Source of the DNA: a virus
Length of the DNA stretch: 64,000 nt
Reading direction: 5' to 3' (one strand)
IMG/VR virus record: IMGVR_UViG_3300024239_000013
Coordinates: 33,142-97,141 of that record
Shown here: in pieces, positions 1 to 64,000 of the stretch
Numbering within the stretch: position 1 is the stretch's first letter
How the letters are laid out: each line of letters opens with the position of its first letter
Made by a program: the position numbers and the translations under genes
Notes under the pieces: model-generated
The model's input: the letters and a program-made list of their open reading frames with translations, nothing else
Told to the model about the DNA's origin: nothing
The model's database searches: none

Positions 1-146
1 GTAGAATAATCCTTTGTTTGTCCTCTAGATTAATCTTACTTGAATCCAATTCTTTCTTAGCAGCCATAACTTGTAAATAAACTCCTCTTGCTAGTTTTTC
101 AACCTCCTTTCTGTAGGTGACTAGTAGTTCGCTTGTCTTAGCATCC
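1..146 (-). CDS. hypothetical protein, C-terminally truncated by window start (MDAKTSELLVTYRKEVEKLARGVYLQVMAAKKELDSS...)
   Basis: Hand translation of the reverse complement; ATG at 144-146; ORF stays open to position 1. Confidence 0.3.
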
Positions 147-174
147 ATGCTTAATTCTATAATATTTTTTTTTA

Positions 175-339
175 TTAGTGTTTTAATTTCCCGTTCGATA
201 GTTTGATAACACATTTCCAACACGTAACTGCTGTTGCTTGGTAATCAACCTTATCAACTGGTTCCCCACATAGTTTACAATTTAATCTCTTAAATGTTTT
301 TTGAATTCTGGATTTAATTTTATCCTTTAATTTAGCCAT
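175..339 (-). CDS. small zinc-ribbon protein (CKLCGEP...CWKC), 54 aa
   Basis: Hand-translated ORF below the track cutoff; two CxxC pairs. Confidence 0.3.
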   Translation of the reverse strand: MAKLKDKIKSRIQKTFKRLNCKLCGEPVDKVDYQATAVTCWKCVIKLSNGKLKH

Positions 340-341
340 GA

Positions 342-656
342 TTAGTATCCCATTTCAATTTTAACTGAAGGATCCGGTTTTATCTCGTGTCCGGGAATGT
401 TTCTTTTAACATAATCTGCTAGGAATTGACATCTCTCATACTCCTCATTGATTATGAAAAGACTTGTCATTCTATCTATAGCCTTACATACTGAATCCAG
501 ATCAACATCAACTATTGCTGAATCTCCTTTCGATACCAACATATCGTAAGCCATATAACATCCATCAACAAACTCTTTTCTTGATATCTCTTTTAGCTTC
601 TCCTGAATTTCTTTTGAGTGTGCTTCAAACTCTTCGTCGTCAAAGTCTTCGTGCAT
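342..656 (-). CDS. hypothetical acidic protein
   Basis: Intact 104-aa ORF tightly packed with neighbours. Confidence 0.5.
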   Translation of the reverse strand: MHEDFDDEEFEAHSKEIQEKLKEISRKEFVDGCYMAYDMLVSKGDSAIVDVDLDSVCKAIDRMTSLFIINEEYERCQFLADYVKRNIPGHEIKPDPSVKIEMGY

Positions 657-660
657 AACG

Positions 661-882
661 TTATTCTATTATATGTGCTGTTTTACTTAATCCTGTTTCT
701 TTAACCTCTCTGTATAAAGTACTGCCTTCTGAAATGATTTCCATTTCTCCCTCAAATTCGCTACTGGTGTCTCTTCTGATTTTCTCCCTAATGATAACAC
801 CGCCGGCGAGATATACCTTGTTCTGTATATCGTAATGCTTAGCCTTGTTATCCGTGGTACATATAAATTTTACCGCTGCCAT
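661..882 (-). CDS. hypothetical protein
   Basis: 73-aa ORF, same strand and spacing as neighbours. Confidence 0.4.
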   Translation of the reverse strand: MAAVKFICTTDNKAKHYDIQNKVYLAGGVIIREKIRRDTSSEFEGEMEIISEGSTLYREVKETGLSKTAHIIE

Positions 883-1191
883 TTTTATGGTTTTATTTTA
901 GATTTATATATTATAGTGAAAATCCAGACAAAGATTTCAGACAAATTGGTGGTAGGCTTTACTTCATATTAAGCTTTCACCCCGGGAGTTTTTCTTTTTT
1001 CATCCAGCCAATTTTTAAACATGGCTCTTTCCTCCTCGTTCATTTCATTGTGGAATTTTTCAAATTCTCCAGCTGCTTCCTTAAAATCTTGAATCAATTG
1101 TTCAATGCTTCTTGTTGTTCTCATAATCTTTTATTTTAAATTGTTAAATGTATTAATATTCTTTTTTTCCTTCCTTTCCTTCCCTTAATTA

Positions 1192-1824
1192 CTATACATA
1201 CTCGTATTTTTTTTCAGCGGTCCCATTGTACTTAAGCCCATTCTCATAGAATTCCATTTCGTTCTCAGAGATTCTAATTTCCATTTCAGCATCTGAAAAA
1301 TAATCACTATAAGATCTTTCTATTCTGTTTTTTATTTCTTCTACGTGGGTTTTGAATTTTTCCTCTGCGTTTTTAACTAGGACTTTAACGTAGTTGTACC
1401 TTGGATCAGATTCTAAAAATTCATTATCAATTGTAAGTGTCGTTGAAGTATAATGGCTTTCATGAAAACTAAAGCTAATGTACTTCTGGTATTTTTTCGG
1501 AAAGCCAAGCCATTCGAGAAACATTTCTTCGTTGGTTATCTCTAGGGCTTCCTTAATATTAATTGTTCCAAATTCTCCTTCATACTCCAGTCCCTTTCTG
1601 TGGTTTTTGAAAACGAAATTGTCATGGTTCTTTTCATAATAATCCTCTCCGAATAACTCCGCCATTTCTTTGTGTTGGGGTTCGAATAATGCGCAGTCAT
1701 CAATTGCCCAGTCATAAGCCTCGTCGGAATTTGTGTGCTTTAGTCTTTCCCTCATTTTTTCGATAGCAACTTTTTTTGCTTCTTCTGAAAGTTCGTTGAA
1801 TTGGTAAATGTTTATTGTTCTCAT
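1192..1824 (-). CDS. hypothetical protein with capsid-targeting-like N-terminus (MRTINIYQFNELSEE)
   Basis: 210-aa ORF; N-terminal I-Y-Q-F-N-E resembles T4 targeting sequence Y-Q-E-F-I-A-E. Confidence 0.5.
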   Translation of the reverse strand: MRTINIYQFNELSEEAKKVAIEKMRERLKHTNSDEAYDWAIDDCALFEPQHKEMAELFGEDYYEKNHDNFVFKNHRKGLEYEGEFGTINIKEALEITNEEMFLEWLGFPKKYQKYISFSFHESHYTSTTLTIDNEFLESDPRYNYVKVLVKNAEEKFKTHVEEIKNRIERSYSDYFSDAEMEIRISENEMEFYENGLKYNGTAEKKYEYV

Positions 1825-1908
1825 TGTTGTCCTATTTTTGATGAGGTAAAATTACAAAATCTTATTTAGATAAAAAAATAATTTACAAATTTTTTTAAGA
1901 AAAATAAT

Positions 1909-2388
1909 TTAATCTCGAATATTTTCCAACCTCACACTTTCGTTGATTCTTGTATTCAGCTCTCCAACCTTTAAATTAATCCAGTTGTCAACCCTGGCAG
2001 TTATTTCATTTTTAACCAATTCCAGGTCTATATCCACTTTCACATCAAACCCAAAGGAGATTTCAATGTTTTCCGAAAATATCCATGTTTTATTACTATT
2101 CGGTTTGTAGTTCAATTTTTCAGGTTCGTCAAAGTATTCTATGTAGATTGCGGTTTTCTCTGCCACTTGGTCGAGTATACTCATACCCAAAGAATTTTTC
2201 AAAAAAGCTTTTATTGTTTCAGTTCTACTTATCTCTGCGAGAAACTTGCACACAAAAAGCTTATCCCTCGACAACTTTTCGGAAGGGAATAAAAATGAAT
2301 ATCTAACATCAATTTCGACATTCTCTAAACCAAGAGATTCCACCTCGGAAATGAATTCTTCTATCAATCTATCTAACATTTTACACAC
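1909..2388 (-). CDS. hypothetical protein
   Basis: 159-aa ORF. Confidence 0.5.
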   Translation of the reverse strand: MCKMLDRLIEEFISEVESLGLENVEIDVRYSFLFPSEKLSRDKLFVCKFLAEISRTETIKAFLKNSLGMSILDQVAEKTAIYIEYFDEPEKLNYKPNSNKTWIFSENIEISFGFDVKVDIDLELVKNEITARVDNWINLKVGELNTRINESVRLENIRD

Positions 2389-2468
2389 ATATGAGACTAT
2401 TATAAACGTGGGTTAAAAAAATGCAATTTCCCAAAAAGCATTTGTGTCTAATGGGTAACACCTCGGAT

Positions 2469-2735
2469 CTATTGCTGTTCCTTGTCCTTAGCCTTTTTAC
2501 CGGACTCATTTCTTCCCTTTCTCTTAGCAGCTTCTGGATCGGGTCTAGTGACGTACAACGAAACCCCTGCAACAACGCAGGTTAGGATCAATAGCATTGG
2601 CTTCATGAATCCAGGCCACTCCACAGGATTAAAAGAATCCAATAAGAAACTGAGGTTGATATAAACCAGTAATAATGATATAAGGAAAACCTTTCCCTGA
2701 TACTCGAACGAATTGTTGTTTTTTTGATCAGCCAT
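2469..2735 (-). CDS. small membrane protein (one or two hydrophobic helices)
   Basis: 88 aa; hydrophobic stretches FLISLLLVYINLSFLL and MLLILTCVVAGVSLYV. Confidence 0.45.
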   Translation of the reverse strand: MADQKNNNSFEYQGKVFLISLLLVYINLSFLLDSFNPVEWPGFMKPMLLILTCVVAGVSLYVTRPDPEAAKRKGRNESGKKAKDKEQQ

Positions 2736-3019
2736 CTTCTATTCTATTTTATTATATTATATTTTTTTTATACAAATATAGAAAATCTTTGCGGAATAAA
2801 AAAATTAAATTGGGTTCTAAGAGTTTTTTTTAAACGCCCGGCCACATAGTATATTAGCACCTTACTATGTTTTTTTTTGCTGAATCATTTTTTTCCTTCG
2901 AGAAAATTTCATAAATTTACATTGGGGAATTGTGGTCAAAAAAATACACCGAGAAAATATTCCGCGGTGTAAAATAAAGAATAGGTTGTTTATTATTTAA
3001 GTTTATCTTATATTACGTA

Positions 3020-3850
3020 TTAGGGAGTGTAGTTGTCTAGGAAGTGAATAGCCCTTCTCGCCGAATTCCTATTAAATGTTTCTCTGCTCTTAGTGTGTTT
3101 TCTGTAGTATTCACCTCTTCCGAATTCTCTATCGTAGTCATATCCAGGAGAGAGGTAGGATTCCAATTCATCTATGAGTTCGCTCACTATTTCCTTAGTA
3201 TCTATGGGAGCGAGGTCTGTTTCTAGATCCAGCCAGTCCTGAGATGACTTAGGAACCAAAGGATCATTTAGTAGATCTGTGGCGTAGTTGATTGCAGAGT
3301 CTGCGTCGTTTTGTAGTTCGATCTCGGAGCTCGGGTAGGTTAGCTGTAAAGCATATTCCTCCGGGAGGTCCAGTGTTCTAACCACCCACTTATCAGCTTT
3401 GAGCTTATCCTGAGGTCTCTTAGGTGTAAGGATAGTGAATAGTGGGATCCCAATGAAAAGCTCGAACAACTGCTCGTCATCATCGTAGTCTATTTCTCTG
3501 TATAGATCGGGTTCGCCGTCGTAATAGCTTTCCTTCAGACCTTCACCCTCACCTTTATCCTTACTCATCTCCTTATAAAGAGAAAGAGCCGAGGGTTCGT
3601 CAACCAACCCAGCCTTTACGAGTTTGGTGTAGTATGCAGGATCTTCCCATAGGTGATCCAATGCTATCTCTTCTGCAATCCCTTTGTTGTCGGCGTGTTC
3701 AGATTCTACTGCCACCCCGAGTTCCAGTTGCTTATTTTTTAGACTAAGTAGCGTGGCTTCATCTGAGATGCCATGTCTTTTGGCTACCGCGGGTAGGGTT
3801 GGGGGTTTGGAGGCTCCGCCCTGTAAGAACGATTCGAACTTTTGTATCAT
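3020..3850 (-). CDS. hypothetical acidic protein
   Basis: 276-aa ORF; no recognisable motif. Confidence 0.55.
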   Translation of the reverse strand: MIQKFESFLQGGASKPPTLPAVAKRHGISDEATLLSLKNKQLELGVAVESEHADNKGIAEEIALDHLWEDPAYYTKLVKAGLVDEPSALSLYKEMSKDKGEGEGLKESYYDGEPDLYREIDYDDDEQLFELFIGIPLFTILTPKRPQDKLKADKWVVRTLDLPEEYALQLTYPSSEIELQNDADSAINYATDLLNDPLVPKSSQDWLDLETDLAPIDTKEIVSELIDELESYLSPGYDYDREFGRGEYYRKHTKSRETFNRNSARRAIHFLDNYTP

Positions 3851-3919
3851 GTTATGTTAGGTTATGTTATATTGTATTGTTCCTTGTATATATTTACATG
3901 CGTGTTAAAGAGGATGAGA

Positions 3920-5000
3920 GTTAAGACTAAGACTAAGACTAAGACTAAGGTTTCTCTGGGGAATTTTGGGGAGAATCCCAGAGAGGGCCCGGCCTCCAAA
4001 TAGATAATAGATATAGTAAAGCTAAGTATACTAAGACTAAGACTAAGTATAAAGCTAAAGCTAAAGCTAATTAGACTAAGGCTAAGACTAAGACTAAGTA
4101 TAGACATAGGTATACTAAGAAGACATCCACTATCCAGACTAAGACTAAGACTTGTTCCGTTCCTAGTTCAGCTAAGAGAACTAATCTGAGTGGTGGGCTC
4201 GCGTGCCTCTTGTGGAACCCGGGGCGAGGCGAAGGGTAAAGGGGTACAGAGGGGGTAAACGGGGCGATTATCGGGGCGGGGAAATCGGGGCGAGATTCGG
4301 GGTCGGACTACGGGGGAAGAAACCAAGTTTTTTTCCAGTTTTTTCCAGTTTTTTCCACTTCGTTACACTCTGCCAACTTGGTGGGGAAACCCCGGGGGTA
4401 AACGGGGATTTCTTAGAATCTCCCAGAAACACCCTGGGTGGTGGGCTCGGCCCTAAAGAGGGGCTTCCACAAGGGCCCTTTTTACGAGAAAACCCCCGGT
4501 TGGATATGGATAAGTACCTGGATACTCTCTGGTTGGGTACGACTAAGTGATAGGGATACTCTCTGGTTGGATATGGATAAGTACCTGGATACTCTCTGGT
4601 TACGTAACGATTGGGGAATGTGTCTACGTCTCTCTATGTACTAATGACTGAAGCGTCTTGAATTCCTTACGCGGGTATGCGTCCATGTAGTAACTTACTA
4701 TCATACTATGTTTCTTTAGATAGTGTGGTTATTGTACTTAGTCTTAGTCTTTCTTATCTCTTCTCACTCTACTTGACTACTGAGAATTGGTTTGTTATGC
4801 TACGTAACTTATCTAGTAGTATAATGAGATAGATGTGGATATTATGCTTACTGTGCATCACCCTGGGTAGTCTTAGTCTTAGTCTTAGTCTACCACCTAC
4901 ATTTATGCTTAGCTTTATACTTAGTCTTAGTGACGGAAAATGTATGAGCTATTTGGAGGCCGGGCCCTCTAGGAGAAAGGAGCCCGAAATCCCCCTCGAG
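3920..5000. repeat. GC-rich, G-run-rich non-coding island. It is flanked by perfect 21-bp inverted repeats (AGAGGGCCCGGCCTCCAAATA at 3982-4002; its reverse complement at 4950-4970) and by (TAAGAC)n on the left, (GTCTTA)n on the right. Internal direct repeats: CCAGTTTTTT x3 at 4327-4358, a roughly 32-bp unit duplicated at 4503-4534 and 4570-4601, and ATCGGGGCG-like units at 4260-4310
   Basis: Read directly in the sequence; composition contrasts sharply with the AT-rich surroundings; ORFs inside are low-complexity. Confidence 0.8.
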
Positions 5001-5260
5001 CTCTCATTTCACCCAATTGCCTGATCCATGTTAACCGACATGATATAGAATGGATCTTTTTAAAGTAATATACAGAAAATAAAAGAAACCCATTAAAATT
5101 TTTGAGAATTTCAACTCAAATAAATCTGTTGATATGATCTTGATGGTTTCCCCGAGATCAAAGCGGGGGTGATCGAAAGGACTGGTATGGGATCTTCCTA
5201 GAATTGCAGCACTAAAAAGAATCGGAATGCTTTAATGTCGCATTCAGCATTTAATTAAAA

Positions 5261-5284
5261 GGCAGGTTGATTCCTGCTTTTTTT
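5261..5284 (+). terminator. rho-independent terminator-like hairpin (GCAGG-TTGATT-CCTGC followed by a T-run)
   Basis: Stem-loop plus T-run read in the sequence. Confidence 0.4.
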
Positions 5285-5526
5285 GCGCAGATTCCATAGG
5301 TCTGAGAGTTTTTATTCAAATTCATATATCACAATAAAACAATCAGTATGGTATTTATTATACGCATTCTTAAATGCAGCAAAGTGATTTACAGAAACTC
5401 GCTAAAAAAAGATCTCTATGTCTTTATCCTAACAAAAACCGGACAATGTTTTAGAGATATATAAAACAGAACAAAATAAAAGGTGAATTGTATAAAAAGG
5501 CGGACAATAAAAAAATCCCAAAAAAT

Positions 5527-6354
5527 ATGAGCATTAAGAATTATAAAACATTCATAAGTGAAAGTTCGGATGCAAGTACACTGACAACTGAACAAATAGA
5601 TTTCCTTGACAAGTATGTTATCGGTAAATGGCATATGAATGATGATGGATTTGTTGATGTTGATGGCGTGTTTGATTGTTCTAATAAAGGGATATCTGAT
5701 TTTAAAGGAATAAAGTTTGGTAATGTTGATAGACATTTTAATTGTGCTGATAACAAATTAACCTCATTAGAAGGCGGTCCAAAAGAGGTTGGTGGTAGTT
5801 TTTATTGTAGTCATAACAAAATAACCTCATTAGAATTTGGTCCGAAAGAAGTTGGTGGTCATTTTTATTGTAATCATAACAACATAACCTCATTAGAAGG
5901 TTGTCCAAAAGAGGTCGGCGGTAGTTTTAATTGTTCGTATAACAACTTAATCTCATTAGAATTTGGTCCAAAAGAGGTGAAAGGATATTTTAATTGCTCA
6001 GATAACAACTTAATCTCATTAGAAGGAGCTCCGAAAGAAGTTGACGGTAGTTTTAATTGCTCAGATAACAACTTAATCTCATTAGAAGGAGCTCCAATAG
6101 AAATTGGGCGGGAATTTTATTTGGATCATAACGAAGGTGCATCAGCAGAAACTCTAAAATCGATATACAGTAAAATGAAAGAAGCCAAATCTGATTATAA
6201 AACAGTTTTAAAATCTTTATGGAAAGGAATATCAATAGGAGATAAAATACTTTTATACACACCAGATCTGGATTGGGTTGAAGAAGATGAAGCGGCTAAA
6301 TTATATAACCTAAAGAAGTACAATAGCATAAAGAAAATGCTCTATTTCATATAA
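5527..6354 (+). CDS. targeting-sequence/LRR-like tandem family member 1 (putative capsid-internal, injected protein). Probable start at the internal Met (MSIKNYKTFISESS); the track ORF begins at 5488
   Basis: N-terminal Y-K-T-F-I-S-E-S motif; 22-aa F-x-C-S-x-N-x-L-T/I-S-L-E-G-x-P-K-E-V-G-G repeats; conserved C-terminal domain (KTVLKSLW...LYTPDLDWVEEDE...LKKYNSIKKM). Confidence 0.75.
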   Translation: MSIKNYKTFISESSDASTLTTEQIDFLDKYVIGKWHMNDDGFVDVDGVFDCSNKGISDFKGIKFGNVDRHFNCADNKLTSLEGGPKEVGGSFYCSHNKITSLEFGPKEVGGHFYCNHNNITSLEGCPKEVGGSFNCSYNNLISLEFGPKEVKGYFNCSDNNLISLEGAPKEVDGSFNCSDNNLISLEGAPIEIGREFYLDHNEGASAETLKSIYSKMKEAKSDYKTVLKSLWKGISIGDKILLYTPDLDWVEEDEAAKLYNLKKYNSIKKMLYFI

Positions 6355-6368
6355 TATAAAGAAGCATA

Positions 6369-7064
6369 ATGAAAAGAATCTCAAATTATAAAACATTCAT
6401 AAATGAAAGTACAGGTGCAAGTACATTGACTGCAGAACAGATCGATTTCCTTGATAGATGTGTTAGAGGAACGTGGAAGCTGAATGATGAAGAATTTGTT
6501 GATGTTGATGGGAATTTTGATTGTTTCAATAAAGGAATATCTGACTTTAAAGGAATAAAGTTTGGTAAGGTTAATGGAGATTTTGATTGTTCATATAATA
6601 ATTTAAGTTCTTTGGAAGGATGTCCAAAAGAAGTTGTTGGACATTTTGATTGCTCACATAACAAATTATCTTCATTAGAATTTGCTCCGGAAAGGGTGAG
6701 AAGTAGTTTTTATTGCTCACACAACAACTTAACCTCATTAGAATTTGCTCCGGAAAGGGTGAAAAATAGTTTTTATTGTCAGAATAACAGCTTAACCTCA
6801 TTAGATGGGGTTCCTAAAAAAGTTGGAGGATTTTTTTATTTTGATCATAATGAAGGGATTTCTTCAGAAACCTTAAAAATGATATCCATCCAAATGAAAG
6901 TAATCAAATCTGATTATAAAACAGTTTTAAAATCTTTATGGAGTGAAATACCAGTAGAAGACAAAGTACTTTTATATTCATCAGATCTAGATTGGGTTGA
7001 AGAAGATGAAGGATCTAAATTATCTAATCTAAAGAAGTATAAAAACATAAAGAAAATGATCTAA
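6369..7064 (+). CDS. targeting-sequence/LRR-like tandem family member 2
   Basis: Same N-terminal motif, repeats and C-terminal domain; conserved upstream junction ...TAATATAATATAAAGAAGCATAATG. Confidence 0.8.
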   Translation: MKRISNYKTFINESTGASTLTAEQIDFLDRCVRGTWKLNDEEFVDVDGNFDCFNKGISDFKGIKFGKVNGDFDCSYNNLSSLEGCPKEVVGHFDCSHNKLSSLEFAPERVRSSFYCSHNNLTSLEFAPERVKNSFYCQNNSLTSLDGVPKKVGGFFYFDHNEGISSETLKMISIQMKVIKSDYKTVLKSLWSEIPVEDKVLLYSSDLDWVEEDEGSKLSNLKKYKNIKKMI

Positions 7065-7080
7065 TATAATATAAAGCAAC

Positions 7081-7965
7081 ATGATGAAAAGAATCTCGAA
7101 TTATAAAACATTCATAAACGAAAGCTCGAGTGAAAATAAGCTGACTCAGAAACAACTTGATTTTCTTAACAACCACGTTAAGGGATATTGGAAGTTGAAT
7201 GCTGGAGTTGTTGATGTTGATGGCGATTTTGATTGTTTTAGTAAAGGGATATCAGACTTTAAAGGAATAGTGTTTGGAAAGGTTAGCGGAGATTTTGATT
7301 GCTCACGTAATAATTTAAGTTCTTTAAAAGGTGCTCCTAAAGAGGTTGGTGGACATTTTGATTGTTCACATAACAACTTAAAATCATTAGAAGGAGCTCC
7401 AAAACAGGTTAGTGGAGATTTTGATTGCTCACGTAATAATTTAAGTTCTTTGGAAGGTGCTCCTAAAGAGGTTGGTGGACATTTCCATTGTTCATACAAC
7501 AAATTAACATCATTAGAAGGTTGTCCTAAAGAAGTTGGTGGACATTTTTATTGTTATGTTAACAAATTAACCTCATTAGAATTTGGTCCTAAAGAAGTTG
7601 GTGGAGATTTCGATTGCTCTGACAACAAATTAACCTCATTAGAATTTGGTCCCGAAGAGGTTGGGAGAAGCTTTAATTGCTCAAATAACAAATTAACATC
7701 ATTAGAAGGAGCTCCTAAAGAAGTTGGTGGAGATTTACGATTTTCTCATAATGAGGGAATATCAACCAAAACGATAGGTCTTATATTTGACAAAATGAAA
7801 AAGTCCAAATTGGACTATTCTGATGCTTTAAAATCTTTATGGAAAGAAATACCAGTAGAAGACAAAGTACTTTTATATTCATCAGATCTAGATTGGATTG
7901 AAGAAGATGAAGCGTCTAAATTAGTTAAGTTAAAGAAGTATAATAGCATAAAGAAAATGATCTAA
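7081..7965 (+). CDS. targeting-sequence/LRR-like tandem family member 3
   Basis: Paralog architecture; MMKRISNYKTFINESS start. Confidence 0.8.
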   Translation: MMKRISNYKTFINESSSENKLTQKQLDFLNNHVKGYWKLNAGVVDVDGDFDCFSKGISDFKGIVFGKVSGDFDCSRNNLSSLKGAPKEVGGHFDCSHNNLKSLEGAPKQVSGDFDCSRNNLSSLEGAPKEVGGHFHCSYNKLTSLEGCPKEVGGHFYCYVNKLTSLEFGPKEVGGDFDCSDNKLTSLEFGPEEVGRSFNCSNNKLTSLEGAPKEVGGDLRFSHNEGISTKTIGLIFDKMKKSKLDYSDALKSLWKEIPVEDKVLLYSSDLDWIEEDEASKLVKLKKYNSIKKMI

Positions 7966-7984
7966 TATAATATAAAGAAGCATA

Positions 7985-8869
7985 ATGAAAAGAATCTCAA
8001 ATTATAAAACATTCATAAACGAAAGCTCGAGTGAAAGTACGCTAACACCTGAACAAATTAATTTCCTTAACAATTATGTTAAGGGATATTGGAAGTTGAA
8101 TGCTGATGGAGTTGTTGATGTAGATGGCCATTTTAGTTGTTTCAATAAAGGGTTATCAGACTTTAAAGGAATAGTGTTTGGAAAGGTTAATAGAGATTTT
8201 GATTGTTCAAACAACAACTTAACCTCATTAGAAGGCTGTCCAAAAAAAGTTGGGGGAGATTTTTTTTGTTATGTTAACAAATTAACCTCTTTAAAAGGAT
8301 CGCCAAAAGAGGTTGGTGGTAGTTTTATTTGTTCAGGTAATAACATAATCACATTGGAAGATGCACCTAAAAAAACCAGAAGAAGCTTTGATTGCTCACA
8401 TAATAAATTAACATCATTAGAATTCGGTCCAAAAGAGGTTGGAGGCAATTTTAACTGCTCGCATAATAAATTAACATCATTAGAAGGTGCTCCTGAAGAA
8501 GTTGGTGTGGATTTTTATTGTTATTATAACGAATTGAATAATCTAAAGGGTTCCTCGTATGTAGTTGGAAGAGATTTTAACTGCTCGGATAATAAATTAA
8601 CATCATTAGAAGGAGCTCCAAAAGAAATTGGAGATGATTTCATATTAGAAGATAATGAAGGTGTTTCTTCAGAAATCTTAAAAGAGATATTTAGAAAAAT
8701 GTTAGAATCCAAATTGGACTATAAAACAGTTTTAAAATCTTTATGGAAAGAAATCTCAATAGAAGATAAAATACTTTTATACACACCAGATCTAGACTGG
8801 GTTGAAGAAGATGAAGGGTCCAAATTAGTTAAGCTAAAGAAGTATAGCAACATAAAGAAAATGATCTAG
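7985..8869 (+). CDS. targeting-sequence/LRR-like tandem family member 4
   Basis: Paralog architecture. Confidence 0.8.
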   Translation: MKRISNYKTFINESSSESTLTPEQINFLNNYVKGYWKLNADGVVDVDGHFSCFNKGLSDFKGIVFGKVNRDFDCSNNNLTSLEGCPKKVGGDFFCYVNKLTSLKGSPKEVGGSFICSGNNIITLEDAPKKTRRSFDCSHNKLTSLEFGPKEVGGNFNCSHNKLTSLEGAPEEVGVDFYCYYNELNNLKGSSYVVGRDFNCSDNKLTSLEGAPKEIGDDFILEDNEGVSSEILKEIFRKMLESKLDYKTVLKSLWKEISIEDKILLYTPDLDWVEEDEGSKLVKLKKYSNIKKMI

Positions 8870-8883
8870 TATAAATCAGCATA

Positions 8884-9828
8884 ATGAAAAGAATAATAAA
8901 TTATAAAACATTCGTAAATGAAAGTTCAGGTGCAAGTACACTGACAACTGAACAAATAGATTTCCTTAACAGGTATGTTAGGGGGAAATGGAAGTTGAAT
9001 GCTGGAGTTGTTGATGTTGATGGCGATTTTGATTGTTTTAGTAAAGGGATATCAGACTTTAAAGGAATAGTGTTTGGAAAGGTTAGCGGAGATTTTGATT
9101 GCTCACGTAATAATTTAAGTTCTTTAAAAGGTGCTCCTAAAGAGGTTGGTGGACATTTTGATTGTTCACATAACAACTTAAAATCATTAGAAGATGCACC
9201 TAAAAAAACTGGACGTAGTTTTTATTGTTCGTATAATAAATTAACCTCATTAGAATTTGCTCCGGAAAGGGTGAGAAGTAGTTTTCATTGTCAGAATAAC
9301 AGCTTAACCTCATTAGAAGGAGCTCCTAAAGAAGTTGGAGGGTATTTCGATTGCTCAAGCAACAACTTAACCTCATTAGAAGGAGCTCCAAAAGAGATTG
9401 GGTATGATTTCGATTGCTCACACAACAACTTAACCACATTAGAAGGCTGTCCAAAAGAAATTGTTGAAGATTTCGATTGCTCACACAACAACTTAACCAC
9501 ATTGGAATTCTCTCCAGAGAAAGTTGGTGTTAATTTTTATTGCTTCAATAACAACTTAATTTCATTAAAAGGAGCTCCAAAAGAGATTGGATATGATTTC
9601 ATATTAAAAAATAATGAAGGAGCATCATCAGAAATCTTAAAAGAGATATTTAGAAAAATGTTAGAATCCAAATTGGACTACTCTGATGTTTTAAAATCCC
9701 TTTGGGATGAAATACCAATAAAAGATAAAATAGTTCTATATACCCCTGATCTAGACTGGGTTGAAGAAGATGAAGCGTCTAAATTATCTAAGTTAAAGAA
9801 GTATAGCAACATAAAGAAAATGATCTAG
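8884..9828 (+). CDS. targeting-sequence/LRR-like tandem family member 5
   Basis: Paralog architecture; 9 repeat units. Confidence 0.8.
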   Translation: MKRIINYKTFVNESSGASTLTTEQIDFLNRYVRGKWKLNAGVVDVDGDFDCFSKGISDFKGIVFGKVSGDFDCSRNNLSSLKGAPKEVGGHFDCSHNNLKSLEDAPKKTGRSFYCSYNKLTSLEFAPERVRSSFHCQNNSLTSLEGAPKEVGGYFDCSSNNLTSLEGAPKEIGYDFDCSHNNLTTLEGCPKEIVEDFDCSHNNLTTLEFSPEKVGVNFYCFNNNLISLKGAPKEIGYDFILKNNEGASSEILKEIFRKMLESKLDYSDVLKSLWDEIPIKDKIVLYTPDLDWVEEDEASKLSKLKKYSNIKKMI

Positions 9829-9842
9829 TATAAATCAGCATA

Positions 9843-10727
9843 ATGAAAAGAATAATAAATTATAAAACATTCGTAAATGAAAGTTCAGGTGCAAGTACAC
9901 TGACAACTGAACAAATAGATTTCCTTAACAGGTATGTTAGGGGGAAATGGAAGTTGAATAATGATGGGGTTGTTGATGTAGATGGGGATTTTAATTGTTT
10001 TAATAAAGGGTTATCAGACTTTAAAGAAATAAAATTTGGAAAAGTTACAGGATATTTTGATTGCTCTAAGAACAACTTAACCTCATTAGAGGGTTCACCA
10101 AAAAAAGTTGGTGTAGATTTTTATTGTAGTCATAACAAATTAACCTCATTAGAAGGAGCGCCTATAGAAGTTTATAGAAGTTTCGATTGCAAGGGTAACA
10201 AATTAACCTCGTTAGAATTCGGTCCAAAAAAGGTGGAGGGAAATTTTATTTGTTCAATTAACAAATTAACCTCGTTAGAATTCGGTCCAAAAGGAGTTCC
10301 TGGAACTTTCAATTGTTCATTTAACAAATTAACCTCGTTAGAATTCGGTCCAAAAGAAGTCGGAAGTAGTTTTAATTGCTCATTTAACAACTTAACCTCA
10401 TTAGAATTCTCTCCAGAGAAAGTTGATGTTGATTTTTATTGCTCGAATAATAAATTAACATCATTAGAAGGTGTCCCAAAAGAAATTGGTGGATATTTCT
10501 GGTGTTCTTATAATGTTGGACTATCGACAGATATAATAAATCTTATATTCAGAAAAATGATAAAGTATAGATCTGATTATAAAACAGTTTTAAAATCTTT
10601 ATGGAAAGAAATCTCAATAGAAGACAAGATACTTTTATATTCATCAGATCTAGATTGGATTGAAGAAGATGAAGCGGCTAAATTAGCTAAGTTAAAGAAG
10701 TATAGCAACATAAAGAAAATGATCTAG
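9843..10727 (+). CDS. targeting-sequence/LRR-like tandem family member 6
   Basis: Paralog architecture; 5' region nearly identical to member 5 at the nucleotide level. Confidence 0.8.
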   Translation: MKRIINYKTFVNESSGASTLTTEQIDFLNRYVRGKWKLNNDGVVDVDGDFNCFNKGLSDFKEIKFGKVTGYFDCSKNNLTSLEGSPKKVGVDFYCSHNKLTSLEGAPIEVYRSFDCKGNKLTSLEFGPKKVEGNFICSINKLTSLEFGPKGVPGTFNCSFNKLTSLEFGPKEVGSSFNCSFNNLTSLEFSPEKVDVDFYCSNNKLTSLEGVPKEIGGYFWCSYNVGLSTDIINLIFRKMIKYRSDYKTVLKSLWKEISIEDKILLYSSDLDWIEEDEAAKLAKLKKYSNIKKMI

Positions 10728-10741
10728 TATAAATCAGCATA

Positions 10742-11689
10742 ATGAAAAGAATAATAAATTATAAAACATTCATAAACGAAAGCTCGAGTGAAAATAACTT
10801 GACACCTGAACAGATATATTTCCTGAACAAGCAGATTAAGGGGAAATGGAAGTTGAATGCTGATGGGGTTGTTGATGTTGTTGGAAATATCCATTGTTCA
10901 CATAGAGAAATATCGGACTTCAAGGGAATAAAATTCGGAAAAGTTACTGGGTATTTTGATTGCTCAAATAACAACTTAACATCATTAGAGGGTTGTCCAA
11001 AAGAGGTTGGTGGACATTTTTATTGTTCATATAACAGCTTAACATCATTAGAGGGTTGTCCAAAAGAGGTTGGGGGACATTTTTATTGTCAACGTAACAA
11101 CTTAACCTCATTAGAAGGTGGTCCAGAAAGAGTGAATGGAGATTTCATTTGTTATGGTAACAAATTAGCTTCATTAGAATTTGGACCCAAGGAGGTTAGA
11201 GGTACTTTCGATTGCTCAAATAACAAATTAACATCCTTAGAAGGATGCTCTAAAGAGGTGAATGGAGATTTCGATTGCACATATAACAAATTAACATCAT
11301 TAGAATTCTCTCCAGTTAAAGTTGGTGGTACTTTCGATTGTTCAGATAATAACTTAACCTCATTAGAATTTGGACCTGAAGATGTTGGGGGAGGCTTTAA
11401 TTGTTCCCGTAATAAATTAACCTCATTAGAAGGAGCTCCTAAAGAAGTTGGAGGTACTTTACGATGTTTTTATAATGAGGGTTTATCAAACGAAACAATA
11501 GGTCTTATATTTGAAAAAATGATAAAATCCAGATTGGATTATAAAACAGTTTTAAAATCTTTATGGGGAGAAATACCAATAAAAGATAAAATAGTTCTAT
11601 ATACCCCTGATCTGGATTGGGTTGAAGGAGATGAAGCGGCTAAATTATCTAATCTAAAGAAGTATAGCAACATAAAGAAAATGATCTAA
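10742..11689 (+). CDS. targeting-sequence/LRR-like tandem family member 7
   Basis: Paralog architecture. Confidence 0.8.
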   Translation: MKRIINYKTFINESSSENNLTPEQIYFLNKQIKGKWKLNADGVVDVVGNIHCSHREISDFKGIKFGKVTGYFDCSNNNLTSLEGCPKEVGGHFYCSYNSLTSLEGCPKEVGGHFYCQRNNLTSLEGGPERVNGDFICYGNKLASLEFGPKEVRGTFDCSNNKLTSLEGCSKEVNGDFDCTYNKLTSLEFSPVKVGGTFDCSDNNLTSLEFGPEDVGGGFNCSRNKLTSLEGAPKEVGGTLRCFYNEGLSNETIGLIFEKMIKSRLDYKTVLKSLWGEIPIKDKIVLYTPDLDWVEGDEAAKLSNLKKYSNIKKMI

Positions 11690-11705
11690 TATAATATAAA
11701 AAAAC

Positions 11706-12653
11706 ATGATGAAAAGAATAGTAAATTATAAAACATTCATAAACGAAAGCTCTGGTGAAAATAACCTGACCCCAGAACAAATTGATTTCCTTAACAACTA
11801 TGTTAAGGGGAAATGGAAGTTTAATGTTGGAGTTGTTGATATTGATGGCGATTTTAGTTGTTTCGATAGAGGAATATCTGACTTTAAAGGAATAGTGTTT
11901 GGAAGGGTTACCGGTCATTTTGACTGTTCGGATAACAACTTAACATCATTAGAAGGTTGTCCAAAAGAGGTTGGTGGAAATTTTTATTGTCATTATAACA
12001 ACTTAACCTCATTAGAAGGTTGTCCAAAAGAGGTTGGCGGACATTTTTATTGTCATTATAACAACTTAACATCATTAGAAGGTTGTCCAAAAAAAGTGAA
12101 TGGAGATTTCGATTGCACAGATAACAACTTAACCTCATTAGAATTCGGTCCAAAAGAGATTAATGGACATTTTTATTGTTATGATAACAGCTTAACCTCA
12201 TTAGAATTTGGTCCCGAAAGAGTGAATGGAGATTTTGATTGTTCGAATAACAACTTAACCTCATTAGAATTTGGACCCAAAGAGGTTGGTGGTACTTTCG
12301 ATTGCTCACGTAATAACTTAAGCTCGTTAGAAGGTGTTCCTGAAAAGCTGAACGGAGTTTTTTATTTCTCATGTAACAAATTAACCTCATTAGAAGGTGC
12401 TCCTAAAAAACTAGGATCACAATTTTTTTGTGAGAATAATGAAGGGATATCAACCAAAACGATAAATCTTATATTTGACAAAATGGAAACCTCCAAATCT
12501 GATTATAAAACAGTTTTAAAATCTTTATGGAAAGAAATACCAATAGAAGATAAAATACTTTTATACACCCCAGATCTTGATTGGGTTGAAGAAGATGAAG
12601 GGTCTAAATTAGCTAAGTTAAAGAAGTATAGCAACATAAAGAAAATGATCTAA
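11706..12653 (+). CDS. targeting-sequence/LRR-like tandem family member 8
   Basis: Paralog architecture. Confidence 0.8.
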   Translation: MMKRIVNYKTFINESSGENNLTPEQIDFLNNYVKGKWKFNVGVVDIDGDFSCFDRGISDFKGIVFGRVTGHFDCSDNNLTSLEGCPKEVGGNFYCHYNNLTSLEGCPKEVGGHFYCHYNNLTSLEGCPKKVNGDFDCTDNNLTSLEFGPKEINGHFYCYDNSLTSLEFGPERVNGDFDCSNNNLTSLEFGPKEVGGTFDCSRNNLSSLEGVPEKLNGVFYFSCNKLTSLEGAPKKLGSQFFCENNEGISTKTINLIFDKMETSKSDYKTVLKSLWKEIPIEDKILLYTPDLDWVEEDEGSKLAKLKKYSNIKKMI

Positions 12654-12671
12654 TATAATATAAAGAGCACA

Positions 12672-13367
12672 ATGAAAAGAATAGTAAATTATAAAACTTT
12701 CATAAATGAAAGTGCAGGTGCAAGTACACTGACTTCAGAACAGATAGATTTCCTTAACAACTATGTTAAGGGGAAATGGAAGCTGAATGGTGAAGGATTT
12801 ATTGATATAGATGGTGATTTTAGTTGTTTCGATAAAGGGTTATCAGACTTTAGATGGATAAAATTTGGAAAAGTTACAGGGTATTTTTATTGTTCATATA
12901 ATGGATTGACATCATTAGAGGGAGCACCAAAAAAAGTTGGTTTGAGTTTTTATTGTCATAATAACAAATTAACATCATTGGATGGCTCTCCTAAAGAGAT
13001 TGGTGGAAATTTCGATTGCTCTGACAACAAATTAACCTCATTAGAATTCTCACCCGAAAGTGTAAAGGGGAGCTTTGATTGCTCATATAACAACTTAACA
13101 TCATTAGAATTTGGTCCTAAAGAAGTTGGCGGAGATTTACGATTTTCTCATAATGAGGGATTGTCAACCAAAACGATAGGTCTTATATTTGACAAAATGG
13201 AAAAGTCCAAATTGGACTATAAAACAGTTTTAAAATCTTTATGGAAAGAAATACCAATAGAAGATAAAATACTTTTATACAATGCGGATCTAGATTGGAT
13301 TGAAGGAGATGAAGCGGCTAAATTAGCTAAGTTGAATAAATATAGCAACATAAAGAAAATGATCTAA
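12672..13367 (+). CDS. targeting-sequence/LRR-like tandem family member 9 (short, fewer repeats)
   Basis: Paralog architecture. Confidence 0.8.
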   Translation: MKRIVNYKTFINESAGASTLTSEQIDFLNNYVKGKWKLNGEGFIDIDGDFSCFDKGLSDFRWIKFGKVTGYFYCSYNGLTSLEGAPKKVGLSFYCHNNKLTSLDGSPKEIGGNFDCSDNKLTSLEFSPESVKGSFDCSYNNLTSLEFGPKEVGGDLRFSHNEGLSTKTIGLIFDKMEKSKLDYKTVLKSLWKEIPIEDKILLYNADLDWIEGDEAAKLAKLNKYSNIKKMI

Positions 13368-13386
13368 TATAATATAAAGAAACATA

Positions 13387-14271
13387 ATGAAAAGAATAGT
13401 AAATTATAAAGCATTCATAAACGAAATCTCGAGTGAAAATAACTTGACACCAGAACAGATAGATTTCCTTAACAGGTATGTTGAGGGGAAATGGAAGTTG
13501 AATGCTGATGGAGCTGTTGATGTAGATGGCGATTTTAGTTGTTTCGATAAAGGGTTATCAGACTTTAAAGGAATAGTGTTTGAGAAGATTAGTGGAGATT
13601 TTGACTGTTCGGCTAACAGCTTAATATCATTAGAAGGTTGTCCAAAAGAGGTTAATGGATATTTTTATTGTCATTATAACAAACTAACCTCATTAGAATT
13701 TGGTCCTGAAAGTGTAGATGGAGATTTCGATTGTTCGAATAACAATTTAACTTCATTAGAATTTGGACCCAAAGAGGTTGGTGGAAATTTTGACTGTTCA
13801 TACAACAAATTAACCTCATTAGAAGTCTGTCCAAAAAAAGTTGGGGGAACTTTCAATTGTTCATTTAATAAATTAACATCATTAGAATTCAGTCCAAAAG
13901 AGGTTGGTGGTAGTTTCAATTGCTCATTTAACAACTTAACATCGTTGCAATTCTCTCCAGAGAAAGTTGATGCTTATTTTCATTGTTCAAATAACAACTT
14001 AACCTCATTAGAAGGGGTATCAAAAGAAGTTGGAGGGAATTTAAGATGTTTTTATAATGAAGGGCTATCAACCGAAACAATAAATCTTATATTTGACAAA
14101 ATGATAAAGTCCAAATTGGACTATTCTGATGCTTTAAAATCTTTATGGAAAGAAATACCAGTAGAAGACAAAGTACTTTTATACACACCCGATCTAGATT
14201 GGGTTGAAGAAGACGAAGCGTCTAAATTAGCTAAGCTAAAGAAGTATAGCAGCATAAAGAAAATGATCTAG
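13387..14271 (+). CDS. targeting-sequence/LRR-like tandem family member 10
   Basis: Paralog architecture. Confidence 0.8.
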   Translation: MKRIVNYKAFINEISSENNLTPEQIDFLNRYVEGKWKLNADGAVDVDGDFSCFDKGLSDFKGIVFEKISGDFDCSANSLISLEGCPKEVNGYFYCHYNKLTSLEFGPESVDGDFDCSNNNLTSLEFGPKEVGGNFDCSYNKLTSLEVCPKKVGGTFNCSFNKLTSLEFSPKEVGGSFNCSFNNLTSLQFSPEKVDAYFHCSNNNLTSLEGVSKEVGGNLRCFYNEGLSTETINLIFDKMIKSKLDYSDALKSLWKEIPVEDKVLLYTPDLDWVEEDEASKLAKLKKYSSIKKMI

Positions 14272-14285
14272 TATAAAGAAGAATA

Positions 14286-15233
14286 ATGAAAAGAATAGTA
14301 AATTATAAAACTTTTATAAACGAAAGTTCAGGTGCAAGTACACTGACAACTGAACAGATAGATTTCCTTAACAGGTATGTTAAGGGGAAATGGAAGTTGA
14401 ATGATAATGGAGTTGTTGATGTTGATGGTGATTTTAGTTGTTCCGATAAAGAAATATCAGACTTTAAAGGAATAATATTTGGAAAAGTTACCGGTCATTT
14501 CTATTGCTCAAGTAACAACTTAAGATCATTAGAAGGTTGTCCCAAAGAGGTTGGAGGGGGTTTCAATTGCTCACGTAATGAATTAACATCATTGGAAGGT
14601 TGTCCAGAAAGGGTGAATGGAGATTTCATTTGTTATGGTAACAACTTAACCTCATTAGAAGGTTGTACAGAAAGAGTGAATGGAGATTTCATTTGTTCGG
14701 CTAACAACTTAACCTCATTAGAAGGCTGCCCTAAGGAAGTTGAGGGATTTTTCAATTGTTCATTTAATAAATTAGCTTCTTTAGAAGGATGTCCTGGAGA
14801 AATTGGAAGTAGTTTTTATTGTTCGTATAACAAATTAACCTCATTAGAATTTGGCCCAGAAATGGTGAATGGAGATTTCGTTTGTTCAGATAACAAATTA
14901 ACCTCGTTAGAATTCAGTCCAAAAGAAGTTGGTGGTAATTTTATTTGTTCAGATAACAACTTAACATCATTAGAGGGAATATCAAAAAAAGTTGGGGGAT
15001 CTTTATGGTGTTCTTCTAATGAAGGACTATCAACCGAAACGATAGATCTTATATTTGATAAAATCATAAAGTTCAAATTGGACTATTTGGATGCTTTAAA
15101 TTTTTTATGGGAGGATATCCCAATAGAAGATAAAGTACTTTTATACACACCCGATTTAGATTGGATTGAAGGAGAGGAAGCGGTTAAATTATCTAATCTA
15201 AAGAAGTATAGTAAAATAAAGAAAATGATATAA
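14286..15233 (+). CDS. targeting-sequence/LRR-like tandem family member 11
   Basis: Paralog architecture. Confidence 0.8.
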   Translation: MKRIVNYKTFINESSGASTLTTEQIDFLNRYVKGKWKLNDNGVVDVDGDFSCSDKEISDFKGIIFGKVTGHFYCSSNNLRSLEGCPKEVGGGFNCSRNELTSLEGCPERVNGDFICYGNNLTSLEGCTERVNGDFICSANNLTSLEGCPKEVEGFFNCSFNKLASLEGCPGEIGSSFYCSYNKLTSLEFGPEMVNGDFVCSDNKLTSLEFSPKEVGGNFICSDNNLTSLEGISKKVGGSLWCSSNEGLSTETIDLIFDKIIKFKLDYLDALNFLWEDIPIEDKVLLYTPDLDWIEGEEAVKLSNLKKYSKIKKMI

Positions 15234-15277
15234 TACGGGGATTATAGAATACATAATAGAAAAAAATAATAAACGAT

Positions 15278-15736
15278 ATGAGATATATTCAACTTTACGA
15301 GAACTTCTCGGTATTAAATGAGACTACCATTGATAGATTTAGTCCTGATGTTATTAGAGGTCAAGATGCAATCGATTCTCAATTTTTTAATAAATTGATG
15401 CCAAAAACAGCAAAAACAACATCAGAAGCTCAGAACAGGATATTATCATTTTCTGGCGGTACTATGTTTGTACATTATCAATACTTCATTGTTACACCAA
15501 AGGGAAATACCCCCGATAGACCTATTTATAGAATACATAATAGCCAATATTGGTTAAATGACTACCAATTAATTAGGCAGGGTAAAAATGGACAGGATGT
15601 AAACGTAACCGAGATTTACATAACCGACATTACAGATCCCAAAAACGAGATTAGACTCGGATCGGTTTATGTTGATACTAGAATTTATTTAGATGAACAA
15701 AAAATTGTTTTTGATGTACTCAAGAGTCATTCATAA
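15278..15736 (+). CDS. hypothetical protein with targeting-like N-terminus (MRYIQLYENFSVLNE)
   Basis: 152-aa ORF; L-Y-E-N-F motif. Confidence 0.55.
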   Translation: MRYIQLYENFSVLNETTIDRFSPDVIRGQDAIDSQFFNKLMPKTAKTTSEAQNRILSFSGGTMFVHYQYFIVTPKGNTPDRPIYRIHNSQYWLNDYQLIRQGKNGQDVNVTEIYITDITDPKNEIRLGSVYVDTRIYLDEQKIVFDVLKSHS

Positions 15737-15750
15737 AAAGATAATAAAAA

Positions 15751-16335
15751 TTGAATGAATTAAATTTAAGTATTCAGACAATATTTAAAGAAGATCTTAA
15801 GTGTTTATATTTTAATGATATATATAAAATGAATAAAATATTAACATTAAGCGCATTGATAGCTCCGGTTATTTATGAAGCTCAGATCACAGTGATGAAC
15901 CAGAGTTCCATAGAATCGGGACTAAAGATAGTAAAAGGATTAATCAAAAGAGGGTTTACTCCTAAAGCTGCAGCTGCAATAGCAGGAAATATGTGGCAGG
16001 AATCTAGGTTTAATCCAAAGATTAGCCACAAAAACTCTCAGCACGTTGGTATAGTACAATGGGGTGGTAAGAGAAAGCAAAACCTAATGAAAAGATCTGG
16101 ATGGAGCAGATTAGAAACACAATTAGATTTTGTTAAACATGAATTTGATACAAACGATCAGTTTAAAAAGCTACTAAAGAACATCGAAAAGGTGTCATTG
16201 AAAAAAGCAACCGAAGCAGTTGCAAGAACCTATGAGGGATGCAGAGATCCTCATCACCCAAATAGGAATTCGGCTGCACAAAAACTGTTTGAAGCATATA
16301 AAAAAGAAAAACAGACAGTAGATATAATAGAATAA
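15751..16335 (+). CDS. putative peptidoglycan hydrolase (phage tail lysozyme-like motif A-I-A-G-N-M-W-Q-E-S-R-F-N-P ... G-I-V-Q-W)
   Basis: Motif resembles the G-N-x-x-x-E-S-x-F-N-P / Q-W signature of phage tail-lysozyme-type muramidases; this family assignment is from memory. Confidence 0.45.
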   Translation: MNELNLSIQTIFKEDLKCLYFNDIYKMNKILTLSALIAPVIYEAQITVMNQSSIESGLKIVKGLIKRGFTPKAAAAIAGNMWQESRFNPKISHKNSQHVGIVQWGGKRKQNLMKRSGWSRLETQLDFVKHEFDTNDQFKKLLKNIEKVSLKKATEAVARTYEGCRDPHHPNRNSAAQKLFEAYKKEKQTVDIIE

Positions 16336-16354
16336 AAATTAAAAATATAAGGAT

Positions 16355-16630
16355 ATGAAAAACATAAAACTATATGAAAATTTCATTAACGAAAAAATTT
16401 CATCCGAAGCTGTTTATATTCACAATATAACCGGTGCTGGACAACAATCTATTCAAAACTTTATTGACGACAATAATATAGACGCTGATAAATTAGCGGA
16501 ATATGTGAAAGTAAATAAGGATCATAAAGAAAAGTATGATGTAAGAGATATGATTTCAGGAACTGGACTAGGATCAGATAAAAATAGAAGAGAAAATTTT
16601 ATTAAAAAATTCAAGAGAGGTAAAAAATAG
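16355..16630 (+). CDS. small protein with targeting-like N-terminus (MKNIKLYENFINEK)
   Basis: 91 aa; Y-E-N-F-I-N-E motif. Confidence 0.55.
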   Translation: MKNIKLYENFINEKISSEAVYIHNITGAGQQSIQNFIDDNNIDADKLAEYVKVNKDHKEKYDVRDMISGTGLGSDKNRRENFIKKFKRGKK

Positions 16631-16658
16631 AACTATTTAATTCGAAACACATTAAAAA

Positions 16659-16690
16659 ATCATATCTATAATTTAGATATGATTTTTTTT
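16659..16690 (+). terminator. rho-independent terminator-like hairpin (ATCATATCTA ... TAGATATGAT followed by T8)
   Basis: 9-10 bp stem plus T-run immediately after the 16630 stop. Confidence 0.5.
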
Positions 16691-16698
16691 AGGATATT

Positions 16699-17661
16699 AT
16701 GACAGAAGAAAAACTTTTTAGATGGACTAATTATTCAGTAAAGTCACTAGAAAATTTAATTGAAGGGATGGAAAAACATCATCCGGAAGATTATAAAAAG
16801 ATAAAGGAAATAAGTGATCGTTTACTATTGTATTATAGGGGAGATAATATATTAACAGAAAAACAAAAAAATACTCTAGATTCTTTATCTAAAGATTGGT
16901 ACATATCACCAGAAAACGGAGGGGTTAATATTGGATATATGTATGCTTCGGATTGGGGATTATCCATTAAAAATTATTGGGAAGAGGATACGGAATCTGC
17001 GAGAAAAAAAAGACTAAAGCTTTTTGAGGATCTTAAAAAAATAAAATTTAATGAGGTTTATTCTCTTTCTTTGAGATCGTGTGGATTAGAAGAATTTTGG
17101 CCAAATATGCCAAAAAGAACTTCTAGATTTGATTGTTCCTATAATAAGATAGAAAGTCTAGTTGGAGGTCCAGAATATGCTAGTGAATACGATTTCTGTG
17201 GGAATAATATTAAAAGCTTTGATGGGTTACCTGACAATGTTAAAGAATTAGATTGCAGTCATAACCCAATAGAGGATTTTTCAACCCTAAAAGTTAAAGA
17301 ATTATTAAGGTTTAGATGTCGGGATACACATATAAAAAATCTAATAGGTTGTCCTAAAGTTACAACCTTTTTAGACGTATCAGGATGTAAGTTAACCTCA
17401 GTTGAAGGAGCCCCGTTAAATTTAACCTTAAGAGAGGTTAATTTTGGGGAAAATGTGGTTAGTGAAAAAACATTAAAACTTGCTTTCAATGCAATGAAAA
17501 AAGCTAAAGGAGATTATGGTAAAGGATTGGATAAAATATGGAAAAAAATACCTATAGAAGACCAAATACAAATGTATAAGGACAATCCAAATCTTACTAA
17601 TGATGAGGTAAAAAAATATTACAATTTAAAAAAATATTTTGATATAAAAACTTTTATATAA
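16699..17661 (+). CDS. divergent member of the LRR-like family; lacks the targeting-like start but keeps F-D-C-S-x-N repeats and the conserved C-terminal domain
   Basis: FDCSYNKIESLVGGP and LDCSHNPIEDF repeats; C-terminal GDYGKGLDKIWKKIPIEDQIQMY...NLKKYFDIKTFI parallels the family C-terminus. Confidence 0.6.
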   Translation: MTEEKLFRWTNYSVKSLENLIEGMEKHHPEDYKKIKEISDRLLLYYRGDNILTEKQKNTLDSLSKDWYISPENGGVNIGYMYASDWGLSIKNYWEEDTESARKKRLKLFEDLKKIKFNEVYSLSLRSCGLEEFWPNMPKRTSRFDCSYNKIESLVGGPEYASEYDFCGNNIKSFDGLPDNVKELDCSHNPIEDFSTLKVKELLRFRCRDTHIKNLIGCPKVTTFLDVSGCKLTSVEGAPLNLTLREVNFGENVVSEKTLKLAFNAMKKAKGDYGKGLDKIWKKIPIEDQIQMYKDNPNLTNDEVKKYYNLKKYFDIKTFI

Positions 17662-17699
17662 GGATTGGATATATATGTTTTAAATATAAATAAAAACGT

Positions 17700-18056
17700 A
17701 TGAAAAACCTAAAAGTTTATGAAAACTTCCTAATCAAATCTCCCGGATTAGATATCGATACAAATAAAAAAGAAATTAATCCAGGTTTTAATGACTATAC
17801 AAAAAAACCAAATGTGACCCCTGAACAAGAAGCCATCAGAAATAAACTAGAATCTGATGTAAAGAGAATGTACCCAAAAATAGTTATAAAACATTCACCA
17901 GACGGACAATCAGGTGCATCTGTAGATAATATAGTTATTTACGCTACTGATCATTACGACTCATTTAACGCATTCTTATTTGGTTTGGTGATGGGTAAGA
18001 TTCATGGAAGCGAAATGCCAGCTAAAATGGCATCTAGAATAGGCGAAGATTTATAA
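17700..18056 (+). CDS. small protein with targeting-like N-terminus (MKNLKVYENFLIKS)
   Basis: 118 aa. Confidence 0.55.
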   Translation: MKNLKVYENFLIKSPGLDIDTNKKEINPGFNDYTKKPNVTPEQEAIRNKLESDVKRMYPKIVIKHSPDGQSGASVDNIVIYATDHYDSFNAFLFGLVMGKIHGSEMPAKMASRIGEDL

Positions 18057-18124
18057 CAAATATTTTATCCGGCGGGCTCAGTGCCCCATTTTAGGACCGG
18101 AATAGTTACGACTATTTAAAAAAG

Positions 18125-18155
18125 GGTGGAATTTCGTTACTTCCACCTTTTATTT
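18125..18155 (+). terminator. rho-independent terminator-like hairpin (GGTGGAA-loop-TTCCACC followed by TTTTATTT)
   Basis: Read in the sequence. Confidence 0.5.
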
Positions 18156-18186
18156 GATATATAATGAATAAATTAATTTTTCTAAT

Positions 18187-18990
18187 ATGAAAAAAATAGC
18201 ATCATTTAATGAGTTTGTAAATGAGGATAACGGGCTTCTAGGACACATAGCTCCATTATTGGGTAGCATTGAAATAGATGGTAAAAAAAAAGCAGAGGAA
18301 ATTAGAAGCCAGGATACAGGTTCTGAGATTGATCAAGGTGATCTTTTACCGTCCGATTTTAATCCATTTCCAGGTAATGATGATTTCACTCTTTATATGC
18401 AACATCAGCAAGGAGTAGCTGGAGCAAAGGGATTAATAGAAGCATCTTTAGGAACTGGTAAATTAGCATCAGATACGATCAAAACCAAGAATGGTAAAAA
18501 ATATGCAAATTTAATTTCAAATGTTCCTAGCGACAAACCTCAAATTAAAAATTCCATAATAAAAGCATTAGACTCGGGTGATCAAAAAACTGCATCGGTT
18601 TTATTCCTAAATATGTGGAAGGAAAAATGGAACCGAGCATATAAAGATGCAAAGATCGAAATAGAAAAGCCACAAAACTCTACTGCTAAATCAGCTATAA
18701 AAAAATACAGTTCAGCATATGGGGTTCCTTTTGATTTTGCTATAACCGTAGCAAAATTGGAATCCGGATTTAAGCCTAATGTAGGAAACAATACCTATAA
18801 AGGATTATTTGCTCTAAGTCAAAATGGATTTAATAAATATGTTCCTGGAGGAAATATTTTTAACCCAGATGATAATGCTAAAGCAGGAATTCAAAGTCTA
18901 AGAGATAATATAAAAGAATTCAAAAAACAACTAGGTGATAAAACTCTAGCCTCTCTTAATATTGCTCAATGGGCAAAAAATATAGCTTAA
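18187..18990 (+). CDS. targeting-sequence-tagged lytic transglycosylase (SLT domain)
   Basis: N-terminal MKKIASFNEFVNEDNG; SLT-type motif AITVAKLESGFKPNV...YKGLFALSQ. Confidence 0.6.
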   Translation: MKKIASFNEFVNEDNGLLGHIAPLLGSIEIDGKKKAEEIRSQDTGSEIDQGDLLPSDFNPFPGNDDFTLYMQHQQGVAGAKGLIEASLGTGKLASDTIKTKNGKKYANLISNVPSDKPQIKNSIIKALDSGDQKTASVLFLNMWKEKWNRAYKDAKIEIEKPQNSTAKSAIKKYSSAYGVPFDFAITVAKLESGFKPNVGNNTYKGLFALSQNGFNKYVPGGNIFNPDDNAKAGIQSLRDNIKEFKKQLGDKTLASLNIAQWAKNIA

Positions 18991-19014
18991 TAAATTAAAT
19001 CAAATTAAATAAAT

Positions 19015-19305
19015 ATGTTACAAGGAAATAATAGTTATAGATTAGTCGCAGACAAGGATTACCGACCAGGTTCTTTAGATTCTAGTAATGGACCAACCTC
19101 TCTAGAAGGACCAATAACTCTAGTTTATGTTGCTCCAGGAGCTGCAGTATTAGATTTTTATGATGCTAAAAATAACAGAAGCATAATAGAGATTGGACCT
19201 AATAATACCGGAATTCTTTTACCGATAACAGTAATGGCAACTGGTAGTAATTTATCCGGTGAAATCTTTGGATTCTCGCAAGGAGGAATCTATGCAAATA
19301 GATAA
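19015..19305 (+). CDS. hypothetical protein
   Basis: 96-aa ORF followed by a terminator. Confidence 0.45.
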   Translation: MLQGNNSYRLVADKDYRPGSLDSSNGPTSLEGPITLVYVAPGAAVLDFYDAKNNRSIIEIGPNNTGILLPITVMATGSNLSGEIFGFSQGGIYANR

Positions 19306-19328
19306 AAATAAAATATAATAAGATAGCA

Positions 19329-19361
19329 AAAAAACTCTAGTGAAAACTAGAGTTTTTTTTT
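19329..19361 (+). terminator. rho-independent terminator-like hairpin (AACTCTAGT-GAAA-ACTAGAGTT followed by T9); A-run upstream makes it potentially bidirectional
   Basis: Read in the sequence. Confidence 0.55.
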
Positions 19362-19379
19362 ATTGATTGACAATATTTA

Positions 19380-19961
19380 TTATTCCAGAGTAATGGTAAT
19401 TTTGGATCCCGTCGATTTAACTAATTTTTGTAAATTAGAGAAAAATTCAACTAGTTCTAAAGATTTGTCTAATGTTTTTTCCGGCCCTAAATTTACCTGT
19501 ACCTTTCTATTTTCCATCAATTTTTTTCTAAGAATGATTGATGTTTTTGTTCTGTTTAGAGATTTGGCCATATCACCAACCGACATTTTATTTGACATCA
19601 TTTGTTCTAAAGCTAAAATTTCACTGTCTGTCCATCTTCTTCTTCTTATAGACTGATCATTTTTTAAAGGCGTTCCGTTTTCATTAGAATCCCTATCCTG
19701 AAATTTTCTCAAGTTTTTTGCAAACTTCATAGCAGAAACTGCAGCAAAACTTCTACCTAATTTCTTTGAAATTTCATTAACCGTCATTTTTTCATCTACC
19801 ATTTTTTTCAATTCTGCTAACTCGCTATCTGACCATCTTCTCGATTTAGCCCTTTTTGAAATCTTTTTTGTTTTAGCAGATTTTACTTTAGCATTTCCGT
19901 GATTCAAAACTGAATGGTAGTTTTTTACTGATGAAGGTTTTGATGATTTTCTTGTTCTCAT
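19380..19961 (-). CDS. basic DNA-binding protein with two tandem Myb/SANT-like helix-turn-helix repeats (RRWSDSELAELKKMV...MTVNEISKKLGRS and RRRWTDSEILALEQMM...MSVGDMAKSLNRT)
   Basis: Internal duplication with W...E...L and helix-turn-helix-like segments; lysine/arginine-rich. Confidence 0.5.
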   Translation of the reverse strand: MRTRKSSKPSSVKNYHSVLNHGNAKVKSAKTKKISKRAKSRRWSDSELAELKKMVDEKMTVNEISKKLGRSFAAVSAMKFAKNLRKFQDRDSNENGTPLKNDQSIRRRRWTDSEILALEQMMSNKMSVGDMAKSLNRTKTSIILRKKLMENRKVQVNLGPEKTLDKSLELVEFFSNLQKLVKSTGSKITITLE

Positions 19962-20058
19962 TTTTTAATGTATTTAAAATTTATGTTGCAAATATATTAA
20001 AATAAATCGGATAAAAAAAATAAATCGGATAAAAAAAATTTATTTTGATATATAAAAC

Positions 20059-20415
20059 ATGGAAAAAATGATAAAAAATTACAATAATTTTATTAATGAG
20101 TCCAAAAAAGAATCTTTTGAAGAGTTTTCTTTAATTAGATTAAACGGGGCTAAAAAAATAGCAGAAAATGCTAAAGAAAAAGGTGGTGATGCTCTACTTA
20201 CTTACCATCATTTTAAAGTTAAGATACCAACTTATAAAAAAGCTAAAGATGGTGAATTTGATATGATAAATTCTAAAAAAGAATATGAAACCCTTTTAGA
20301 AAAATTATATAAATCAACCAAGGATAATATGAAAATAAGCCAAGTTGAATTTCAGGAATTGGTTGGTAGAATAGAAGTATTAGGAGAACTTATTATCAGA
20401 AAGGAGATAGAATAA
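20059..20415 (+). CDS. small protein with targeting-like N-terminus (MEKMIKNYNNFINESKK)
   Basis: 118 aa. Confidence 0.55.
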   Translation: MEKMIKNYNNFINESKKESFEEFSLIRLNGAKKIAENAKEKGGDALLTYHHFKVKIPTYKKAKDGEFDMINSKKEYETLLEKLYKSTKDNMKISQVEFQELVGRIEVLGELIIRKEIE

Positions 20416-20416
20416 A

Positions 20417-20713
20417 CTATTCGCCCTCCTTTCTTATTGTTACCCAATTTGGATTGTTTAATATATCTCTTAATTTTTCTGCAACTGTTAATTTAGTTCC
20501 AATTTTTTCTGGGTGCATCTCATCCAGAAGTTTATGCATCTGCTCAATTTCTCTATTTAACTTTCTAAGAATTTCTTCGTTATCCTCTGCTTTGGATTTT
20601 GATGTAGTAGTTGTATTAAAATCAGGTAATGAGAATAATTCATATGGACGGGTTATAGAAGAATCTGACCTTCCGTACATTGGAATATGCATGTTAAAAA
20701 TATCGTCTTCCAT
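20417..20713 (-). CDS. hypothetical protein
   Basis: 98-aa ORF. Confidence 0.45.
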   Translation of the reverse strand: MEDDIFNMHIPMYGRSDSSITRPYELFSLPDFNTTTTSKSKAEDNEEILRKLNREIEQMHKLLDEMHPEKIGTKLTVAEKLRDILNNPNWVTIRKEGE

Positions 20714-20714
20714 A

Positions 20715-20969
20715 TTAATAGATTTTAGAATTATCGATTAATTTATCATTTCTTAAAACTTGTATGACTGAAACTATTTCCTCGACTGTATTTTGATCTT
20801 TGACCTCATTTCCACTAAAGTCAATTATAGTCCAAGATTCCTTCCCTAAATTAAAGTCGTTTACCACAGTGACGTTATATGATGAATCTTCTTTTTTAAC
20901 CGTATAAAAGGTTTTTTTGGATTCTACCATATAAGTATTTTTCTCTACTATTTTTTCTATCTTTATCAT
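20715..20969 (-). CDS. hypothetical protein
   Basis: 84-aa ORF. Confidence 0.45.
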   Translation of the reverse strand: MIKIEKIVEKNTYMVESKKTFYTVKKEDSSYNVTVVNDFNLGKESWTIIDFSGNEVKDQNTVEEIVSVIQVLRNDKLIDNSKIY

Positions 20970-21438
20970 ATTTGGAATTTTAAATTATTTTTTCATTTAC
21001 CTCGTATAAGTAATTAGAATCCATCCAATTACTTGTTCTCTAAAACCAATATCATTCATTCCCTACTCATCTGCCAAATGTTTTAAATGAAGAGGAAGTT
21101 TTTGTGAAAGATTTTCTAGCTGAAGCCTAGTTGGTATCCCCCGGGAGAGAGCGTATAAAGATTGTAAGTCATCTAATAAAAATGATCAAGATTATTAAGG
21201 ACATGGACCATCTGGATCTATAATTTCCATATTATCATATTCTTCCTCCGTAATTATTACATATCCTTTATTCATAATCCACAAATGTACAGATTGCCAA
21301 TCTAAATCATTTTCTTCGAGAATTCTCTCCATTTTTTCGTTTAATTCTTCTTTTGACATTTTCTAAAAATTCACTTACATCAAGTGATAAGCTTTTAATT
21401 AATAATATTTTTTCTAATAGTTTATGTTGTTATAAAAT

Positions 21439-21834
21439 CTATTTTTCGTAATAAAAAATCGTATAACCCTCTCCTTCAAAAGCACCTTTGCTTGTTATTG
21501 AAACTATTTCTATTCTATCCTCTTGTTCATTAACCCAATTGACTAGTGTTCCTGCATATTTAAAAGAATCAACCCTTAATTTTCTTATAATTATTAATTC
21601 CCCACTCCCATTTCCCTCTTCAGATTTCGTAAAATGCCTTCTTGTTAATTCAGTTAAAATTAAATTACGCAAACCCATTACTCCAGTAATAAAATCATTT
21701 GTTGAGATTTTATAATGACTCACTAAGAATCTAATATGAGAATCATCAGGAAAGTTTGAAGAATCGCTTTCCCTTGATAATTCTATTAAGGAATCAGTAT
21801 CCAATTTTGATAGATATTCGAAAATATTTTCCAT
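21439..21834 (-). CDS. hypothetical protein
   Basis: 131-aa ORF. Confidence 0.5.
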   Translation of the reverse strand: MENIFEYLSKLDTDSLIELSRESDSSNFPDDSHIRFLVSHYKISTNDFITGVMGLRNLILTELTRRHFTKSEEGNGSGELIIIRKLRVDSFKYAGTLVNWVNEQEDRIEIVSITSKGAFEGEGYTIFYYEK

Positions 21835-21849
21835 TTTTTTTAATTTTTG

Positions 21850-22011
21850 TAATCAGGACAGGGTTCGAACCTGTACGATTAAGTTTTTCCTAGTGAATAT
21901 CTAAATTAACTTTTGGTTTTGCTAATCTCTGAATTCACCTTGGTTACGTCTGCCTACCCACTTAATCTAAAAACCATATTAAATAGCGTCTACCAATTCC
22001 GCCACCTGATC
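21850..22011 (-). tRNA. tRNA-like gene of about 162 nt. 5' end GAUCAGG-UG-GCG-GAAUUGGUAGA-CGC (type-II Leu/Tyr/Ser-like acceptor and D-arm); 3' end ACAGG-UUCGAAC-CCUGU-CCUGAUU-A (T-arm and acceptor). They are separated by about 110 nt instead of about 30, so it carries insertion(s) or intron(s). The insert holds a candidate anticodon hairpin GGUGA-AU-UCA-G...UCACU (anticodon UCA, which would read UGA)
   Basis: Hand folding of the reverse complement; the 7-bp acceptor pairs, including one G-U. Confidence 0.5.
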
Positions 22012-22081
22012 TTATTTTATTATTGTTAATTCTTTTTATAATAAAATCCTAGAAATTTTTATTTAATTTATTTTTATTATT

Positions 22082-22330
22082 CTATGATTCGAATTTTAAA
22101 TAATCGCCATCTCTCTGATCTAGGATAAGATTAACTTTACTCCATCCGGCTTTTATGTATCTGTCTCTAAGAACATAAAAATGAGTATGATCTAGACCAG
22201 ATGGGATTCGTATGTATATGCTCTGACCTTTTGATATTGATTTTTTAGATAATCTGGAATCTATCTCTTTTTCGTATAGATCTACATCTTCTTGAAATTT
22301 TTCTATTAATTTTATTGGTGATATTGCCAT
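22082..22330 (-). CDS. hypothetical protein
   Basis: 82-aa ORF. Confidence 0.45.
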   Translation of the reverse strand: MAISPIKLIEKFQEDVDLYEKEIDSRLSKKSISKGQSIYIRIPSGLDHTHFYVLRDRYIKAGWSKVNLILDQRDGDYLKFES

Positions 22331-22453
22331 TTTTTATCTATTTTTTTATATTTTATTAAGAAACCCATATTCGATTTCTTACATATATTAATACATTTCT
22401 AACTTAGCCAAAACAAAATTATGTATTATGATAAATGTGACTTATATTTTTAA

Positions 22454-22753
22454 TTATAATTCACTGTTAAATCTACTTAAATCCTGAGAATAGTCTATTT
22501 CTGTGTGGGGATAAATAGGAAATTCTGGTACATTGTATTCTAAATCCAATTCAGAAAGATAAGCGATCCCTCCGTTTGTCAAACTACCTCCTTTGATGTA
22601 AACATAATGTCACCTTTCGTCATTGTAGACATGTTCGTCTGAGATAAAAATAATAGGTTCACACGCCAAATATTGGTCTGATAAGCTTTTGATTGTAAAT
22701 TTTGAATTTAATCTGACTCTAACCCCTCTTGCAATTTGATTAGATTTTATCAT
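22454..22753 (-). CDS. hypothetical protein (100 codons) interrupted by a single in-frame TGA at 22610-22612: MIKSNQIARGVRV...HVYNDER-[TGA]-HYVYIKGGSLTNGGIAYLSELDLEYNVPEFPIY...
   Basis: Both halves are open in the same frame (47 and 52 codons) in an AT-rich context where random ORFs of that length are unlikely; not in the supplied track. Confidence 0.5.
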
Positions 22754-22771
22754 AAATGTTTTTTTTTTATA

Positions 22772-22900
22772 TTACCAGGACAGGATTCGAACCTGCATCT
22801 CCTTATCAATGGCACCTGGAACTTTCACACATCAATGTGACTGATAAATTCACACTCTGAAGCTACTCCTTCTTGCGTCTTCCGATTCCGCCACCTGGAT
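22772..22900 (-). tRNA. second tRNA-like gene of about 129 nt. 5' end AUCCAGG-UG-GCG-GAAUCGGAAGA-CGC; 3' end GCAGG-UUCGAAU-CCUGU-CCUGGUA-A; about 80-nt middle section (contains CUUCAGA). Two acceptor pairs are mismatched as read
   Basis: Hand folding; 5' and 3' portions are paralogous to the 21850-22011 element. Confidence 0.4.
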
Positions 22901-22916
22901 ATTTTATAATTAACTA

Positions 22917-23264
22917 TTAATCCCTACTTAAAAATTTGATATAATAGCCTTCTCTGTTTATGTGCAATTTTTCTAAAAGCCCCAAGTCCATTAATTTATT
23001 AATCTGGTCCTGATTTGGTTCTTTTTCCATAACAGCTCCCCCATAGACCCTGCTACCTATCTTAATCCACCCTAGATCCTCTACATGTTTTTCTGGGTTT
23101 GATTTTTCTGGAAATATCTCTTCTACTATCTCGTAATGAAAGGATACATATTCGGAATCCATGTCTCCTTTAAATCTGTGAATTTTCCCGTACGTATCAA
23201 TCCAGAATTCTCTTTCTACTCTTTTAAGATTACTTTTCCTTATCATAACAATTTCCTCTTCCAT
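22917..23264 (-). CDS. hypothetical protein
   Basis: 115-aa ORF. Confidence 0.5.
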   Translation of the reverse strand: MEEEIVMIRKSNLKRVEREFWIDTYGKIHRFKGDMDSEYVSFHYEIVEEIFPEKSNPEKHVEDLGWIKIGSRVYGGAVMEKEPNQDQINKLMDLGLLEKLHINREGYYIKFLSRD

Positions 23265-23358
23265 ATAATTCCATTTTAACTTAATTGCATTTATAATTTT
23301 TTCTCTAGCAAATATATGTCAATAAATCGTTTTAAAAAAATAATAACAATAGAAAAAT

Positions 23359-23583
23359 TTATTTATTTTCTATTATTTCGCCTTTCCAGTCCACCATATC
23401 GAAATTCTCCCAGTCAATTTCCTTTAGATTTTTAATCATTTCATCAACTTTCTTTTTCAACTCGAGTATAGATTCTTCTAGATTAGCACCATATCCTGAT
23501 AAATCTGAATATTCTTCGATTAGTCTGGCTTCAAATGATTGATACCTTTCCTTTCCGTCGTTATGTATTTGTAATTTGTACAT
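23359..23583 (-). CDS. hypothetical protein
   Basis: 74-aa ORF. Confidence 0.4.
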   Translation of the reverse strand: MYKLQIHNDGKERYQSFEARLIEEYSDLSGYGANLEESILELKKKVDEMIKNLKEIDWENFDMVDWKGEIIENK

Positions 23584-23685
23584 TCCTATAGATATTTTTG
23601 CTTATTTTAAATATTTCTTTGGGTTCATATTCATATTATCGTGTCAATTCCTCGTTTCTATATAGTTTTAAGAATCCTTTACCTG

Positions 23686-23871
23686 TTAAATGAAAGTTAA
23701 TTTTAGATCAGAAGCAGGGTATTTTATCCTCGTTGTGCTACTTGATTTTATCTCTCCTACAACTATAATATAATTTCCTTGTCTGTATGCCCCCTTGGCC
23801 TCGTAATTTTTACCGTAGGGTATCGGGTATTTTGGAGATTCGTTAATAATCTCTACTATTACTTTTTCCAT
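23686..23871 (-). CDS. hypothetical protein
   Basis: 61-aa ORF. Confidence 0.35.
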   Translation of the reverse strand: MEKVIVEIINESPKYPIPYGKNYEAKGAYRQGNYIIVVGEIKSSSTTRIKYPASDLKLTFI

Positions 23872-23993
23872 AATGAATTATTTACAAGAAGGAAAGTTTT
23901 GATGTATATGCAATAGAATAACCAATGCACAAATTATTGAAAATGTCATAGAGAAAACCATAGCTAACATCATGGCTTTAAATGGGCTTAATT

Positions 23994-24266
23994 TCATAAT
24001 TTAATTTTTTTATGTAATTTATTAAATCCTTTTTTTATGTCTGAAAGTATTTTACTAGGAGTTGATAGTTCCAAATCCCATCTTTTTACTTTTTCCTCAC
24101 TTTCTAGAACAATTTTATCGTGGAGATAATCAGTAATTAAAGAATCTAGTTCTTTTCTAATTAATTCTTTGCAATCTTCACATGATAAAATAAAAAGAGG
24201 TTTATCTTGATCAGTTGTAAATTTATATTTGGCCTTATTTCCACATTTACATTTATGTTCATCCAT
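23994..24266 (-). CDS. small zinc-ribbon protein (CKCGN...CEDCK)
   Basis: 90 aa with two Cys pairs. Confidence 0.45.
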   Translation of the reverse strand: MDEHKCKCGNKAKYKFTTDQDKPLFILSCEDCKELIRKELDSLITDYLHDKIVLESEEKVKRWDLELSTPSKILSDIKKGFNKLHKKIKL

Positions 24267-24289
24267 GATAACTCTATTTAAGGTTGTTT

Positions 24290-24601
24290 TTAAACTAATC
24301 TATAGGGTTTTGCTATAGCATTAATCTTAGTTATAACTTCATTTGGAAGTTGGTAATATGATCCTTCTAGAGCCTTTAGTGAATCTATAAAGACAGAATG
24401 ATCTAACGAGAGGTTTCCTGGAATTTTTAATTCTTCTTCAATAAACTCCTCCTCTATCAAAGATTTCAGATGATCCCTTAATTTTTCGTTAGATGAGCAT
24501 TCATAGACTAGTGTTGATAAAAGCTCTTTCTTTTCCTTTTGTGTACACTCATAGACGAATTCGTCAATGTCAATACTAACAGATGTTTCAAAATCCGGCA
24601 T
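24290..24601 (-). CDS. hypothetical acidic protein
   Basis: 103-aa ORF. Confidence 0.45.
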   Translation of the reverse strand: MPDFETSVSIDIDEFVYECTQKEKKELLSTLVYECSSNEKLRDHLKSLIEEEFIEEELKIPGNLSLDHSVFIDSLKALEGSYYQLPNEVITKINAIAKPYRLV

Positions 24602-24777
24602 AATTTATTTTTTTTAATTAATTAAATGTAATTTTTATATAAATGTAATATTTATATTCGAAAATAAAAAAAAATTCCAAATATATAGATTGGATAACTC
24701 GAATCCCTTTAAATTTTTAAATTCATAAGAATTTAAAGAAAAAAATTCCATTATGGACACGAATAGCAATAAACAAA

Positions 24778-25008
24778 ATGCAAAAAAAGAATATCCAGAC
24801 GATTCTGTTGGTATTGGCTACGTTTTTCAATCCACTTGGATTCGATGCTCTCTTCGCTATTGTGATGAAGTGGACCGGATCTTATTGGATAACAGATGGA
24901 ATTTTCTATTGCCTATCAGCACTATTTTTTGGTCTATATTACTGGGTCTCTAAAAAATCCCCAAGATTTATAATATTTGGACCAAAAAAGAAAAAGATTA
25001 GCCAATAA
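24778..25008 (+). CDS. small two-helix membrane protein
   Basis: 76 aa; hydrophobic helices ILLVLATFFNPLGF and IFYCLSALFFGLYYWV. Confidence 0.45.
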   Translation: MQKKNIQTILLVLATFFNPLGFDALFAIVMKWTGSYWITDGIFYCLSALFFGLYYWVSKKSPRFIIFGPKKKKISQ

Positions 25009-25189
25009 CATTGGCTTTTTCTTTTTCTTTTGTTTTATTGATTTTTTTAAAAGCCATTTCGTATGATTCGACCAAGGAATTTCCGTCTTTGATATATTCC
25101 ATAGCTAGATCCATAACCTCTTTTTGTATACCCAACTTATAACATTCATAGAGGATTTCTTCTATTATTTCTGAACCAGTTAAACTCAT
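24998..25189 (-). CDS. hypothetical protein
   Basis: 63-aa ORF. Confidence 0.4.
   Translation of the reverse strand: MSLTGSEIIEEILYECYKLGIQKEVMDLAMEYIKDGNSLVESYEMAFKKINKTKEKEKANVIG
25000..25021 (+). terminator. terminator-like hairpin (AGCCAAT-AAC-ATTGGCT followed by TTTTT) overlapping the convergent gene ends
   Basis: Read in the sequence. Confidence 0.4.
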
Positions 25190-25397
25190 TTTATTAATTT
25201 TTTTTAATATCGATTTTTCATTATGATTAAAAAAACATTCTCTTTTTTCTACATCCAGTTCATTTAATAAGATGTCTGGATGCTAACCTTTCATTTTTTT
25301 TCAAATATAACATCAACAATTTTCTTACCGTACTTATTCATTGCCTCTTCTATGAATTCTTTTTTTATTACTATTGCTCCTATCATAATAGTCTTTT

Positions 25398-26267
25398 TTA
25401 ATATCTAACTATAGGAACTAAAACCTCAGATACAAATTCCTCCATGTCATTTATTGATATTTTATCTAGTGTATCATCATCACTATGACAAAGCCACCAT
25501 GAAGAGTTATCTAGATAACCCTCGCTCGTTTTTATACTAGATTCACCCTCTAATAAAATAGGAAGAGGATTTATAACATTCGTGTCTATACCATATCTTG
25601 ATAAAATATAACAATCACTACCCGGTGTTGGGTGGATTGGAGGATCAAATAAGTTTTTTATGTGTTCTGTTAGTTTTCCTTGATGTGAACCTATCATAAA
25701 ATTTTTACCTCCCTTACCAGAAAGCTCTAGATTAAGAACCCATTCAATTTCACCAAATTCTCCTTCCGTTATTTGTTCTGCCAATCTTTTTGCACCTCTA
25801 AAACCAACTTCTTCCGCATCGGTTATTACTACATTTATCTCAGGGACTAAGTATTTAAGATATATTGCATTTATGACTGAAGCTGAATTATCGTTGGCAT
25901 TCTGTGAATTTGGATTAATTATATCATGATGTGCTATCACCATTCTTTTACTTTCTCCCTTCATAACTATATTATAAAGCTTTGTACCAAGATCGTCAAA
26001 CTCATCTATTACGTATTCTATCCCATATCTTTCCAAAAGATCTGAGATGAATTTTACTCTTGGTGTAGGTTCTAAAGTATTATAAAATGCATTGCCAACA
26101 TTTTTAACCTGACAAAATTCATTTATTGATTGGAGTATTGGATGCATATAAAAATTATTTTCTGTAAATGTATGATATGAATGCGAAATTAAAAAATATA
26201 TATATAGAAAAATTAATTTTTTTATATAATATGTTAAATTTAAAAACTTTCGCTCTTTTTGAATCAA
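25398..26267 (-). CDS. Zn-dependent peptidase-like protein (M28/M20-family signature HHDII...NANDNSASV...DAEEVGFRGA)
   Basis: His / Asp / Glu-Glu metal-ligand pattern typical of co-catalytic zinc exopeptidases. Confidence 0.45.
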   Translation of the reverse strand: MIQKERKFLNLTYYIKKLIFLYIYFLISHSYHTFTENNFYMHPILQSINEFCQVKNVGNAFYNTLEPTPRVKFISDLLERYGIEYVIDEFDDLGTKLYNIVMKGESKRMVIAHHDIINPNSQNANDNSASVINAIYLKYLVPEINVVITDAEEVGFRGAKRLAEQITEGEFGEIEWVLNLELSGKGGKNFMIGSHQGKLTEHIKNLFDPPIHPTPGSDCYILSRYGIDTNVINPLPILLEGESSIKTSEGYLDNSSWWLCHSDDDTLDKISINDMEEFVSEVLVPIVRY

Positions 26268-26803
26268 ATAATTATAACTTTACTCTAGAAGATGTAAGAA
26301 AACTACCACTATATTCACGTTTAGTTAAAATGGGATTTGAAGACACCACCACTGATAGAATATGGAATAATGGGAATATGAGATTTTATAATTATCAACT
26401 AAGAATGACTAATCCTGAATATTCACTAACCATATATGGTAATGGACCGATCAGAAAAACGACTATGGGCAATCCTTATATTCTTAAAAGATTTCCTGAA
26501 ATAAAAAGTTTGGAAGATTTTAATCTAAGATTCTATTATGTGATGAAATGGGGTAAAAAACTTTATAAAAAAATTCATAAAAAAGAAATTGATTTTCAAT
26601 TATCACCAGACGAGAAAAAATCAATTACCAAGGTTCTAGTAGATATATATAAAGAAATAGGAGCTATTCCATTTTTACCCACTTATAATTCTTTATCTGA
26701 TGATGAAAAGGATGATTTTTTAAAGGAAATAAATCAAACAAAAGAAAGATTTGAAAAAAATATAAAAAGTTATTTAAGAATTAGAAAAATAGCTTTTCTA
26801 TAA
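26231..26803 (+). CDS. hypothetical protein; probable start at the internal Met giving a targeting-like N-terminus (MLNLKTFALFESNNY)
   Basis: Track ORF 26168..26803 overlaps the upstream gene by 100 nt; the internal ATG at 26231 is in frame. Confidence 0.45.
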   Translation: MLNLKTFALFESNNYNFTLEDVRKLPLYSRLVKMGFEDTTTDRIWNNGNMRFYNYQLRMTNPEYSLTIYGNGPIRKTTMGNPYILKRFPEIKSLEDFNLRFYYVMKWGKKLYKKIHKKEIDFQLSPDEKKSITKVLVDIYKEIGAIPFLPTYNSLSDDEKDDFLKEINQTKERFEKNIKSYLRIRKIAFL

Positions 26804-26825
26804 AATAATATAATTGAATAAAAAA

Positions 26826-26855
26826 ATAGCCATAATTTACTGTGGCTATTTTTTT
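26826..26855. terminator. bidirectional terminator-like hairpin (ATAGCCA-loop-TGGCTAT flanked by an A-run and a T-run)
   Basis: Lies between convergent genes. Confidence 0.5.
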
Positions 26856-26868
26856 AATAATTTTTATA

Positions 26869-28056
26869 TTATCTTCTTTTTCCGAAAATTGGATCATTAT
26901 TTCCTTCTATGTCATTATATATTGCCCAATAACAAATTCCCACTGTTATCACCAGGGTGAAAAAGAAAGTAACCCAAATTGCCCAATTTGGTGGGTCTAC
27001 AGTGATGTAAGAAAATTCCTTAAAATCCCTTCTAGTGTAAGATTTTTCTACGTTATTCTTAATAGATTTTCCAATAATATCGACATTGAATCTAGGATTT
27101 TTCATTAAATCTTCTCTTATATCAGGTATAATCTTACTTGTTTTTGACCAAGAAAATGGCTTAACCCATTGAATATCCTTAGTTTTACTACTAAGACCTA
27201 TACAAACAATAACTTCGTTATCATTCCCTCCTTTCCAATAAGCTTCCTGCATATTGGCAGATAGAATAGACCTATCGACAAAGAATAGAACATATATTCT
27301 GGCGTGCTTATTAACCCCAAGATAACCATTTAGGAATTTATTCCACTGTTTAAGTTTTTCTATTTCAGAATTATGTATCCATTTAATTTTTTCTGCACCT
27401 AAAACAGTTTCCTGCATAATACCTTCTATCTTAGGATAGTTATAAAGGTCATAATTCTTAACATCTTCATCGGTTACTTTTATGAAATCAAATGATGAAT
27501 GTGCTGCCTGTACTCTGTTTTCGTACCAGTGGTCTGTTGTAGTAGATTCAGCAGACATAGGATCACCGTCCCATTTTATACTGTACATGTCTCCATCTTT
27601 ACCACAGCTATATGTATAATCTATATCTCTATTTAGCTCAACAAACTTTGGTTTATCTTTCCATTTTTCCATTAAAAAATTGTAAAATTCTCTAGAGATT
27701 TCAAATTCCTGACCCAAAGAATTTAGAACCGTCCATCTTTCTCTATTATAGTCACAATATGAACAATCGTATGTAACTGTGGTCGTACAATTTTTTCCGC
27801 AGCTAACTGTTCGAGTACATGTTCTATGAACGTAAGTCTCCCATGGTTCATAATATCTAGCCTCTATTATGATTGCCCCGTGATATTCGGTGTCATTTAC
27901 CTGTATCTTCTCGACCATTAATTTAAAGCCTAAAATGAAAATTGAACAAATAATAGCTGGTATTACAACTTCCCACCAAACTAAATTTCTTCTAAACCAT
28001 TTTAACATTACGAAAGCCCCCAATAAAGGTATTAATAAAGATAACCAAATTGACAT
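26869..28056 (-). CDS. Cys-rich membrane protein (N- and C-terminal transmembrane helices)
   Basis: 395 aa; hydrophobic termini; CGKNC...CSYCDY cluster. Confidence 0.55.
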   Translation of the reverse strand: MSIWLSLLIPLLGAFVMLKWFRRNLVWWEVVIPAIICSIFILGFKLMVEKIQVNDTEYHGAIIIEARYYEPWETYVHRTCTRTVSCGKNCTTTVTYDCSYCDYNRERWTVLNSLGQEFEISREFYNFLMEKWKDKPKFVELNRDIDYTYSCGKDGDMYSIKWDGDPMSAESTTTDHWYENRVQAAHSSFDFIKVTDEDVKNYDLYNYPKIEGIMQETVLGAEKIKWIHNSEIEKLKQWNKFLNGYLGVNKHARIYVLFFVDRSILSANMQEAYWKGGNDNEVIVCIGLSSKTKDIQWVKPFSWSKTSKIIPDIREDLMKNPRFNVDIIGKSIKNNVEKSYTRRDFKEFSYITVDPPNWAIWVTFFFTLVITVGICYWAIYNDIEGNNDPIFGKRR

Positions 28057-28080
28057 ATTTGTAATTTTTGAAGTTTATAG

Positions 28081-28106
28081 AAAAAGCCAGCTTTATAACT
28101 GGCTTT
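28081..28106 (-). terminator. terminator-like hairpin (AAGCCAG-loop-CTGGCTT) with a T-run on the minus strand
   Basis: Follows the LemA-like gene on the minus strand. Confidence 0.4.
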
Positions 28107-28128
28107 ATTTTATTATTTTATTATTATT

Positions 28129-28686
28129 TTAGAATACGTTTACTTCGTTATCCTTTCCTGTTTTGATCACGCCGTCCGTTCTATCTGAGGTAATTGGTTT
28201 ATATTCTAATTTTTTTCTACCCATCATTGTAGATAATATAAAACCAGACGGAAACTTATCTAATAAATTGTCATGTTCATAAACAATGCCCTGTATCATT
28301 TTTTCCTCCATGAAAAAATCGTTTCTCTGTCCTTCGATGGCTCTACTCAAATCTCCATATAAAGCGGATACTGATTCGAAGTTTGCGTTAGGATTGCTCT
28401 CCTGAACCCATTTCATAAATAACTGGTCGGAGTCCTTACGTCCTGCCATAATCATATCAACGTTTCTTGCGAAAGAACTGTCATTTTTAACAGCAACCTG
28501 AGATTTCTGACTAATTGTTTTCCACATCTTGTCATAGAATGCAGTTCTTTCGTCCATTTTTTGCTTGAATCTATTCCTTAAGTCGACTTCTTGGTTTGAT
28601 GTTGAGATAAGCCCTGAAATTAACCAGATTAAGATAAATCCTCCAAGTGCTAGACTTGCATAGCGAATAATTTGTTTAGTGTCCAT
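28129..28686 (-). CDS. LemA-family membrane protein
   Basis: N-terminal transmembrane helix plus roughly 160-aa domain; C-terminal FPSGFILSTMMGRKKLEYKP resembles the LemA FPTNLIAGILGFKPRPYF motif. Confidence 0.55.
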   Translation of the reverse strand: MDTKQIIRYASLALGGFILIWLISGLISTSNQEVDLRNRFKQKMDERTAFYDKMWKTISQKSQVAVKNDSSFARNVDMIMAGRKDSDQLFMKWVQESNPNANFESVSALYGDLSRAIEGQRNDFFMEEKMIQGIVYEHDNLLDKFPSGFILSTMMGRKKLEYKPITSDRTDGVIKTGKDNEVNVF

Positions 28687-28814
28687 TCTTTAAAAATTTT
28701 TATTTTATATTTATAAAGGCAAATTTATATTAAAATAACGAAAGAAAAAAATAATTCATCGAAATTATTTTAAAAAATTGCAATATAATTAACATCACTT
28801 TAAATTTATAAAGA

Positions 28815-29384
28815 ATGTCAAAGTTAGTTTCAGTAATGGGTGCTCCAAGTTCAGGTAAGAGTACTTTAGCAACCTCAGTTCATCACGGACTAAAGATAAG
28901 AAAAAAGAATTCTGTTTTTGTAGGAGAGGCTGCAACGGACTATATAGCGGAATGGGGAGTTCCTGACAGTCCAACAGATCAGATAGTTATTTTTTATAAG
29001 CAGCTCAGTAGAGAAAATATGTACAAAGATTCCAAGGAATGGGTTATTTGTGACTCTAGCTCTATATTAAATTATTTCTATTTTAGATCTTTGTTTAATT
29101 CTAAATTAAGTTTAAAGGATATTGCGACAATTAATCATATACAGAAGGAAATTCTAAAATCCATAAACCAATGGCACAAAATTTATTACGTTCCCCCTTT
29201 TTTAGATGACGAAGATCCTGTAGATGGTATAAGATTCCATGATAGAGAGGATATAATTAAGATAGACGGAATGATTCGAAATTATTTAGATCTGGAAAAT
29301 ATAGAATATACTGATTTGACAAATATACCCATAGATGAAAGGGACCAGTGGGTAATAAATGATCTATTAAAATCTAGAAAATAG
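28815..29384 (+). CDS. P-loop NTPase (putative nucleoside/nucleotide kinase)
   Basis: Walker A motif VMGAPSSGKSTLA at the N-terminus. Confidence 0.5.
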   Translation: MSKLVSVMGAPSSGKSTLATSVHHGLKIRKKNSVFVGEAATDYIAEWGVPDSPTDQIVIFYKQLSRENMYKDSKEWVICDSSSILNYFYFRSLFNSKLSLKDIATINHIQKEILKSINQWHKIYYVPPFLDDEDPVDGIRFHDREDIIKIDGMIRNYLDLENIEYTDLTNIPIDERDQWVINDLLKSRK

Positions 29385-29828
29385 TTATCTTACTGGTATT
29401 ACAATGTCTGGCGAATTCTTTAAAAAGTATTCGCTATTTTTTATGGCTTTATTTAACGAAGTTTCTTTTATAGTTTCTCTCCAATTGATTGTTTTATTCT
29501 TATTTAAACCAATCTTAAGATTCTTTATACTGGTCCATTTTTCTATATAAGTTGGATCATATGGAAGTTTTTTAGATTTCATATTTCCTTCCTCGTCTTT
29601 AACTATACCATAAAATTCTGGATATAATGTAGCCATATTAACCGGAATCCCTTCTTTACCTCCAACCTTATATCGGGAAAGCTCATTTACACTTTTTACC
29701 TGAGCAGCAAAAATGTTACATTTGCCCTCCTTGTTTTTCTTACCTTTTATTAAAAGCCATCCACCAAGAGACCATTTTATCCCTTGGTTGTTCCATTGGT
29801 TATATTCTAATATATTCTCCATATCCAT
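29385..29828 (-). CDS. hypothetical protein
   Basis: 147-aa ORF. Confidence 0.5.
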   Translation of the reverse strand: MDMENILEYNQWNNQGIKWSLGGWLLIKGKKNKEGKCNIFAAQVKSVNELSRYKVGGKEGIPVNMATLYPEFYGIVKDEEGNMKSKKLPYDPTYIEKWTSIKNLKIGLNKNKTINWRETIKETSLNKAIKNSEYFLKNSPDIVIPVR

Positions 29829-29877
29829 ATATATTTAATAAAATATTGGATATATAAATAAAATAAGTGAATATGAA

Positions 29878-30141
29878 ATGAAAAAGTTTTTTATAGATTT
29901 GTTATCAGGGCAAACTGAGGTGTCAAGTAAGAGATTTGCTGCTCTTTTTGCATTAGTAAATTTGGTGATTCTAACTTGGATTGCCACTTTAAATGATGAT
30001 AATTTAATTACACCTGAATTTATGTTTGATGCATTACTAATGATCGCGGGAGGTGGTTTCGGTCTAAGCGTTGTGGAAAAAGTTCTGACTACAAAAAATT
30101 CTAAAAAAACTGATTCAAACGAACAAAACCCTACAATATGA
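29878..30141 (+). CDS. small two-helix membrane protein (holin-like topology)
   Basis: 87 aa; helices FAALFALVNLVILTWIATL and LLMIAGGGFGLSVV. Confidence 0.4.
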   Translation: MKKFFIDLLSGQTEVSSKRFAALFALVNLVILTWIATLNDDNLITPEFMFDALLMIAGGGFGLSVVEKVLTTKNSKKTDSNEQNPTI

Positions 30142-30404
30142 AAAATTTAAAACCGTTTGAAGATTATAACATTTCGAATTTAGACGAGGCTCTAGAAGAG
30201 TCTTCATGTTTAAGCGAGAATGCTAAGAATGAATTGAAAAGAATCTGTGAAGAGTATTTAGTTAAAGAAGCTATCGATTATGATGAAGATGATTATGATG
30301 AGCATACATACGATGGGTATGTAGAAGAGACCGCTAATTATATTAAAGAATGTTTAGGTAGACCCGGATATTCATCTTTAGATAAACCATACACAACACA
30401 ATAA
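30138..30404 (+). CDS. hypothetical acidic protein
   Basis: 88 aa; start overlaps the upstream stop (ATGA). Confidence 0.45.
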   Translation: MKNLKPFEDYNISNLDEALEESSCLSENAKNELKRICEEYLVKEAIDYDEDDYDEHTYDGYVEETANYIKECLGRPGYSSLDKPYTTQ

Positions 30405-30405
30405 T

Positions 30406-30975
30406 ATGAGTAGATTGGTAAAATTTGATAAATATAAATCAGAAATCAAAGAATCTGAGGAGGAAGAATTTACATATAGCCTTGATGAAATTTCGGATGC
30501 TCTTGATTCAGTGGAAGATGATCTAATTAATTACATAGAAATTCATAATATAGAAATTTTAGATGTTGACCACGACGAAACTCGCGACGGAGAGGTGGTA
30601 TTAAAGCCGATAATTGGTGAACATTCTGACCTTGTCTATGACTATAATACAGACCTAAATGATTTAATTTTAAAAGAGCTTTCAAAATCAGGTAATGACG
30701 GACTTAAACCCCGATTTAATTCTGACGTTATATTTAATGCTATAGATTTAGTTTCTTCTTACATTGGAAAATATGTAAATGATGTATCGATGGATGATAT
30801 AGAAATAGAATATGAAACAAGGTCCGGAAATTTTAATGAGATAACTGTAACATTCCTGATAAATCAGAAAAGTTTAAAAAATGTTGAGATTTTATCTATT
30901 AATTTCAAAGAATGGAAAAAAGAAGTTCTCGGACAAATAGTTAAAAGTATAACCAGAAAGTTTAAATACATATAA
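30406..30975 (+). CDS. hypothetical acidic protein
   Basis: 189-aa ORF. Confidence 0.5.
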   Translation: MSRLVKFDKYKSEIKESEEEEFTYSLDEISDALDSVEDDLINYIEIHNIEILDVDHDETRDGEVVLKPIIGEHSDLVYDYNTDLNDLILKELSKSGNDGLKPRFNSDVIFNAIDLVSSYIGKYVNDVSMDDIEIEYETRSGNFNEITVTFLINQKSLKNVEILSINFKEWKKEVLGQIVKSITRKFKYI

Positions 30976-31008
30976 AAAAAATCCCAATCAAGATTGGGAT
31001 TTTTTTTA
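30975..31008. terminator. bidirectional terminator hairpin (ATCCCAATC-AAG-ATTGGGAT flanked by A8 and T8)
   Basis: Perfect 8-9 bp stem between convergent genes. Confidence 0.6.
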
Positions 31009-31027
31009 TAATGATATTAGTTAAAGA

Positions 31028-32923
31028 TTATTTTTTGTCTTTCTTTTCTGATTTATCATCTTCTGACGAATCTTTCATAATATCTTTCTTTTGTGATTTT
31101 TCTTGAATTTGTTTTAAAAGCTCCATTCCGAGTAATCCTGAAATTGGTCCATTTCCAACATCGTTACCAGAGATTAAAATTTCTGGGATAATTTTAATTC
31201 CATTTGTACCAATCATTTCAGTAACTTTTAATTTTCCGAAATTATCTTCTCCCATAGCTTTAACCTGTTTCTCATAAGCTTCAGCAGTTGCTTTACCGAT
31301 AGCTGAGATTTTAGATGCCTCAGCATCGCCGGTTAATTTAATCTGGGCAGCTTCAGCTTCAGCCATTAGTTTCTTAGCTTTGGATTCAGCTCCAGCTTTT
31401 AACTCAAGAGCTTTAGCTTCTCCTTCTGATTTTTTAACAGCAGCTTCAGCTTCACGTTGTGAGATTTCTACCGATTGCTGAGCTGATACCATTTGACCTT
31501 GCATATTTGCTAATGCTTTTGCTGATTCTAGTGTCTTACGTTGGTCTTGTGCTTTTCTCTGGGTTTCGAATGTAATCTCCTCTTCCTGAGCAATCTTACG
31601 ATCTGTTAAGGTTTTCATTAAAGATTCTGGCGGAACAATATCACCGATCAAGGTATCTACTGCATGAACGTTATATTCTTCTAGTACTTTAGAAATACTT
31701 ACTTTAGCTGCGTCTTGACGTTGTTGTCTTGTAGATAAAAATGAAATAACATCTGAATCTTGAGCGGAGTTTCTGAAATAGTTCCCGATTGTAGGTTCAA
31801 GAACCTGAGATACTAAATTTGACATAGATCCAAATCTTGCAATAACTTTAGGTGCTTCGTTAGAAGGAATGTGAATAATCTGAGATACGTCTAGATTGAA
31901 TGGAAATCCATCTTTAGATCTAACCGTAATTGTGCTCAGGTTTTTATCCAGATCATGAGATTCCGAACGAGCTGTAGCCCAATTGAGTACTAGGTTTGTT
32001 GTAGGAACTATTTCAATTTTCTGAGTATATGGATTGATAGCGTATTTACCTGGATCTAGTGGAGTTATCCATACGCCCCTTTGCCCTTTCTTAACTATAT
32101 TTCCGTGTTTAAATCCATCACCAGTTGTGTCTTCTCCTTCCTCCCCTACATAAGAAATAACTACACCGACGTGACCGATTGGAATCTGAGTCATTTCTCT
32201 CTTTTCAATTTCTACTGCCCAGGGGTTTAGTGAATATGATCCTGCTTGAATAACCTGTACCTGTAAACCTCTCTGACCTCCGTTTTCTAAGAATTTATCA
32301 AAATTTTGAAAGTTGTTGTGTCCTTCAATAGGTGAACCTGCAATAGATCCAGGAGATAGCGGGATACCGTCTAATGCTGTTACCACTCCGACCATTCCAT
32401 CTTCAATGTAAGTAATGTCTGCGATAAGAACATCAAATAAAAATTTATTGATACGATACACCCCGTTATTAAGATATCCTACTTGTTTACCCCTTTGCCC
32501 CCCTTTTGTCAAGAAAGCCCTACTGTCTTGGAAATTATCACAGTCTATATTTCTTGCTAAAATTGACCCAGTTGGAAGAGGTAACCCGTCTTTAGCAGAA
32601 AGTAATCCAATTTTACCTCTAGGTATTTCTGTTAAATCTGCCATTTCAACTGAGTATTGCCAAATCCAATATCCCCAATATAAACCGGGTGCTAAAGTGT
32701 CTGCCTGAAACCCTGCTTCTCCATTAAGAGCGATGATTTTTCCGTCGGGTAATGATTTATTTTCACCAAAAAGAACAAATTTCTTGGTAACGAGACCAAT
32801 TTTATCTTCTGGGATTATAACCATACCAAAGAAAACCCTCAGTGTAAATTTATAAAATACAATCAATAATAATGGAACTAATACCCATCCGAATTTTAAT
32901 AATAAGCTTAATGCTAAATCCAT
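31028..32923 (-). CDS. flotillin-like SPFH/band-7 membrane protein
   Basis: N-terminal transmembrane helix; SPFH-like core; long Ala/Glu/Lys-rich coiled-coil (AEAEAAQIKLTGDAEASKISAIGKATAEAYEKQ) as in bacterial flotillins such as YqiK. Confidence 0.65.
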   Translation of the reverse strand: MDLALSLLLKFGWVLVPLLLIVFYKFTLRVFFGMVIIPEDKIGLVTKKFVLFGENKSLPDGKIIALNGEAGFQADTLAPGLYWGYWIWQYSVEMADLTEIPRGKIGLLSAKDGLPLPTGSILARNIDCDNFQDSRAFLTKGGQRGKQVGYLNNGVYRINKFLFDVLIADITYIEDGMVGVVTALDGIPLSPGSIAGSPIEGHNNFQNFDKFLENGGQRGLQVQVIQAGSYSLNPWAVEIEKREMTQIPIGHVGVVISYVGEEGEDTTGDGFKHGNIVKKGQRGVWITPLDPGKYAINPYTQKIEIVPTTNLVLNWATARSESHDLDKNLSTITVRSKDGFPFNLDVSQIIHIPSNEAPKVIARFGSMSNLVSQVLEPTIGNYFRNSAQDSDVISFLSTRQQRQDAAKVSISKVLEEYNVHAVDTLIGDIVPPESLMKTLTDRKIAQEEEITFETQRKAQDQRKTLESAKALANMQGQMVSAQQSVEISQREAEAAVKKSEGEAKALELKAGAESKAKKLMAEAEAAQIKLTGDAEASKISAIGKATAEAYEKQVKAMGEDNFGKLKVTEMIGTNGIKIIPEILISGNDVGNGPISGLLGMELLKQIQEKSQKKDIMKDSSEDDKSEKKDKK

Positions 32924-32998
32924 TTTTTCTTTTTTTTTAAAATTTATAATTATTTTTTTAGATATCCAAATTTAAATAATAAAATCGGATAAAAAAAA

Positions 32999-33427
32999 TT
33001 ATTTTATTTTTTTCCAAGAAATTTCAAAGTTTTTTATGTGTGGATCGATTGGAACTAAATCTATACTACACAATTTAACGATTTTGATCATATTTTCCAT
33101 AGAAATCTCGCCGAAAATAGTCGGCCTAAATATGGCTTTACCGCTTTCGAGTAAATATTTTGTGATATTAAAGTTTTCCTTATTTGCAAATTCAATATCT
33201 GCAACCCAAAACCCATCTTCCAGATACATATCTCTGGTAAAGTGGTTAACCTTATCGCTTCCTTTAATTTTGATGCCTTCAGTGCTCTTAATATGTACAA
33301 CCAAACCTTCTAAACATCTTTTTGATTTTTTAAAATCTTGAATTATAGAATCGATTTCGGAATCAGTATAATAATATCCATATTGATTTTTTTTACCAAC
33401 TTCTGCTATAGGATATTTTATTTTCAT
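32999..33427 (-). CDS. hypothetical protein
   Basis: 142-aa ORF. Confidence 0.5.
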   Translation of the reverse strand: MKIKYPIAEVGKKNQYGYYYTDSEIDSIIQDFKKSKRCLEGLVVHIKSTEGIKIKGSDKVNHFTRDMYLEDGFWVADIEFANKENFNITKYLLESGKAIFRPTIFGEISMENMIKIVKLCSIDLVPIDPHIKNFEISWKKIK

Positions 33428-33445
33428 AATATTTTTTCAAAATTT

Positions 33446-33787
33446 TTATTTATGTCTAATTCTTATCCAATCTACCTCTTCGTAATCCCTAGCATTATTT
33501 TTTTCCAATTTTATGTGAAGCATAAGAATGTTTGTTCCTTGAATGGGTAAAATTTTATAAGTTAATTTATTCTGACCTCTATTTAAATCGCCATTAGTAC
33601 TATAATTATAAAGATCTCTGATCTTATTATAGAGTAGCATGAGAGTCTCTTGTTTCCCGATTCCTCTTCCTGTCGCATATTCTAAGAAAACGTGATCTGT
33701 AACTATAGATTCTCCAATCTCTAATAACTGAGAAACTGCAAAGCTTGCAATTCTGGTGGTTTTTCCATTATTTCTATTTGTTATCAT
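33446..33787 (-). CDS. hypothetical protein
   Basis: 113-aa ORF. Confidence 0.45.
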   Translation of the reverse strand: MITNRNNGKTTRIASFAVSQLLEIGESIVTDHVFLEYATGRGIGKQETLMLLYNKIRDLYNYSTNGDLNRGQNKLTYKILPIQGTNILMLHIKLEKNNARDYEEVDWIRIRHK

Positions 33788-34505
33788 GTCTATTTTTAAT
33801 TTCTAATAATTTCTTATATTTTTTCCGATATAACGTTATTATAATAAGATAAGATATTCTCATATACAATCTACTGTCATTGTCTCTGGTCTTTTTATTA
33901 AAATAATAATCTAACTCGTGGGTATATAAATTGAATTTATTTGATTTTTGATTAGTCACAATCCGATACTGCTCATTAAAAGATCTTAAATTAAATAAAA
34001 TCATAGTATGAATCGGTATAACCCTTTCCTGATATACCATATCAGAACCGTCTGTAAATTTCTTGTATATTTTAAAATCCCATCTAAACCAACTTGGCAT
34101 ATATCTATTTTTAACACATTCGGATTTTAACTTCATTTTAGGTTCAAACATCACGGAATATCTTTTAAGATTAAATTTTATGGTTCTTTTTTTAATCTCA
34201 TTTAGACCTAATTCGTAATAATGATACCAAGAATTTAGTGCATATAACATCCCACTAGTACTCATTTTTTCTAATCTACCAACTAAAGATCCTGATAGAT
34301 AAGAATCTCTGAAGTAATATTTACCAGACTCTATCCAAGATAATCCATTTAAAGCAGCTTCACACCACCCAAAATTTGTACATTGATACCCATTCTTAAA
34401 TGAAGGTTTAATATGATAAATTCTTTCCTCTATATCTTCATATCTTCCTCTATGAGTTAATATTAGCTCGCTCTTACAAATAGGACAAAATATCTTATCT
34501 GACAT
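33774..34505 (-). CDS. hypothetical protein with N-terminal zinc-ribbon (CPICKSE...)
   Basis: 243-aa ORF. Confidence 0.5.
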   Translation of the reverse strand: MSDKIFCPICKSELILTHRGRYEDIEERIYHIKPSFKNGYQCTNFGWCEAALNGLSWIESGKYYFRDSYLSGSLVGRLEKMSTSGMLYALNSWYHYYELGLNEIKKRTIKFNLKRYSVMFEPKMKLKSECVKNRYMPSWFRWDFKIYKKFTDGSDMVYQERVIPIHTMILFNLRSFNEQYRIVTNQKSNKFNLYTHELDYYFNKKTRDNDSRLYMRISYLIIITLYRKKYKKLLEIKNRHDNK

Positions 34506-34831
34506 TACTTAAATCTTTTTATAACTTTAAGTTTATCTATTTCAAATGCCATTTCTTCTAGTGACTTAGTTTCAAATATTATTTCATTTTTATCAACATC
34601 CATCATTACTCTATCATACTCACCAGTTTCTTTATTTCTTACTACGAAACAAGCCACTTTTAAAGAATCGTTCTGCTCACCAGATCCCCATAATACTGAT
34701 TTATCGACTGCGTGTCTTGTGCTTATTTTGTCATGAAACCACTCGTGTGTTTCTGACTCCCAATACAAACCATCTCTTTCTAAAAATTCGTTTCTTTCCA
34801 TACTTATTTTTCTGTTGTTGGTTTTAGCCAC
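34505..34831 (-). CDS. hypothetical protein
   Basis: 108-aa ORF. Confidence 0.45.
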   Translation of the reverse strand: MAKTNNRKISMERNEFLERDGLYWESETHEWFHDKISTRHAVDKSVLWGSGEQNDSLKVACFVVRNKETGEYDRVMMDVDKNEIIFETKSLEEMAFEIDKLKVIKRFK

Positions 34832-35547
34832 ATTCCATTACTAAAAATGATCTGAATTATTCTTGGATTAATTTTCTTTATATTTTCTAATAGCTCAAGT
34901 GTTTTGATAGTGTCTTCTTTGAACATCTTAAATATCTCCTCCCTTATTCTTTCCTGAGAAACAACCTTTTCTAATTTATCGATAACTTCTTCGTTTGAAC
35001 AAACTTTCATAATCTCTTCCGAAATAGTAAATCCTTTTGTTACTGAAAATCTAAAAGCTCGTATAAGTCTTAATGGATCATCTAGCATGGTCTTTTCGGT
35101 TTCTAATGGTGTTATTAGGATTTTATTTTTCAAGTGCTCTAGACCACCAAAATGATCTATAATTCGACCATATTCATCTTTTGCTAAAGCATTCAAAGTA
35201 AAATCTCTTCTTTTTAAGTCGTCGTTAAGATTACCTGGTTTTATTATAGGTTGTCTAGTTCCTGGAAAATAACCAACCTCTTTTCTTGACATTACAAAAT
35301 CTGCAACCCCCTGATATTTGTGATTTGCTGGGAATTGTGCTCTTATTGTAAAACAATCGGGATGTGTTACAAATATTCTGAAACCCTCATTATTCAAATA
35401 GGTTTCCAGAATAGTAAACATTTCATAAGCTGTATAGTCTCTTGACAATAAACTTTCATACGGAACTGCTACATAATCAACATCCTTTGAAACCAAACCT
35501 AAAATTTCATCTCGGACCTTTCCTCCGACTTCGTAAAATGTAAACAT
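34804..35547 (-). CDS. minimal tRNA nucleotidyltransferase (CCA- or A-adding enzyme head domain; polymerase beta superfamily)
   Basis: GGKVRDEILG...DVDYV motif, RRDFTLNALA motif and DPLRLIRAFRF motif are the class-II CCA-adding head-domain signatures. Confidence 0.7.
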   Translation of the reverse strand: MFTFYEVGGKVRDEILGLVSKDVDYVAVPYESLLSRDYTAYEMFTILETYLNNEGFRIFVTHPDCFTIRAQFPANHKYQGVADFVMSRKEVGYFPGTRQPIIKPGNLNDDLKRRDFTLNALAKDEYGRIIDHFGGLEHLKNKILITPLETEKTMLDDPLRLIRAFRFSVTKGFTISEEIMKVCSNEEVIDKLEKVVSQERIREEIFKMFKEDTIKTLELLENIKKINPRIIQIIFSNGMWLKPTTEK

Positions 35548-35573
35548 TTTCTTTATTTTTTTAGCAAGATTAA

Positions 35574-35616
35574 TAAAAAAACACGAGGTATAAAAATTAT
35601 CCTCGTGTTTTTTTAA
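35574..35616. terminator. bidirectional terminator hairpin (CACGAGG-loop-CCTCGTG flanked by an A-run and a T-run)
   Basis: Read in the sequence. Confidence 0.55.
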
Positions 35617-35637
35617 AATTTTATTTAATCTAAATCA

Positions 35638-36114
35638 CTATTCCACCTTAAGAAACTTTAAAACCGAATCCCATCCAGGAAACTCCGATTGTCCAAAATG
35701 TATATGGGTTCCTTTGAAATCAGCAACCCCATTTGCTATTCTGTCATCTATTAAATAGTCACCCATTACTAGTCCTTTATTATGGCACAGAATTAATTTT
35801 TTCTTTGAAGTATTACCAAGATATTTTTGTACCCAATTTCTTTTCTCTGCCCAAGCATTAGGATTACTCCATGGTGGTGTGCTTAATATATAGGTTTCGT
35901 ATTTTTCCTGTAGTTTGTTCCATGCTTCAATAGCACCTTCAACAGGCTCTAGATCTTTGTAAGCATTTTCGTGCTTAAATAGGCTGTTACCCTTAATTCC
36001 TTGATTCTCTAGTTCTCTAGCTCTTTTATCGAAATCACAAATAACCCCATCCATATCTATGAGAACTATCGGTTTTGTGATTGGTATAGTTGCCCTTAAC
36101 CAGGATTTTTCCAT
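35638..36114 (-). CDS. 5'(3')-deoxyribonucleotidase (NT5C-type HAD phosphatase)
   Basis: HAD motif I LIDMDGVICDF and overall similarity to the 5'(3')-deoxyribonucleotidase family. Confidence 0.6.
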   Translation of the reverse strand: MEKSWLRATIPITKPIVLIDMDGVICDFDKRARELENQGIKGNSLFKHENAYKDLEPVEGAIEAWNKLQEKYETYILSTPPWSNPNAWAEKRNWVQKYLGNTSKKKLILCHNKGLVMGDYLIDDRIANGVADFKGTHIHFGQSEFPGWDSVLKFLKVE

Positions 36115-36489
36115 TTATTTAAAGTATTTAATTTTTATTTTTTCTGAGGCTAATCTATAAACATCCATAAAATCAGATAATTCAGAATCACTAAGATTCA
36201 GAATTCTTGACCCGACGCTTTCTAAATCAACATCAGATTCTGATTTATTTAATCTTAAAAAAGCTACAACAAAACAAGATTCATTAGATTGAAAGAAAGA
36301 TTTAGATATTTTGTGTCCATTTTTTTCTAAGAAATCTCCACCAAAACTATCGACATAGCCATCTTCTCTATATTCGTCCTCTTTTTCGAAAAGTTCGTTA
36401 ACTCCCCATTTAATAATTTCATAGAAAGGCTGCTCTGATTTAGTTGAGTTGTACTTTCTAGCCTCTATGTTGTTTATTCTAATTTTCAT
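36115..36489 (-). CDS. hypothetical protein
   Basis: 124-aa ORF. Confidence 0.45.
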   Translation of the reverse strand: MKIRINNIEARKYNSTKSEQPFYEIIKWGVNELFEKEDEYREDGYVDSFGGDFLEKNGHKISKSFFQSNESCFVVAFLRLNKSESDVDLESVGSRILNLSDSELSDFMDVYRLASEKIKIKYFK

Positions 36490-36494
36490 ATTCT

Positions 36495-36926
36495 TCAGCT
36501 TCTATAAATACATTCTTTATTTTTATAAATACTTAATACAGAACCCTGCCCGTGGGTAATCCCTATTTGGTAATTGTAATATTCGTAAACAGAAGATGGA
36601 AAATTCTCAGTAAATTCGTCTATTGGATCTATAACAGTTCCATATCTTGATGCAAATTCAAATATAAATGATGTGAGATTTAAAGGTTTATCCTGGTATG
36701 TTTGATAATGCTTAGCATCGTATCTATTCTGTTTAGACATAACCCTATCCATTATCGAATTGAATGAAGTTTCGTCTTTTATTTTTTCTCTAAATACTTG
36801 TATTCTTTCGTCTAAGATTGCTTCTTTAGCTTTAAGATTACTGATATATTCGGCAGTAGATTTTTTTCCTTCTGGACTGTCCAGATATTTTTTTAATCTT
36901 TCTGATAAGCTTTCAGTGTCTATCAT
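36495..36926 (-). CDS. hypothetical protein
   Basis: 143-aa ORF. Confidence 0.5.
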   Translation of the reverse strand: MIDTESLSERLKKYLDSPEGKKSTAEYISNLKAKEAILDERIQVFREKIKDETSFNSIMDRVMSKQNRYDAKHYQTYQDKPLNLTSFIFEFASRYGTVIDPIDEFTENFPSSVYEYYNYQIGITHGQGSVLSIYKNKECIYRS

Positions 36927-36938
36927 ATCCTATTTTTT

Positions 36939-37685
36939 TTATTTAATTCTTTCCCAAAATTCTCCTTTTTTCATCTTATTTTCAATTACATATTCAGCAG
37001 AAACAAAATCAAGTGCATCTTTAAGAACCTCTTCTGTGCATCCTCTTTCTGCATACGGATCATTAAATCTTGAAATGATGTCGATATCTCTAGGTTGATC
37101 TAATAATTCTTTAGGCTTATATGCTCTAACCTTACCTTTTTTAATCTCGAATTCAATAACTGGGATTTTTTCGCAATCCTCAGATATTTCCGAATTGATA
37201 AGTTGACATTTCAAATTAAGAAACGGAAACTCTTTAGCAATAATTATCCACTCATCATAGATCTCTCTAACATCTGGCCATTTTCCTATATTATAATTAT
37301 TACATCCTATATTTCCGTCCCATGAACACCATCCATGAGGACCACCTATCCAAGAAGATGCTATCCTATGATTATTCAAATAATATAAACCCGAAATTCT
37401 CCTGTATTTTTTAGCATAAAGTTCTTCTTTAAAGTCGTAAAGTTCCGAAAAATTGTTTAAATTAAATTCTTTCTTTAGCTCTACATAAAGATCGTTAGTG
37501 TCTAAATGATGTCCGAATATTAACTTATTGATTGTTTTTTCCCATTCTCTATCATTACAACAGAAGCTGAAACTATCTGTCCTAACTAGGATTTCCTTAG
37601 CCTGATCTTTCGTTACACTTTTACCTTTTACAATTAATCCCGGCCATTTGGGTAAATTAACTTCTAAAATGTTTTCCTTATTCAT
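36939..37685 (-). CDS. hypothetical protein
   Basis: 248-aa ORF. Confidence 0.5.
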   Translation of the reverse strand: MNKENILEVNLPKWPGLIVKGKSVTKDQAKEILVRTDSFSFCCNDREWEKTINKLIFGHHLDTNDLYVELKKEFNLNNFSELYDFKEELYAKKYRRISGLYYLNNHRIASSWIGGPHGWCSWDGNIGCNNYNIGKWPDVREIYDEWIIIAKEFPFLNLKCQLINSEISEDCEKIPVIEFEIKKGKVRAYKPKELLDQPRDIDIISRFNDPYAERGCTEEVLKDALDFVSAEYVIENKMKKGEFWERIK

Positions 37686-37749
37686 TTTATTTTTTTAGCA
37701 AATTTAACTCAAATGTACGGGAATTAAAAAAAATCTACGTGATATTTAA

Positions 37750-38160
37750 CTAGTCTTTTATTATAACCTTGAATTTTTTACCAGACTCCGAAATAATTTC
37801 ATCTATCCAAGCTTGTGCTTCTTCATTACTATTGAATTGCCTATATACTATATCTTTGTGAGCTAGATTAATTTCTACAGTAGCTTTATTCCAAATCTTT
37901 TTATTTTTCTCATCGACTCTAAGCCAACTATATCTTTCAAAATAAGAAGAGTCCATTCTGATTCTTTCATCATCATCCGTTAAATATCCAAAATTTCCAC
38001 TAGTCCATCCCTCAGGAATCTCTGGATGCTTTCCTACTACAAATCCCAGAAATTTTTTATCTCTTTCTGGTATTCTTTCCTTCCATCTATATTCAGATTC
38101 TCTTTCAGTTGTGAATTGGATTGAAATTATGTTATCTAATTGGAAATATTTCTTTGTCAT
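37750..38160 (-). CDS. hypothetical protein
   Basis: 136-aa ORF. Confidence 0.5.
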   Translation of the reverse strand: MTKKYFQLDNIISIQFTTERESEYRWKERIPERDKKFLGFVVGKHPEIPEGWTSGNFGYLTDDDERIRMDSSYFERYSWLRVDEKNKKIWNKATVEINLAHKDIVYRQFNSNEEAQAWIDEIISESGKKFKVIIKD

Positions 38161-38166
38161 TTCTTT

Positions 38167-38625
38167 TTAATTTTCTGATATTTGACTTGAAATCTTTTTA
38201 ACTTTACCAATATCCGCTCTTCCTTGATATTTTTTATTAAACTCACCGATGGTTTTACCTATTAGCGCCTGCTTATTGGTAATCACGTTTTTAAAGCTTT
38301 TCATAATTTCTGAAAGTGCCTCTTCAACCTCTTTATCCGACATTTGTGCTGGCATATAATTTCTAAGAACTGAAGCTTCTGCAGATTCCTTTATAGCCAA
38401 ATCATGTCTTCCGTTTTTTTCAAAGATTTCAATTGACTCTTCCCTTTGCTTGATTGCCTTGTTAATTATTTTAAGAAAATCAGCATCTGTCATTTCCACA
38501 TTTGGATTTGATTTTTCTGCAAGTGTAATTGCTGATTTTACACTACTCAAAGCTGCCTTAGCATCATTGTCCTTATTCTTCATTGCAGATAAAAAATCTG
38601 CATTTACCCTTTCTTTAATTGTCAT
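38167..38625 (-). CDS. YqeY/GatB-domain protein
   Basis: Full-length similarity to the YqeY family (MKxxDxxAKxALSSxK..., KQREESIEIFEKNGRHDLAxKE, YMPxQMSDxE, GRADIGKV). Confidence 0.65.
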   Translation of the reverse strand: MTIKERVNADFLSAMKNKDNDAKAALSSVKSAITLAEKSNPNVEMTDADFLKIINKAIKQREESIEIFEKNGRHDLAIKESAEASVLRNYMPAQMSDKEVEEALSEIMKSFKNVITNKQALIGKTIGEFNKKYQGRADIGKVKKISSQISEN

Positions 38626-39457
38626 CTATCTTTGTTTTTAAAGTATTTCTAATAAAATCTCTTTCCTGTGTAAATATTGGGGTTTCTACAACAGACCATT
38701 TATTCCTTTTGTATGTTTCTCCATTTTCTATGTTATTCATAGTAACCTGAATTTTTTTAATTACCGCCCCCCTTTTTTTTCGGAAATCATAATCATTCCA
38801 GTTGATCCCCTTCTGAAAAATCATTTCTTGCAACTGGTCAGTTTTTACCCCATTTAATTGATTGTGACTATAAAGACTTTGTGCCACCGAAGAGATGCTA
38901 TTCCTTACTGCATCTTGTTGTCTCCAGATAAAGTAGTTTTCGACCTCATCTATAAAAGGGATTTGAAATGCTCTGGCATCGAACGTAGCAAGTTTGAAAT
39001 TTTCAATTTCAGATTCTTTTAAAAGATTTCCATCGTAATTCATCGAATGATTAGCAATTCCAAATTCATTACAAAACCTTTTCATTCTAAGTTGATTAAA
39101 TTTTGCTGTAGCCATAGATGATGCAACAGAAACCATTTTTTGCAAGTTATTATCAAACCATGCATGTGTTCCAAGATCGTCGAAATCTGTTAGTAAAAGA
39201 CTTATCTCATCTGACTGAACGTAACCTAACTTGGTTCCTTGTATGTTTTTGCAGAGATAAACTGTTGTCTCATTCATGTCTTCAATTAGACCTTCGTCAA
39301 ATGGACGTTCTAAACCTTTAGTGTAGGTGTGAAATGCTTTCCCGTCGATCCTGATGATCGTGTAAGTTCTTCTTGGGAGCTTGATCCTTGTTCTATCTTC
39401 GTAGAACTCTTTCATTCTGTCGCCTAATGCGTCTTTCATAATATTTGCTTTATGCAA
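38615..39457 (-). CDS. Thg1-like protein (tRNA-His guanylyltransferase family 3'-5' nucleotidyltransferase)
   Basis: GDRMKEFYE, IIRIDGKAFHTYTKGLERPFDE and YVQSDEISLL match the catalytic core of Thg1 and bacterial Thg1-like proteins. Confidence 0.75.
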   Translation of the reverse strand: MHKANIMKDALGDRMKEFYEDRTRIKLPRRTYTIIRIDGKAFHTYTKGLERPFDEGLIEDMNETTVYLCKNIQGTKLGYVQSDEISLLLTDFDDLGTHAWFDNNLQKMVSVASSMATAKFNQLRMKRFCNEFGIANHSMNYDGNLLKESEIENFKLATFDARAFQIPFIDEVENYFIWRQQDAVRNSISSVAQSLYSHNQLNGVKTDQLQEMIFQKGINWNDYDFRKKRGAVIKKIQVTMNNIENGETYKRNKWSVVETPIFTQERDFIRNTLKTKIDDN

Positions 39458-39538
39458 CCTTCAATAGTCGGATGCTGATTAATATTTATTTATAGATTAT
39501 TTTTTATAAAAGTTCCTTTAGTAGTTTAATTTTTTTCA

Positions 39539-40066
39539 TTATGTATGAATTTTTTTTCCAACCAACCCACATAAAAATTCTGAAACCAATTCTGCCTCTG
39601 GATTCCTCCAAGCATGATTTAAGTAAACGTCGGCCTTATCGTGATAATGGTAATAATTTGAATCTAAATGTCTCTGTGCAGCCTTTGCTGTTAAGAATGA
39701 GTTGATATAAACTGGTTCCATTGAATATGTACATTTTTCTAATTCCGGAACATTTTCTTCAATCCATTCATCTAGTTCAAATCCAAAATCATCGTCCCAC
39801 ATTTCTTTTAGATTATCTGGCTCGTCTACTCCTTTTTCTATAAGATATTCTCTAAATTCCTCAAATTCTTCTATTACTTGGAAATCACCATCTCTGTCTA
39901 TCCAACAGCGGGTATCCCCATTTAAGTCCCAATCATATACTCTTCGCCAGTCTCTTATTTGAAAAATATGAGGCATCCGTGTACATCTTGGATCCTGTGT
40001 TGTCATTTCAGTAGCAAGTTCTATTAGCTTATCGTACATTTCGTCACTAATCTCTATATTTTTCAT
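39539..40066 (-). CDS. hypothetical protein
   Basis: 175-aa ORF. Confidence 0.5.
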   Translation of the reverse strand: MKNIEISDEMYDKLIELATEMTTQDPRCTRMPHIFQIRDWRRVYDWDLNGDTRCWIDRDGDFQVIEEFEEFREYLIEKGVDEPDNLKEMWDDDFGFELDEWIEENVPELEKCTYSMEPVYINSFLTAKAAQRHLDSNYYHYHDKADVYLNHAWRNPEAELVSEFLCGLVGKKIHT

Positions 40067-40652
40067 TATTTAATTCTTGATTTTCAATAAATTCTAATGT
40101 TGCTGCATAAGCAGATCCTTTAAAAACATCGTCTTTCGTCTCTTTTATTGCTCCTTTAAAAAGTCTCTTGAACTCATCAAATCCCTTGTTTTTTAAAATG
40201 ATAAGTCCAACCCCCATTACAGTTTTTGGTCTATCCACTCCGGTTTCTCTGACTATTTCGTCAGCTATATTTTTTATCTCCTCCTGATAACTTGGTTTTA
40301 TGTTATCTAGAGCATTTTCAAGAGCACTATAGAAGCAATTCTCTTCATTTATCAATCTACCTTTGAATGATAAGGATCCGTTGGAGTTTCTAGATATATC
40401 CATATAATAATCCCTATCATCTCTTTCTTCGTGGTCGATTACTCTATATAGAGAATCCTTATAAACAAAATACTCTTCAGTAACATATCCCTTTGAAAAA
40501 TTAGAATGATTAAATTTTTCCGCAAATTCAAAAATCCAATTTTCGCTCAATTCATAACCGAATCTTTTTGCTATGTATTTACAGGTCTCTTCTAGAGTTC
40601 CTTCTAGTTTAACCGGATATAATTTTCCAGTATGAAATTCAATTTTTTCCAT
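40047..40652 (-). CDS. hypothetical protein
   Basis: 201-aa ORF. Confidence 0.5.
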   Translation of the reverse strand: MEKIEFHTGKLYPVKLEGTLEETCKYIAKRFGYELSENWIFEFAEKFNHSNFSKGYVTEEYFVYKDSLYRVIDHEERDDRDYYMDISRNSNGSLSFKGRLINEENCFYSALENALDNIKPSYQEEIKNIADEIVRETGVDRPKTVMGVGLIILKNKGFDEFKRLFKGAIKETKDDVFKGSAYAATLEFIENQELNNEKYRD

Positions 40653-40655
40653 TTT

Positions 40656-41174
40656 TTATCTGTTATAAATCACAACTGTTACTTTGCAATCTGTTATATT
40701 ATTGTGTATAATTTCCTTTATTCTTTCCCAATTTCCTCCAGCTAAACCTGAGCCTATTTTTGGCATCCCTATATGTTTCCCTTTAAAAACCATATTTAAT
40801 TTTCTCATGCATATGGTAAATGCTTCATAATCAAAAGGTATTCTAACCCCATCTTTATGATTCATCCCATATCTAAATTGTGTATACGCATTAACAACGG
40901 TTAGCTCTGGTTCGTTCCTATTGTTTTTGGCATCTTCCAAAGACCATATTGATCTTTCACCCAATACGAATGTCTGGTAATCTATATTACCTAATTTTTC
41001 TATGGAAGGACCGATTCTTTCCATATTGAATTTATCAGCTCCAAATGCCTTTGCCATCTGTGGAGCAATTCCAGCTCCCATTGTCGATTGACAATTACAA
41101 CCATGAACTATAACATCAAAATTTCCTTTTTTGGCCAGATCTATTAAATCCCCATATATTTCTTTGTATTCCAT
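40656..41174 (-). CDS. macro-domain protein (ADP-ribose binding/processing)
   Basis: VIVHGCNCQSTMGAGIAPQMAKAFG resembles the macro-domain N-x-x-N-x-x-L-G-G-G-G-V-x-G-A-I nucleotide-binding loop; about 170 aa as expected. Confidence 0.5.
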   Translation of the reverse strand: MEYKEIYGDLIDLAKKGNFDVIVHGCNCQSTMGAGIAPQMAKAFGADKFNMERIGPSIEKLGNIDYQTFVLGERSIWSLEDAKNNRNEPELTVVNAYTQFRYGMNHKDGVRIPFDYEAFTICMRKLNMVFKGKHIGMPKIGSGLAGGNWERIKEIIHNNITDCKVTVVIYNR

Positions 41175-41335
41175 GGTTATTATTTTCTCCTGTTAAAACC
41201 AGATATTTTAGCTATCACAAAAAAAGGAACTATTATTGCATAAAATTCCCAATTTAAGAAACTAATTCCACCAAAAAAAGAAAGAGCAGCTCCTAGATAA
41301 ATTGGGCCGGATAATTCTAATAATTTTTTCATAAC

Positions 41336-42013
41336 TTATTTTATTTCGTCTATTAATGTTATTTCTGCTGTTTCGTAATCTATTCTGTAAATACCCTTAG
41401 GAACATCCTGATTTTTCCAGTTATATCTATTCTCTATTACAATGCAACTATTTCCTTTGATGATTGAAGAACTATTTTCGAATATTCTCTCTCCTCTTCT
41501 TAGGTCATATATTCCTCCATTAACACTGGCTAAATTTCCGCCCAAATGATATATTGTTTCTAAGCCTCCTGCATCTAGACAAACATCACCTAATCGATTA
41601 ACTACTACGTGATCTCCAAAGCCTTCGAATTTTAATGTTTTTTTACTTTTGTCTTGTATTCTGTTTCCGTATCTTAATAGCGTGCAATAGCCATCCACAA
41701 ATCCGTTTGTTCCGATTCCACCTTTTCTGAAAACTTCACTTGAAATTTTCAACCCGTTGTGGTATAGATACGAGTACCCTAATTTATTTTCCAAAGGTTC
41801 TCCTTTATCGTTTAATTCCTCAATAGGTCTTAGTTCATATCCTTCTTTCAGATCTTGATATTTAGATTCAATCTTCGATGGTTTAATTCCTTCCAATAAA
41901 TTTGATATCAGATGTAAATTAAGAGACTCACTTTTAACAAGTCCAATAATATCTGGATTCATATCAAAATAATTAAATTTTGGATTTTTATTATTATTTT
42001 TCGACATATTCAT
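41336..42013 (-). CDS. hypothetical protein
   Basis: 225-aa ORF. Confidence 0.5.
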   Translation of the reverse strand: MNMSKNNNKNPKFNYFDMNPDIIGLVKSESLNLHLISNLLEGIKPSKIESKYQDLKEGYELRPIEELNDKGEPLENKLGYSYLYHNGLKISSEVFRKGGIGTNGFVDGYCTLLRYGNRIQDKSKKTLKFEGFGDHVVVNRLGDVCLDAGGLETIYHLGGNLASVNGGIYDLRRGERIFENSSSIIKGNSCIVIENRYNWKNQDVPKGIYRIDYETAEITLIDEIK

Positions 42014-42392
42014 ATTTGATTTTCAGAATTCTGTATATAAAATTAGCTTTTTCTATATCTTCTCTGGATTTTGCTAAATCTAATAGATCCTGGAATTCTT
42101 TATCGTATATTTTTACTAGATCTTCTCTAGATTCAGCATCTTCAATCATTTTTTCTACTTTCTCGAAAAAGTTTAAGAATTTAATTCTATCACGAGAAAT
42201 CGAAATTATAGAGATTGACAAAATGCTTATAAAAATTCCCAAGGATAATCCAATCTTTAGGTTTACTAACATTGAAAATTTGGAATCCATTATCGAAAAT
42301 AAAGCAAAAGAATAAATAGATGAGATGAGCCACATAACAATAAAAATTTTAAATAAGCTTGATTCCATCAAGAATGCTGAGAATTTTTTCAT
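41994..42392 (-). CDS. membrane protein (three or four hydrophobic helices)
   Basis: 132 aa, strongly hydrophobic. Confidence 0.45.
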   Translation of the reverse strand: MKKFSAFLMESSLFKIFIVMWLISSIYSFALFSIMDSKFSMLVNLKIGLSLGIFISILSISIISISRDRIKFLNFFEKVEKMIEDAESREDLVKIYDKEFQDLLDLAKSREDIEKANFIYRILKIKYEYVEK

Positions 42393-42403
42393 AATGATTG
42401 TAT

Positions 42404-42847
42404 TTATATTTTGATCTCTCTATTAATATCTCTTTCTATATCTCTATTTTTAATAACTTCCCTTTTATCATAGTTCTTTTTACCCCTAGATAAAGATATC
42501 TCTAATTTAAATAAGGACCTATCATTTTCATAAATTCTGCAAGGAACTATACTCATACCTTTTATTAGATCCTTTTGGAGTTTATTAAGCTCCTTTCTTT
42601 TTAATAAAAGTTTTCTATCTCTTTTTGGATTGTGTGAATAGTTTGGGTTCGTCGATGATATGTGTAGGTTTCTTATGAAAAGTTCATTATTTATAAAATA
42701 GCAATAAGAATCTGTAAAATCAATTCTATTTTCTCTAATAGATTTTACCTCAGATCCAACCAATTGAATCCCTGCATCTAATTTTTTTATAAATTCAAAT
42801 TCAAATTTTGCTTTTTTGTTAATGATATTTATTTTTGATGGTTTCAT
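42404..42847 (-). CDS. smpB: SmpB (SsrA/tmRNA-binding ribosome-rescue protein) homolog
   Basis: End-to-end collinearity with bacterial SmpB: KFEFEFIKKLDAGIQLVGSEVKSIRENRIDFTDSYCYF..., RKLLLKRKELNKL, GMSIVPCRIYENDRSLFKLEISLSRGKKNYDKRE. Confidence 0.75.
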   Translation of the reverse strand: MKPSKINIINKKAKFEFEFIKKLDAGIQLVGSEVKSIRENRIDFTDSYCYFINNELFIRNLHISSTNPNYSHNPKRDRKLLLKRKELNKLQKDLIKGMSIVPCRIYENDRSLFKLEISLSRGKKNYDKREVIKNRDIERDINREIKI

Positions 42848-43158
42848 ATTAGTCCTGAGAGTTTAAATTCGAGTCCATTTTTTTTAGCTTTAATCTCAGC
42901 TTTTACCTCTATAACAGCATCTCCTAGATAATCACGATCGGTTTTTTCTACTGTGATGTCTATGTATCCTTCGTCTAAAAGTTGATTCGTTAATTTATTT
43001 AATACCTCACTTTTCACTTTTTCGATGATAAGTTGTTCAACTGATGATCCTCGATAAGCAAAAGCTCCGAATCTATAAGATGCTGATGCTTTAAAAATCT
43101 TAGTTTCCGGTTCATCAAAAAGCTTTCTTATGGTTTTTAATGATTTATCATGATCCAT
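42844..43158 (-). CDS. hypothetical protein
   Basis: 104 aa; overlaps the smpB start (ATGA). Confidence 0.5.
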   Translation of the reverse strand: MDHDKSLKTIRKLFDEPETKIFKASASYRFGAFAYRGSSVEQLIIEKVKSEVLNKLTNQLLDEGYIDITVEKTDRDYLGDAVIEVKAEIKAKKNGLEFKLSGLI

Positions 43159-43207
43159 TTTTTTTTATATCTTTTTTACGATTGCAAATTTAATAACTAT
43201 ATACGAT

Positions 43208-43243
43208 CAAAAAAAATAAATCCTGGTTATTTAACCAGGATTT
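43208..43243 (-). terminator. terminator hairpin (AAATCCTGGTT-loop-AACCAGGATTT) followed by T8 on the minus strand
   Basis: 11-bp stem. Confidence 0.55.
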
Positions 43244-43625
43244 ATATCATCTTTAAAATATTTTTAACCTTCGTTGTTTTTTTCAATTTTTTCAATATTT
43301 CATCACTAATTTCTTCTTCTAGTGTAAATTCTAATCTTTGAGAATTCCCATTGGGAGAAAAGTTCCAATCAAATCCTATCCCAATAATCTTTTTTAGATT
43401 TTCCACCAATTCGTCCATATAATAGGATATCCTTTTGGGTATTCTACCGTCGAATAACATTGACCAATATTCTATTACAAATTGTTCTGAGTTGATGATT
43501 AAATAATCACATTCCATCATACGGTCCTTAAAAAATTCAGTAATATATGGCTTATAGAAATCTATTAAAAATTCCAGATTCTCTTTCTCATCATCGAAAT
43601 TCTCATAAATCTTAATGTTATTCAT
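43242..43625 (-). CDS. protein with targeting-like N-terminus (MNNIKIYENFDDEK)
   Basis: 127 aa. Confidence 0.55.
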   Translation of the reverse strand: MNNIKIYENFDDEKENLEFLIDFYKPYITEFFKDRMMECDYLIINSEQFVIEYWSMLFDGRIPKRISYYMDELVENLKKIIGIGFDWNFSPNGNSQRLEFTLEEEISDEILKKLKKTTKVKNILKMI

Positions 43626-43626
43626 A

Positions 43627-44424
43627 TTATATCATTTTCCAAATTTTCCTGGTTTTTAAAACATTCTTGATTGTTTTTAGATTTTTTTCATTAATCTCGA
43701 TATTATCTTCATTAAAAATTTTAATGAATCCATGGAATATTCTTTTTTTAGCTGATATAGGTAGTTTATCTACTGATTCTATATACTGTGGATTTTCTAA
43801 AAGTGTCTTTGTGAATATTTCACTTAAAATATCTTTATCGACTATTTCACTTAGGGTTGATGGATTATTATAAAATTCATCTATTAAATTATCGTAAAGA
43901 TCTTTTACATTTTGTATTATTTTAGAGGATAAACCTTCAATTTTTTTTATATTAGAAGGAGCTATCAATCTAACATCCTTTAATTTCTCGATAAGATAAT
44001 CTAATGCTTCCTCTATTATAGACTTTAATTGATTATAGTCTCTTGGATTTGCTATGACATTTATTCTATGCCTTTCATCCCATTCATAGGTCTTTTTTAT
44101 TTCATATTCACCTATATTTAAACTTTCATCTATTGATATTTTAATACTTAGAAAATTCCCGATTAAATCCGGAACTGTGTCAAATCCGGTTAGATCTAGA
44201 AGCTTCTCTATCTCAGTTTTTATTTCACCAACATATGTTTTAATGGTTATTAAATAGTATGGAACTTTAGCTTCTAGTTTTCTGTCTATCTCTACGTATT
44301 TTCTACGATTATTTTTTGTGAAATCTAGATCTGCATAAAGTTTTTCTGAGAAATCTTGATCTAAGAAATTTCTAGGCTTATCCGATGATTCATTTATCCA
44401 ATTATTAAAATTCTTAACTTCCAT
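43627..44424 (-). CDS. protein with targeting-like N-terminus (MEVKNFNNWINESSDKP)
   Basis: 265 aa. Confidence 0.55.
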   Translation of the reverse strand: MEVKNFNNWINESSDKPRNFLDQDFSEKLYADLDFTKNNRRKYVEIDRKLEAKVPYYLITIKTYVGEIKTEIEKLLDLTGFDTVPDLIGNFLSIKISIDESLNIGEYEIKKTYEWDERHRINVIANPRDYNQLKSIIEEALDYLIEKLKDVRLIAPSNIKKIEGLSSKIIQNVKDLYDNLIDEFYNNPSTLSEIVDKDILSEIFTKTLLENPQYIESVDKLPISAKKRIFHGFIKIFNEDNIEINEKNLKTIKNVLKTRKIWKMI

Positions 44425-44459
44425 GGATTATATATCAAAATTTAAAACTTGATCTGCAA

Positions 44460-44846
44460 TTAAACCTCAGCTACTTTTTCGATACTTTCATTTTTGTGTC
44501 TTGCTACTAGTTTATTATAAAGGCATTCAATCTCATCCAAGGAAAGATTACTTTTTTTCCCGTTTATATCAACTGTACATGCAACTACATTTCCTTCAAT
44601 ATAACCCTTAGCTGAATCTACCCTATCGAAGCTTCTGGAATAAATTCCTTCCTCTTCGAAAATCCTATTTGTATAGTAACATGTTGGATAAGATAGCAAT
44701 TTTTTAACAGATTCAAAATTTAGATCAAAATCAAGTTTCCTGTCCTGTGCACTCTGATAGATTTTTAACATTTTCTTAGCTACCTCTAGGTCACTGATTT
44801 CTTCTTTTTTTGTAATGGGTAAAGATTTTTTTTTAATTTTAGTCAT
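44460..44846 (-). mobile_element. small HNH endonuclease (HNH_3-like: CYYTN...FDRVDSAKGYIEGNVVAC...N)
   Basis: D-R-V-D-S-x-K-G-Y-x-x-G-N-V motif typical of phage HNH_3 endonucleases. Confidence 0.5.
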
Positions 44847-44865
44847 TTTTTCAATTTTTTAGCGA

Positions 44866-45558
44866 TTAATTATGACCGAAATCTATTTCGGCTATATCGT
44901 CTATTGTGTATCCTTCATCATCATTCCCTGATGCATTAACCTCAACAACATATTTATTATTATCTGAGGTTTTTGTGCTGTTATAGATAAAATAGTAATA
45001 AGCTAGTTCACCAGGATTATACATTTTCATGATTTCTACTTTTTCAAATTCTCCAGATACTAATCCAGTCTTATTCCAAAATAACATTTCTATTACATCA
45101 TCATCTATAGATTTAATATAAACATCCTTCATTACCCTAGGATATAAAGAAGAGATTTCCATCGTAGAAGATGTGCAGTTTATATTAACATAGACTTCTG
45201 ATTCTTTGTATTTTAATTTAAGTACCACATCAAAGCCATATTCCAATTCATCTATGGTACGTCTAGCTCTCATCTTACCTATAACTGAGAGTTTTTTTAA
45301 TATATCTTCGGAAAGCTTTGGGTATGTAGATATTATATTTTTATTATCTTTAATAAAATTGTAAAAATCTTCAAAGGATAAATTCTCGAATGGTTCTTCT
45401 ATTCTAATATCATAGAATCTCAAACCAGATCTCCAATATTTTAATTTTATAGGTTTGCCTGTTAAGTTTGAAATCTCGTCTATTAATGATTCCAAGCTAT
45501 CTGTGGGTTGGGTAAAATCTTCAAATATTTTAATTCTTCTCATGATATATTTATCCAA
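44866..45558 (-). CDS. hypothetical protein
   Basis: 230-aa ORF. Confidence 0.5.
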   Translation of the reverse strand: MDKYIMRRIKIFEDFTQPTDSLESLIDEISNLTGKPIKLKYWRSGLRFYDIRIEEPFENLSFEDFYNFIKDNKNIISTYPKLSEDILKKLSVIGKMRARRTIDELEYGFDVVLKLKYKESEVYVNINCTSSTMEISSLYPRVMKDVYIKSIDDDVIEMLFWNKTGLVSGEFEKVEIMKMYNPGELAYYYFIYNSTKTSDNNKYVVEVNASGNDDEGYTIDDIAEIDFGHN

Positions 45559-45716
45559 TTCCTATGATCTTTTTTCCACGTACAAGAACTTTTTAGAATA
45601 TCTATATTGTCCAATTCTGATTCCCGAGTATTCTTTGTGTCTTTGTGTGATCTGGTGACCCAATGTACTCCCTCCTGTAATAATTATTTTCACAATTTTA
45701 TTTTAAATAAGATAAC

Positions 45717-46454
45717 TTATTTCTCCTTTAGCAAGAATGAATTAGAAATGGATTTGAAAGATATTGTTTTATCCTTGTTTCTAATAACCACTCCTTCTCT
45801 CTCCGCTCCATTGTATAGTTTTGATTTACCCTCTGCGTAAAGAAGAATTTCATCGACAGTTTCTGGTAGGCTATAATTTTCCTCGAGCACAGGAACAAGT
45901 TCAAGTGGTTTATCGTCATTATTAACTTTAGATAGGAATTCCCTCATTTCATCTAATCCTAGATATTCTTGAGTGTCAATATTGAAAATATTGAAAACTC
46001 TAAGAGTATGCCCTTTTATTTTATATGGATTCCCTTGAATTCCTTCACCGATAAGTTCACCCTGGATTGCGTAATTTTGATTAAGAGATCCTAGTTTTTC
46101 TGCTATCTTTAGCTCTCTAGCAACCTTCCAGAATGTATTTTCTTTTTTGGTTCTTTCGACACCATCTTCACCAATGATAGTACCAGGTACAAATTCTCCA
46201 GGATCCGCTAACTCAAGGTTTCTTGAACAGACTCCGAAAACTCCGTCTTTTAAATAGAAGGTTGCGGAACTTCCGTCTAGTTTTTCAGTCACATAAAACC
46301 TTTCAGTCTTCCAGCCCTCGTACTCTTTGGTTAGATTTTGACAGTTATGTACTAAAATATCGTTTGCATAGAAGTTATGAACTTTATCTACTTCAATGTC
46401 ATAACGTTTTGATTCATGATTTATCTTCTTAATAGATTTAATTTTATCTAACAT
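45717..46454 (-). CDS. C-terminal half of a fractured polynucleotide ligase. The C-half of a split intein (residues 1-37, ...KVHNFYANDILVHN; about 46344-46454) is fused to an Rnl2-like nucleotidyltransferase domain starting at Cys+1 (CQNL...VTEKLDGSSATFYLKDG)
   Basis: Split-intein C-half-like terminal HN followed by Cys; KxDG adenylyltransferase motif I, motif IV GEGIQG and motif V REGVVIR in the extein. Confidence 0.7.
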   Translation of the reverse strand: MLDKIKSIKKINHESKRYDIEVDKVHNFYANDILVHNCQNLTKEYEGWKTERFYVTEKLDGSSATFYLKDGVFGVCSRNLELADPGEFVPGTIIGEDGVERTKKENTFWKVARELKIAEKLGSLNQNYAIQGELIGEGIQGNPYKIKGHTLRVFNIFNIDTQEYLGLDEMREFLSKVNNDDKPLELVPVLEENYSLPETVDEILLYAEGKSKLYNGAEREGVVIRNKDKTISFKSISNSFLLKEK

Positions 46455-47416
46455 AGTATTTCTTTTAAAAGGTTATAGATTTCTTCGTTTGTCATATTAT
46501 TAATATCACTCTCCCAAAAATAGTGAACTGTATATCCTTTAGATTCTATAAGCTTACGTTTCCGATTGTCTTTCTTCCAAACATCCTTTGCTAAAAGACC
46601 ATCTAAAAGAACGTCAGACTCTTTATAGAACTTAGGATTAGCATGCCAAAAGTCACCTTGAACTTCTATGATAACTTTATTCTTAAATATCAGATCCCAG
46701 TTATATGCATATAGAAATCCGTTTGCCGTATATTCTACATCTAATTGATTTAGTATTGTCTGAATTCTGATCTCTTGACTACTTACATAATTTATATTAG
46801 CTCTTGCTTTTTCTGTCATCCGCCTGCGTTCATCCGCCGTCATTTTAGATATTCTTTTCTTCTGTGACTCTCCAATCTTCACCGAAACACCTGGGATTTG
46901 AGAAGGATTATAAACGCTATCTCCGTATTTTTTGATAAGAGTATCTCTTATAGATTCTTGGGCCTTTTCATAGTCTATATGTGACTGTGCAACCTTCCGT
47001 ATCTTTGGGTTGCAGAAGTTGTTCTCATATCCAAAGTTCTTTAGGAACGTCTCTTTCTTTTTTTTCTTGATGGCTTTAGCCTGTGATGGATTCTTAACCC
47101 CAAACCGTTTCATATTAGTAGACTCAATCTTATCTTTATAAACCTTGGTCTTTTTGCTTTCGCTATTAGTTCGTTTAATCCCAAGTAATTCGATATAATT
47201 TGCAAATGAAACCCCATACATTTCTTTAAGATCAGAGACATTATAACCTTCAAGATATAGATCCTTTACCGTATCGAAGGTTCTATCTTCTATTTCTATT
47301 TGAGATTTAATGTAGTTTACCTCATTTGTTAATTTATTAATGTTGTGATGTCTATTAATGTGTATTTTTAATATGTTCGTTTGATTGAATTCTTTATTGC
47401 AGATAATACACCTCAT
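46448..47416 (-). mobile_element. free-standing homing-endonuclease-like gene located between the two ligase halves; N-terminal C2H2 zinc finger (CIICNKEF...HINRHH) plus C-terminal Vsr-like/DUF559 PD-(D/E)xK nuclease domain (IIEVQGDFWHANP...KDNRKRKLIESKGYTVHYFWESD)
   Basis: Motifs read in the translation; genomic position matches the fractured-gene arrangement. Confidence 0.6.
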
Positions 47417-47490
47417 AATAAGTTTCCTTTTATTTATATATCTCTTATTTATATAAAAAACAATAAATAATCAGTCTTTTTAATAACTTT

Positions 47491-48300
47491 TTAGGTTATT
47501 TTAACGGTTTCATTACCTAAAAGATCTCTAACTTCTCTGAAGCATTTTAATTCAGGAAGCCAAATACGATGATTTCCAGTAGCTTTAATAGTCTTACCAG
47601 ACTCTAGTTCAATCATGTACCAATCGTTATTATTCTTTTGAATAGAATGACTGTTAATGGAGTTCATTTCATTTTCATCAGTTATAGTATTGTATGATAG
47701 AACCTTACCTGTATACTTTGACTCACAGATTTCCTTGATAGTCATTGGACCGTCTTCTGTGTTAACAATAACATCTTCAGACAAGCATCTTTCTTCATCA
47801 GTCTTTCTGATAAATGACGGGAAGTATCCCTTAACCTTTCCTGCTAGCTGTGCTGGAATAGGAGGTTCGTATTTTATGATTCCGAGAAGATCTGTTACAT
47901 CTAGACCCTCTTCTATAACAATAGAACCACCAGTCCCCAATTGTAATTTGTCTCCTTGTGGTTGTTTGCTAATTCCAACGACCATTTCTTTTTCACTTCT
48001 CAAAGTAGATAAAGGCAATAAAAGCCCTTGACTTAATTCTTGTCTAAGTCTAATAGTCTTTAATCTAAATCCTTCAATGTCCCCCATTTTTTTATATGAG
48101 GATTTTCTTAGAAATTCGAATTTTTCATCAATTGGTAAGAATGAATCAACTTCACAATAAATAGCCAATTCTCCCTCCTTATATTCTCCAATTCTAGTTA
48201 TAACTTTCCATCCACCAATATGACAAATCTCAAGTGAGTCTGCATTGGGATGTTTAGTTATTTTATCAATTCTCTTTACTGATGCTAATTTTCTTTCCAT
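47491..48300 (-). CDS. N-terminal half of the fractured polynucleotide ligase. N-extein (residues 1-171, with a tRNA-binding-domain-like OB N-terminus KHPNADSLEICHIGGWKV) is fused to the N-half of a split intein (residues 172-269, CLSEDVIVNTEDGPMTIKEI...IKATGNHRIW...; about 47494-47787)
   Basis: The intein N-half is collinear with DnaE split-intein N-halves (CLSYETEILTVEYGLLPIGKI...IRATKDHKF...); the ORF terminates right after the intein block. Confidence 0.7.
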   Translation of the reverse strand: MERKLASVKRIDKITKHPNADSLEICHIGGWKVITRIGEYKEGELAIYCEVDSFLPIDEKFEFLRKSSYKKMGDIEGFRLKTIRLRQELSQGLLLPLSTLRSEKEMVVGISKQPQGDKLQLGTGGSIVIEEGLDVTDLLGIIKYEPPIPAQLAGKVKGYFPSFIRKTDEERCLSEDVIVNTEDGPMTIKEICESKYTGKVLSYNTITDENEMNSINSHSIQKNNNDWYMIELESGKTIKATGNHRIWLPELKCFREVRDLLGNETVKIT

Positions 48301-48303
48301 CTT

Positions 48304-48765
48304 TTAATCTTTTTTATTTAATATTGTATGGATTGTTTCCTTTATTATTTCATTATATGGAAGCCAGGCTTCTGACAATTTTGCTTTGGTGTAATTTTTA
48401 GATCCCCTACAATCTCCATCTTTAGAAGGTTTAAGATCTCTGCACTGAGCAGGTCTTTCTTCAAATGACATCGTGCATCCTTTATCTGTTAAAAATATAC
48501 ACTCTCCTCCCCAAGAAGGATCAAGTACTTTACCTAAGGATTTTTTAGTCTGTGGACGTAGAAAGTAAAATGTTATATCATCATATTCGGGATTTTCTGT
48601 AGGATTACCTTCCCAGTAATCAAATTGATATCCCTTCTCGTACATTTTCTCCAGAGAATCGACAGTAATTTCTTTCATATCGTCAGGAGAAAGTATACCA
48701 GGAAGACTTTTACAACAACTTCCACACGATGAACAAATTGATATGTTTTCGTTATTTTCTATCAT
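48304..48765 (-). CDS. YkgJ-like cysteine-cluster protein (CSSCGSCCKSLPG)
   Basis: CxxCGxCC signature of the YkgJ/UPF0153 family. Confidence 0.45.
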   Translation of the reverse strand: MIENNENISICSSCGSCCKSLPGILSPDDMKEITVDSLEKMYEKGYQFDYWEGNPTENPEYDDITFYFLRPQTKKSLGKVLDPSWGGECIFLTDKGCTMSFEERPAQCRDLKPSKDGDCRGSKNYTKAKLSEAWLPYNEIIKETIHTILNKKD

Positions 48766-49019
48766 ATTTTTTAATTTATTAGATGTGACAGTTCTATATA
48801 GATATTAAAGTATCAACTATATTCTATTCAAAAAATAGGTTTAAAGAATCAATATCAGATTCATTTATTATTATAAAATACTCTCATATATTAATTTTAT
48901 ACCCAAATTTACATTCAAATTACGGGATAAAAAAATATAGATATATAATTATTTTTTTAATGGATCTTTTTAATTTGTCTAGATTACATTCTTTCGATGG
49001 ACTGAAAGAAATAAATTAA

Positions 49020-49049
49020 TTTGTAAAATATTATATGTCTAGTATAATT
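49020..49049 (+). promoter_or_regulatory. sigma70-like promoter candidate (TTTGTA-N17-TATAAT) upstream of 49093..49671, in a 327-bp divergent AT-rich intergenic region
   Basis: Hexamers read in the sequence; spacing is 17 nt. Confidence 0.3.
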
Positions 49050-49092
49050 CTTATTTTTCGATATATAAAAAAATCATATATTTTTAGCAATA

Positions 49093-49671
49093 ATGAAATA
49101 TCCAAAGAAGTATCTCACAGCAAATCCAAATGTAATGAAAAGAGAGATTAAAAAACACGGGGGAAAGGAAGACGACGATTCTTCCGCATACGGACCCTGG
49201 GATGCTGATTATAAAAGTAGAAAAGCTGGAAAGGGTAAACCGATTCCAACTAAACAGTCTAAATACACAAAAAAATACAAGGAACTCTTTGGAGAAAAAG
49301 AAAATTTTGAATCTAAAAACATACTAGATTTTGATGTGTTTAATCTACCAGACAATCTATTTGAGGATATAATTATAGAAAATACTGAAATTACCGAAAA
49401 GGTTATTATGGAATCTTCGATGGAGAAAGATGGTCCTATATATAAGGCTTTAAAAAAGAAATCTGATAAAACTGGATTTCCTCTAAATATATTAAAAAAA
49501 GTTTGGTCTAGAGGGTATTCAGCCTGGAAAACCGGTCATATTCCTGGGACTACACCCCAGCAATGGGCTATGGCTAGAGTTAATTCTTTTGTTACTGGTG
49601 GTAAAACAACTAAAATGTCCGATAAGGCACTATATGACCAGGCAAAGAAAAACAAGAAACAAAAAAGGTAG
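49093..49671 (+). CDS. hypothetical basic protein
   Basis: 192-aa ORF. Confidence 0.55.
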   Translation: MKYPKKYLTANPNVMKREIKKHGGKEDDDSSAYGPWDADYKSRKAGKGKPIPTKQSKYTKKYKELFGEKENFESKNILDFDVFNLPDNLFEDIIIENTEITEKVIMESSMEKDGPIYKALKKKSDKTGFPLNILKKVWSRGYSAWKTGHIPGTTPQQWAMARVNSFVTGGKTTKMSDKALYDQAKKNKKQKR

Positions 49672-49676
49672 TTCTT

Positions 49677-50426
49677 TTAAACTACCATATTTTTTTCAAA
49701 TTGTTCATATGTCCATTTAAGATAATCGTTACCAGCTTGGGTATTTTTAAAGGGATCTATTGGAATTTCGCCCCTATATTTATCAGGGCTTATCTTTTTC
49801 AGCTGTTCCCAAGCAGAAGGACCTATTTGAAATAGTCCTTTATAAGTTCTGTTTGTGTCTGGATCTGGATCAAATCTAGATTCTTTGTAAGCAACGGTCG
49901 TCAGAAATTCTTTTGGGAAATTAGGATTTGGTAGCTTTTCTATAGCATTCTTAACAACTTTATGTTGTGGAAGATTTATTTTATTTAAAGCTTCTTTTTT
50001 ATATTTATCCCAAGTGTTCTTCTGATAATTCAGAAAAGCCAATACAGCTTCCTTATCGTTTCCTTTTAAAACTTTAGCGTATCCTGGATCAGAGGAAGGC
50101 ATATTTTTAAGCATATTGTTTCTATCAGAACTGTTCAGTTTTTCCTTTCCTAGATAAACGTTAACCAATTTAACTGCTCCAGAAGGACCCTGCTGATGAG
50201 GTAAATATAACATATGTTGTCCTTCTATAGGAGAAGGTTGTTTAGCAACCTGTTGTTTTTTAACCTGTGTTGGTTGGAGGGTTTTCTGTGCTTCTTTCTG
50301 AAAAATTCTAGATAATAGCTTTTTAAAACTATCCCACAAATTCTTAACTCCATCTGAAAATCCCTCGTTAATTTCCAATTCGGGGTGAAATTCAAATTCT
50401 CTATATTCTTTAATGTGTTTTAGCAT
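49677..50426 (-). CDS. second lytic transglycosylase (SLT domain) with targeting-like N-terminus (MLKHIKEYREFEFHPELEINEG)
   Basis: SLT-type motif TVAYKESRFDPDPD...YKGLFQIGPSAWEQ. Confidence 0.6.
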   Translation of the reverse strand: MLKHIKEYREFEFHPELEINEGFSDGVKNLWDSFKKLLSRIFQKEAQKTLQPTQVKKQQVAKQPSPIEGQHMLYLPHQQGPSGAVKLVNVYLGKEKLNSSDRNNMLKNMPSSDPGYAKVLKGNDKEAVLAFLNYQKNTWDKYKKEALNKINLPQHKVVKNAIEKLPNPNFPKEFLTTVAYKESRFDPDPDTNRTYKGLFQIGPSAWEQLKKISPDKYRGEIPIDPFKNTQAGNDYLKWTYEQFEKNMVV

Positions 50427-50459
50427 AGTATTATATATCTATGAATCCCGTGGATAAAT

Positions 50460-50714
50460 TTAAAGTTTGGAATCTGCGGGCCAAAGATGTTCGTATCCCG
50501 TAATTTCACACCAATATTCAATATCAGAAAGCTCAAAATCCCGATCATCATAGAAATCTATAAAGTGTGATCCGTCCATATAGCCTTCATAAACGACGGC
50601 TATATGGAATTTACCATTCTTGTCCATGGCTACCACTGGATCACTCATTGAACCGTCCCAGTGACCTTTTTTATATGCGTTTGGGGTTTCATTCTTTACG
50701 TTTTTCCACTTCAT
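50460..50714 (-). CDS. hypothetical protein
   Basis: 84-aa ORF. Confidence 0.45.
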   Translation of the reverse strand: MKWKNVKNETPNAYKKGHWDGSMSDPVVAMDKNGKFHIAVVYEGYMDGSHFIDFYDDRDFELSDIEYWCEITGYEHLWPADSKL

Positions 50715-50721
50715 ATTTTTT

Positions 50722-51773
50722 CTATTTTTTAAATCTATTAAAAGAATTGACGGTGATCAAATTCCATTTAACTTTACCTATAAAATAATTAAGACTCCTT
50801 GAATTTGTGTAACTCATTGCAGAACTTAAATAGCTTTTTAAGTTATCAACCCATCCGTTGATTGTATATTCAACCGGCTGCATTCTAGTAACACCCTCGC
50901 TAGTTTTAAGTACAGTTTTACCCATTGCTAACTGTGCCTCCTTGGTACTCATTCCTCTGAACTTCTTAAACATTTTGGTTCCGAAGTTAAATAGCTGTTC
51001 AGTTTCCTTGGAGTATTGATCTACTCTTTCTCCAGGCTCTGTCCACCCTTCTTTTTTATTGTTTGCAAGATATGTTTCCCCGCACTCTCTAGAGCTTTAT
51101 TTAATATAGACCCAAGCATAATATAATCTGCTCCTAAAGCCAATCCTTTAATAATATCAGAATAACTTTTAAATCCACCATCAGCAACTATTTTTGAAGG
51201 ATTCGTTAGAGATTTTTTAATTCGATAACACTCATCAATTAGTGATGCCATAGGATAACCGATACCTGTCTGAACTGTAGTAAGACATCCTCCCCCATTA
51301 CCAATACCAATTCTAATATAATCTGCTCCGGCATCTGAAAAAATCTTATATGTTTCAGGATAAGCAACATTCCCGACCATTAATACTAAATCTTCTCCGT
51401 ACATATCTTTGCCTTTTTTGACTAGATCTAGTAATTTAGTCATATGGCCGTTAGCTATATCGATAAGAATATAATACTTTCCCTCTCTCTTATTTTTAAT
51501 AAAGAGTTCTTCGAATTGGTCCATTCCAATAGCTCTAAAAAAATCGAAAGATGTATTTTCTAAATTGGAATCAGAATATTCGGTCCTTGGCATTATTACT
51601 TTGATTCCTGCTTTAAGGAAGAAATCTTTATTTTCTTCACAAATTACAGTATCCATAGGTGCTGTAAAAAGGGGAAGATATCCATCCTCATATAAAACAT
51701 TAACTTCTTTTCTTGAAGTAATTTCGCTAATCGTAGCGGGAGTAATTAAAATATCATCAAAATCAAATTTCAT
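50722..51773 (-). pseudogene. GMP reductase / IMPDH-family (beta/alpha)8 enzyme interrupted by a -1 frameshift at a GGGGAAA tract (about 51085-51095). N-part is track ORF 51021..51773; C-part continues in the -1 frame through KMFKKFRGMSTKEAQ...EGVTRMQPVEY to 50722
   Basis: N-part carries the conserved GIGNGGGCLTTVQTGIGYP and ADGGFKSYSDIIKGLALGADYIMLGS blocks; hand translation of the other frame restores the canonical ...ESxGE-x-Y...RGMSS...EGKTV C-terminus. Confidence 0.6.
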
Positions 51774-52085
51774 TTATTTAGTTTTTTTTAAGTAATTAAC
51801 AACTGATTGTAATTTATCCGCATCCTTTTCGTTAAAGATGAATTCATCAAAAGCACCATAATTACATTTTCTCCCGAAAATATACATTAAGCCGTATTTT
51901 AATCTTTCAAAGAAAGGTCTTTTGTTTAGATGTATATGAAAATAACACATTGGATGTTTTACCCCATTAATATCATCATCGCTATATAAAATAATCATTT
52001 GATGTTCAGTCGAATAGCAACTACACAAAAGAATGTCTTTTTTATCGGTCATTTCCGATTCTTTTAAAAAATCTGTTTCCTCCAT
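51774..52085 (-). CDS. hypothetical protein
   Basis: 103-aa ORF. Confidence 0.45.
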   Translation of the reverse strand: MEETDFLKESEMTDKKDILLCSCYSTEHQMIILYSDDDINGVKHPMCYFHIHLNKRPFFERLKYGLMYIFGRKCNYGAFDEFIFNEKDADKLQSVVNYLKKTK

Positions 52086-52116
52086 TTTCTTTTATATTTT
52101 TATTTATTTTTTTTTA

Positions 52117-52452
52117 TTAATTCTCCTCGTACACATCAAACCCATCTTGATCATAATGATATTCGCAACAAGGATACGGTCTTCCTTTTTCGTCTATCTT
52201 TTGCCAAGCTTTTTTCTCATAGCTAACCCATATCCAATCAACACCTTCAATTCCAATTGGATGATCCTCAGATTCCAATGGGGGATCGTATGAATATGGG
52301 TCGATGTATCTATGACCACATTCACATTCTCTATTTACACAATCGTCGCATACATATGGACTGCTTCCGTCTCTGTATCCTGGAACGTAACACCATACGG
52401 CTAATTTTCCGCAATCACACAATATTTTTTCTTTATTACCAACTGTCAACAT
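52117..52452 (-). CDS. Cys-rich (zinc-binding?) hypothetical protein
   Basis: CDCGK...CDDCVNRECECGH clusters. Confidence 0.45.
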   Translation of the reverse strand: MLTVGNKEKILCDCGKLAVWCYVPGYRDGSSPYVCDDCVNRECECGHRYIDPYSYDPPLESEDHPIGIEGVDWIWVSYEKKAWQKIDEKGRPYPCCEYHYDQDGFDVYEEN

Positions 52453-52639
52453 CTGTTAAATCTAATTCTGTTTTTGTTAAATGACTATATACCGATATTT
52501 CCAAACCTATAGAATTGGGTGTTATTTTCCAAGTAAATGTTCCATATTCACCATAAATAGCCTTAATGTGACTAATCCATTCCTGATATAAAGAATTCTG
52601 CTTATCGGATAATTCTGCATGAATTACCTTATTATTCAT
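52436..52639 (-). CDS. hypothetical protein
   Basis: 67-aa ORF. Confidence 0.4.
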   Translation of the reverse strand: MNNKVIHAELSDKQNSLYQEWISHIKAIYGEYGTFTWKITPNSIGLEISVYSHLTKTELDLTDVDSW

Positions 52640-52653
52640 CTTGATTAATTTTT

Positions 52654-53328
52654 TTATTTCAACTTTTTAGATTTGATAACTTCATCAATTATACCATATT
52701 CAACTGCATCTTCTGAGCTTAACCAGAAATCTCTGGTTGCATCATTTTTTACCTGTTCGGCAGTTTTTCCACAATATTCGCCAAGAAGCTCAAATAAAAT
52801 CTCATTGTATTTTTTCCACTCTAACATATCAATTTCTGCGTCTTGTATGTTTCCGCTAAATCCACCGCTGGATTGGTGAAGCATAACCTTACTAAATCTT
52901 AGTGAGGCTCTTTTACCCTTAGTTCCTGCTCCCAATAAAACAGATCCCATTGAAGCTGCCATTCCTGTATTCACTGTTACTATGTCGGATTTAATGTAAC
53001 CCATAACGTCAACCATACTAAGTCCAGATTTAACAGATCCTCCTGGTGTGTCAATATGCATTGTAATGTCTCTATCATCAACAGAATCTAGAAACATAAG
53101 TTGTGCTTGTACAACGGTAGACATGTCGTCGTTAACAACTCCCGCAACCCAAAGAATTCTATCCATCATTAACCTATCAAAGACTGTCATCTGAGTAACT
53201 CTAAGCTGTCTCTCCTCGAGAATCATAGGAGTCATTGATGACTGGATTTTTTTGTCATAATAATCCAATTTCATAGAACTTATTCCGCTGCTCAGAGCAT
53301 ATTTTTTAAATTCCGCTGATGTATTCAT
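52654..53328 (-). CDS. clpP: ClpP-family serine protease. Probable start at the internal Met (MNTSAEFKK...); the track ORF extends to 53403
   Basis: Full-length ClpP similarity: DRILWVAGVVND, IDTPGGSVKSGLSMVDVM, GMAASMGSVLLGAGTKGKR, MLHQSSGGFSGNIQDAEI. Confidence 0.7.
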   Translation of the reverse strand: MNTSAEFKKYALSSGISSMKLDYYDKKIQSSMTPMILEERQLRVTQMTVFDRLMMDRILWVAGVVNDDMSTVVQAQLMFLDSVDDRDITMHIDTPGGSVKSGLSMVDVMGYIKSDIVTVNTGMAASMGSVLLGAGTKGKRASLRFSKVMLHQSSGGFSGNIQDAEIDMLEWKKYNEILFELLGEYCGKTAEQVKNDATRDFWLSSEDAVEYGIIDEVIKSKKLK

Positions 53329-53350
53329 ATTTAATCTATATTTTGTTTTT

Positions 53351-53755
53351 TTAATAATGTAAATCAATAAATAAAAAATCCTGATCGTCTTTATAGCTAA
53401 CACAACTCCAAGCAGGATGATATTGTTCTTTCAGCTCATCCCCAATCTCAATAATATTCGATAATGGATCCTCGATATCATATTCAGGTTCAAGACCACA
53501 TTCTCTTCTTTTAGATTCTTTTAAAAGATTTTCATTCATTTTTTTTGCTGAATGATAGGTAACACCTTCCTTTAGATAAACCCCCCAATCATTTCTTTCG
53601 AAATAAAAGTCCTCAACCCTCTGTATCATTATTTTTGCGTCATCTGGGATTCCATTTTTCTTTACGAATTCCTTTAGCCCACCAACAGTCAAATGCTGTT
53701 TATAATTCTTAATATCTTCTTTTGTGAGTTTTTTAATATTATTTTTATTCCTCAT
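53351..53755 (-). CDS. hypothetical protein
   Basis: 134-aa ORF. Confidence 0.45.
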   Translation of the reverse strand: MRNKNNIKKLTKEDIKNYKQHLTVGGLKEFVKKNGIPDDAKIMIQRVEDFYFERNDWGVYLKEGVTYHSAKKMNENLLKESKRRECGLEPEYDIEDPLSNIIEIGDELKEQYHPAWSCVSYKDDQDFLFIDLHY

Positions 53756-54150
53756 TTTTTTCTAAATTTAACATAGTTTTCTAAATATGAGGAGATGTTT
53801 TTTCCTCCTGCAGGATTCATAGAATGAACCAAATATTCAGGAAGATCCAAATCATTATCTATACAATAATCAACCAACCACTTTGCACAATCTAACCCAG
53901 TTTTTTCTTTAAATCTTTTGTACAATTTATTATAAGAACCCCCGTACATTTTTGGAGAGTAATGCTCATCAGCGAGGTCATGATCAAAAGAAATTATCTT
54001 AGGAAGACCTTTTTTGATGATGTAATCAACAAACTCGTCATAGTTTCTAACGATTACCCATTCCAATTTAGAATATATTGGGAGCTTCATATACTTTATA
54101 CAGTCATAAGGATGTCTAAAATCATCCAGAAATAAATTGTAATTCATCAT
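53752..54150 (-). CDS. hypothetical protein
   Basis: 132-aa ORF. Confidence 0.45.
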   Translation of the reverse strand: MMNYNLFLDDFRHPYDCIKYMKLPIYSKLEWVIVRNYDEFVDYIIKKGLPKIISFDHDLADEHYSPKMYGGSYNKLYKRFKEKTGLDCAKWLVDYCIDNDLDLPEYLVHSMNPAGGKNISSYLENYVKFRKK

Positions 54151-54161
54151 TATTTTTCCGT

Positions 54162-54542
54162 TTATTTTATTTTAATAAATAAATTTCCTGATTCTATAGA
54201 GGAAATACACAATAAATATTCAACCAATGTGATTTTTTTATTGTTTATTTCCATGTAAATTGAGTTTAGAAGAACTCTATCACTAAATGTTCCACCAAAT
54301 TCGTCACACTTTAGAATTATCTTAGTGTTCTTACCAAAAATCTCTGTTCCGAGGTCAGTTAAAAGATCCCTTGAAATATTAAAACTTATAGTTTTATGTG
54401 CATATCTAGCAAATACCCTTAGAATAGATCCACGAAGTTTTGTTTTAAAGATTTCCAGAATTGGGGATTCTCCTAGCTCTTCATAGCTCATATTATAATT
54501 TTCGAGATCCTCTTTTTTTATATTGAAATCTATGGTAGGCAT
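54162..54542 (-). CDS. hypothetical protein
   Basis: 126-aa ORF. Confidence 0.45.
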   Translation of the reverse strand: MPTIDFNIKKEDLENYNMSYEELGESPILEIFKTKLRGSILRVFARYAHKTISFNISRDLLTDLGTEIFGKNTKIILKCDEFGGTFSDRVLLNSIYMEINNKKITLVEYLLCISSIESGNLFIKIK

Positions 54543-54543
54543 A

Positions 54544-55284
54544 TTATCTGAACCAGTTTATCATACCATCCCACATTGCATCTCCGTGATTTATAGCCCC
54601 AAAATCGTAAAATTCCTCAATTCCAGATTCATCAAAATCCCTATCTTCTTCTGTGTAATATTCGGATTTTTCTAGAGTTTCTATTGGATTTTTTCTTTCC
54701 TTGTAATATTTCCACCATTCTTCTTTAGAGATATTCTCATAATCTGGATATATTGAAATTTCACCGGGATTATATAGACTAGGTTTAACCTTAGCAGGAA
54801 GACCATAGTACCATATCTTTCTGTCAGTCTCATTTTCAGGGTTTATGAAATTGTAAGGATGTTCTAATAGTTCTATAGTTAAAGCTTGAGCTTTCGACAT
54901 TGCATAACCAAGATCTCTAGAAGCAAATGAATATATCAATTTACCATTTGCATAGATTTCACATTTACCATTAGCCCTTAAATCATATTCATCCCACTTA
55001 TGTTTCAGATAATTATTTTGTTTATATCTGATTTCCCAACAAATTCTATTATTGCCTTTATTTATATAAGGAGTAAGTTCTCTTTCGAAATTAATCTCAC
55101 CTCTTACAGGTTCTTCTGTGTGATCTAGCCACCAAGTTGTTGGTGAATCATTCATTTCTCCTAATACATGGTGATATCCGTCTATGTCGTAAACCGTACA
55201 TAGTCTATCGTCCAAATATACGTCAAAAGCTTTTCTTACTTTATATTTTTCCCTTGCTTTGCTTATAGTTAAATATTTCCCCAT
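54544..55284 (-). CDS. hypothetical protein
   Basis: 246-aa ORF. Confidence 0.5.
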   Translation of the reverse strand: MGKYLTISKAREKYKVRKAFDVYLDDRLCTVYDIDGYHHVLGEMNDSPTTWWLDHTEEPVRGEINFERELTPYINKGNNRICWEIRYKQNNYLKHKWDEYDLRANGKCEIYANGKLIYSFASRDLGYAMSKAQALTIELLEHPYNFINPENETDRKIWYYGLPAKVKPSLYNPGEISIYPDYENISKEEWWKYYKERKNPIETLEKSEYYTEEDRDFDESGIEEFYDFGAINHGDAMWDGMINWFR

Positions 55285-55288
55285 ATTT

Positions 55289-55708
55289 TTATAATTCTAT
55301 TTCAAATCTATCTTTCATTTTTCTTATAGATTCTTCAGGAACCTCGTGAACATTAGTTCCCCCGTGTCTGTTCTCTATAATTATACTAGTTACCATATAA
55401 CCATATTCCTTTGCCAATTTGAAATATGGTTCCATTTCCCATTCTTGTGTAAATGTATTGGAAACTACTATTTCTGGATAATATCGAGAGTTTTGTTTAT
55501 TCTCTTTCATTCTATTCTCAACCTCATTTCTACACCATTCATGTGCAGCTTTTAATTTAGAAGGATTGAAATTATATTCCCCAGTTTCTTTATCGTAGAA
55601 ATATTTGTCAGCCTCGCATATTTCACAATCATTCCAAAGATGTCTTGCGAATGTAGATTTACCAGAGCCAGGTACACCTCTAATTAAAAATAGTGTAGGA
55701 TTCAACAT
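55289..55708 (-). CDS. polynucleotide 5'-kinase (T4 Pnk kinase-domain-like P-loop protein)
   Basis: LIRGVPGSGKSTFARHL versus T4 Pnk TIGCPGSGKSTWAREF; LAKEYGYMV versus T4 FAKEYGWKV. Confidence 0.65.
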   Translation of the reverse strand: MLNPTLFLIRGVPGSGKSTFARHLWNDCEICEADKYFYDKETGEYNFNPSKLKAAHEWCRNEVENRMKENKQNSRYYPEIVVSNTFTQEWEMEPYFKLAKEYGYMVTSIIIENRHGGTNVHEVPEESIRKMKDRFEIEL

Positions 55709-55741
55709 TTTTGTGGATTTTTTTAGATTTAATTTATTAAA

Positions 55742-56386
55742 TTAATTTTCCATGTGATGGTCTTTAGGTAGGACAAGAGTCTTTATTGGTCTGCCTTTTA
55801 AAATACCTAAGATCTCGTCTAGACTATATGGCTTTAAATCGTTACCATCAACTCCTACATCCATTGCTCTCCCCGAATTTACCTTTAAATTAGGTGGAAG
55901 ATGAACGTGTCCATGCAGATGTGGAACTCCCCTCCCCATATCTTCCCAGCTAGCAACAGGGAAGTGACTGCAGAAAAATTTGTATTTTTCAGTTTCTTTA
56001 TCCCGAGGTCTTCTTATTTCTAAGATATCATAGAATGCAACTTCTTTGAATATCTCTTGAATACCTTCTCTATTATTTTTTATGTGATGATCGTGATTTC
56101 CAAGAAATATGATAATATTCTTACATTTTATTTGAGATCTAAATTGTTCTATGGATTCAAATCCACCAAAACTCCAATCCCCTAAGTGGACTAAATAATC
56201 ATTCTCGTCAACATATAAATTTATTCCGTTAACAAGAGCGGAATTCATTTCCCCTAAGCTGTGGAAATCCCTAGTTCTGCTGGATTTATCACTCCAAGTT
56301 GAAACTCCTCGACAAATATTCTGGTGTGAATAGTGAGTATCGCTAGTAAACCAAATTTTCTGGTTCTTTTCTAATGTTATTTTCAT
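55742..56386 (-). CDS. calcineurin-like metallophosphoesterase (candidate 2',3'-cyclic/3'-phosphate end-healing phosphatase)
   Basis: WFTSDTHYSH, GDWSFGG, GNHDHH and HGHVH metallophosphoesterase motifs; sits between the kinase and Rnl1 genes, as in bacterial Pnkp. Confidence 0.6.
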   Translation of the reverse strand: MKITLEKNQKIWFTSDTHYSHQNICRGVSTWSDKSSRTRDFHSLGEMNSALVNGINLYVDENDYLVHLGDWSFGGFESIEQFRSQIKCKNIIIFLGNHDHHIKNNREGIQEIFKEVAFYDILEIRRPRDKETEKYKFFCSHFPVASWEDMGRGVPHLHGHVHLPPNLKVNSGRAMDVGVDGNDLKPYSLDEILGILKGRPIKTLVLPKDHHMEN

Positions 56387-56392
56387 AATTAT

Positions 56393-57490
56393 CTAATCTT
56401 CTGTTTTATTCCAAAATGGTTTTTGATATTTGGGTCTTATCATTTTCCAGATTTTTTCTGAATAGTCATTCCCATCATAGAACATAAATAAAATACTTGT
56501 TATATCTCTATCTTGTTCTTTTGCCCATTCTGCAAATTCCTTCCTTCCTTTATCTTTTTCAAAATCTGGTCTTTTTTCAAAGAAGCTCTTGTAAATATCG
56601 TTTACTCTTTCCTCTATTGATGAATAGTTATATTTCAATTCTTTTATTATTTTCTTCACCCAAAGATCAAATTCATCAGGAACCCTATCCAAAAAATTAC
56701 CAAGATCCTGTTTATTTTTTAAGAGCTCCCAGATATCCACATTCGAGAAGTTTGTCAATAGTCTATGTAATCTAACATATTCCTCGCCTTTTATTTTCAT
56801 TCTGAATCCGGAAGAAAATCTAATAACGAAACCCTCGGAATTTGAAGATATTATTTTTTTAAGCTCTTTGTAATTATTAAGACCGTCATATTTTTTAACT
56901 ACTTTAAACCCTATAGTTCCTAGAATACCCTGGTTTTTTAAGTTCATTAAGCTTTTTTCGTCAGAGTGAATATCATATTCATATCCATCTAAATTATCAA
57001 TAACTGAAAGTAAAATGATATCCTCAAAATCATAGCTAACAACTATTCGATTTTCTGGGTAGATAATCTCGAATAAATAAGTGCAATCTTTCAACAAATC
57101 CTTATAATGATATTTCTCCAATATAGATCTTCCCCTTATCGCTTGCTCTGAAGTGAATGATCCTTTTGTAGCAAAATGCCATTCCCCTTCGTAATTGAAA
57201 AGTATACCCAAGGATCCGTCCATCTTCTCGAAAACATCAAAATTTTCGTTCGGAATATCGCTAGAATCCAATTCTTCTAAATTAAAGAATTTAGGAAATG
57301 TCCTTGCAACGACATTTCCTTCCCTATCAAGAACCGTCCCTCTCATATTAAGAGTGATTTCATCCCACTCTTTAGAGAATTGGCACTCTCTTGAATAGTT
57401 ATAAATATCCAAAGGTAATGATGGATGAGAATTTTTTTCTAAAAGACCTCTTTCAATATAGGAATTGAGAATATTTATATCGTATTTCAT
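56393..57490 (-). CDS. RNA ligase 1 (T4 gene 63 / Rnl1-like tRNA repair ligase)
   Basis: Collinear with T4 Rnl1: MRGTVL (CRGIMF), FPKFFNL (PMEKFFNL), motif I EKMDGSL (KEDGSL), ATKGSFTSEQA (FKSKGSIKSEQA), EIIYPENRIVVSY. Confidence 0.75.
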   Translation of the reverse strand: MKYDINILNSYIERGLLEKNSHPSLPLDIYNYSRECQFSKEWDEITLNMRGTVLDREGNVVARTFPKFFNLEELDSSDIPNENFDVFEKMDGSLGILFNYEGEWHFATKGSFTSEQAIRGRSILEKYHYKDLLKDCTYLFEIIYPENRIVVSYDFEDIILLSVIDNLDGYEYDIHSDEKSLMNLKNQGILGTIGFKVVKKYDGLNNYKELKKIISSNSEGFVIRFSSGFRMKIKGEEYVRLHRLLTNFSNVDIWELLKNKQDLGNFLDRVPDEFDLWVKKIIKELKYNYSSIEERVNDIYKSFFEKRPDFEKDKGRKEFAEWAKEQDRDITSILFMFYDGNDYSEKIWKMIRPKYQKPFWNKTED

Positions 57491-57789
57491 TTCATATTAT
57501 TATAGTCGCAAATGTATGATATTATTTCGGGATTAAAAAAAATTAAAGATAAAGTTTTACTTTTTTAATGATTATTTATATAAGAATGAATGCAGGTAAC
57601 TTTCAATTTATATTTTATCCACATAACAATAACCATTTCAATTAAGGTCGTTTGTAATTTTAAATTTCAGAAAAGGAACGACACATACATCTATCAATTA
57701 AAAGTAATTCTAAAAAAAATTAATAGAATTTAAGATAGATATATTTTTTAAAAATACGCGTGAACAACTTCTATTTTCATATTCACGTT

Positions 57790-58095
57790 TTATCTGTAAT
57801 ATTTTTTCTTTAGATTAATTTCAAGCGTATCTGTAAATGTTTTATCGCAAACATTTACATCATAATAACCAATATGCCATTCGTGTTTACCGTTCACGAA
57901 GTTATATCCATAGTGGTACCCAAATTTATTTTCAACGTGAGAATCGACACATTTTCCAATAATCCTATATTCTCTACCGTTTTTAATGAAATTCGGTTTA
58001 CGTGTAATTTCACATCCAACCAATAACGATAATGTCATTACATAGAAAAGTAATCTCGTATTTAATACTTTATTATTGTTCAATAGTATTTTCAT
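57790..58095 (-). CDS. putative lipoprotein (signal peptide with LVGC lipobox)
   Basis: N-terminal LLFYVMTLSLLVGCEI. Confidence 0.5.
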   Translation of the reverse strand: MKILLNNNKVLNTRLLFYVMTLSLLVGCEITRKPNFIKNGREYRIIGKCVDSHVENKFGYHYGYNFVNGKHEWHIGYYDVNVCDKTFTDTLEINLKKKYYR

Positions 58096-58097
58096 AT

Positions 58098-58535
58098 TTA
58101 TTTGATTGTATTTTCGTTTATAAAAAAACCAAAATCAACTAAATCTTCAATATTTTTCATGTTATCCCTAAATAAAAATTCAACACCTTCTTCATAGGAA
58201 ATAAATCTTCCTATTGATATGTCATTATTGTGTACTAGATACCCATTTTTGTCTATTTTAAATCCTTTAAACAAAACTTTTTCTTTTGCTCTTAAATAAT
58301 TATAAATTTCATCATTGTAGGCATCATCATAACCTTCAATATAATTTTCAGGTTTTTCTAAAACATTACCATCCTCGTCACAAGGAACAAACATTTCTAG
58401 TTTTAAAGATTGTTTTAGAAATTCCACATATCTTTTCACTGTATTAATATGTCTTATGGCTTCTTCCTGCGTTGGAATATTTTCTAATAATTCAAAATGA
58501 TCTAAAACAAAATCAGAAATTGATATTAGTTTCAT
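58098..58535 (-). CDS. hypothetical protein, paralog of 59687..60067. ATG start at 58535; the track used an upstream GTG
   Basis: Shared LIS(I/M)(S/T)DFVL...FLKQ(S/P)LKLEMF(V/F)PCDEDGN(V/I)L; preceded by the conserved hairpin motif. Confidence 0.5.
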   Translation of the reverse strand: MKLISISDFVLDHFELLENIPTQEEAIRHINTVKRYVEFLKQSLKLEMFVPCDEDGNVLEKPENYIEGYDDAYNDEIYNYLRAKEKVLFKGFKIDKNGYLVHNNDISIGRFISYEEGVEFLFRDNMKNIEDLVDFGFFINENTIK

Positions 58536-58543
58536 AATTATCA

Positions 58544-58568
58544 CCACTTACTACAAGTGGGAAGTTTT
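58544..58568 (-). repeat. conserved hairpin motif copy 1 (CCACTT-ACTAC-AAGTGG-GAAGTTTT), 8 nt upstream of the 58535 start codon
   Basis: One of 6 copies (also 59387-59410, 60575-60598, 60969-60995, 61316-61344, 61735-61763). Confidence 0.6.
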
Positions 58569-58572
58569 AAGG

Positions 58573-58758
58573 TTAAAAAGGACAATATTCTTTTTTAGGT
58601 TTGTCCTGTAATTCTACATAATCTCTTTTTATTTTCTCTGAGATTGCTTTTCTTACAAAATCTGAAACCTTTATATTTCTGGATTTCAATTTCTCTAAAG
58701 TTCTTTTTTGGGTAGCTGAAATTTTAAGCGTAAAAACTTCGGTATATAAAGGTCTCAT
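58573..58758 (-). CDS. small ribbon-helix-helix-like DNA-binding protein
   Basis: VFTLKISATQKRTLEKL...VSDFVRKAISEKI resembles Arc/CopG-type folds. Confidence 0.35.
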   Translation of the reverse strand: MRPLYTEVFTLKISATQKRTLEKLKSRNIKVSDFVRKAISEKIKRDYVELQDKPKKEYCPF

Positions 58759-58803
58759 AATGATTTTGTATTACTTTTTATTCGTCTATATAGATGTTAT
58801 ACG

Positions 58804-59265
58804 CTATATTATTTTTCCCATCCTCTTTTCAAGTAATTGCGGATTTTCATAAATATTTCCTATTTTTTTATAAAGTCTATTTTCAAGTGGAAAAGTCCAG
58901 AACATACTTTCATCCAGTTCTTTTATATCCCCATCTTTATATTTCTCAAACTCATAATCTAACAAAGCTCCGAACATTCCCCATTCTTTAATCCAAACTA
59001 CAACAGTAATATTTCCTTCTTTATCCTCAAGAATATCACTTTCCCATATAAATTTAAATTCAGTGTCTTCAAATCCTGTCTTTTCCATTGCTATTATTTC
59101 AGCAAGATTTGCCCACTTATATTCTCCTGTTCCGTCTGGAATATAAAGAGCTTTTCCGTTTCCTACGATGGCATTGTATCTCATTTTTTTGCCATCCCAT
59201 AATCTGTAATTAGGTCTTTTCATTTTATAATTTTTTAGTATTAATATTACACGCTTCAACAGCAT
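58804..59265 (-). CDS. hypothetical protein
   Basis: 153-aa ORF. Confidence 0.5.
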   Translation of the reverse strand: MLLKRVILILKNYKMKRPNYRLWDGKKMRYNAIVGNGKALYIPDGTGEYKWANLAEIIAMEKTGFEDTEFKFIWESDILEDKEGNITVVVWIKEWGMFGALLDYEFEKYKDGDIKELDESMFWTFPLENRLYKKIGNIYENPQLLEKRMGKII

Positions 59266-59378
59266 CTGTTAATCCTTGTGAATAACAACTATAACAAAGA
59301 GTTTTTAAATCAAATTCAGGCGTTTCTGGTTTAAAATCTTTAAACTTTGATTGAAATCTTTGTTCATCCAAATACATA
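59226..59378 (-). CDS. small hypothetical protein (about 50 aa, MYLDEQRFQSKFKDFKPETPEF...) preceded by the conserved hairpin motif
   Basis: Hand-translated; below the track cutoff; the motif sits 8 nt upstream of its ATG. Confidence 0.3.
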
Positions 59379-59444
59379 TTAATAAACACTTACTACAAGT
59401 GGGAAGTTTTAATATTAATTGTTTTTATTTCGTCTATTTTTGTG

Positions 59445-59690
59445 TTATAAGCAATTATTACCAGACATTCGGTTAATTCTAATCTGTAGGTTTTCTCGCT
59501 CTTCATATAATTCCGACAAACGTTTATTGTAGTCAAAATCTTTGTTGGTTTCCATCGAAACTTCAAATCTGTGAATACCATTTAAAACAATCGTTTCACC
59601 CTTTTTAATGCGAAAAATAACATTTATAGCACCATTTATTATTTCAACCTTGTTTTGCATGTTGATTAATAATCTGTTTTTTTTTTTCAT
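59445..59690 (-). CDS. hypothetical protein
   Basis: 81-aa ORF. Confidence 0.4.
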   Translation of the reverse strand: MKKKNRLLINMQNKVEIINGAINVIFRIKKGETIVLNGIHRFEVSMETNKDFDYNKRLSELYEERENLQIRINRMSGNNCL

Positions 59691-60067
59691 AGTCCTATTT
59701 GTTTAATTGCTGATTCGGTTAAATAAATTGGTGTTATTGTATTAATAATATCTGATAAAGATTCTATTGTTGAGAATGTATTCACTAACCATTTAGCTTG
59801 AGCAATAGGTATATTTTCAAATAAAACTTTTTCTTTAGAATTATTGTATTGTATTTGTTTAAATTCTTTTTCACTTCCTGCATCTTTATCAGAAGCAAAT
59901 GGATTATTTAAAATATTTCCATCTTCGTCACAAGGAAAAAACATTTCTAGTTTTAAAGGCTGTTTTAGAAAGTTAGCATATTTTACAATTGAATCTCTTT
60001 GTTTTATATCTGTAATATCTTGATTAAGAACAAAATCTGTCATTGATATTAATCTAAATGTTTCCAC
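59687..60067 (-). CDS. hypothetical protein, paralog of 58098..58535
   Basis: Shared motifs (see 58098..58535). Confidence 0.5.
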   Translation of the reverse strand: METFRLISMTDFVLNQDITDIKQRDSIVKYANFLKQPLKLEMFFPCDEDGNILNNPFASDKDAGSEKEFKQIQYNNSKEKVLFENIPIAQAKWLVNTFSTIESLSDIINTITPIYLTESAIKQIGL

Positions 60068-60567
60068 GTTTTTCGGTTAATTATATTATATATATTACGA
60101 TATGTTACTTTGTATTTTAGTGCAAGTTCAGTTGGTTTTAATGTTGAATTTCTAATTTCAATTATATCTTTTTCTGTTAATTTGCTTTGATGGTGTTTTT
60201 CACCTGTCATAGTATTTGAAATTGACTTTTTATGCTTATCTGTTATAGAAGTCCCTTTTCTAGCATTTATAAATTTTTCTGATACACCTTTATTAGATAT
60301 ACGTTTTTTAGACTCTAATCCTATTTTGTTTTTAGATTCTATTGTATGTTTATAGCCTTCTGGATGGTCATAATTATAATGACATTTTCTACAAAGCTTT
60401 ATATAGTTTTCAACATTCTTTTCATGAAACTTGCCATTTATTAATGCATTATCCAATATAGATTCTGTATCTCCACATCTTTCACAGGCTTTTATGTGTT
60501 TCATTCTTCTTCTAATCCAATCATGAATATTTCTATAATCTTTTGAGTTCGTTGATATTAGTTTCAT
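60049..60567 (-). mobile_element. free-standing HNH homing endonuclease with a NUMOD-like DNA-binding C-terminus
   Basis: CERCG...H...N...LCRKCH HNH core; C-terminal basic helix-turn-helix-like repeats. Confidence 0.55.
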
Positions 60568-60569
60568 AA

Positions 60570-60959
60570 TTATATCCTCTTATAACAAGTGGGGTTTTTA
60601 ACAAGTTCTATGTTTGATTGTTTGTAGTATCTAAGGGATTTTAATTTTTCTTGGATACGAGATTCTACATCAGAAAAATCAATTTCTTTAAATAGATCAT
60701 GAATTATGTCAGTATCGTCCCCTGTTATCTCATTCCACAATTCCCAAGTTGAATCTGCTAATAAATCTCGAATTTGATTTTCGTCTATTCCATTAAAAAT
60801 AATAGGAGTTTTTTCAGTTGCCATTGGAGATTTATCGAAATTAATAGCATCAATATCATCAGAAATATTTTTTAGTCTTTGGTGACCTTCATCAGGATAT
60901 ACATAATATTTATATCCATTATTTATTGCTTCTTGTAATGTCATTTTTATATTTTTCAT
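60570..60959 (-). CDS. hypothetical acidic protein
   Basis: 129 aa; hairpin motif upstream. Confidence 0.5.
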   Translation of the reverse strand: MKNIKMTLQEAINNGYKYYVYPDEGHQRLKNISDDIDAINFDKSPMATEKTPIIFNGIDENQIRDLLADSTWELWNEITGDDTDIIHDLFKEIDFSDVESRIQEKLKSLRYYKQSNIELVKNPTCYKRI

Positions 60960-60975
60960 TTTATGCTTCCACTTA

Positions 60976-61305
60976 CTACAAGTGGGAAGTTTTTGATTCG
61001 TGTAATAATCTATCTATTTCAGCTACTATTAGTGCTCCTGCTTTTTGTAAATCTCTAATTCGTAAATTAGTATTATCTGTATAATCTCTTTTTAACCATT
61101 CTAAATCAAATGGCCAGAAATGTAAAAACATATCATTTCCCCATTCATTATCAATAAAACTAATCATATCATTAGTCATAGCATATGCACAGGCCGCATT
61201 TGCCAATTCTCCTTCTTTATGTTCTGCATCATGTTCATAAGTCCATCCTTCTATTTCAATTTGTCTTTGCCTTTCTTCAGCAATTAATTGTATTTCTGTT
61301 TTCAT
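60976..61305 (-). CDS. hypothetical protein
   Basis: 109 aa; hairpin motif upstream. Confidence 0.5.
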   Translation of the reverse strand: MKTEIQLIAEERQRQIEIEGWTYEHDAEHKEGELANAACAYAMTNDMISFIDNEWGNDMFLHFWPFDLEWLKRDYTDNTNLRIRDLQKAGALIVAEIDRLLHESKTSHL

Positions 61306-61351
61306 TTTATTAAATCCACTTACAAATTCTAGTGGGAAGTTTTAGTTTTGT

Positions 61352-61726
61352 TTATCCATCTAGCCAATCAGACCTATCATAACATAAATAAGAGTGGTCT
61401 TCTGGTTCTTCATATTTACAATTATTACAAAAAGCCTCAGAAAATTCTTCGTGAGTTGCTAATTCACCACAACCGCAGTAAAGTCTTTCTATTGAACCTT
61501 TTTTTATTTTTAACCTAATATTTCTATATTTAAAACAATCATCTATATTTTCAGGATAACCATTTTTATCAATATCTCCTTCAACATAGTCTTTGTTATC
61601 GTACATTTCTTCAACGTTCATAAAATCTTGACCATAAGACCTAACATTTCCCCAAACTTCATCTCCAATTTCTATATGAACATAATCTCCTATTACTTCT
61701 TGTTCTGATATTGCTTTTACAAACAT
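61352..61726 (-). CDS. hypothetical Cys-containing protein
   Basis: 124 aa; hairpin motif variant upstream. Confidence 0.5.
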   Translation of the reverse strand: MFVKAISEQEVIGDYVHIEIGDEVWGNVRSYGQDFMNVEEMYDNKDYVEGDIDKNGYPENIDDCFKYRNIRLKIKKGSIERLYCGCGELATHEEFSEAFCNNCKYEEPEDHSYLCYDRSDWLDG

Positions 61727-61780
61727 ATTTTAATCCACTTCGCTATGCCTAGTTGGAAGTTTTAAATTTTTCTAACTCAA

Positions 61781-62032
61781 CTAAGGAATCCATGTACAAA
61801 TAGCAACTTTGTCCCAATTTTTATTTTCAAGTAAAGTCTTATCATCAGACCATTGACCTAAATGATTTCGTTCGCCACTCTCTTTATCCCACATCCAATC
61901 ACAAAATTCATCCTCAAAACCAGTACCATTACCAGCATTAACAGTAACTCCATGAAATCTTGACAAGTCACCATCTACCAATAAAAATTGTAATGGGCTT
62001 TCAATGTCATTGTAAATAATTAAAGTTTTCAT
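61781..62032 (-). CDS. hypothetical protein
   Basis: 83-aa ORF. Confidence 0.45.
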   Translation of the reverse strand: MKTLIIYNDIESPLQFLLVDGDLSRFHGVTVNAGNGTGFEDEFCDWMWDKESGERNHLGQWSDDKTLLENKNWDKVAICTWIP

Positions 62033-62214
62033 TTATTAATTCTTTTGTCTTTTTCTAAAATTTCTTTTTTGTGTTCGAGGACTTTTCTAGCTTCTGTAGA
62101 AATTCCTTTATTTTTCTTTAAAGCATCAACAATTTTTCCCCATTCATATACATTTGAATGACTTAATGATGCTGTTCTTACTTGCCCTTTAAACCAATAA
62201 TTAATTGCTAACAT
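62029..62214 (-). CDS. hypothetical protein
   Basis: 61-aa ORF. Confidence 0.35.
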   Translation of the reverse strand: MLAINYWFKGQVRTASLSHSNVYEWGKIVDALKKNKGISTEARKVLEHKKEILEKDKRINK

Positions 62215-62253
62215 AATTTTTCAATATTTAAAATTGTATAAAATTCTTTTGAT

Positions 62254-62436
62254 TTAGTGGCATTTCATTAACTTTCTATTGAATTCTTGAGTATGGTTTA
62301 TTAATGGGTGGTTAAATTCAATTTCGTTAAACTTATTTTTATCAATATCAATTCGGATACAACACTTCATCACATCAACATTACTGAATACACGTTCTTC
62401 TATTTCGTCATTTTTTTGGAATAAATTTAACGTCAT
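62254..62436 (-). CDS. hypothetical protein
   Basis: 60-aa ORF. Confidence 0.3.
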   Translation of the reverse strand: MTLNLFQKNDEIEERVFSNVDVMKCCIRIDIDKNKFNEIEFNHPLINHTQEFNRKLMKCH

Positions 62437-62656
62437 TTAATTCATTGTACTCCTTTAAAGAAAAAGGTTTCACCTTATAATTTTGTCTTAATTTACCATA
62501 ATCAAAAACCATTCTTATACCTCTATGGGCCAAATAATTATAATCTCTTGTCATATAAACACAGGGATATAATATCCTCTGATCCATATAAATAAAACCA
62601 GTATCTAAAATTGATTTTAATCTTTTTAAGTTTAGTATATTATGATATAGTTCCAT
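62408..62656 (-). CDS. hypothetical protein
   Basis: 82-aa ORF. Confidence 0.4.
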   Translation of the reverse strand: MELYHNILNLKRLKSILDTGFIYMDQRILYPCVYMTRDYNYLAHRGIRMVFDYGKLRQNYKVKPFSLKEYNELNDVKFIPKK

Positions 62657-62707
62657 AAATTAAATGTTAAAATACTACACACAGATCCAAAATTTTTACT
62701 AGAAATA

Positions 62708-62989
62708 CTAAACAATATTTGCCACACCATTGGTAATTATATAATGAGTTTTACACCCAAACCTATGAAGTATTGACGGACTTATGGTCGCTTTACCGTT
62801 ATTAATGGTTAAGTTCCATTCACCTTCTTTAATAGGTATTGGTGTTTGCTTTCCACAACCACAAGGACAAAGGTGATTTGCTATTTTATATTCTTTTGAA
62901 TAATATAGTTTACCTGATTCCATTTCATTGAATCCTGGAATAAATTCTACTTCAATAAGTTCTAAAGGAACTTTCTGTAATGTTTTCAT
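62708..62989 (-). CDS. hypothetical zinc-ribbon protein (CPCGCGK...)
   Basis: 93-aa ORF. Confidence 0.45.
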   Translation of the reverse strand: MKTLQKVPLELIEVEFIPGFNEMESGKLYYSKEYKIANHLCPCGCGKQTPIPIKEGEWNLTINNGKATISPSILHRFGCKTHYIITNGVANIV

Positions 62990-63012
62990 TTTAATATTTT
63001 TTTAAATAAAAA

Positions 63013-63297
63013 TTAACCCCATATAGAATCTTCCAATTTTTCAACATCTTCTAGACTTCTAATATCAACATATTTAATCCTAATCCCATTATGAAAAACT
63101 GACACATGAAAGGATTTATTGTCGGTAACCATTCTAAAAGAAATGTCATGACCATAGAGCCCATTTTTAGAATATTGTAAATCAAATAATGATGTTGCAA
63201 CTTTTCTTAGTTCGTTATGATTTAGTTCGTTATGATTCATACTTTTCTTGTATATGTTAATATCGATATTTTTTCTAAAAATAATTTGACTATCCAA
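63013..63297 (-). CDS. hypothetical protein
   Basis: 94-aa ORF. Confidence 0.45.
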   Translation of the reverse strand: MDSQIIFRKNIDINIYKKSMNHNELNHNELRKVATSLFDLQYSKNGLYGHDISFRMVTDNKSFHVSVFHNGIRIKYVDIRSLEDVEKLEDSIWG

Positions 63298-64000
63298 TAA
63301 GTTTTACCCGAGAGGCTATCTTGAATCCAGCAATTGTATGAACTTCATGTTCACTAGTTCCAAAGTAATTAGTCACAAGATAATTGCCGGGTTTTGGAGA
63401 AATCTTGACAACTGATCCGGATGGTTCTTTTACATCACTGACATTTCCAAACATGTATCTCCACATATCACATGAAATTGAACCGCAATAAATCCAACCC
63501 AATTTTGGAAGTTCTTCACTGGCCTCGAACTCCATTCCAGAATTATCTCCTTGACCTTCAGCCCAACGATAAGTCTCTTCTATGATTATGAATTCTTGTT
63601 TATCACTAGACAAATAGATATCAATTGACGTATTTCCCAGTTGTTGGTAGCCAATATTGTCATTGGCATGAAACTCAGCAATACGTCTTCTTCCAACTAT
63701 AGTATTCAAAGAAAAGTAATTATAAGAAAAGTCTTTTTCAGCTTCGTCTAGTTTAGCAATGTGATCTTTAAAGAAGTTAGCAAAGACGATTTCTCCATTT
63801 ACTTTAAATTCAAATGACTGGGGTAAGTTATGTTCTAATTCGCAACGATCTTCCTGGTATTCATAAAACCATTTACTTGCTGGAGATTCTTTGGTATTGA
63901 GTTCAGCAACAAAACAAATAATCTTAGACTCTAGTGGATCATACCTCCAACCGAGTGATCGATTACAATTTGCACATGGTGAATCCAGTTCTATTTCCCT
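63290..64000 (-). CDS. hypothetical protein, N-terminally truncated by the window end (the frame stays open to 64000). The track 63290..63709 ORF uses an internal TTG
   Basis: Hand translation upstream of 63709 continues without a stop (...CANCNRSLGWRYDPLESKIICF...NTIVGRRR...). Confidence 0.45.
   Translation of the reverse strand, partial: REIELDSPCANCNRSLGWRYDPLESKIICFVAELNTKESPASKWFYEYQEDRCELEHNLPQSFEFKVNGEIVFANFFKDHIAKLDEAEKDFSYNYFSLNTIVGRRRIAEFHANDNIGYQQLGNTSIDIYLSSDKQEFIIIEETYRWAEGQGDNSGMEFEASEELPKLGWIYCGSISCDMWRYMFGNVSDVKEPSGSVVKISPKPGNYLVTNYFGTSEHEVHTIAGFKIASRVKLIG

Follow-up and report, generated by a model that had tools for sequence, protein, structure and literature searches.

A Thg1-like protein gene overlapping a YqeY gene in a predicted RNA-repair island of a probable jumbo phage: loosely linked neighbors rather than a conserved pair

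In the 64-kb stretch of viral DNA analyzed here (hereafter "the window"), a gene for a Thg1-like protein (TLP) is directly followed by a gene for a YqeY protein. We consider it most probable (roughly 60%) that the two are independent members of a jumbo-phage toolkit for tRNA and RNA maintenance, and not a dedicated two-part machine. An earlier sequence-only reading had delimited both open reading frames correctly (38615..39457 and 38167..38625), and proposed that they form a module repairing tRNA 5' ends in a phage. The phage context is upheld by relatives in IMG/VR, matches to PHROG families and the size of the source contig (~276 kb, 31% GC), which probably derives from a jumbo phage. Near-identical DNA was not found in isolated phages (megablast), and the window has no cultured relative.

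The Thg1 family assignment was confirmed by the profile search that the sequence-only reading had suggested, and the two motifs on which it had relied (RIDGKAFHTYTKGLERPFD and YVQSDEISLL) are present in the translation. The TLP matches Pfam PF04446 (Thg1) with an e-value of 1e-29 (103.5 bits, cut-off 29.2) over profile positions 2–130 of 130, with no further Pfam family reported at E ≤ 0.01, and PHROG 4717 ("tRNA-His guanylyltransferase") at 3e-87. The structure of the Bacillus thuringiensis Thg1-like protein (BtTLP, 4kgk) aligns over nearly the full length (8.6e-65, ~50% identity) in two stretches, TLP residues 9–128 and 155–271, the latter (the C-terminal half, or tRNA-binding region) pairing with BtTLP 124–235 (1.6e-22). 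Eukaryotic Thg1 structures, by comparison, match at 9e-12 to 2.5e-4. The closest relatives among the best 120 homologues are 66–92% identical, and Thg1-like genes are common in phages generally (164 phage records, >8000 metagenomic relatives). The likely start is ATG 39439 (MKDALGDRMKEF...), since BtTLP and the phage homologues begin there; TTG 39457, where the frame also opens (280 aa), is a less likely candidate.

The predicted catalytic residues are all present (D38, D83 and E84, plus E20, R36, S82, R162 and R179, in 280-aa numbering), with D38/D83/E84 corresponding to BtTLP D30/D75/E76 (residue mapping via PMC3701042). Across 67 phage TLPs, D38, D83, E84, E20, R36, S82 and R162 are invariant and R179 is kept in 66, while the loop at residues 128–155 varies freely in length, which indicates purifying selection on catalysis. 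In the position aligned with the HINNLYN motif of Candida albicans Thg1, the window TLP has RNSISS. On the strength of these alignments, we place it in the bacterial, repair-type subgroup, which lacks the HINNLYN anticodon-recognition motif.

The assignment of the second gene to YqeY also stands. Its product matches PF09424 at 1.7e-35 (122.6 bits, cut-off 27; profile positions 1–138 of 143), PHROG 1460 at 1.2e-21 and the YqeY structures 8xjg (2.4e-15), 8xje (7e-14) and 1ng6 (1.3e-13), and is 49–65% identical to 14 phage homologues, with 34 invariant columns. To our knowledge, stand-alone YqeY has no assigned function.

Judged from profile matches, TLP and YqeY belong to an RNA-repair island (Table 1). 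Its members include a short candidate CCA-adding enzyme, which the NCBIfam CCA models also match, below their cut-offs, and a ligase gene fractured by an intein: the N-piece combines PF21189 (3e-34) with the N-terminal part of Intein_splicing, the C-piece combines the C-terminal part of Intein_splicing with PF09414 RNA_ligase (2e-29), and between the two intein halves lies an ORF resembling an endonuclease (47416..46448, DUF7487 and DUF559). The macro-domain protein matches the DarG macro domain weakly, and a macro-domain gene is found within 8 kb of TLP in 16 of 80 relative loci. PADLOC defence models gave no match to TLP, YqeY or four neighbors, apart from this weak DarG similarity. No tRNA or tmRNA gene was found within the window (ARAGORN, Rfam).

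Table 1. Positions in the window of the TLP and YqeY genes and of nearby genes with predicted RNA-related functions.
Feature	Position	Strand	Basis
Short CCA-adding / tRNA nucleotidyltransferase, 247 aa	34804..35547	minus	PF01743 6e-15, PHROG 24229 4e-59
YqeY, GatB-tail-like helical protein, 152 aa	38167..38625	minus	PF09424, PHROG 1460, PDB YqeY
TLP/YqeY overlap ATGACAATTAA, 11 nt	38615..38625	minus	TLP stop TAA and YqeY start ATG, read from sequence
TLP gene	38615..39439	minus	274 aa from ATG 39439; PF04446, PHROG 4717, BtTLP 4kgk
Macro-domain protein, 172 aa	40656..41174	minus	PHROG 335 1.3e-44; Pfam Macro 21.8 bits vs. cut-off 22
SmpB, tmRNA-binding ribosome-rescue protein	42404..42847	minus	PF01668 1.9e-45; NCBIfam SmpB 158 bits, cut-off 130
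Fractured RNA ligase gene	45717..48300	minus	N-piece 48300..47491, C-piece 46454..45717
RNA break-repair gene set	53752..57490	minus	Ligase, phosphoesterase, kinase-like, two unassigned ORFs, cREC
T4 Rnl1-type RNA ligase	57490..56393	minus	PHROG 562 7.8e-67, PF09511 3.6e-18
Metallophosphoesterase	56386..55742	minus	PF00149 5e-8, PHROG 547 4.6e-42
P-loop polynucleotide-kinase-like protein	55708..55289	minus	PF13671 AAA_33 1.4e-12; bacterial Pnkp weak, 5.9e-5
Cyclic-phosphate-processing receiver domain	54150..53752	minus	PF20274 cREC_REC 1e-21

With both genes on the minus strand, TLP lies upstream and YqeY downstream, so that TLP would be transcribed first and YqeY second. The sequence-only reading was right that the genes overlap, but had taken YqeY for the upstream one. 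No Shine-Dalgarno-like motif was found upstream of the YqeY start, and only 3 of the 38 minus-strand genes of the block carry one. A scan for promoters and terminators gave no excess of sites over shuffled sequence, and from 43.2 kb down to 34 kb it placed no terminator on the minus strand; the scan is uninformative because the organism apparently lacks standard Shine-Dalgarno motifs.

The overlap and the shared strand are what a dedicated two-component module might look like, with YqeY as a tRNA-binding subunit delivering damaged tRNAs to TLP and the pair reversing the action of a host nuclease that trims tRNAs at the 5' end or along the acceptor stem's 5' strand. We regard this as unlikely. 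YqeY is equally tight to the next, unrelated gene (6-nt gap), and overlaps of 4 and 20 nt occur nearby: the genes of this block are generally packed closely, hence the TLP/YqeY overlap is not special to the pair. In support of the module, YqeY follows TLP directly or within ~1 kb in 11 (redundant) loci, and the two genes co-occur in five isolated jumbo phages. The YqeY domain fused to Deinococcus radiodurans GlnRS moreover raises tRNA affinity, by analogy with which the window YqeY may bind tRNA, but in that sole test it acted "only in cis" (PMC1865053).

The comparison across relatives also speaks against a module. YqeY was detected within 8 kb of TLP in 13 of the 80 TLP loci; conversely, 16 of the 49 YqeY loci had TLP within that distance. 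In IMG/VR, YqeY was detected by short peptide patterns, which may miss divergent copies. Outside the window, TLP and YqeY abut only in L001/L002, L030/L101 and L083, and four other loci (L022, L026, L029, L019) have them in the opposite order or with an interruption. L044, the relative with the closest synteny, keeps the flanking genes, and YqeY is absent there even at a relaxed threshold. Distances of ~101 kb and ~45 kb separate the two genes in other IMG/VR contigs, and of 33–179 kb in XacN1, Xoo-sp13, RAS14, CM1 and LR745206. YqeY was found near none of 80 cellular TLP loci, and none of the best 120 TLP homologues carries both PF04446 and PF09424. The TLP–YqeY pairing is therefore a lineage-specific neighborhood with loose linkage, and not a fixed two-part machine; the idea of a dedicated, conserved module, as put forward in the sequence-only reading, is not supported and is weakened by these sequence comparisons.

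Among the 30 closest TLP loci, ~40% have YqeY within 8 kb, as compared to ~6% expected from random placement in a 250-kb genome. This excess makes some functional tie conceivable, although shared ancestry of the loci inflates the count, and TLP and YqeY might cooperate in this group. More specifically, one uncultured jumbo-phage lineage could have recruited YqeY as a trans-acting tRNA-binding partner of TLP, either for proof-reading its own large tRNA set or for undoing host attack on tRNA 5' ends. We think this distinctly unlikely; if true, it would provide the first assigned function for stand-alone YqeY, as well as a two-protein tRNA 5'-end repair enzyme.

The suggested target, a host nuclease acting on tRNA 5' ends, is likewise not supported. 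The two acceptor-end defence tRNases considered, retron Eco2 and Cas12a3, act on the 3' side of tRNAs, where they cut the acceptor 3' strand or the CCA tail and not the 5' end; a TLP cannot rebuild such damage. A literature search for a defence nuclease taking nucleotides off the 5' end of tRNAs returned none.

A tRNA-related role as such is plausible from the surrounding island and from the position of the relatives of both genes. At least seven tRNA genes are found within 8 kb on either side of TLP in 10 of 80 loci and of YqeY in 12 of 47, and this frequent location inside phage tRNA arrays fits tRNA-related roles for both. One narrower possibility is that TLP mainly serves tRNA-His, by adding or restoring G-1 on phage or host tRNA-His for charging by HisRS, with YqeY unrelated. 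Bacterial TLPs are able to place G-1 opposite C73, databases call the family tRNA-His guanylyltransferase, and tRNA-His genes adjoin or lie near TLP in six loci (L028, L031, L060, L066, L072 and L074), with the TLP gene ending just 21 nt before the tRNA-His gene in L028. Arrays of 10–29 tRNAs often include tRNA-His by chance, however, and the window itself yielded no tRNA-His gene. In addition, the window TLP lacks HINNLYN and is most similar to BtTLP, a repair-type enzyme, and G at -1 together with C73 is encoded in 9 of the 11 phage tRNA-His genes of related loci, such that RNase P can keep G-1, as in bacteria. A need for TLP created by phage tRNA-His genes without an encoded G-1 is thus rejected as a general explanation, and we hold a main role on tRNA-His to be improbable.

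Mitochondrial-style 5'-editing was likewise rejected, as phage tRNAs generally have no mismatches in the first three acceptor pairs. All seven acceptor-stem pairs form in 259 of 279 unique phage tRNAs near TLP or YqeY genes, and mismatches at pairs 1–3 were seen in only 11 of the 279, about half of these being tRNA-Met, whose initiator form is expected to have a mismatched 1:72 pair.

Another alternative would place the targets away from tRNA ends altogether, with TLP extending or repairing the 5' ends of other small RNAs or of phage transcripts and YqeY working with the ribosome. We know of no bacterial or phage TLP for which the in-vivo substrate has been established, which leaves room for this reading, and the nearby SmpB points to ribosome-directed functions, as does the bacterial yqeY gene, which shares an operon with rpsU (the bS21 gene) and is co-regulated with it (PMC13374519). 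Against this, neither the window nor the related loci yielded a bS21 gene, by which an arrival of YqeY together with a phage bS21 was also rejected, TLP and YqeY genes recur inside the tRNA arrays of relatives, and all characterized TLPs act in vitro on tRNA-like acceptor stems (PMC4820378, PMC6471195). We consider targets other than tRNA ends very unlikely.

Under the preferred reading, with TLP and YqeY as separate members of a maintenance toolkit, the two would be co-transcribed in a dense minus-strand block with RNA ligases, end-healing enzymes, the CCA-adding enzyme, SmpB and the macro-domain protein. By homology, the TLP, predicted to be active and of the bacterial type, would repair tRNA 5' ends: it would use ATP or GTP to activate the 5'-monophosphate on a tRNA shortened at its 5' end, and then add the missing nucleotides 3'-to-5', templated by the acceptor stem's 3' strand. 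In tRNA-His these would include G-1, opposite C73. YqeY would be a free-standing helical protein of the GatB-tail type, for which the only activity tested elsewhere is the raised tRNA affinity described above.

A role for phage Thg1 in RNA repair is not a new idea and has already been proposed (PMC7824862, PMC3601020): a phage tRNA-His guanylyltransferase was flagged as an unusual phage gene in 2013 (PMC3601020), and a 2021 publication counted Thg1 with the RNA-repair genes of jumbo phages (PMC7824862). The TLP and YqeY genes described here thus add an example to a described class, namely Thg1 in the RNA-repair gene sets of jumbo phages. A lineage that repeatedly places TLP and YqeY together, near tRNA arrays and RNA ligases, nevertheless represents a reasonable experimental entry point.

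Compared to known systems, the window TLP most resembles BtTLP (4kgk/4kgm), characterized as a 5'-end repair enzyme (PMC3701042), with which it shares the three carboxylates, equivalents of BtTLP R28, E12, R131 and R147, and an NSIS-type motif replacing HINNLYN. It differs from BtTLP in a ~27-residue insertion at 128–155 (in the loop found hypervariable across phage TLPs), in having S190 where BtTLP has M158, and in being encoded by a phage. Members of PHROG 4717 from Bacillus phages Bc431v3, BCP78 and G and from Xanthomonas phage XacN1 belong to the same family (40–52% identity), whereas the window TLP comes from an uncultured AT-rich lineage represented by metagenomes only, and, unlike in isolated phages with both genes, is directly followed by YqeY. 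The latter resembles bacterial YqeY (1ng6, 8xje, 8xjg) in its full-length profile match and in the KQR...GR..LA.KE...L..YMP motif region, but is found without the bS21 gene (bacterial yqeY typically follows rpsU) and is free-standing, in contrast to the fused, cis-acting YqeY/GatB tail of D. radiodurans GlnRS. Finally, the predicted island as a whole can be set beside T4-type repair of tRNA breaks (Pnkp and Rnl1) and the RNA-repair gene sets of jumbo phages: it joins TLP to a Rnl1-type ligase, a phosphoesterase, a P-loop kinase and a CCA-adding enzyme, the combination considered for jumbo phages in PMC7824862. It departs from these systems in having its healing functions spread over separate small proteins, in the intein fracture of a second ligase, and in the addition of YqeY and SmpB.

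The window carries intact genes for a repair-type Thg1-like protein (TLP) and for YqeY, a GatB-tail-like helical protein, which are co-oriented and overlapping within the dense RNA-repair block of a probable jumbo phage. The TLP frame (39457..38615, minus strand) encodes 280 aa if TTG is the start; the likelier start is the in-frame ATG at 39439 (274 aa, N-terminus MKDALGDRMKEF), since the Bacillus thuringiensis TLP (BtTLP) and phage homologues begin there. The YqeY frame (38625..38167, minus strand, 152 aa) follows, with 11 nt (ATGACAATTAA) common to the TLP stop and the YqeY start. The sequence-only reading had the coordinates and the families of both genes right, and their order reversed: it placed YqeY upstream, and on the minus strand the upstream gene is TLP.

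The TLP matched the Pfam Thg1 profile suggested earlier as a check (PF04446; 1e-29, 103.5 bits, cut-off 29.2) and PHROG 4717 (“tRNA-His guanylyltransferase”; 3e-87). Its nearest solved structure is BtTLP (PDB 4kgk, 8.6e-65, two aligned stretches together covering the protein), with eukaryotic Thg1 structures matching much more weakly (9e-12 to 2.5e-4). The BtTLP paper (PMC3701042) gives D30 and D75 as metal ligands and E76 as a third carboxylate; they correspond here to D38, D83 and E84, and E12, R28, R131 and R147 to E20, R36, R162 and R179. Across 67 non-identical phage homologues aligned from IMG/VR, D38, D83, E84, E20, R36, S82 and R162 do not vary and R179 is kept in 66; a loop at residues 128-155 ranges from 0 to about 30 residues. 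Like BtTLP, the window protein has RNSISS at the position of the eukaryotic Thg1 HINNLYN. Together, the profile and structure matches, the conserved catalytic residues and RNSISS mark this gene, as judged from its sequence, as a bona fide repair-type TLP that is probably active. Some close homologues, in relatives' loci L005-L008, reach 341-365 aa (e.g., L005 8004..9062) because of a roughly 90-residue C-terminal extension; Thg1 was their sole Pfam domain, with none in the extension.

YqeY is full-length (PF09424, 1.7e-35, profile positions 1-138 of 143) and also matches the solved YqeY proteins 8xjg, 8xje and 1ng6. [quoted passage not shown] In two relatives the YqeY frame ends at 112 aa (L089 8001..8339, L091 153..491) and homology resumes in another frame, to be explained by a frameshift, pseudogenisation or misassembly.

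A 276,364-bp metagenomic contig (ENA ERZ27245855 k141_97055) encodes the identical YqeY protein. No close DNA relative of the window was found among isolated phages, and TLPs of 48-78% identity occur on 136 IMG/VR viral contigs, many of which span 100-370 kb; this indicates a probable jumbo-phage lineage known only from metagenomes. The window has 31% GC, and an SD-like motif precedes just 3 of the 38 genes of the TLP/YqeY block. This minus-strand block is an RNA-repair and translation-rescue island (see table).

Features of the window around the TLP and YqeY genes and further along it
Feature	Coordinates	Strand	Remarks
T4 Rnl1-type RNA ligase	56393..57490	minus	
Metallophosphoesterase (calcineurin-type)	55742..56386	minus	
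P-loop polynucleotide-kinase-like protein, 139 aa	55289..55708	minus	AAA_33; weak bacterial Pnkp match
Cyclic-phosphate-processing receiver (cREC) domain	53752..54150	minus	
ClpP-family protease	52654..53403	minus	PF00574 5.5e-55; also matches head-maturation-protease PHROGs
IMPDH/GMP-reductase-like protein	51021..51773	minus	
Second RNA ligase, intein-split	45717..48300	minus	halves flank endonuclease-like ORF
SmpB	42404..42847	minus	158 bits vs NCBIfam equivalog cut-off 130
Macro-domain protein	40656..41174	minus	PHROG 335 1.3e-44; Pfam Macro just below cut-off
HAD-family NT5C-like protein	35638..36114	minus	
Short CCA-adding enzyme	34804..35547	minus	
Further leucine-rich-repeat ORF	16699..17661		
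Tandem array, about eleven paralogous ORFs	5488..15233	plus	231, 288, 294, 314-315 aa; leucine-rich-repeat signatures in the two ORFs tested, with hits to PHROGs 7816 and 21719

The stretch 53752..57490 holds a T4-like set for RNA break repair, spread over separate small genes, along with two unassigned ORFs; the protease and the IMPDH/GMP-reductase-like gene lie between the two RNA-ligase regions. The second ligase locus has the appearance of a split intein accompanied by a free-standing homing endonuclease: its N-terminal piece (48300..47491) joins a PHA02142 OB-fold to the N-terminal intein half, its C-terminal piece (46454..45717) the C-terminal half to an RNA_ligase domain, and the 322-aa ORF between them (47416..46448) has a C2H2 zinc finger, DUF7487 and a DUF559 endonuclease-like domain. 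SmpB homologues also occur near TLP or YqeY in L026, L044, L122 and L130. The macro gene is the commonest conserved TLP neighbour in relatives (16/80 loci) and directly adjoins YqeY in L118; its product shows a weak resemblance to DarG in the C-terminal part and might serve counter-defence by removing ADP-ribose.

The proposal that TLP and YqeY form a conserved module was not supported by a co-occurrence survey. Among 80 IMG/VR TLP loci (+/-8 kb), a YqeY gene was present in 13: it abuts TLP only in L001/L002 and L030, and lies 0.5-1 kb downstream behind one or two unrelated ORFs in L003 and L005-L009. The downstream distance is 4 kb in L019, and in L022, L026 and L029 YqeY precedes TLP by 1-3.6 kb. 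On a 271-kb contig (L044), SmpB, macro, the ORFs g39539, g40047, g37750 and g36939 found near the pair, NT5C and the CCA enzyme keep the window order, with the g37750 homologue directly after TLP, and YqeY was not found there even at a relaxed threshold. From the YqeY side (49 loci, identified by a profile built from 14 phage YqeYs), TLP was within 8 kb in 16 and not in 33. About 101 kb separate the two genes on 373-kb contigs (L016, L096), about 45 kb on a 191-kb contig (L036, L118), and 33-179 kb in isolated or curated phages with both (XacN1, Xoo-sp13, RAS14, CM1, LR745206). YqeY was within 8 kb of TLP in none of 80 cellular loci from bacterial and archaeal assemblies (Paenibacillus, Armatimonadota, Bacteroidota, Clostridia and others), and no YqeY domain was seen on TLP proteins in the best 120 of more than 8000 metagenomic homologues. 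The overlap itself is not distinctive, with an unrelated gene 6 nt past YqeY and other neighbours overlapping by 4 and 20 nt. From these surveys and this overlap, the linkage is real within one sub-lineage and not obligate. It is more frequent than random placement, a comparison confounded by the loci's shared ancestry, and a true two-protein module appears unlikely.

At least seven tRNA genes lie within +/-8 kb in 10/80 TLP loci (up to 26) and in 12/47 YqeY loci (up to 29), and this recurrence inside relatives' tRNA arrays supports a tRNA-related role; the window's 64 kb yielded no tRNA, tmRNA or other Rfam family (ARAGORN, Rfam) despite the encoded SmpB. Non-tRNA targets seem improbable, the least favoured of the readings weighed here. 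A role specific to tRNA-His would suit locus L028, where a tRNA-His gene begins 21 nt past the TLP stop, and TLP could restore G-1 on this tRNA. In bacteria, tRNA-His genes carry an encoded G-1 together with a C73 discriminator. The same holds for 9 of 11 phage tRNA-His genes of related loci, which means that TLP is not required to make G-1 and leaves this specificity doubtful.

On several relatives' jumbo-phage contigs (L094-L097, L119, L085, L107, L116, L084) YqeY (about 8001-8450) sits mid-array among 17-29 tRNA genes, far from any TLP known on the same contig (about 101 kb for L094, L096, L097 and L119). About 100 nt downstream of YqeY in L107, ARAGORN called a “tRNA-Stop” (8547..8619, anticodon UUA, would read UAA) with a poorly pairing acceptor stem, so this may be a miscall or else a suppressor tRNA. 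The phage tRNAs near TLP and YqeY genes as 5'-editing substrates were considered and rejected, with a perfect 7-bp acceptor stem in 259 of 279 unique tRNAs; the few mismatches at acceptor pairs 1-3 fall mostly in tRNA-Met genes, and a 1:72 mismatch is expected in initiator tRNA.

A host nuclease clipping tRNA 5' ends had been put forward as the trigger. The two acceptor-end anti-phage tRNases in the literature searched attack the opposite strand, Cas12a3 stripping the 3' CCA tail (PMC12851939) and retron Eco2 nicking 6-7 nt upstream of the CCA terminus (PMC12916289). As TLP needs the 3' strand as template, it cannot mend either lesion, and the window's CCA-adding enzyme is a better match for that of Cas12a3. 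PADLOC defence models matched neither TLP nor YqeY.

By its family, TLP would activate the 5'-phosphate of a 5'-shortened tRNA with ATP or GTP (PMC3701042; PMC4820378) and then rebuild the lost nucleotides 3'-to-5', templated by the 3' strand of the acceptor stem. It would thus provide quality control or repair of tRNAs belonging to the phage, the host or both. YqeY might bind tRNA and perhaps assist some tRNA-handling enzyme, not necessarily TLP. We favour, with a probability of about 0.6, TLP and YqeY as independent members of a tRNA-maintenance toolkit whose adjacency is lineage-specific synteny. The sequence-only reading thus stands in its observation and in part of its interpretation, minus the conserved module and the 5'-clipping nuclease, and the YqeY neighbour stays a lead of mild interest, weakened though not killed by comparative genomics.

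Phage-encoded TLPs are not new. The family occurs in 164 phage-collection records (tblastn), named for Bacillus, Prevotella, Caulobacter, Mycobacterium, Xanthomonas and other phages, and has its own annotated PHROG (4717); in the metagenome database, more than 8000 proteins pass 1e-5, the best 120 being 66-92% identical. A 2013 paper already noted a TLP in Bacillus phage Bc431v3 (PMC3601020), and a 2021 jumbo-phage comparison counts Thg1 among RNA-repair genes, alongside RNA ligases and the CCA-adding enzyme (PMC7824862).

Follow-up and report, generated by a model that had tools for sequence, protein, structure and literature searches.

Huge phages have been stated to encode tmRNAs and SmpB (Al-Shayeb et al. 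2020, PMC7162821), and a phage-encoded tmRNA has been described in the marine methylophage Melnitz (PMC9004378). The locus analysed here lies in a stretch of 64,000 nucleotides, positions 33,142 to 97,141 of IMG/VR virus record IMGVR_UViG_3300024239_000013, which is referred to as the window. A reading made from the letters of the window (the sequence-only reading) had regarded a viral SmpB as highly unusual. This assessment has to be withdrawn in view of the cited report on huge phages and of the frequency of the gene. An alignment-based scan of IMG/VR yields 233 relatives of the window SmpB, many of them on phage contigs of 217–434 kb, the best 80 being found largely on contigs of 50–434 kb. 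By tblastn, 56 GenBank phage records match SmpB; every Lak phage is among them, as are the 735-kb and 636–642-kb phages of Al-Shayeb et al. Moreover, the window protein matches phrog_6791, a PHROG family annotated as 'unknown function'. SmpB copies are common in large phages, and a phage-borne SmpB is by itself not new. A search of GenBank phages for DNA near-identical to the window found none.

The SmpB protein and its phage lineage

The gene is located as follows:

42404..42847, minus strand: smpB, ATG start, full-length product of 147 aa that includes the C-terminal tail GKKNYDKREVIKNRDIERDINREIKI

The identification of the 147-aa product as SmpB is secure, both by family thresholds and by fold. 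The protein reaches 154.7 bits with Pfam SmpB PF01668 (cut-off 27), covering profile positions 3–142 of 143, and extends to the model end of the NCBIfam equivalog NF003843 (158 bits, cut-off 130) as well as of TIGR00086 (156.3 bits, cut-off 119.1). The closest solved structure in a sequence search is T. maritima SmpB (7ljp), with E=3.7e-38 and residues 5–145 aligned. An AlphaFold model, for which 14 phage homologues served as input, has a mean pLDDT of 83.9 and displays a beta-barrel core followed by a C-terminal helix (residues 128–146). Comparison of this model with the PDB by Foldseek gives SmpB in 21 of the 21 top matches, with a TM of up to 0.92 and an r.m.s.d. of 1.3–1.9 Å to 2czj. All conserved blocks are found upon alignment to E. 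coli SmpB (reference sequence checked and identical to 6q98 chain 5), the aligning motifs being NKKAKFEF, AGIQLxGSEVKSIR, DSYC, RDRKLLLKR, GKKNYDKR and the basic tail. The claim that the product is a full-length SmpB with every conserved block is fully borne out by profiles, structure match, model and alignment.

In E. coli SmpB, D137-K138-R139 and H136 are functionally important. The sequence-only reading had made its interpretation depend on the C-terminal tail residues, and the alignment confirms that these are present: in the window protein G122-K-K-N-Y-D127-K128-R129 is followed by 18 more residues, the tail is basic, and residues 128–146 are predicted to form a helix. Among the 14 phage homologues 33 columns are invariant, D127-K128-R129 included.

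Directly beside smpB lies a 104-aa ORF (42844..43158, minus strand), the stop of which overlaps the smpB start by 4 nt, so that both form one transcription unit. This ORF has no family match. An ORF of similar size occupies the same position in relatives, without detectable sequence similarity. Since a homologue is absent even in the closest relative, the ORF was rejected as a conserved partner of SmpB.

Sequence comparison assigns the window SmpB to a phage-specific lineage. Neighbour-joining analysis of 146 distinct SmpBs, carried out without bootstrap support values, sets the viral copies including that of the window apart from 75 Bacteroidota proteins. Moreover, 60 of 70 viral SmpBs, again including that of the window, share a 2-residue deletion in the loop around residues 66–70 and a 1-residue deletion around residues 95–97 (window numbering), while the longer form with neither deletion is found in all 75 Bacteroidota SmpBs compared. 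As a rare-change character, the shared deletions support the grouping of the phage proteins. The nearest cellular SmpBs all belong to Bacteroidota and are 44–54% identical to the window protein.

Within the subclade of the window, orthologues are 60–72% identical and all exactly 147 aa long. Their pN of 0.07–0.24 contrasts with a saturated pS of 0.73–0.93, and one close pair differs by synonymous changes only (pN=0, pS=0.078). With pN far below pS, these comparisons indicate that smpB is under strong purifying selection and is kept by selection. It is not a recent passenger, nor is it in decay.

Phage genome and RNA-repair island

Contigs of 276 kb and 319 kb encode the same SmpB protein. One ENA assembly breaks inside a tandem paralogue array (5.5–15 kb of the window), giving rise to contigs of 276 kb and 89 kb, from which a genome size of probably more than 360 kb follows; close IMG/VR relatives measure 344–373 kb. 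The array and a related ORF are located as follows:

5488-15233, plus strand: tandem array of 11 paralogous ORFs (231–315 aa), faintly matching LRR and PHROGs of unknown function
16699-17661: 320-aa ORF related to those of the array

At the site of the array, the 344-kb relative L034 has one homologue only.

The window has a GC content of about 30% throughout and is densely packed with genes, mostly on one strand. PHROG matches include T4 Rnl1, an RNA ligase that also catalyses tail-fibre attachment, together with an Srd-like/HNH protein, a phosphatase and a tRNA-His guanylyltransferase; a weak match to the Gp23 capsid protein was obtained in one related locus. For a 395-aa protein of the window, the best cultured relatives come from the Tenacibaculum jumbo phages PTm1, PTm5 and pT24, and after these from the Prevotella Lak megaphages. 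Because of the T4 Rnl1, Srd-like and Thg1 PHROG families, these cultured relatives and the Bacteroidota origin of the nearest cellular SmpBs, the source is most likely a huge T4-like phage of Bacteroidota. Its hosts are probably Bacteroidota of freshwater. The Tenacibaculum phages are absent from the 56 GenBank phage records matching SmpB, which makes the gene dispensable for that type of phage.

On both sides of smpB, the following genes were identified:

34804..35547, minus strand: CCA-adding enzyme (PolyA_pol family)
38167..38625, minus strand: YqeY (GatB/YqeY-domain) protein
38615..39457, minus strand: Thg1-like tRNA-His guanylyltransferase / 3'-5' polymerase (PF04446; phrog_4717 at 293 bits; phage homologues)
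45717..48300, minus strand: PHA02142/Rnl2-like RNA ligase, interrupted by a homing-endonuclease ORF and thereby divided into three ORFs; a single 380-aa gene in relatives
52654..53403, minus strand: ClpP protease subunit
55289..56386, minus strand: metallophosphatase (55742-56386) and AAA_33 kinase (55289-55708), a polynucleotide kinase/phosphatase-like pair adjoining the ligase below
56393..57490, minus strand: T4 Rnl1-type RNA ligase (PF09511; phrog_562 at 226.8 bits)

RNA ligases, kinase/phosphatase, Thg1-like and CCA-adding enzymes are classical tools for mending cleaved tRNAs and restoring their ends. smpB is part of a conserved island of RNA repair and translation maintenance, which also contains a 5'-nucleotidase. 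The block is syntenic across the subclade and is kept in independent assemblies of 127–373 kb. A CCA-adding enzyme lies within 10 kb of smpB in 9 of 9 fetched loci of the window's subclade (11 SmpB loci were fetched overall). ClpP is positioned about 7–10 kb from smpB in the window and in the relatives L166 and L169, an arrangement which fits disposal of tagged chains. The parts of the Rnl2-like ligase are ORFs of 269 aa and 245 aa, both with weak intein-splicing matches, and between them, in a different frame, lies a 322-aa homing-endonuclease-like ORF. The arrangement resembles a 'fractured gene', in which a split intein is combined with a free-standing endonuclease.

tmRNA genes and tRNA-like RNAs

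In agreement with the sequence-only reading, no canonical tmRNA is detectable in the window. ARAGORN at default settings calls neither a tRNA nor a tmRNA; Rfam reports no tRNA or tmRNA at gathering scores and no tmRNA family at E<=10; and no match results from an nhmmer profile, for which 26 phage tmRNAs were used, or from a custom finder directed at the tRNA-like domain of tmRNA. The custom finder looks for a T arm and a 7-bp acceptor stem with G3-U70, and recovers 4 of 4 control tmRNAs. Permuted 'tmRNA' calls, which ARAGORN produces at lowered thresholds, are located inside coding regions and are spurious. The same four methods did not find a tmRNA in the 10-kb flanks past both ends of the window (L172, L175), nor within 10 kb of smpB in the window's subclade, for which 20-kb loci around the orthologues of at least 11 related contigs were searched (L163–L171, L192–L197, L200, L202, L239). 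A search of the full genome for ssrA with ARAGORN or Infernal had been proposed. The part completed, the window with its flanks, comprises about 84 kb of a genome of probably more than 360 kb and contains no hit. A scan of IMG/VR for phage-tmRNA motifs returned no contig of the window's subclade among the at least 120 matches listed. The window lacks the phage smpB-tmRNA module, in which a tmRNA is located within a few kb.

Such modules are found in a sister part of the lineage, in which the SmpBs are 49–59% identical to that of the window. Among the best 80 IMG/VR loci, 37–38 contain a phage-type tmRNA at a distance of 0.5–7 kb from smpB. In L188 (7996-8381 and 9213-9611; similarly in L189 and L215), tmRNA, a GOLLD RNA and smpB are all found within 2.5 kb; the tmRNA of L188 matches RF00023 at 75.2 bits and has a G3-U70 acceptor, and the GOLLD RNA (276 bits) is placed between tmRNA and smpB. 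The presence of tmRNA beside smpB in the sister clade ties the lineage to trans-translation. The tags of phage-type tmRNAs are long and unusual and do not have the common ALAA end (L006, 9458-9855; L206, 10918-11312; e.g. GNTFAKLAALGLTKEAAVVGA, GNILDKMSAIGLIRAEEVVVA).

ARAGORN called only 2 of the 37–38 linked phage-type tmRNAs and missed that of L188. Surveys based on this program therefore under-count phage tmRNAs and, with about half of the lineage beside a divergent tmRNA of this kind, phage trans-translation modules have probably been under-counted. In LR756501 and LR756504, 50-kb stretches at or beside smpB contain many tRNAs and no tmRNA called by ARAGORN, a result of little weight, since the program is insensitive to the phage type. 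In that part of the tree where linkage is mostly absent, tmRNAs of L237/L238 and L271 are located 5–7 kb from smpB, that of L271 within a cluster of 27 tRNAs. Linkage between smpB and tmRNA is accordingly loose in such large genomes, and it is quite possible that a tmRNA is encoded elsewhere in the remaining ~280 kb of the window genome.

About 20 kb from smpB, two tRNA-like RNAs are encoded. These had been pointed out before as odd tRNA-like genes at 21.8–22.9 kb, and they do exist:

22011-21849, minus strand: tRNA-like RNA A, 163 nt, with 7-bp acceptor stem, Leu-type D arm, T arm and 111-nt insert
22899-22772, minus strand: tRNA-like RNA B, 128 nt, same scaffold as RNA A, 78-nt insert, homologues in L036 and L044

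Each RNA has U8-G9, the D arm GCGGAAU(U/C)GG(U/A)AGACGC and a canonical T arm, and the inserts replace the anticodon and variable arms. Neither is called by ARAGORN at default settings or by Rfam at gathering scores; the Rfam tRNA model aligns with the 3' part of RNA B only, at 21.6 bits (cut-off 29). A classification as canonical tRNA was rejected, since the folds contain no anticodon stem-loop. Assignment to tmRNA was likewise rejected due to the missing G3-U70, the full D arm, the failure to match a covariance model (no Rfam hit to RF00023 or the permuted tmRNA families at E<=10) and the lack of a shared reading frame. At pair 3-70, RNA A has U-A and RNA B has C-G. RNA A holds an open frame of 15 codons with a GCA start and a TAA end, for which there are no homologues to compare conservation. 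In RNA B the acceptor is mismatched at 1-72 (A-A) and 2-71 (U-U), while the homologues in L036 and L044 pair normally. Thg1-like 3'-5' polymerases repair mismatched tRNA 5' ends in protist mitochondria. It is conceivable that the mismatched 5' end of RNA B is a substrate for 5'-editing by the phage Thg1-like enzyme (38615-39457).

A two-arm pattern derived from these RNAs recovered 69 and 8 stretches from IMG/VR (L014–L082, L181–L187), one of them a false positive, which corresponds to 59 unique tRNA-like copies with RNAs A and B of the window each counted twice. The scaffold is almost invariant (A1-U72, G2-C71, U3-A70, C4-G69, A5-U68, G6-C67, G7-C66), with U-A at pair 3-70 in 54 and a discriminator A in 53 of the 59 copies. 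The inserts, 58–122 nt long, fall into about 40 unrelated sequence classes, two of which show compensatory changes in insert helices. Many copies sit in clusters of phage tRNA genes and share their strand. One family member, in L075, lies beside a complete tRNA set for 20 amino acids, indicating that these RNAs are extra and do not stand in for a missing tRNA. In three relatives of 344–373 kb, smpB is accompanied by a family member, which occupies the syntenic position but has an insert of a different class. In GenBank phages, at most 28% of RNA B is covered by any one record and a full-length match was not obtained. A description of the family, which ARAGORN and Rfam do not call, was not found in the literature searched and, in our view, it is more unusual than smpB itself.

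Role of the phage SmpB

The window protein is likely a functional, canonical SmpB of a huge phage, which sustains trans-translation by means of an unlinked phage tmRNA or the tmRNA of the host. Between these partners, an unlinked phage tmRNA in the other ~77% of the genome is slightly preferred, with host tmRNA as a close alternative. Activity, partner and benefit to the phage are inferred, the mechanistic steps on the basis of the conserved motifs and of what is established for SmpB. The phage SmpB would bind the tRNA-like domain of tmRNA and replace the missing anticodon arm. Its basic C-terminal helix would then probe the mRNA channel left empty in ribosomes that have stalled on truncated messages, whereupon ribosomes would be freed and nascent chains tagged. 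With its own supply of SmpB, the phage would keep ribosomes available while mRNAs and tRNAs are cut during infection, either by phage-driven decay of host mRNA or by host abortive-infection RNases. Within the island, SmpB would add rescue of ribosomes stalled on cleaved mRNAs to tRNA repair, and ClpP would dispose of the tagged chains.

A protein of this kind might alternatively act against trans-translation, by sequestering host tmRNA or by filling stalled ribosomes unproductively; host trans-translation would then be shut down, or phage proteins would be spared tagging for degradation. The subclade without linked tmRNA would suit such a role, as would a lineage which is only about 50% identical to any cellular SmpB and has its own loop deletions. 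However, one would expect an inhibitor to have lost the tail that activates ribosomes, and here both GKKxYDKR and the basic helix show no or almost no variation. The sister clade, moreover, carries the same type of protein beside a complete tmRNA with a tag reading frame, and the nearby phage ClpP fits productive tagging and degradation. Retention of the tail together with the tmRNA-linked sister clade favours canonical rescue, and hijacking or inhibition appears unlikely. That smpB is a functionless, recently captured host gene, or that the contig is bacterial or chimeric and mislabelled as viral, is scarcely credible. Many short 'viral' SmpB records in GenBank and IMG/VR are probably prophage-host junctions, ssrA being a common integration site, and L007, L010 and L011 have standard tmRNAs adjoining smpB. 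The window is of another kind: identical protein and gene order recur in independent ENA, JGI and Logan assemblies, orthologues hold their position in contigs of 127–373 kb, the protein has phage-specific indels and is under strong purifying selection, and all neighbours are phage-type with a uniform composition of about 30% GC. A non-functional passenger is excluded by selection and synteny.

A further explanation starts from the absence of the anticodon arm in RNAs A and B, which lack exactly the arm that SmpB replaces. In the subclade, SmpB might have become uncoupled from tmRNA and work with these RNAs, which, once aminoacylated (possibly with leucine), would gain entry to stalled ribosomes and act there as minimal rescue RNAs or as decoys. 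Such entry would be non-alanine, tag-less or of variable payload, and the CCA-adding and Thg1-like enzymes of the same island would mature the RNAs. The near-perfect acceptor stem, the Leu-type D arm, the T arm and the discriminator A, all kept, are in line with this proposal, as are the co-occurrence with smpB on the window genome and in the three 344–373 kb relatives and the GCA...TAA frame of 15 codons in RNA A. A partnership of this sort is nevertheless very improbable. Pair 3-70 is U-A in nearly the whole family instead of G3-U70, the D arm is that of a full tRNA, unlike the tRNA-like domain of tmRNA, and the tmRNA families of Rfam do not match. The ~40 insert classes do not have a common reading frame, and an in-frame stop breaks the candidate frame in one of them. 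In addition, the family occurs in ordinary phage tRNA clusters, and many of its contigs have no smpB in the fetched stretch.

If canonical rescue by the phage SmpB with host tmRNA applies, these phages top up a single quality-control protein of the host to survive RNA-targeting defences. The window's subclade, in which smpB is strongly selected within an RNA-repair island and no tmRNA is nearby, provides a natural test of SmpB acting on host tmRNA. It belongs to a large phage-specific SmpB lineage that is marked by shared indels.

Comparison with known systems

Compared with bacterial SmpB (7ljp; T. thermophilus 2czj/4v8q; E. coli 6q98), the window protein is of the same length class and shares fold, conserved blocks, GKKxYDKR and the basic helical tail. 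It differs in being phage-encoded, in its identity of 44–54% to the nearest cellular proteins (Bacteroidota), in the 2-aa and 1-aa loop deletions common to other phage copies and in the absence of a nearby ssrA. With the smpB and tmRNA modules of L188, L206, L210, L222 and L224 it has in common the phage-specific SmpB lineage and the same indels, at 49–59% identity. In these modules, however, a tmRNA of 380–420 nt is located 0.5–2 kb from smpB, whereas none lies within 10 kb in the window's subclade.

Like the huge phages with SmpB and tmRNA (PMC7162821; Lak megaphages; LR756501-4), the window phage has a large genome with translation-termination and rescue genes including SmpB. In the records of these huge phages, SmpB is 37–52% identical to that of the window (tblastn). 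In the neighbour-joining tree, however, the copy of the 735-kb phage (L178) clusters with Bacteroidota proteins and not with the window lineage, which suggests separate acquisitions.

The tRNA-like RNAs resemble rnaC and rnaD of T4 (species 1 and 2 RNAs), which are 119–139 nt long and of unknown function, have a tRNA-like 3' part and lie beside tRNA genes. Homology at the sequence level was rejected, as no similarity was seen on reading the T4 sequences, and the RNAs of the window may be analogues of this T4 pair. They differ from rnaC and rnaD as members of a new family, in which a complete and near-invariant scaffold of acceptor, D and T arms is combined with a hypervariable insert.

Follow-up and report, generated by a model that had tools for sequence, protein, structure and literature searches.

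What becomes of an RNA ligase gene when an endonuclease gene comes to lie in its middle, and by what route does such an arrangement spread among phages? The question is raised by a locus in the 64-kb window studied here (by window we mean the whole stretch of 64,000 nucleotides that was analysed). The source phage is large and uncultured. A sequence-only reading of this DNA had proposed a fractured gene, in which an N-extein with an intein N-half, a free-standing homing endonuclease gene (HEG) and an intein C-half with a KxDG ligase domain follow one another, and every computational test has since supported it. In our view the locus is very probably a fractured Rnl5-family RNA ligase gene that carries a mobile cassette consisting of a split class-1 intein and a free-standing HEG of the EDxHD type.

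An ORF check of the window recovered three minus-strand reading frames, exactly where they had been predicted. ORF A (47491-48300, 269 aa) combines the N-terminal 171 aa of the ligase with a 98-aa intein N-half, ORF B (46448-47416, 322 aa) is the free-standing HEG, and ORF C (45717-46454, 245 aa) joins a 37-aa intein C-half to 208 aa of ligase starting from a Cys. The N-extein (47788..48300, residues 1-171) runs from the OB N domain through a linker into the beginning of the nucleotidyltransferase (NTase) domain and ends in ...FIRKTDEER. It is followed by IntN (47494..47787, 98 aa), with Cys1 in block A (CLSED) and TGNH in block B, and directly by the stop codon of ORF A (47491-47493). Upstream of the HEG lies an AT-rich spacer of 74 nt (47417..47490), in which two TATAAATA motifs (47431-47438 and 47446-47453) and, before the HEG, a Shine-Dalgarno-like AAGGAA can be read. 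IntC (46344..46454, 37 aa, MLDKIKSIKK...NFYANDILVHN) leads into the C-extein (45717..46343, stop codon included), 208 aa of NTase domain from the +1 Cys (CQNL...). The start codon of IntC and the stop codon of the HEG share 7 nt (ATGTTAG), an overlap that is identical in four other alleles (L052, L053, L054 and L055). IntN, spacer, HEG and IntC together form a cassette of 1444 bp on the minus strand (46344-47787), and no paralogous copy of the intein or the endonuclease was found elsewhere in the 64-kb window.

Which enzyme do the two exteins belong to? The N-extein matches PF21189 (PHA02142 OB fold; E 3e-34) and positions 2-149 of TIGR02306, while the C-extein matches PF09414 (RNA_ligase; E 2e-29) and positions 144-341 of the same TIGR model. 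Both TIGR02306 scores (112.7 and 66.2 bits) stay below the cutoff of 151.15 set for the whole protein, as expected since each ORF encodes half a ligase. The C-extein carries motif I as EKLDG (its Lys is Lys58 of ORF C, nt 46281-46283, minus strand) along with motifs III, IV and V. Taken together, the domain matches of the three ORFs go well past what chance would give. When the halves are compared with the ligase of Naegleria, NgrRnl (PDB 5cot), they align end to end (E 2e-29 and 7e-34); in a phmmer search against the PDB the N-extein corresponds to chain residues 5-150 and the C-extein to 151-338, and zero residues are lost or duplicated at the join. Counterparts of NgrRnl Lys170, Asp172, Glu227, Glu312 and Lys326, whose roles are described in PMC7261155, are kept in the C-extein. 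An N-terminal OB domain, the ATP contacts and an NTase domain with motifs I, III, IV and V are the hallmarks of Rnl5, and all are present here. Judged by its sequence the split ligase is a member of the Rnl5/DRB0094 family, with a predicted ATP-dependent sealing of 3'-OH/5'-PO4 nicks. Characterised members of this family seal duplex nicks that have an RNA 3'-OH strand (PMC4408790, PMC7261155), and the role of a tRNA ligase that had been suggested for the spliced product is unsupported speculation. The OB module proposed at its N-terminus does exist as the Rnl5 N domain, which in this family helps orient ATP (PMC7261155); its likeness to a tRNA-binding domain is weak, the match to PF01588 having just E 0.023.

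The domain architecture and the ATP and metal contacts are thus those of NgrRnl and DraRnl (PDB 5cot; PMC4408790, PMC7261155). In contrast to these enzymes, the gene in the window comes in two pieces whose product requires protein splicing, has Cys in place of Val150 and shows a variable insertion of about 20 residues in the OB-NTase linker. The junction corresponds to Arg149|Val150 of NgrRnl, with the last N-extein residue equivalent to Arg149, which touches the ATP gamma phosphate (PMC7261155). Contiguous relatives might have revealed the intein blocks to be ordinary ligase sequence. The opposite was found: all 49 IMG/VR loci of uncultured phages retrieved with ORF A encode the ligase without interruption, its two parts meeting at this very codon boundary, and they, as well as a 94%-identical allele, are without exactly the 98 and 37 aa and the endonuclease gene. 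Their 31 distinct junction sequences read R-K-T-[DS]-E-E-R|[I/V]-Q (22 with Ile, 9 with Val). The +1 residue is Cys in fractured alleles as against Ile or Val in these intein-less relatives; since Cys also occurs at this position in the intein-less Rnl5 proteins P0335 and P0373, it is tolerated. A match of Microcystis phage Mic1 over the IntC residues was rejected, as it belongs to an ordinary 339-aa ligase without an intein.

The 98-aa block is indeed an intein N-half (TIGR01445 intein_Nterm, 33.1 bits, cutoff 24.5), and the 37-aa block that had been noted for ending in HN before a Cys is confirmed as its C-half (TIGR01443 intein_Cterm, 36.1 bits, cutoff 15.6), with VHN followed by Cys38. All residues expected of a class 1 intein (HINT) are present, namely Cys1 of block A, TGNH of block B, VHN and the +1 Cys. 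The likeness to DnaE inteins that had been claimed for the N-half is limited to general HINT blocks. Among solved structures the DnaE-type entries 1zd7, 1zde and 3nzm reach only E 0.24-0.3, as against 7e-10 for NrdJ-1 (8ubs) and 2.7e-5 for gp41-1 (6qaz) with the fused intein. These two best matches have the split position in common with the window intein (VKIT|MLDK coincides with the split of NrdJ-1 itself), as well as the C-terminus ...NF[FY]ANDIL[VT]HN, a basic IntC of about 37-40 aa and an acidic IntN, although the IntN sequences are only distantly related. NrdJ-1 and gp41-1 are among the fastest known protein-ligation tools; their +1 residue is Ser, unlike the Cys found here (CQN). Blocks B and F flank the loop that holds the split, the usual place of an endonuclease domain, and in a contiguous intein at the same ligase site (P0315) the corresponding position is taken by a LAGLIDADG domain. 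No mini-intein allele lacking the HEG was seen at site a among the best 120 and 150 matches.

ORF B had been described as a zinc finger joined to a PD-(D/E)xK nuclease of the Vsr/DUF559 type. The finger and the Vsr-like fold stand, whereas the branch has to be revised. The N-terminus contains a C2H2 zinc finger (aa 3-24) with weak Pfam matches, whose positions C3, C6 and H19 are at least 90% conserved among homologs, and it is followed by a helical repeat region (about aa 95-190) that corresponds to DUF7487 (E 1.4e-11). For the C-terminal part (about aa 212-322) the single-sequence matches to Vsr and DUF559 are weak; a profile built from 45 sequences, however, finds I-Bth0305I (3r3p) with E 1.4e-7 and E. 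coli Vsr with 2e-4. In a Foldseek search with the AF2 model (pLDDT 94.6) the best match is again 3r3p (TMt 0.77), followed by Vsr. Across 45 homologs, down to 24% identity, D241, E251, W257, H258, D283 and E302 never vary, and conservation of D255 reaches at least 90%. Profile and model together place ORF B, which has the conserved Glu/Asp/His/Asp active-site set, in the EDxHD branch within the Vsr fold, as a predicted nuclease of the I-Bth0305I type. Both proteins have the DNA-binding region at the N-terminus and a C-terminal nuclease with a Vsr-like fold and catalytic Asp/His/Asp (PMC3239194; PDB 3r3p). They differ in that I-Bth0305I is encoded in a recA group I intron and uses NUMOD/HTH motifs (PMC3239194), whereas ORF B stands as a gene of its own within a split intein and, with no NUMOD match, has the finger and helical repeats instead. 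A group I intron formed by spacer and HEG that would restore a contiguous intein mRNA was considered and rejected, there being no Rfam match and just 74 nt of non-coding sequence. Among GenBank phages tblastn with the endonuclease returned remote matches only and no full-length relative, and scanning 185,579 species genomes for it turned up only three relatives, weak and partial, which point to no particular host or prophage.

From these parts we infer trans-splicing, ligase activity, and DNA cleavage together with its target site. The cassette is placed right after the codon for the ATP-contacting Arg of the conserved RKTDEER motif, and the locus would give rise to two ligase polypeptides. 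For the N-half, translation would begin shortly after the preceding gene, and for the C-half at the ATG that shares 7 nt with the endonuclease stop. IntN, which is acidic, and the basic N-terminal end of IntC would then associate and trans-splice to yield a 379-aa ligase with Cys for Ile/Val. Neither half alone should adenylylate, because the split separates the OB domain, Thr145 and Arg149 from Lys170 and motifs III-V. The endonuclease, for its part, would cleave intein-less ligase alleles of co-infecting phages, and repair off the cassette-bearing allele would copy IntN, HEG and IntC along with some flanking extein.

Could the split also have been put to use by the phage? One may imagine that it was co-opted as a switch for the timing or dosage of the ligase, while the endonuclease attacks the RNA-repair genes of competing phages. 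Active ligase would then appear only once the C-half is made, because its start overlaps the HEG stop behind late-promoter-like TATAAATA motifs. If this were true, RNA-repair capacity would be gated post-translationally during infection, possibly by redox via Cys1 and the +1 Cys. We consider such a co-option unlikely. The TATAAATA motif shows no enrichment in the window (18 found versus 16.6 expected), and a weak hairpin in the spacer is no more stable than shuffled sequences (z = -1.04), so that late-promoter and hairpin control elements in the spacer are statistically unsupported candidates.

A different view dispenses with splicing altogether: the intein halves might serve as mere non-covalent association domains of a two-chain ligase, comparable to NrdA of phage Aeh1. 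There, nrdA is split by mobE, a free-standing phage HEG within an enzyme gene with overlapping downstream frames as in the window; no intein is involved there, and the halves reassemble non-covalently (PMC3045599). Genes divided by an endonuclease without any intein do exist, among them cases in Dassa et al. 2009 (PMC2677866) and an allele of this same ligase family (L050), in which a GIY-YIG gene lies between an ORF for the OB domain and one for the NTase domain. This allele is a nearer analogue of Aeh1 nrdA than the locus in the window. What makes a purely docking intein improbable is the retention of residues for which docking domains have no need. Clustered at 90% identity, the N-halves form at least 47 intact clusters; of the C-halves, clustered at 50% identity, 38 representatives are intact, the two sets being counted separately. 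The N-halves were gathered with full ORF A as query, IntN alone having given 3 matches. The 47 allelic N-halves measure 98-104 aa, all have Cys1 and 45 have TxNH, while the ...HN|CQN end is found in 38/38 C-half representatives, a set classified by that very motif. Splicing-chemistry residues (Cys1, TxNH, the terminal HN and the +1 Cys) are thus kept across dozens of diverged alleles. Moreover, the break lies inside the active site after Arg149, away from the interdomain linker.

These alleles also mean that the arrangement in the window is not unique, as dozens of diverged versions occur in metagenomes. The order of ORFs A, B and C recurs in seven of the loci inspected (L052-L055, L059, L063 and L064), and in four diverged alleles (66-75% nucleotide identity) none of the three ORFs has been lost, nor have the catalytic residues or the 7-nt overlap. 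Among GenBank phages, a megablast search with the 3.3-kb region gave zero matches, and tblastn with IntN found remote ones only, at no more than 32% over IntN, so that this collection offers no sequenced isolate for reference.

Does the cassette move? Two further fractured alleles, on other phage contigs, share a nearly identical stretch with the window by megablast, at 96.9% over 1707 nt (L063) and 95.5% over 1769 nt (L064). In a sliding window identity to both is 97-100% within the cassette and drops to 45-70% in the remaining ligase exteins, and the genes neighbouring their cassettes are unrelated to those of the window. The near-identical block (46213..47919, minus strand) consists of the cassette and about 130 bp of extein per side, where identity decays. 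Intein-less alleles, which the earlier reading had recommended looking for, were found as well and include a near-isogenic one (L062). Outside a single tract this allele is 92-100% identical to the spliced ligase of the window; within the tract of about 350 bp, which reaches from about -45 nt to about +300 nt relative to the junction, identity falls to 53-78%. The tract resembles co-conversion and is asymmetric, lying mostly downstream of the junction. Cleavage may therefore occur away from the insertion point, and both gain and loss of the cassette fit the pattern. We take these comparisons as evidence that IntN, HEG and IntC have passed between distinct phages in the recent past, travelling as a single unit.

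The same exchange might in principle be put down to ordinary homologous recombination of co-infecting phages, with an endonuclease that is domesticated or inactive. Phage genomes are commonly mosaics produced by general recombination, and a 57%-identical HEG homolog that stands free upstream of an intein-less ligase (L056-L058) demonstrates that the gene need not be tied to the intein. Yet the cassette forms the centre of the stretch that was exchanged, and identity decays within about 100-300 bp per side in three independent comparisons, which is the pattern produced by homing, and the catalytic residues of the nuclease have stayed invariant over all 45 homologs despite their divergence. Recombination without homing is accordingly very improbable.

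That the endonuclease simply inactivated the ligase and left decaying pseudogene fragments, with the phage relying on Rnl1, deserves hardly any credence: an Rnl1-type ligase and end-healing enzymes, also encoded by the phage about 8 kb away, make redundancy conceivable, but not one of the N-half and C-half clusters (at least 47 and 38, respectively) shows a frameshift or internal stop, no ligase motif or ATP contact has been lost, dN/dS in the four diverged alleles is 0.05-0.28 where synonymous sites are unsaturated, and the halves persist intact even where HEG identity is down to 32-35%. All parts of the fractured locus are conserved and under purifying selection.

How does a fractured, mobile ligase gene compare with what has been described before? 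The fractured genes of Dassa et al. (2009, NAR 37:2560; PMC2677866) share its layout on one strand, from the N-terminal part with IntN through spacer and HEG to IntC with the C-terminal part. They are of phage-like origin, split at the endonuclease-insertion loop of the intein, carry a Vsr-like endonuclease with TATAAATA motifs upstream, and the 3' end of the HEG overlaps the IntC ORF (6-69 bp there, 7 bp here). The spacer is 27-51 nt in those cases and 74 nt in the window, and NUMOD motifs are found in place of the C2H2 finger and DUF7487 repeats. The host genes named in the Results of that study are gp41, IMPDH, DnaE, NrdA, NrdJ, DNA ligase, terminase and one unknown protein (PMC2677866), and thus serve DNA synthesis, repair and packaging, whereas here the host is an RNA ligase. 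Their model has the endonuclease invade an intein; in the present data the whole cassette moves with extein flanks. The fractured arrangement was already known, and it is the evidence of mobility that is new here.

The fractured-gene phenomenon is hereby extended from enzymes of DNA replication, repair and packaging to one of RNA repair, and RNA ligase genes of several families emerge as recurrent targets of the same endonuclease lineage. In its behaviour the cassette is functionally equivalent to a classical endonuclease-containing intein, a step that was only inferred in the original model of fractured genes. With the alleles comes a large and diverse natural collection of split inteins akin to NrdJ-1 and gp41-1. 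Finally, a contiguous LAGLIDADG intein and fractured, empty and intein-less split alleles all occur within one gene family and constitute a natural series suited to the study of how inteins acquire endonucleases, lose them and exchange them.

The ligase locus lies on the minus strand and comprises three open reading frames: ORF A (47491-48300, 269 aa), ORF B (46448-47416, 322 aa) and ORF C (45717-46454, 245 aa), exactly the positions given by the sequence-only reading. The start of ORF A lies 3 nt past the preceding gene's stop codon. Between ORF A and ORF B is an AT-rich spacer of 74 nt, while the stop codon of ORF B overlaps the ATG of ORF C by 7 nt (ATGTTAG). As control elements two spacer features are unsupported: the late-promoter-like motif TATAAATA occurs at the frequency expected by chance in the AT-rich window, and a hairpin is no better than those of shuffled sequences. 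Part of a metagenomic 276-kb contig in ENA (ERZ27245855 k141_97055) is 100% identical to the window, and a copy with 99.7% identity comes from an independent run (Logan SRR35939762). Gene content and IMG/VR relatives mark the source as a large uncultured phage.

The two intein halves are found at the inner ends of ORF A and ORF C. IntN spans residues 172-269 of ORF A (98 aa, CLSED...TGNH...) and scores 33.1 bits with the NCBIfam intein N-terminal model (cutoff 24.5); IntC comprises residues 1-37 of ORF C (...NFYANDILVHN, followed by Cys) and reaches 36.1 bits with the C-terminal model (cutoff 15.6). When both halves were fused in silico and searched against solved structures, the best match was the NrdJ-1 intein (E 7e-10), whose own natural split aligns with the break VKIT/MLDK of the window intein. 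The Spl DnaX mini-intein (E 5.9e-7) and gp41-1 (E 2.7e-5) were also matched, the cyanobacterial DnaE inteins only at E 0.24-0.3. With an acidic IntN (net charge -5) and a basic start of IntC (+4 over the first 18 residues), the pair matches the charge complementarity described between the halves of natural split inteins.

The sequence-only reading had named contiguous relatives as a possible refutation of the intein, and these relatives turn out to favour it. The ligase is contiguous in every one of the 49 IMG/VR loci that ORF A recovered, and the matches to N-extein and C-extein meet at adjacent codons each time. Their junctions give 31 distinct sequences, every one of the form R-K-T-[DS]-E-E-R followed by [I/V]-Q (22 Ile, 9 Val), and no other part of the ligase protein is as conserved; fractured alleles, that is, ligases with such an insert, read ...RKTDEER followed by C-Q-N. 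Two intein-less ligases (P0335, P0373) possess a native Cys at this +1 position (KTD[EQ]ER-C-QNL), which may be a footprint of precise intein loss or a natural variant.

The exteins, residues 1-171 of ORF A and 38-245 of ORF C, are the halves of an Rnl5 (DRB0094/TIGR02306) RNA ligase. They match the OB fold PF21189 (E 3e-34) and PF09414 (E 2e-29), cover positions 2-149 and 144-341 of TIGR02306, and both hit PHROG 968 'RNA ligase'. Aligned to the PDB chain of Naegleria NgrRnl, the N-half corresponds to chain residues 5-150 (E 2e-29) and the C-half to 151-338 (E 7e-34); this index equals native numbering plus one, as the KLDG residues Lys170 and Asp172 confirm, which puts the break between Arg149 and Val150. 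The N-half carries the positions of Arg4, Asp53 and Lys121, OB-domain residues of NgrRnl that serve in pyrophosphate orientation (PMC7261155). Counterparts of Lys170, Asp172, Glu227, Glu312 and Lys326 are conserved in the C-half. The active-site residues are divided between the halves, so the intein is positioned within the ligase active site, a location typical of inteins, and we infer that self-adenylylation should be beyond either half alone. Relative to NgrRnl the N-extein also has an insertion of about 20 residues in the OB-NTase linker (EKEMVVGISKQPQGDKLQLGTGGS, about 47920-48005, ORF A residues about 100-128), which is present in the alleles P0146, P0168 and P0125 and absent from others (P0127).

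In ORF B a C2H2 finger (C3, C6 and H19 conserved to at least 90%) is followed by a helical DUF7487 region, with the nuclease at the C-terminus. A profile built from 45 homologs with 24-88% identity matched the catalytic domain of I-Bth0305I (3r3p, E 1.4e-7) and E. coli Vsr (E 2e-4), and the AlphaFold model (pLDDT 94.6) found the same two structures, 3r3p first (TM 0.77 on target) and Vsr second. Invariant among homologs are D241, E251, H258 and D283, which align with Asp196, the family's conserved Glu, His213 and Asp222 of I-Bth0305I. Because of these matches and invariant catalytic residues, ORF B is a predicted nuclease that belongs to the EDxHD/Vsr-like homing endonuclease family, from which it differs in its DNA-binding front end, without NUMOD.

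Fractured ligase alleles are common. ORF B has 159 homologs in a set of 5.8 billion proteins, and the proteins matched by ORF A include N-halves with an intein at the ligase junction, which form at least 47 clusters at the 90% level; their IntN is 98-104 aa long, Cys1 is never missing and TxNH occurs in 45 of 47. For the C-halves, ORF C was searched exhaustively with HMMER, which added 38 cluster representatives (50% level) with the ending ...HN/CQN. Three loci with 66-75% nucleotide identity (L053, L054, L055) retain the three ORFs, all catalytic residues and the identical ATGTTAG overlap; in L059 the same site is filled, although ligase and endonuclease are only 40% and 35% identical. Where computable, dN/dS is 0.05-0.28 and similar for intein halves and endonuclease, with synonymous sites mostly saturated. 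Judging from these sequences, the fractured arrangement is not only common but also old, and it has been maintained.

There is evidence that the cassette (IntN, spacer, endonuclease gene and IntC) moves. At two loci, L063 (SRR16308651) and L064 (ERR6015500), the block from IntN through IntC is 97-100% identical to the window in nucleotides, while the remaining exteins are only 45-70% identical, the neighbour genes are unrelated, and identity falls off over about 100-300 bp on each side. Over most of its length the intein-less locus L062 (P0146, 380 aa) shares 92-100% identity with the window's predicted spliced ligase; in a tract that begins about 45 nt before the insertion point and ends about 300 nt past it, identity is only 53-78%. 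Both are patterns expected of endonuclease-initiated gene conversion with co-conversion of flanks. Assembly chimerism is unlikely to be the cause, because each contig has coherent flanks of its own and the window version was assembled independently at least twice. The identity patterns show that the cassette was transferred long after the host ligases had diverged. The exchange between L062 and the window could be a gain or a loss of the cassette; either direction fits.

The surroundings are rich in RNA repair genes on the same strand (53752-57490 and 38615-42847): an Rnl1-type ligase (56393-57490), a metallophosphoesterase (55742-56386), a P-loop kinase (55289-55708), a cREC domain protein (about 53752-54147), SmpB (about 42404-42847) and a Thg1-like protein (about 38615-39457), which suggests general RNA repair without singling out tRNA. 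YqeY is also among these genes, and no tRNA genes are found in the window. Of the IMPDH/GMP-reductase profile, a 250-aa ORF (51021-51773, minus) covers only the central part (positions 119-253 of 345); its counterpart in the near-identical contig L052 has 261 aa, and the ORF may encode a TIM-barrel enzyme that is either truncated or unusual.

Dassa et al. 2009 (PMC2677866) described fractured genes of the same architecture; no RNA ligase is among their host genes. A full-text literature search, with subscription journals outside its coverage, returned no paper on a split-intein RNA ligase from phages or metagenomes. Of the few texts that mention both inteins and Rnl RNA ligases, the most pertinent describes no gene of this kind, and the others deal with different topics, judging by title and abstract; an earlier description may exist.

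Related elements occur in other settings. An IntC-bearing ORF follows the endonuclease in about 30 of the best 80 IMG/VR endonuclease relatives, with hosts including RNA ligases, ATP DNA ligase, NrdJ and helicase-like proteins. L140 (2772-3743) encodes an NrdJ-like middle fragment with an apparent IntC start (...VVHN/TGVGFS) and an apparent IntN end (CLSGDTLIQ...), which suggests a ribonucleotide reductase gene fractured twice. In L056 (4001-6037), L057, L058 and L069-L071 a 57%-identical endonuclease stands free just upstream of an intein-less Rnl5 ligase only about 42% identical to the window's. No intein is involved in L050 (5699-7788), where a free-standing gene for a GIY-YIG/NUMOD3 endonuclease (302 aa) parts the ligase into ORFs for the OB domain (132 aa) and the NTase domain (255 aa). 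There is an overlap of 4 nt, and the ligase is broken within the variable OB-NTase linker, the region of the window's linker insertion.

Rnl5 ligases have a second split-intein site directly after motif I KxDG (P0196, P0208, P0215; C-halves P0279, P0285, P0332, P0380), where the +1 nucleophile is the native Ser of KLDG-SS in some alleles and Cys in others. A related split intein and endonuclease break a different, short PF09414 ligase after EKMDGEN in L060 (3535-5627) and L061, with similar cases in L077 and L079; endonucleases of this group, which includes L073, show 32% identity, and one of its ligases may be Rnl1-like, by a weak match. P0315 (719 aa) contains a contiguous intein with a LAGLIDADG_2 domain (PF03161, E 1.2e-29) at exactly the window's site (KTDEER/C...THN/CQNL); a single insertion point thus hosts the classical as well as the fractured form. 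Related split inteins and their endonucleases appear to target RNA ligases repeatedly.
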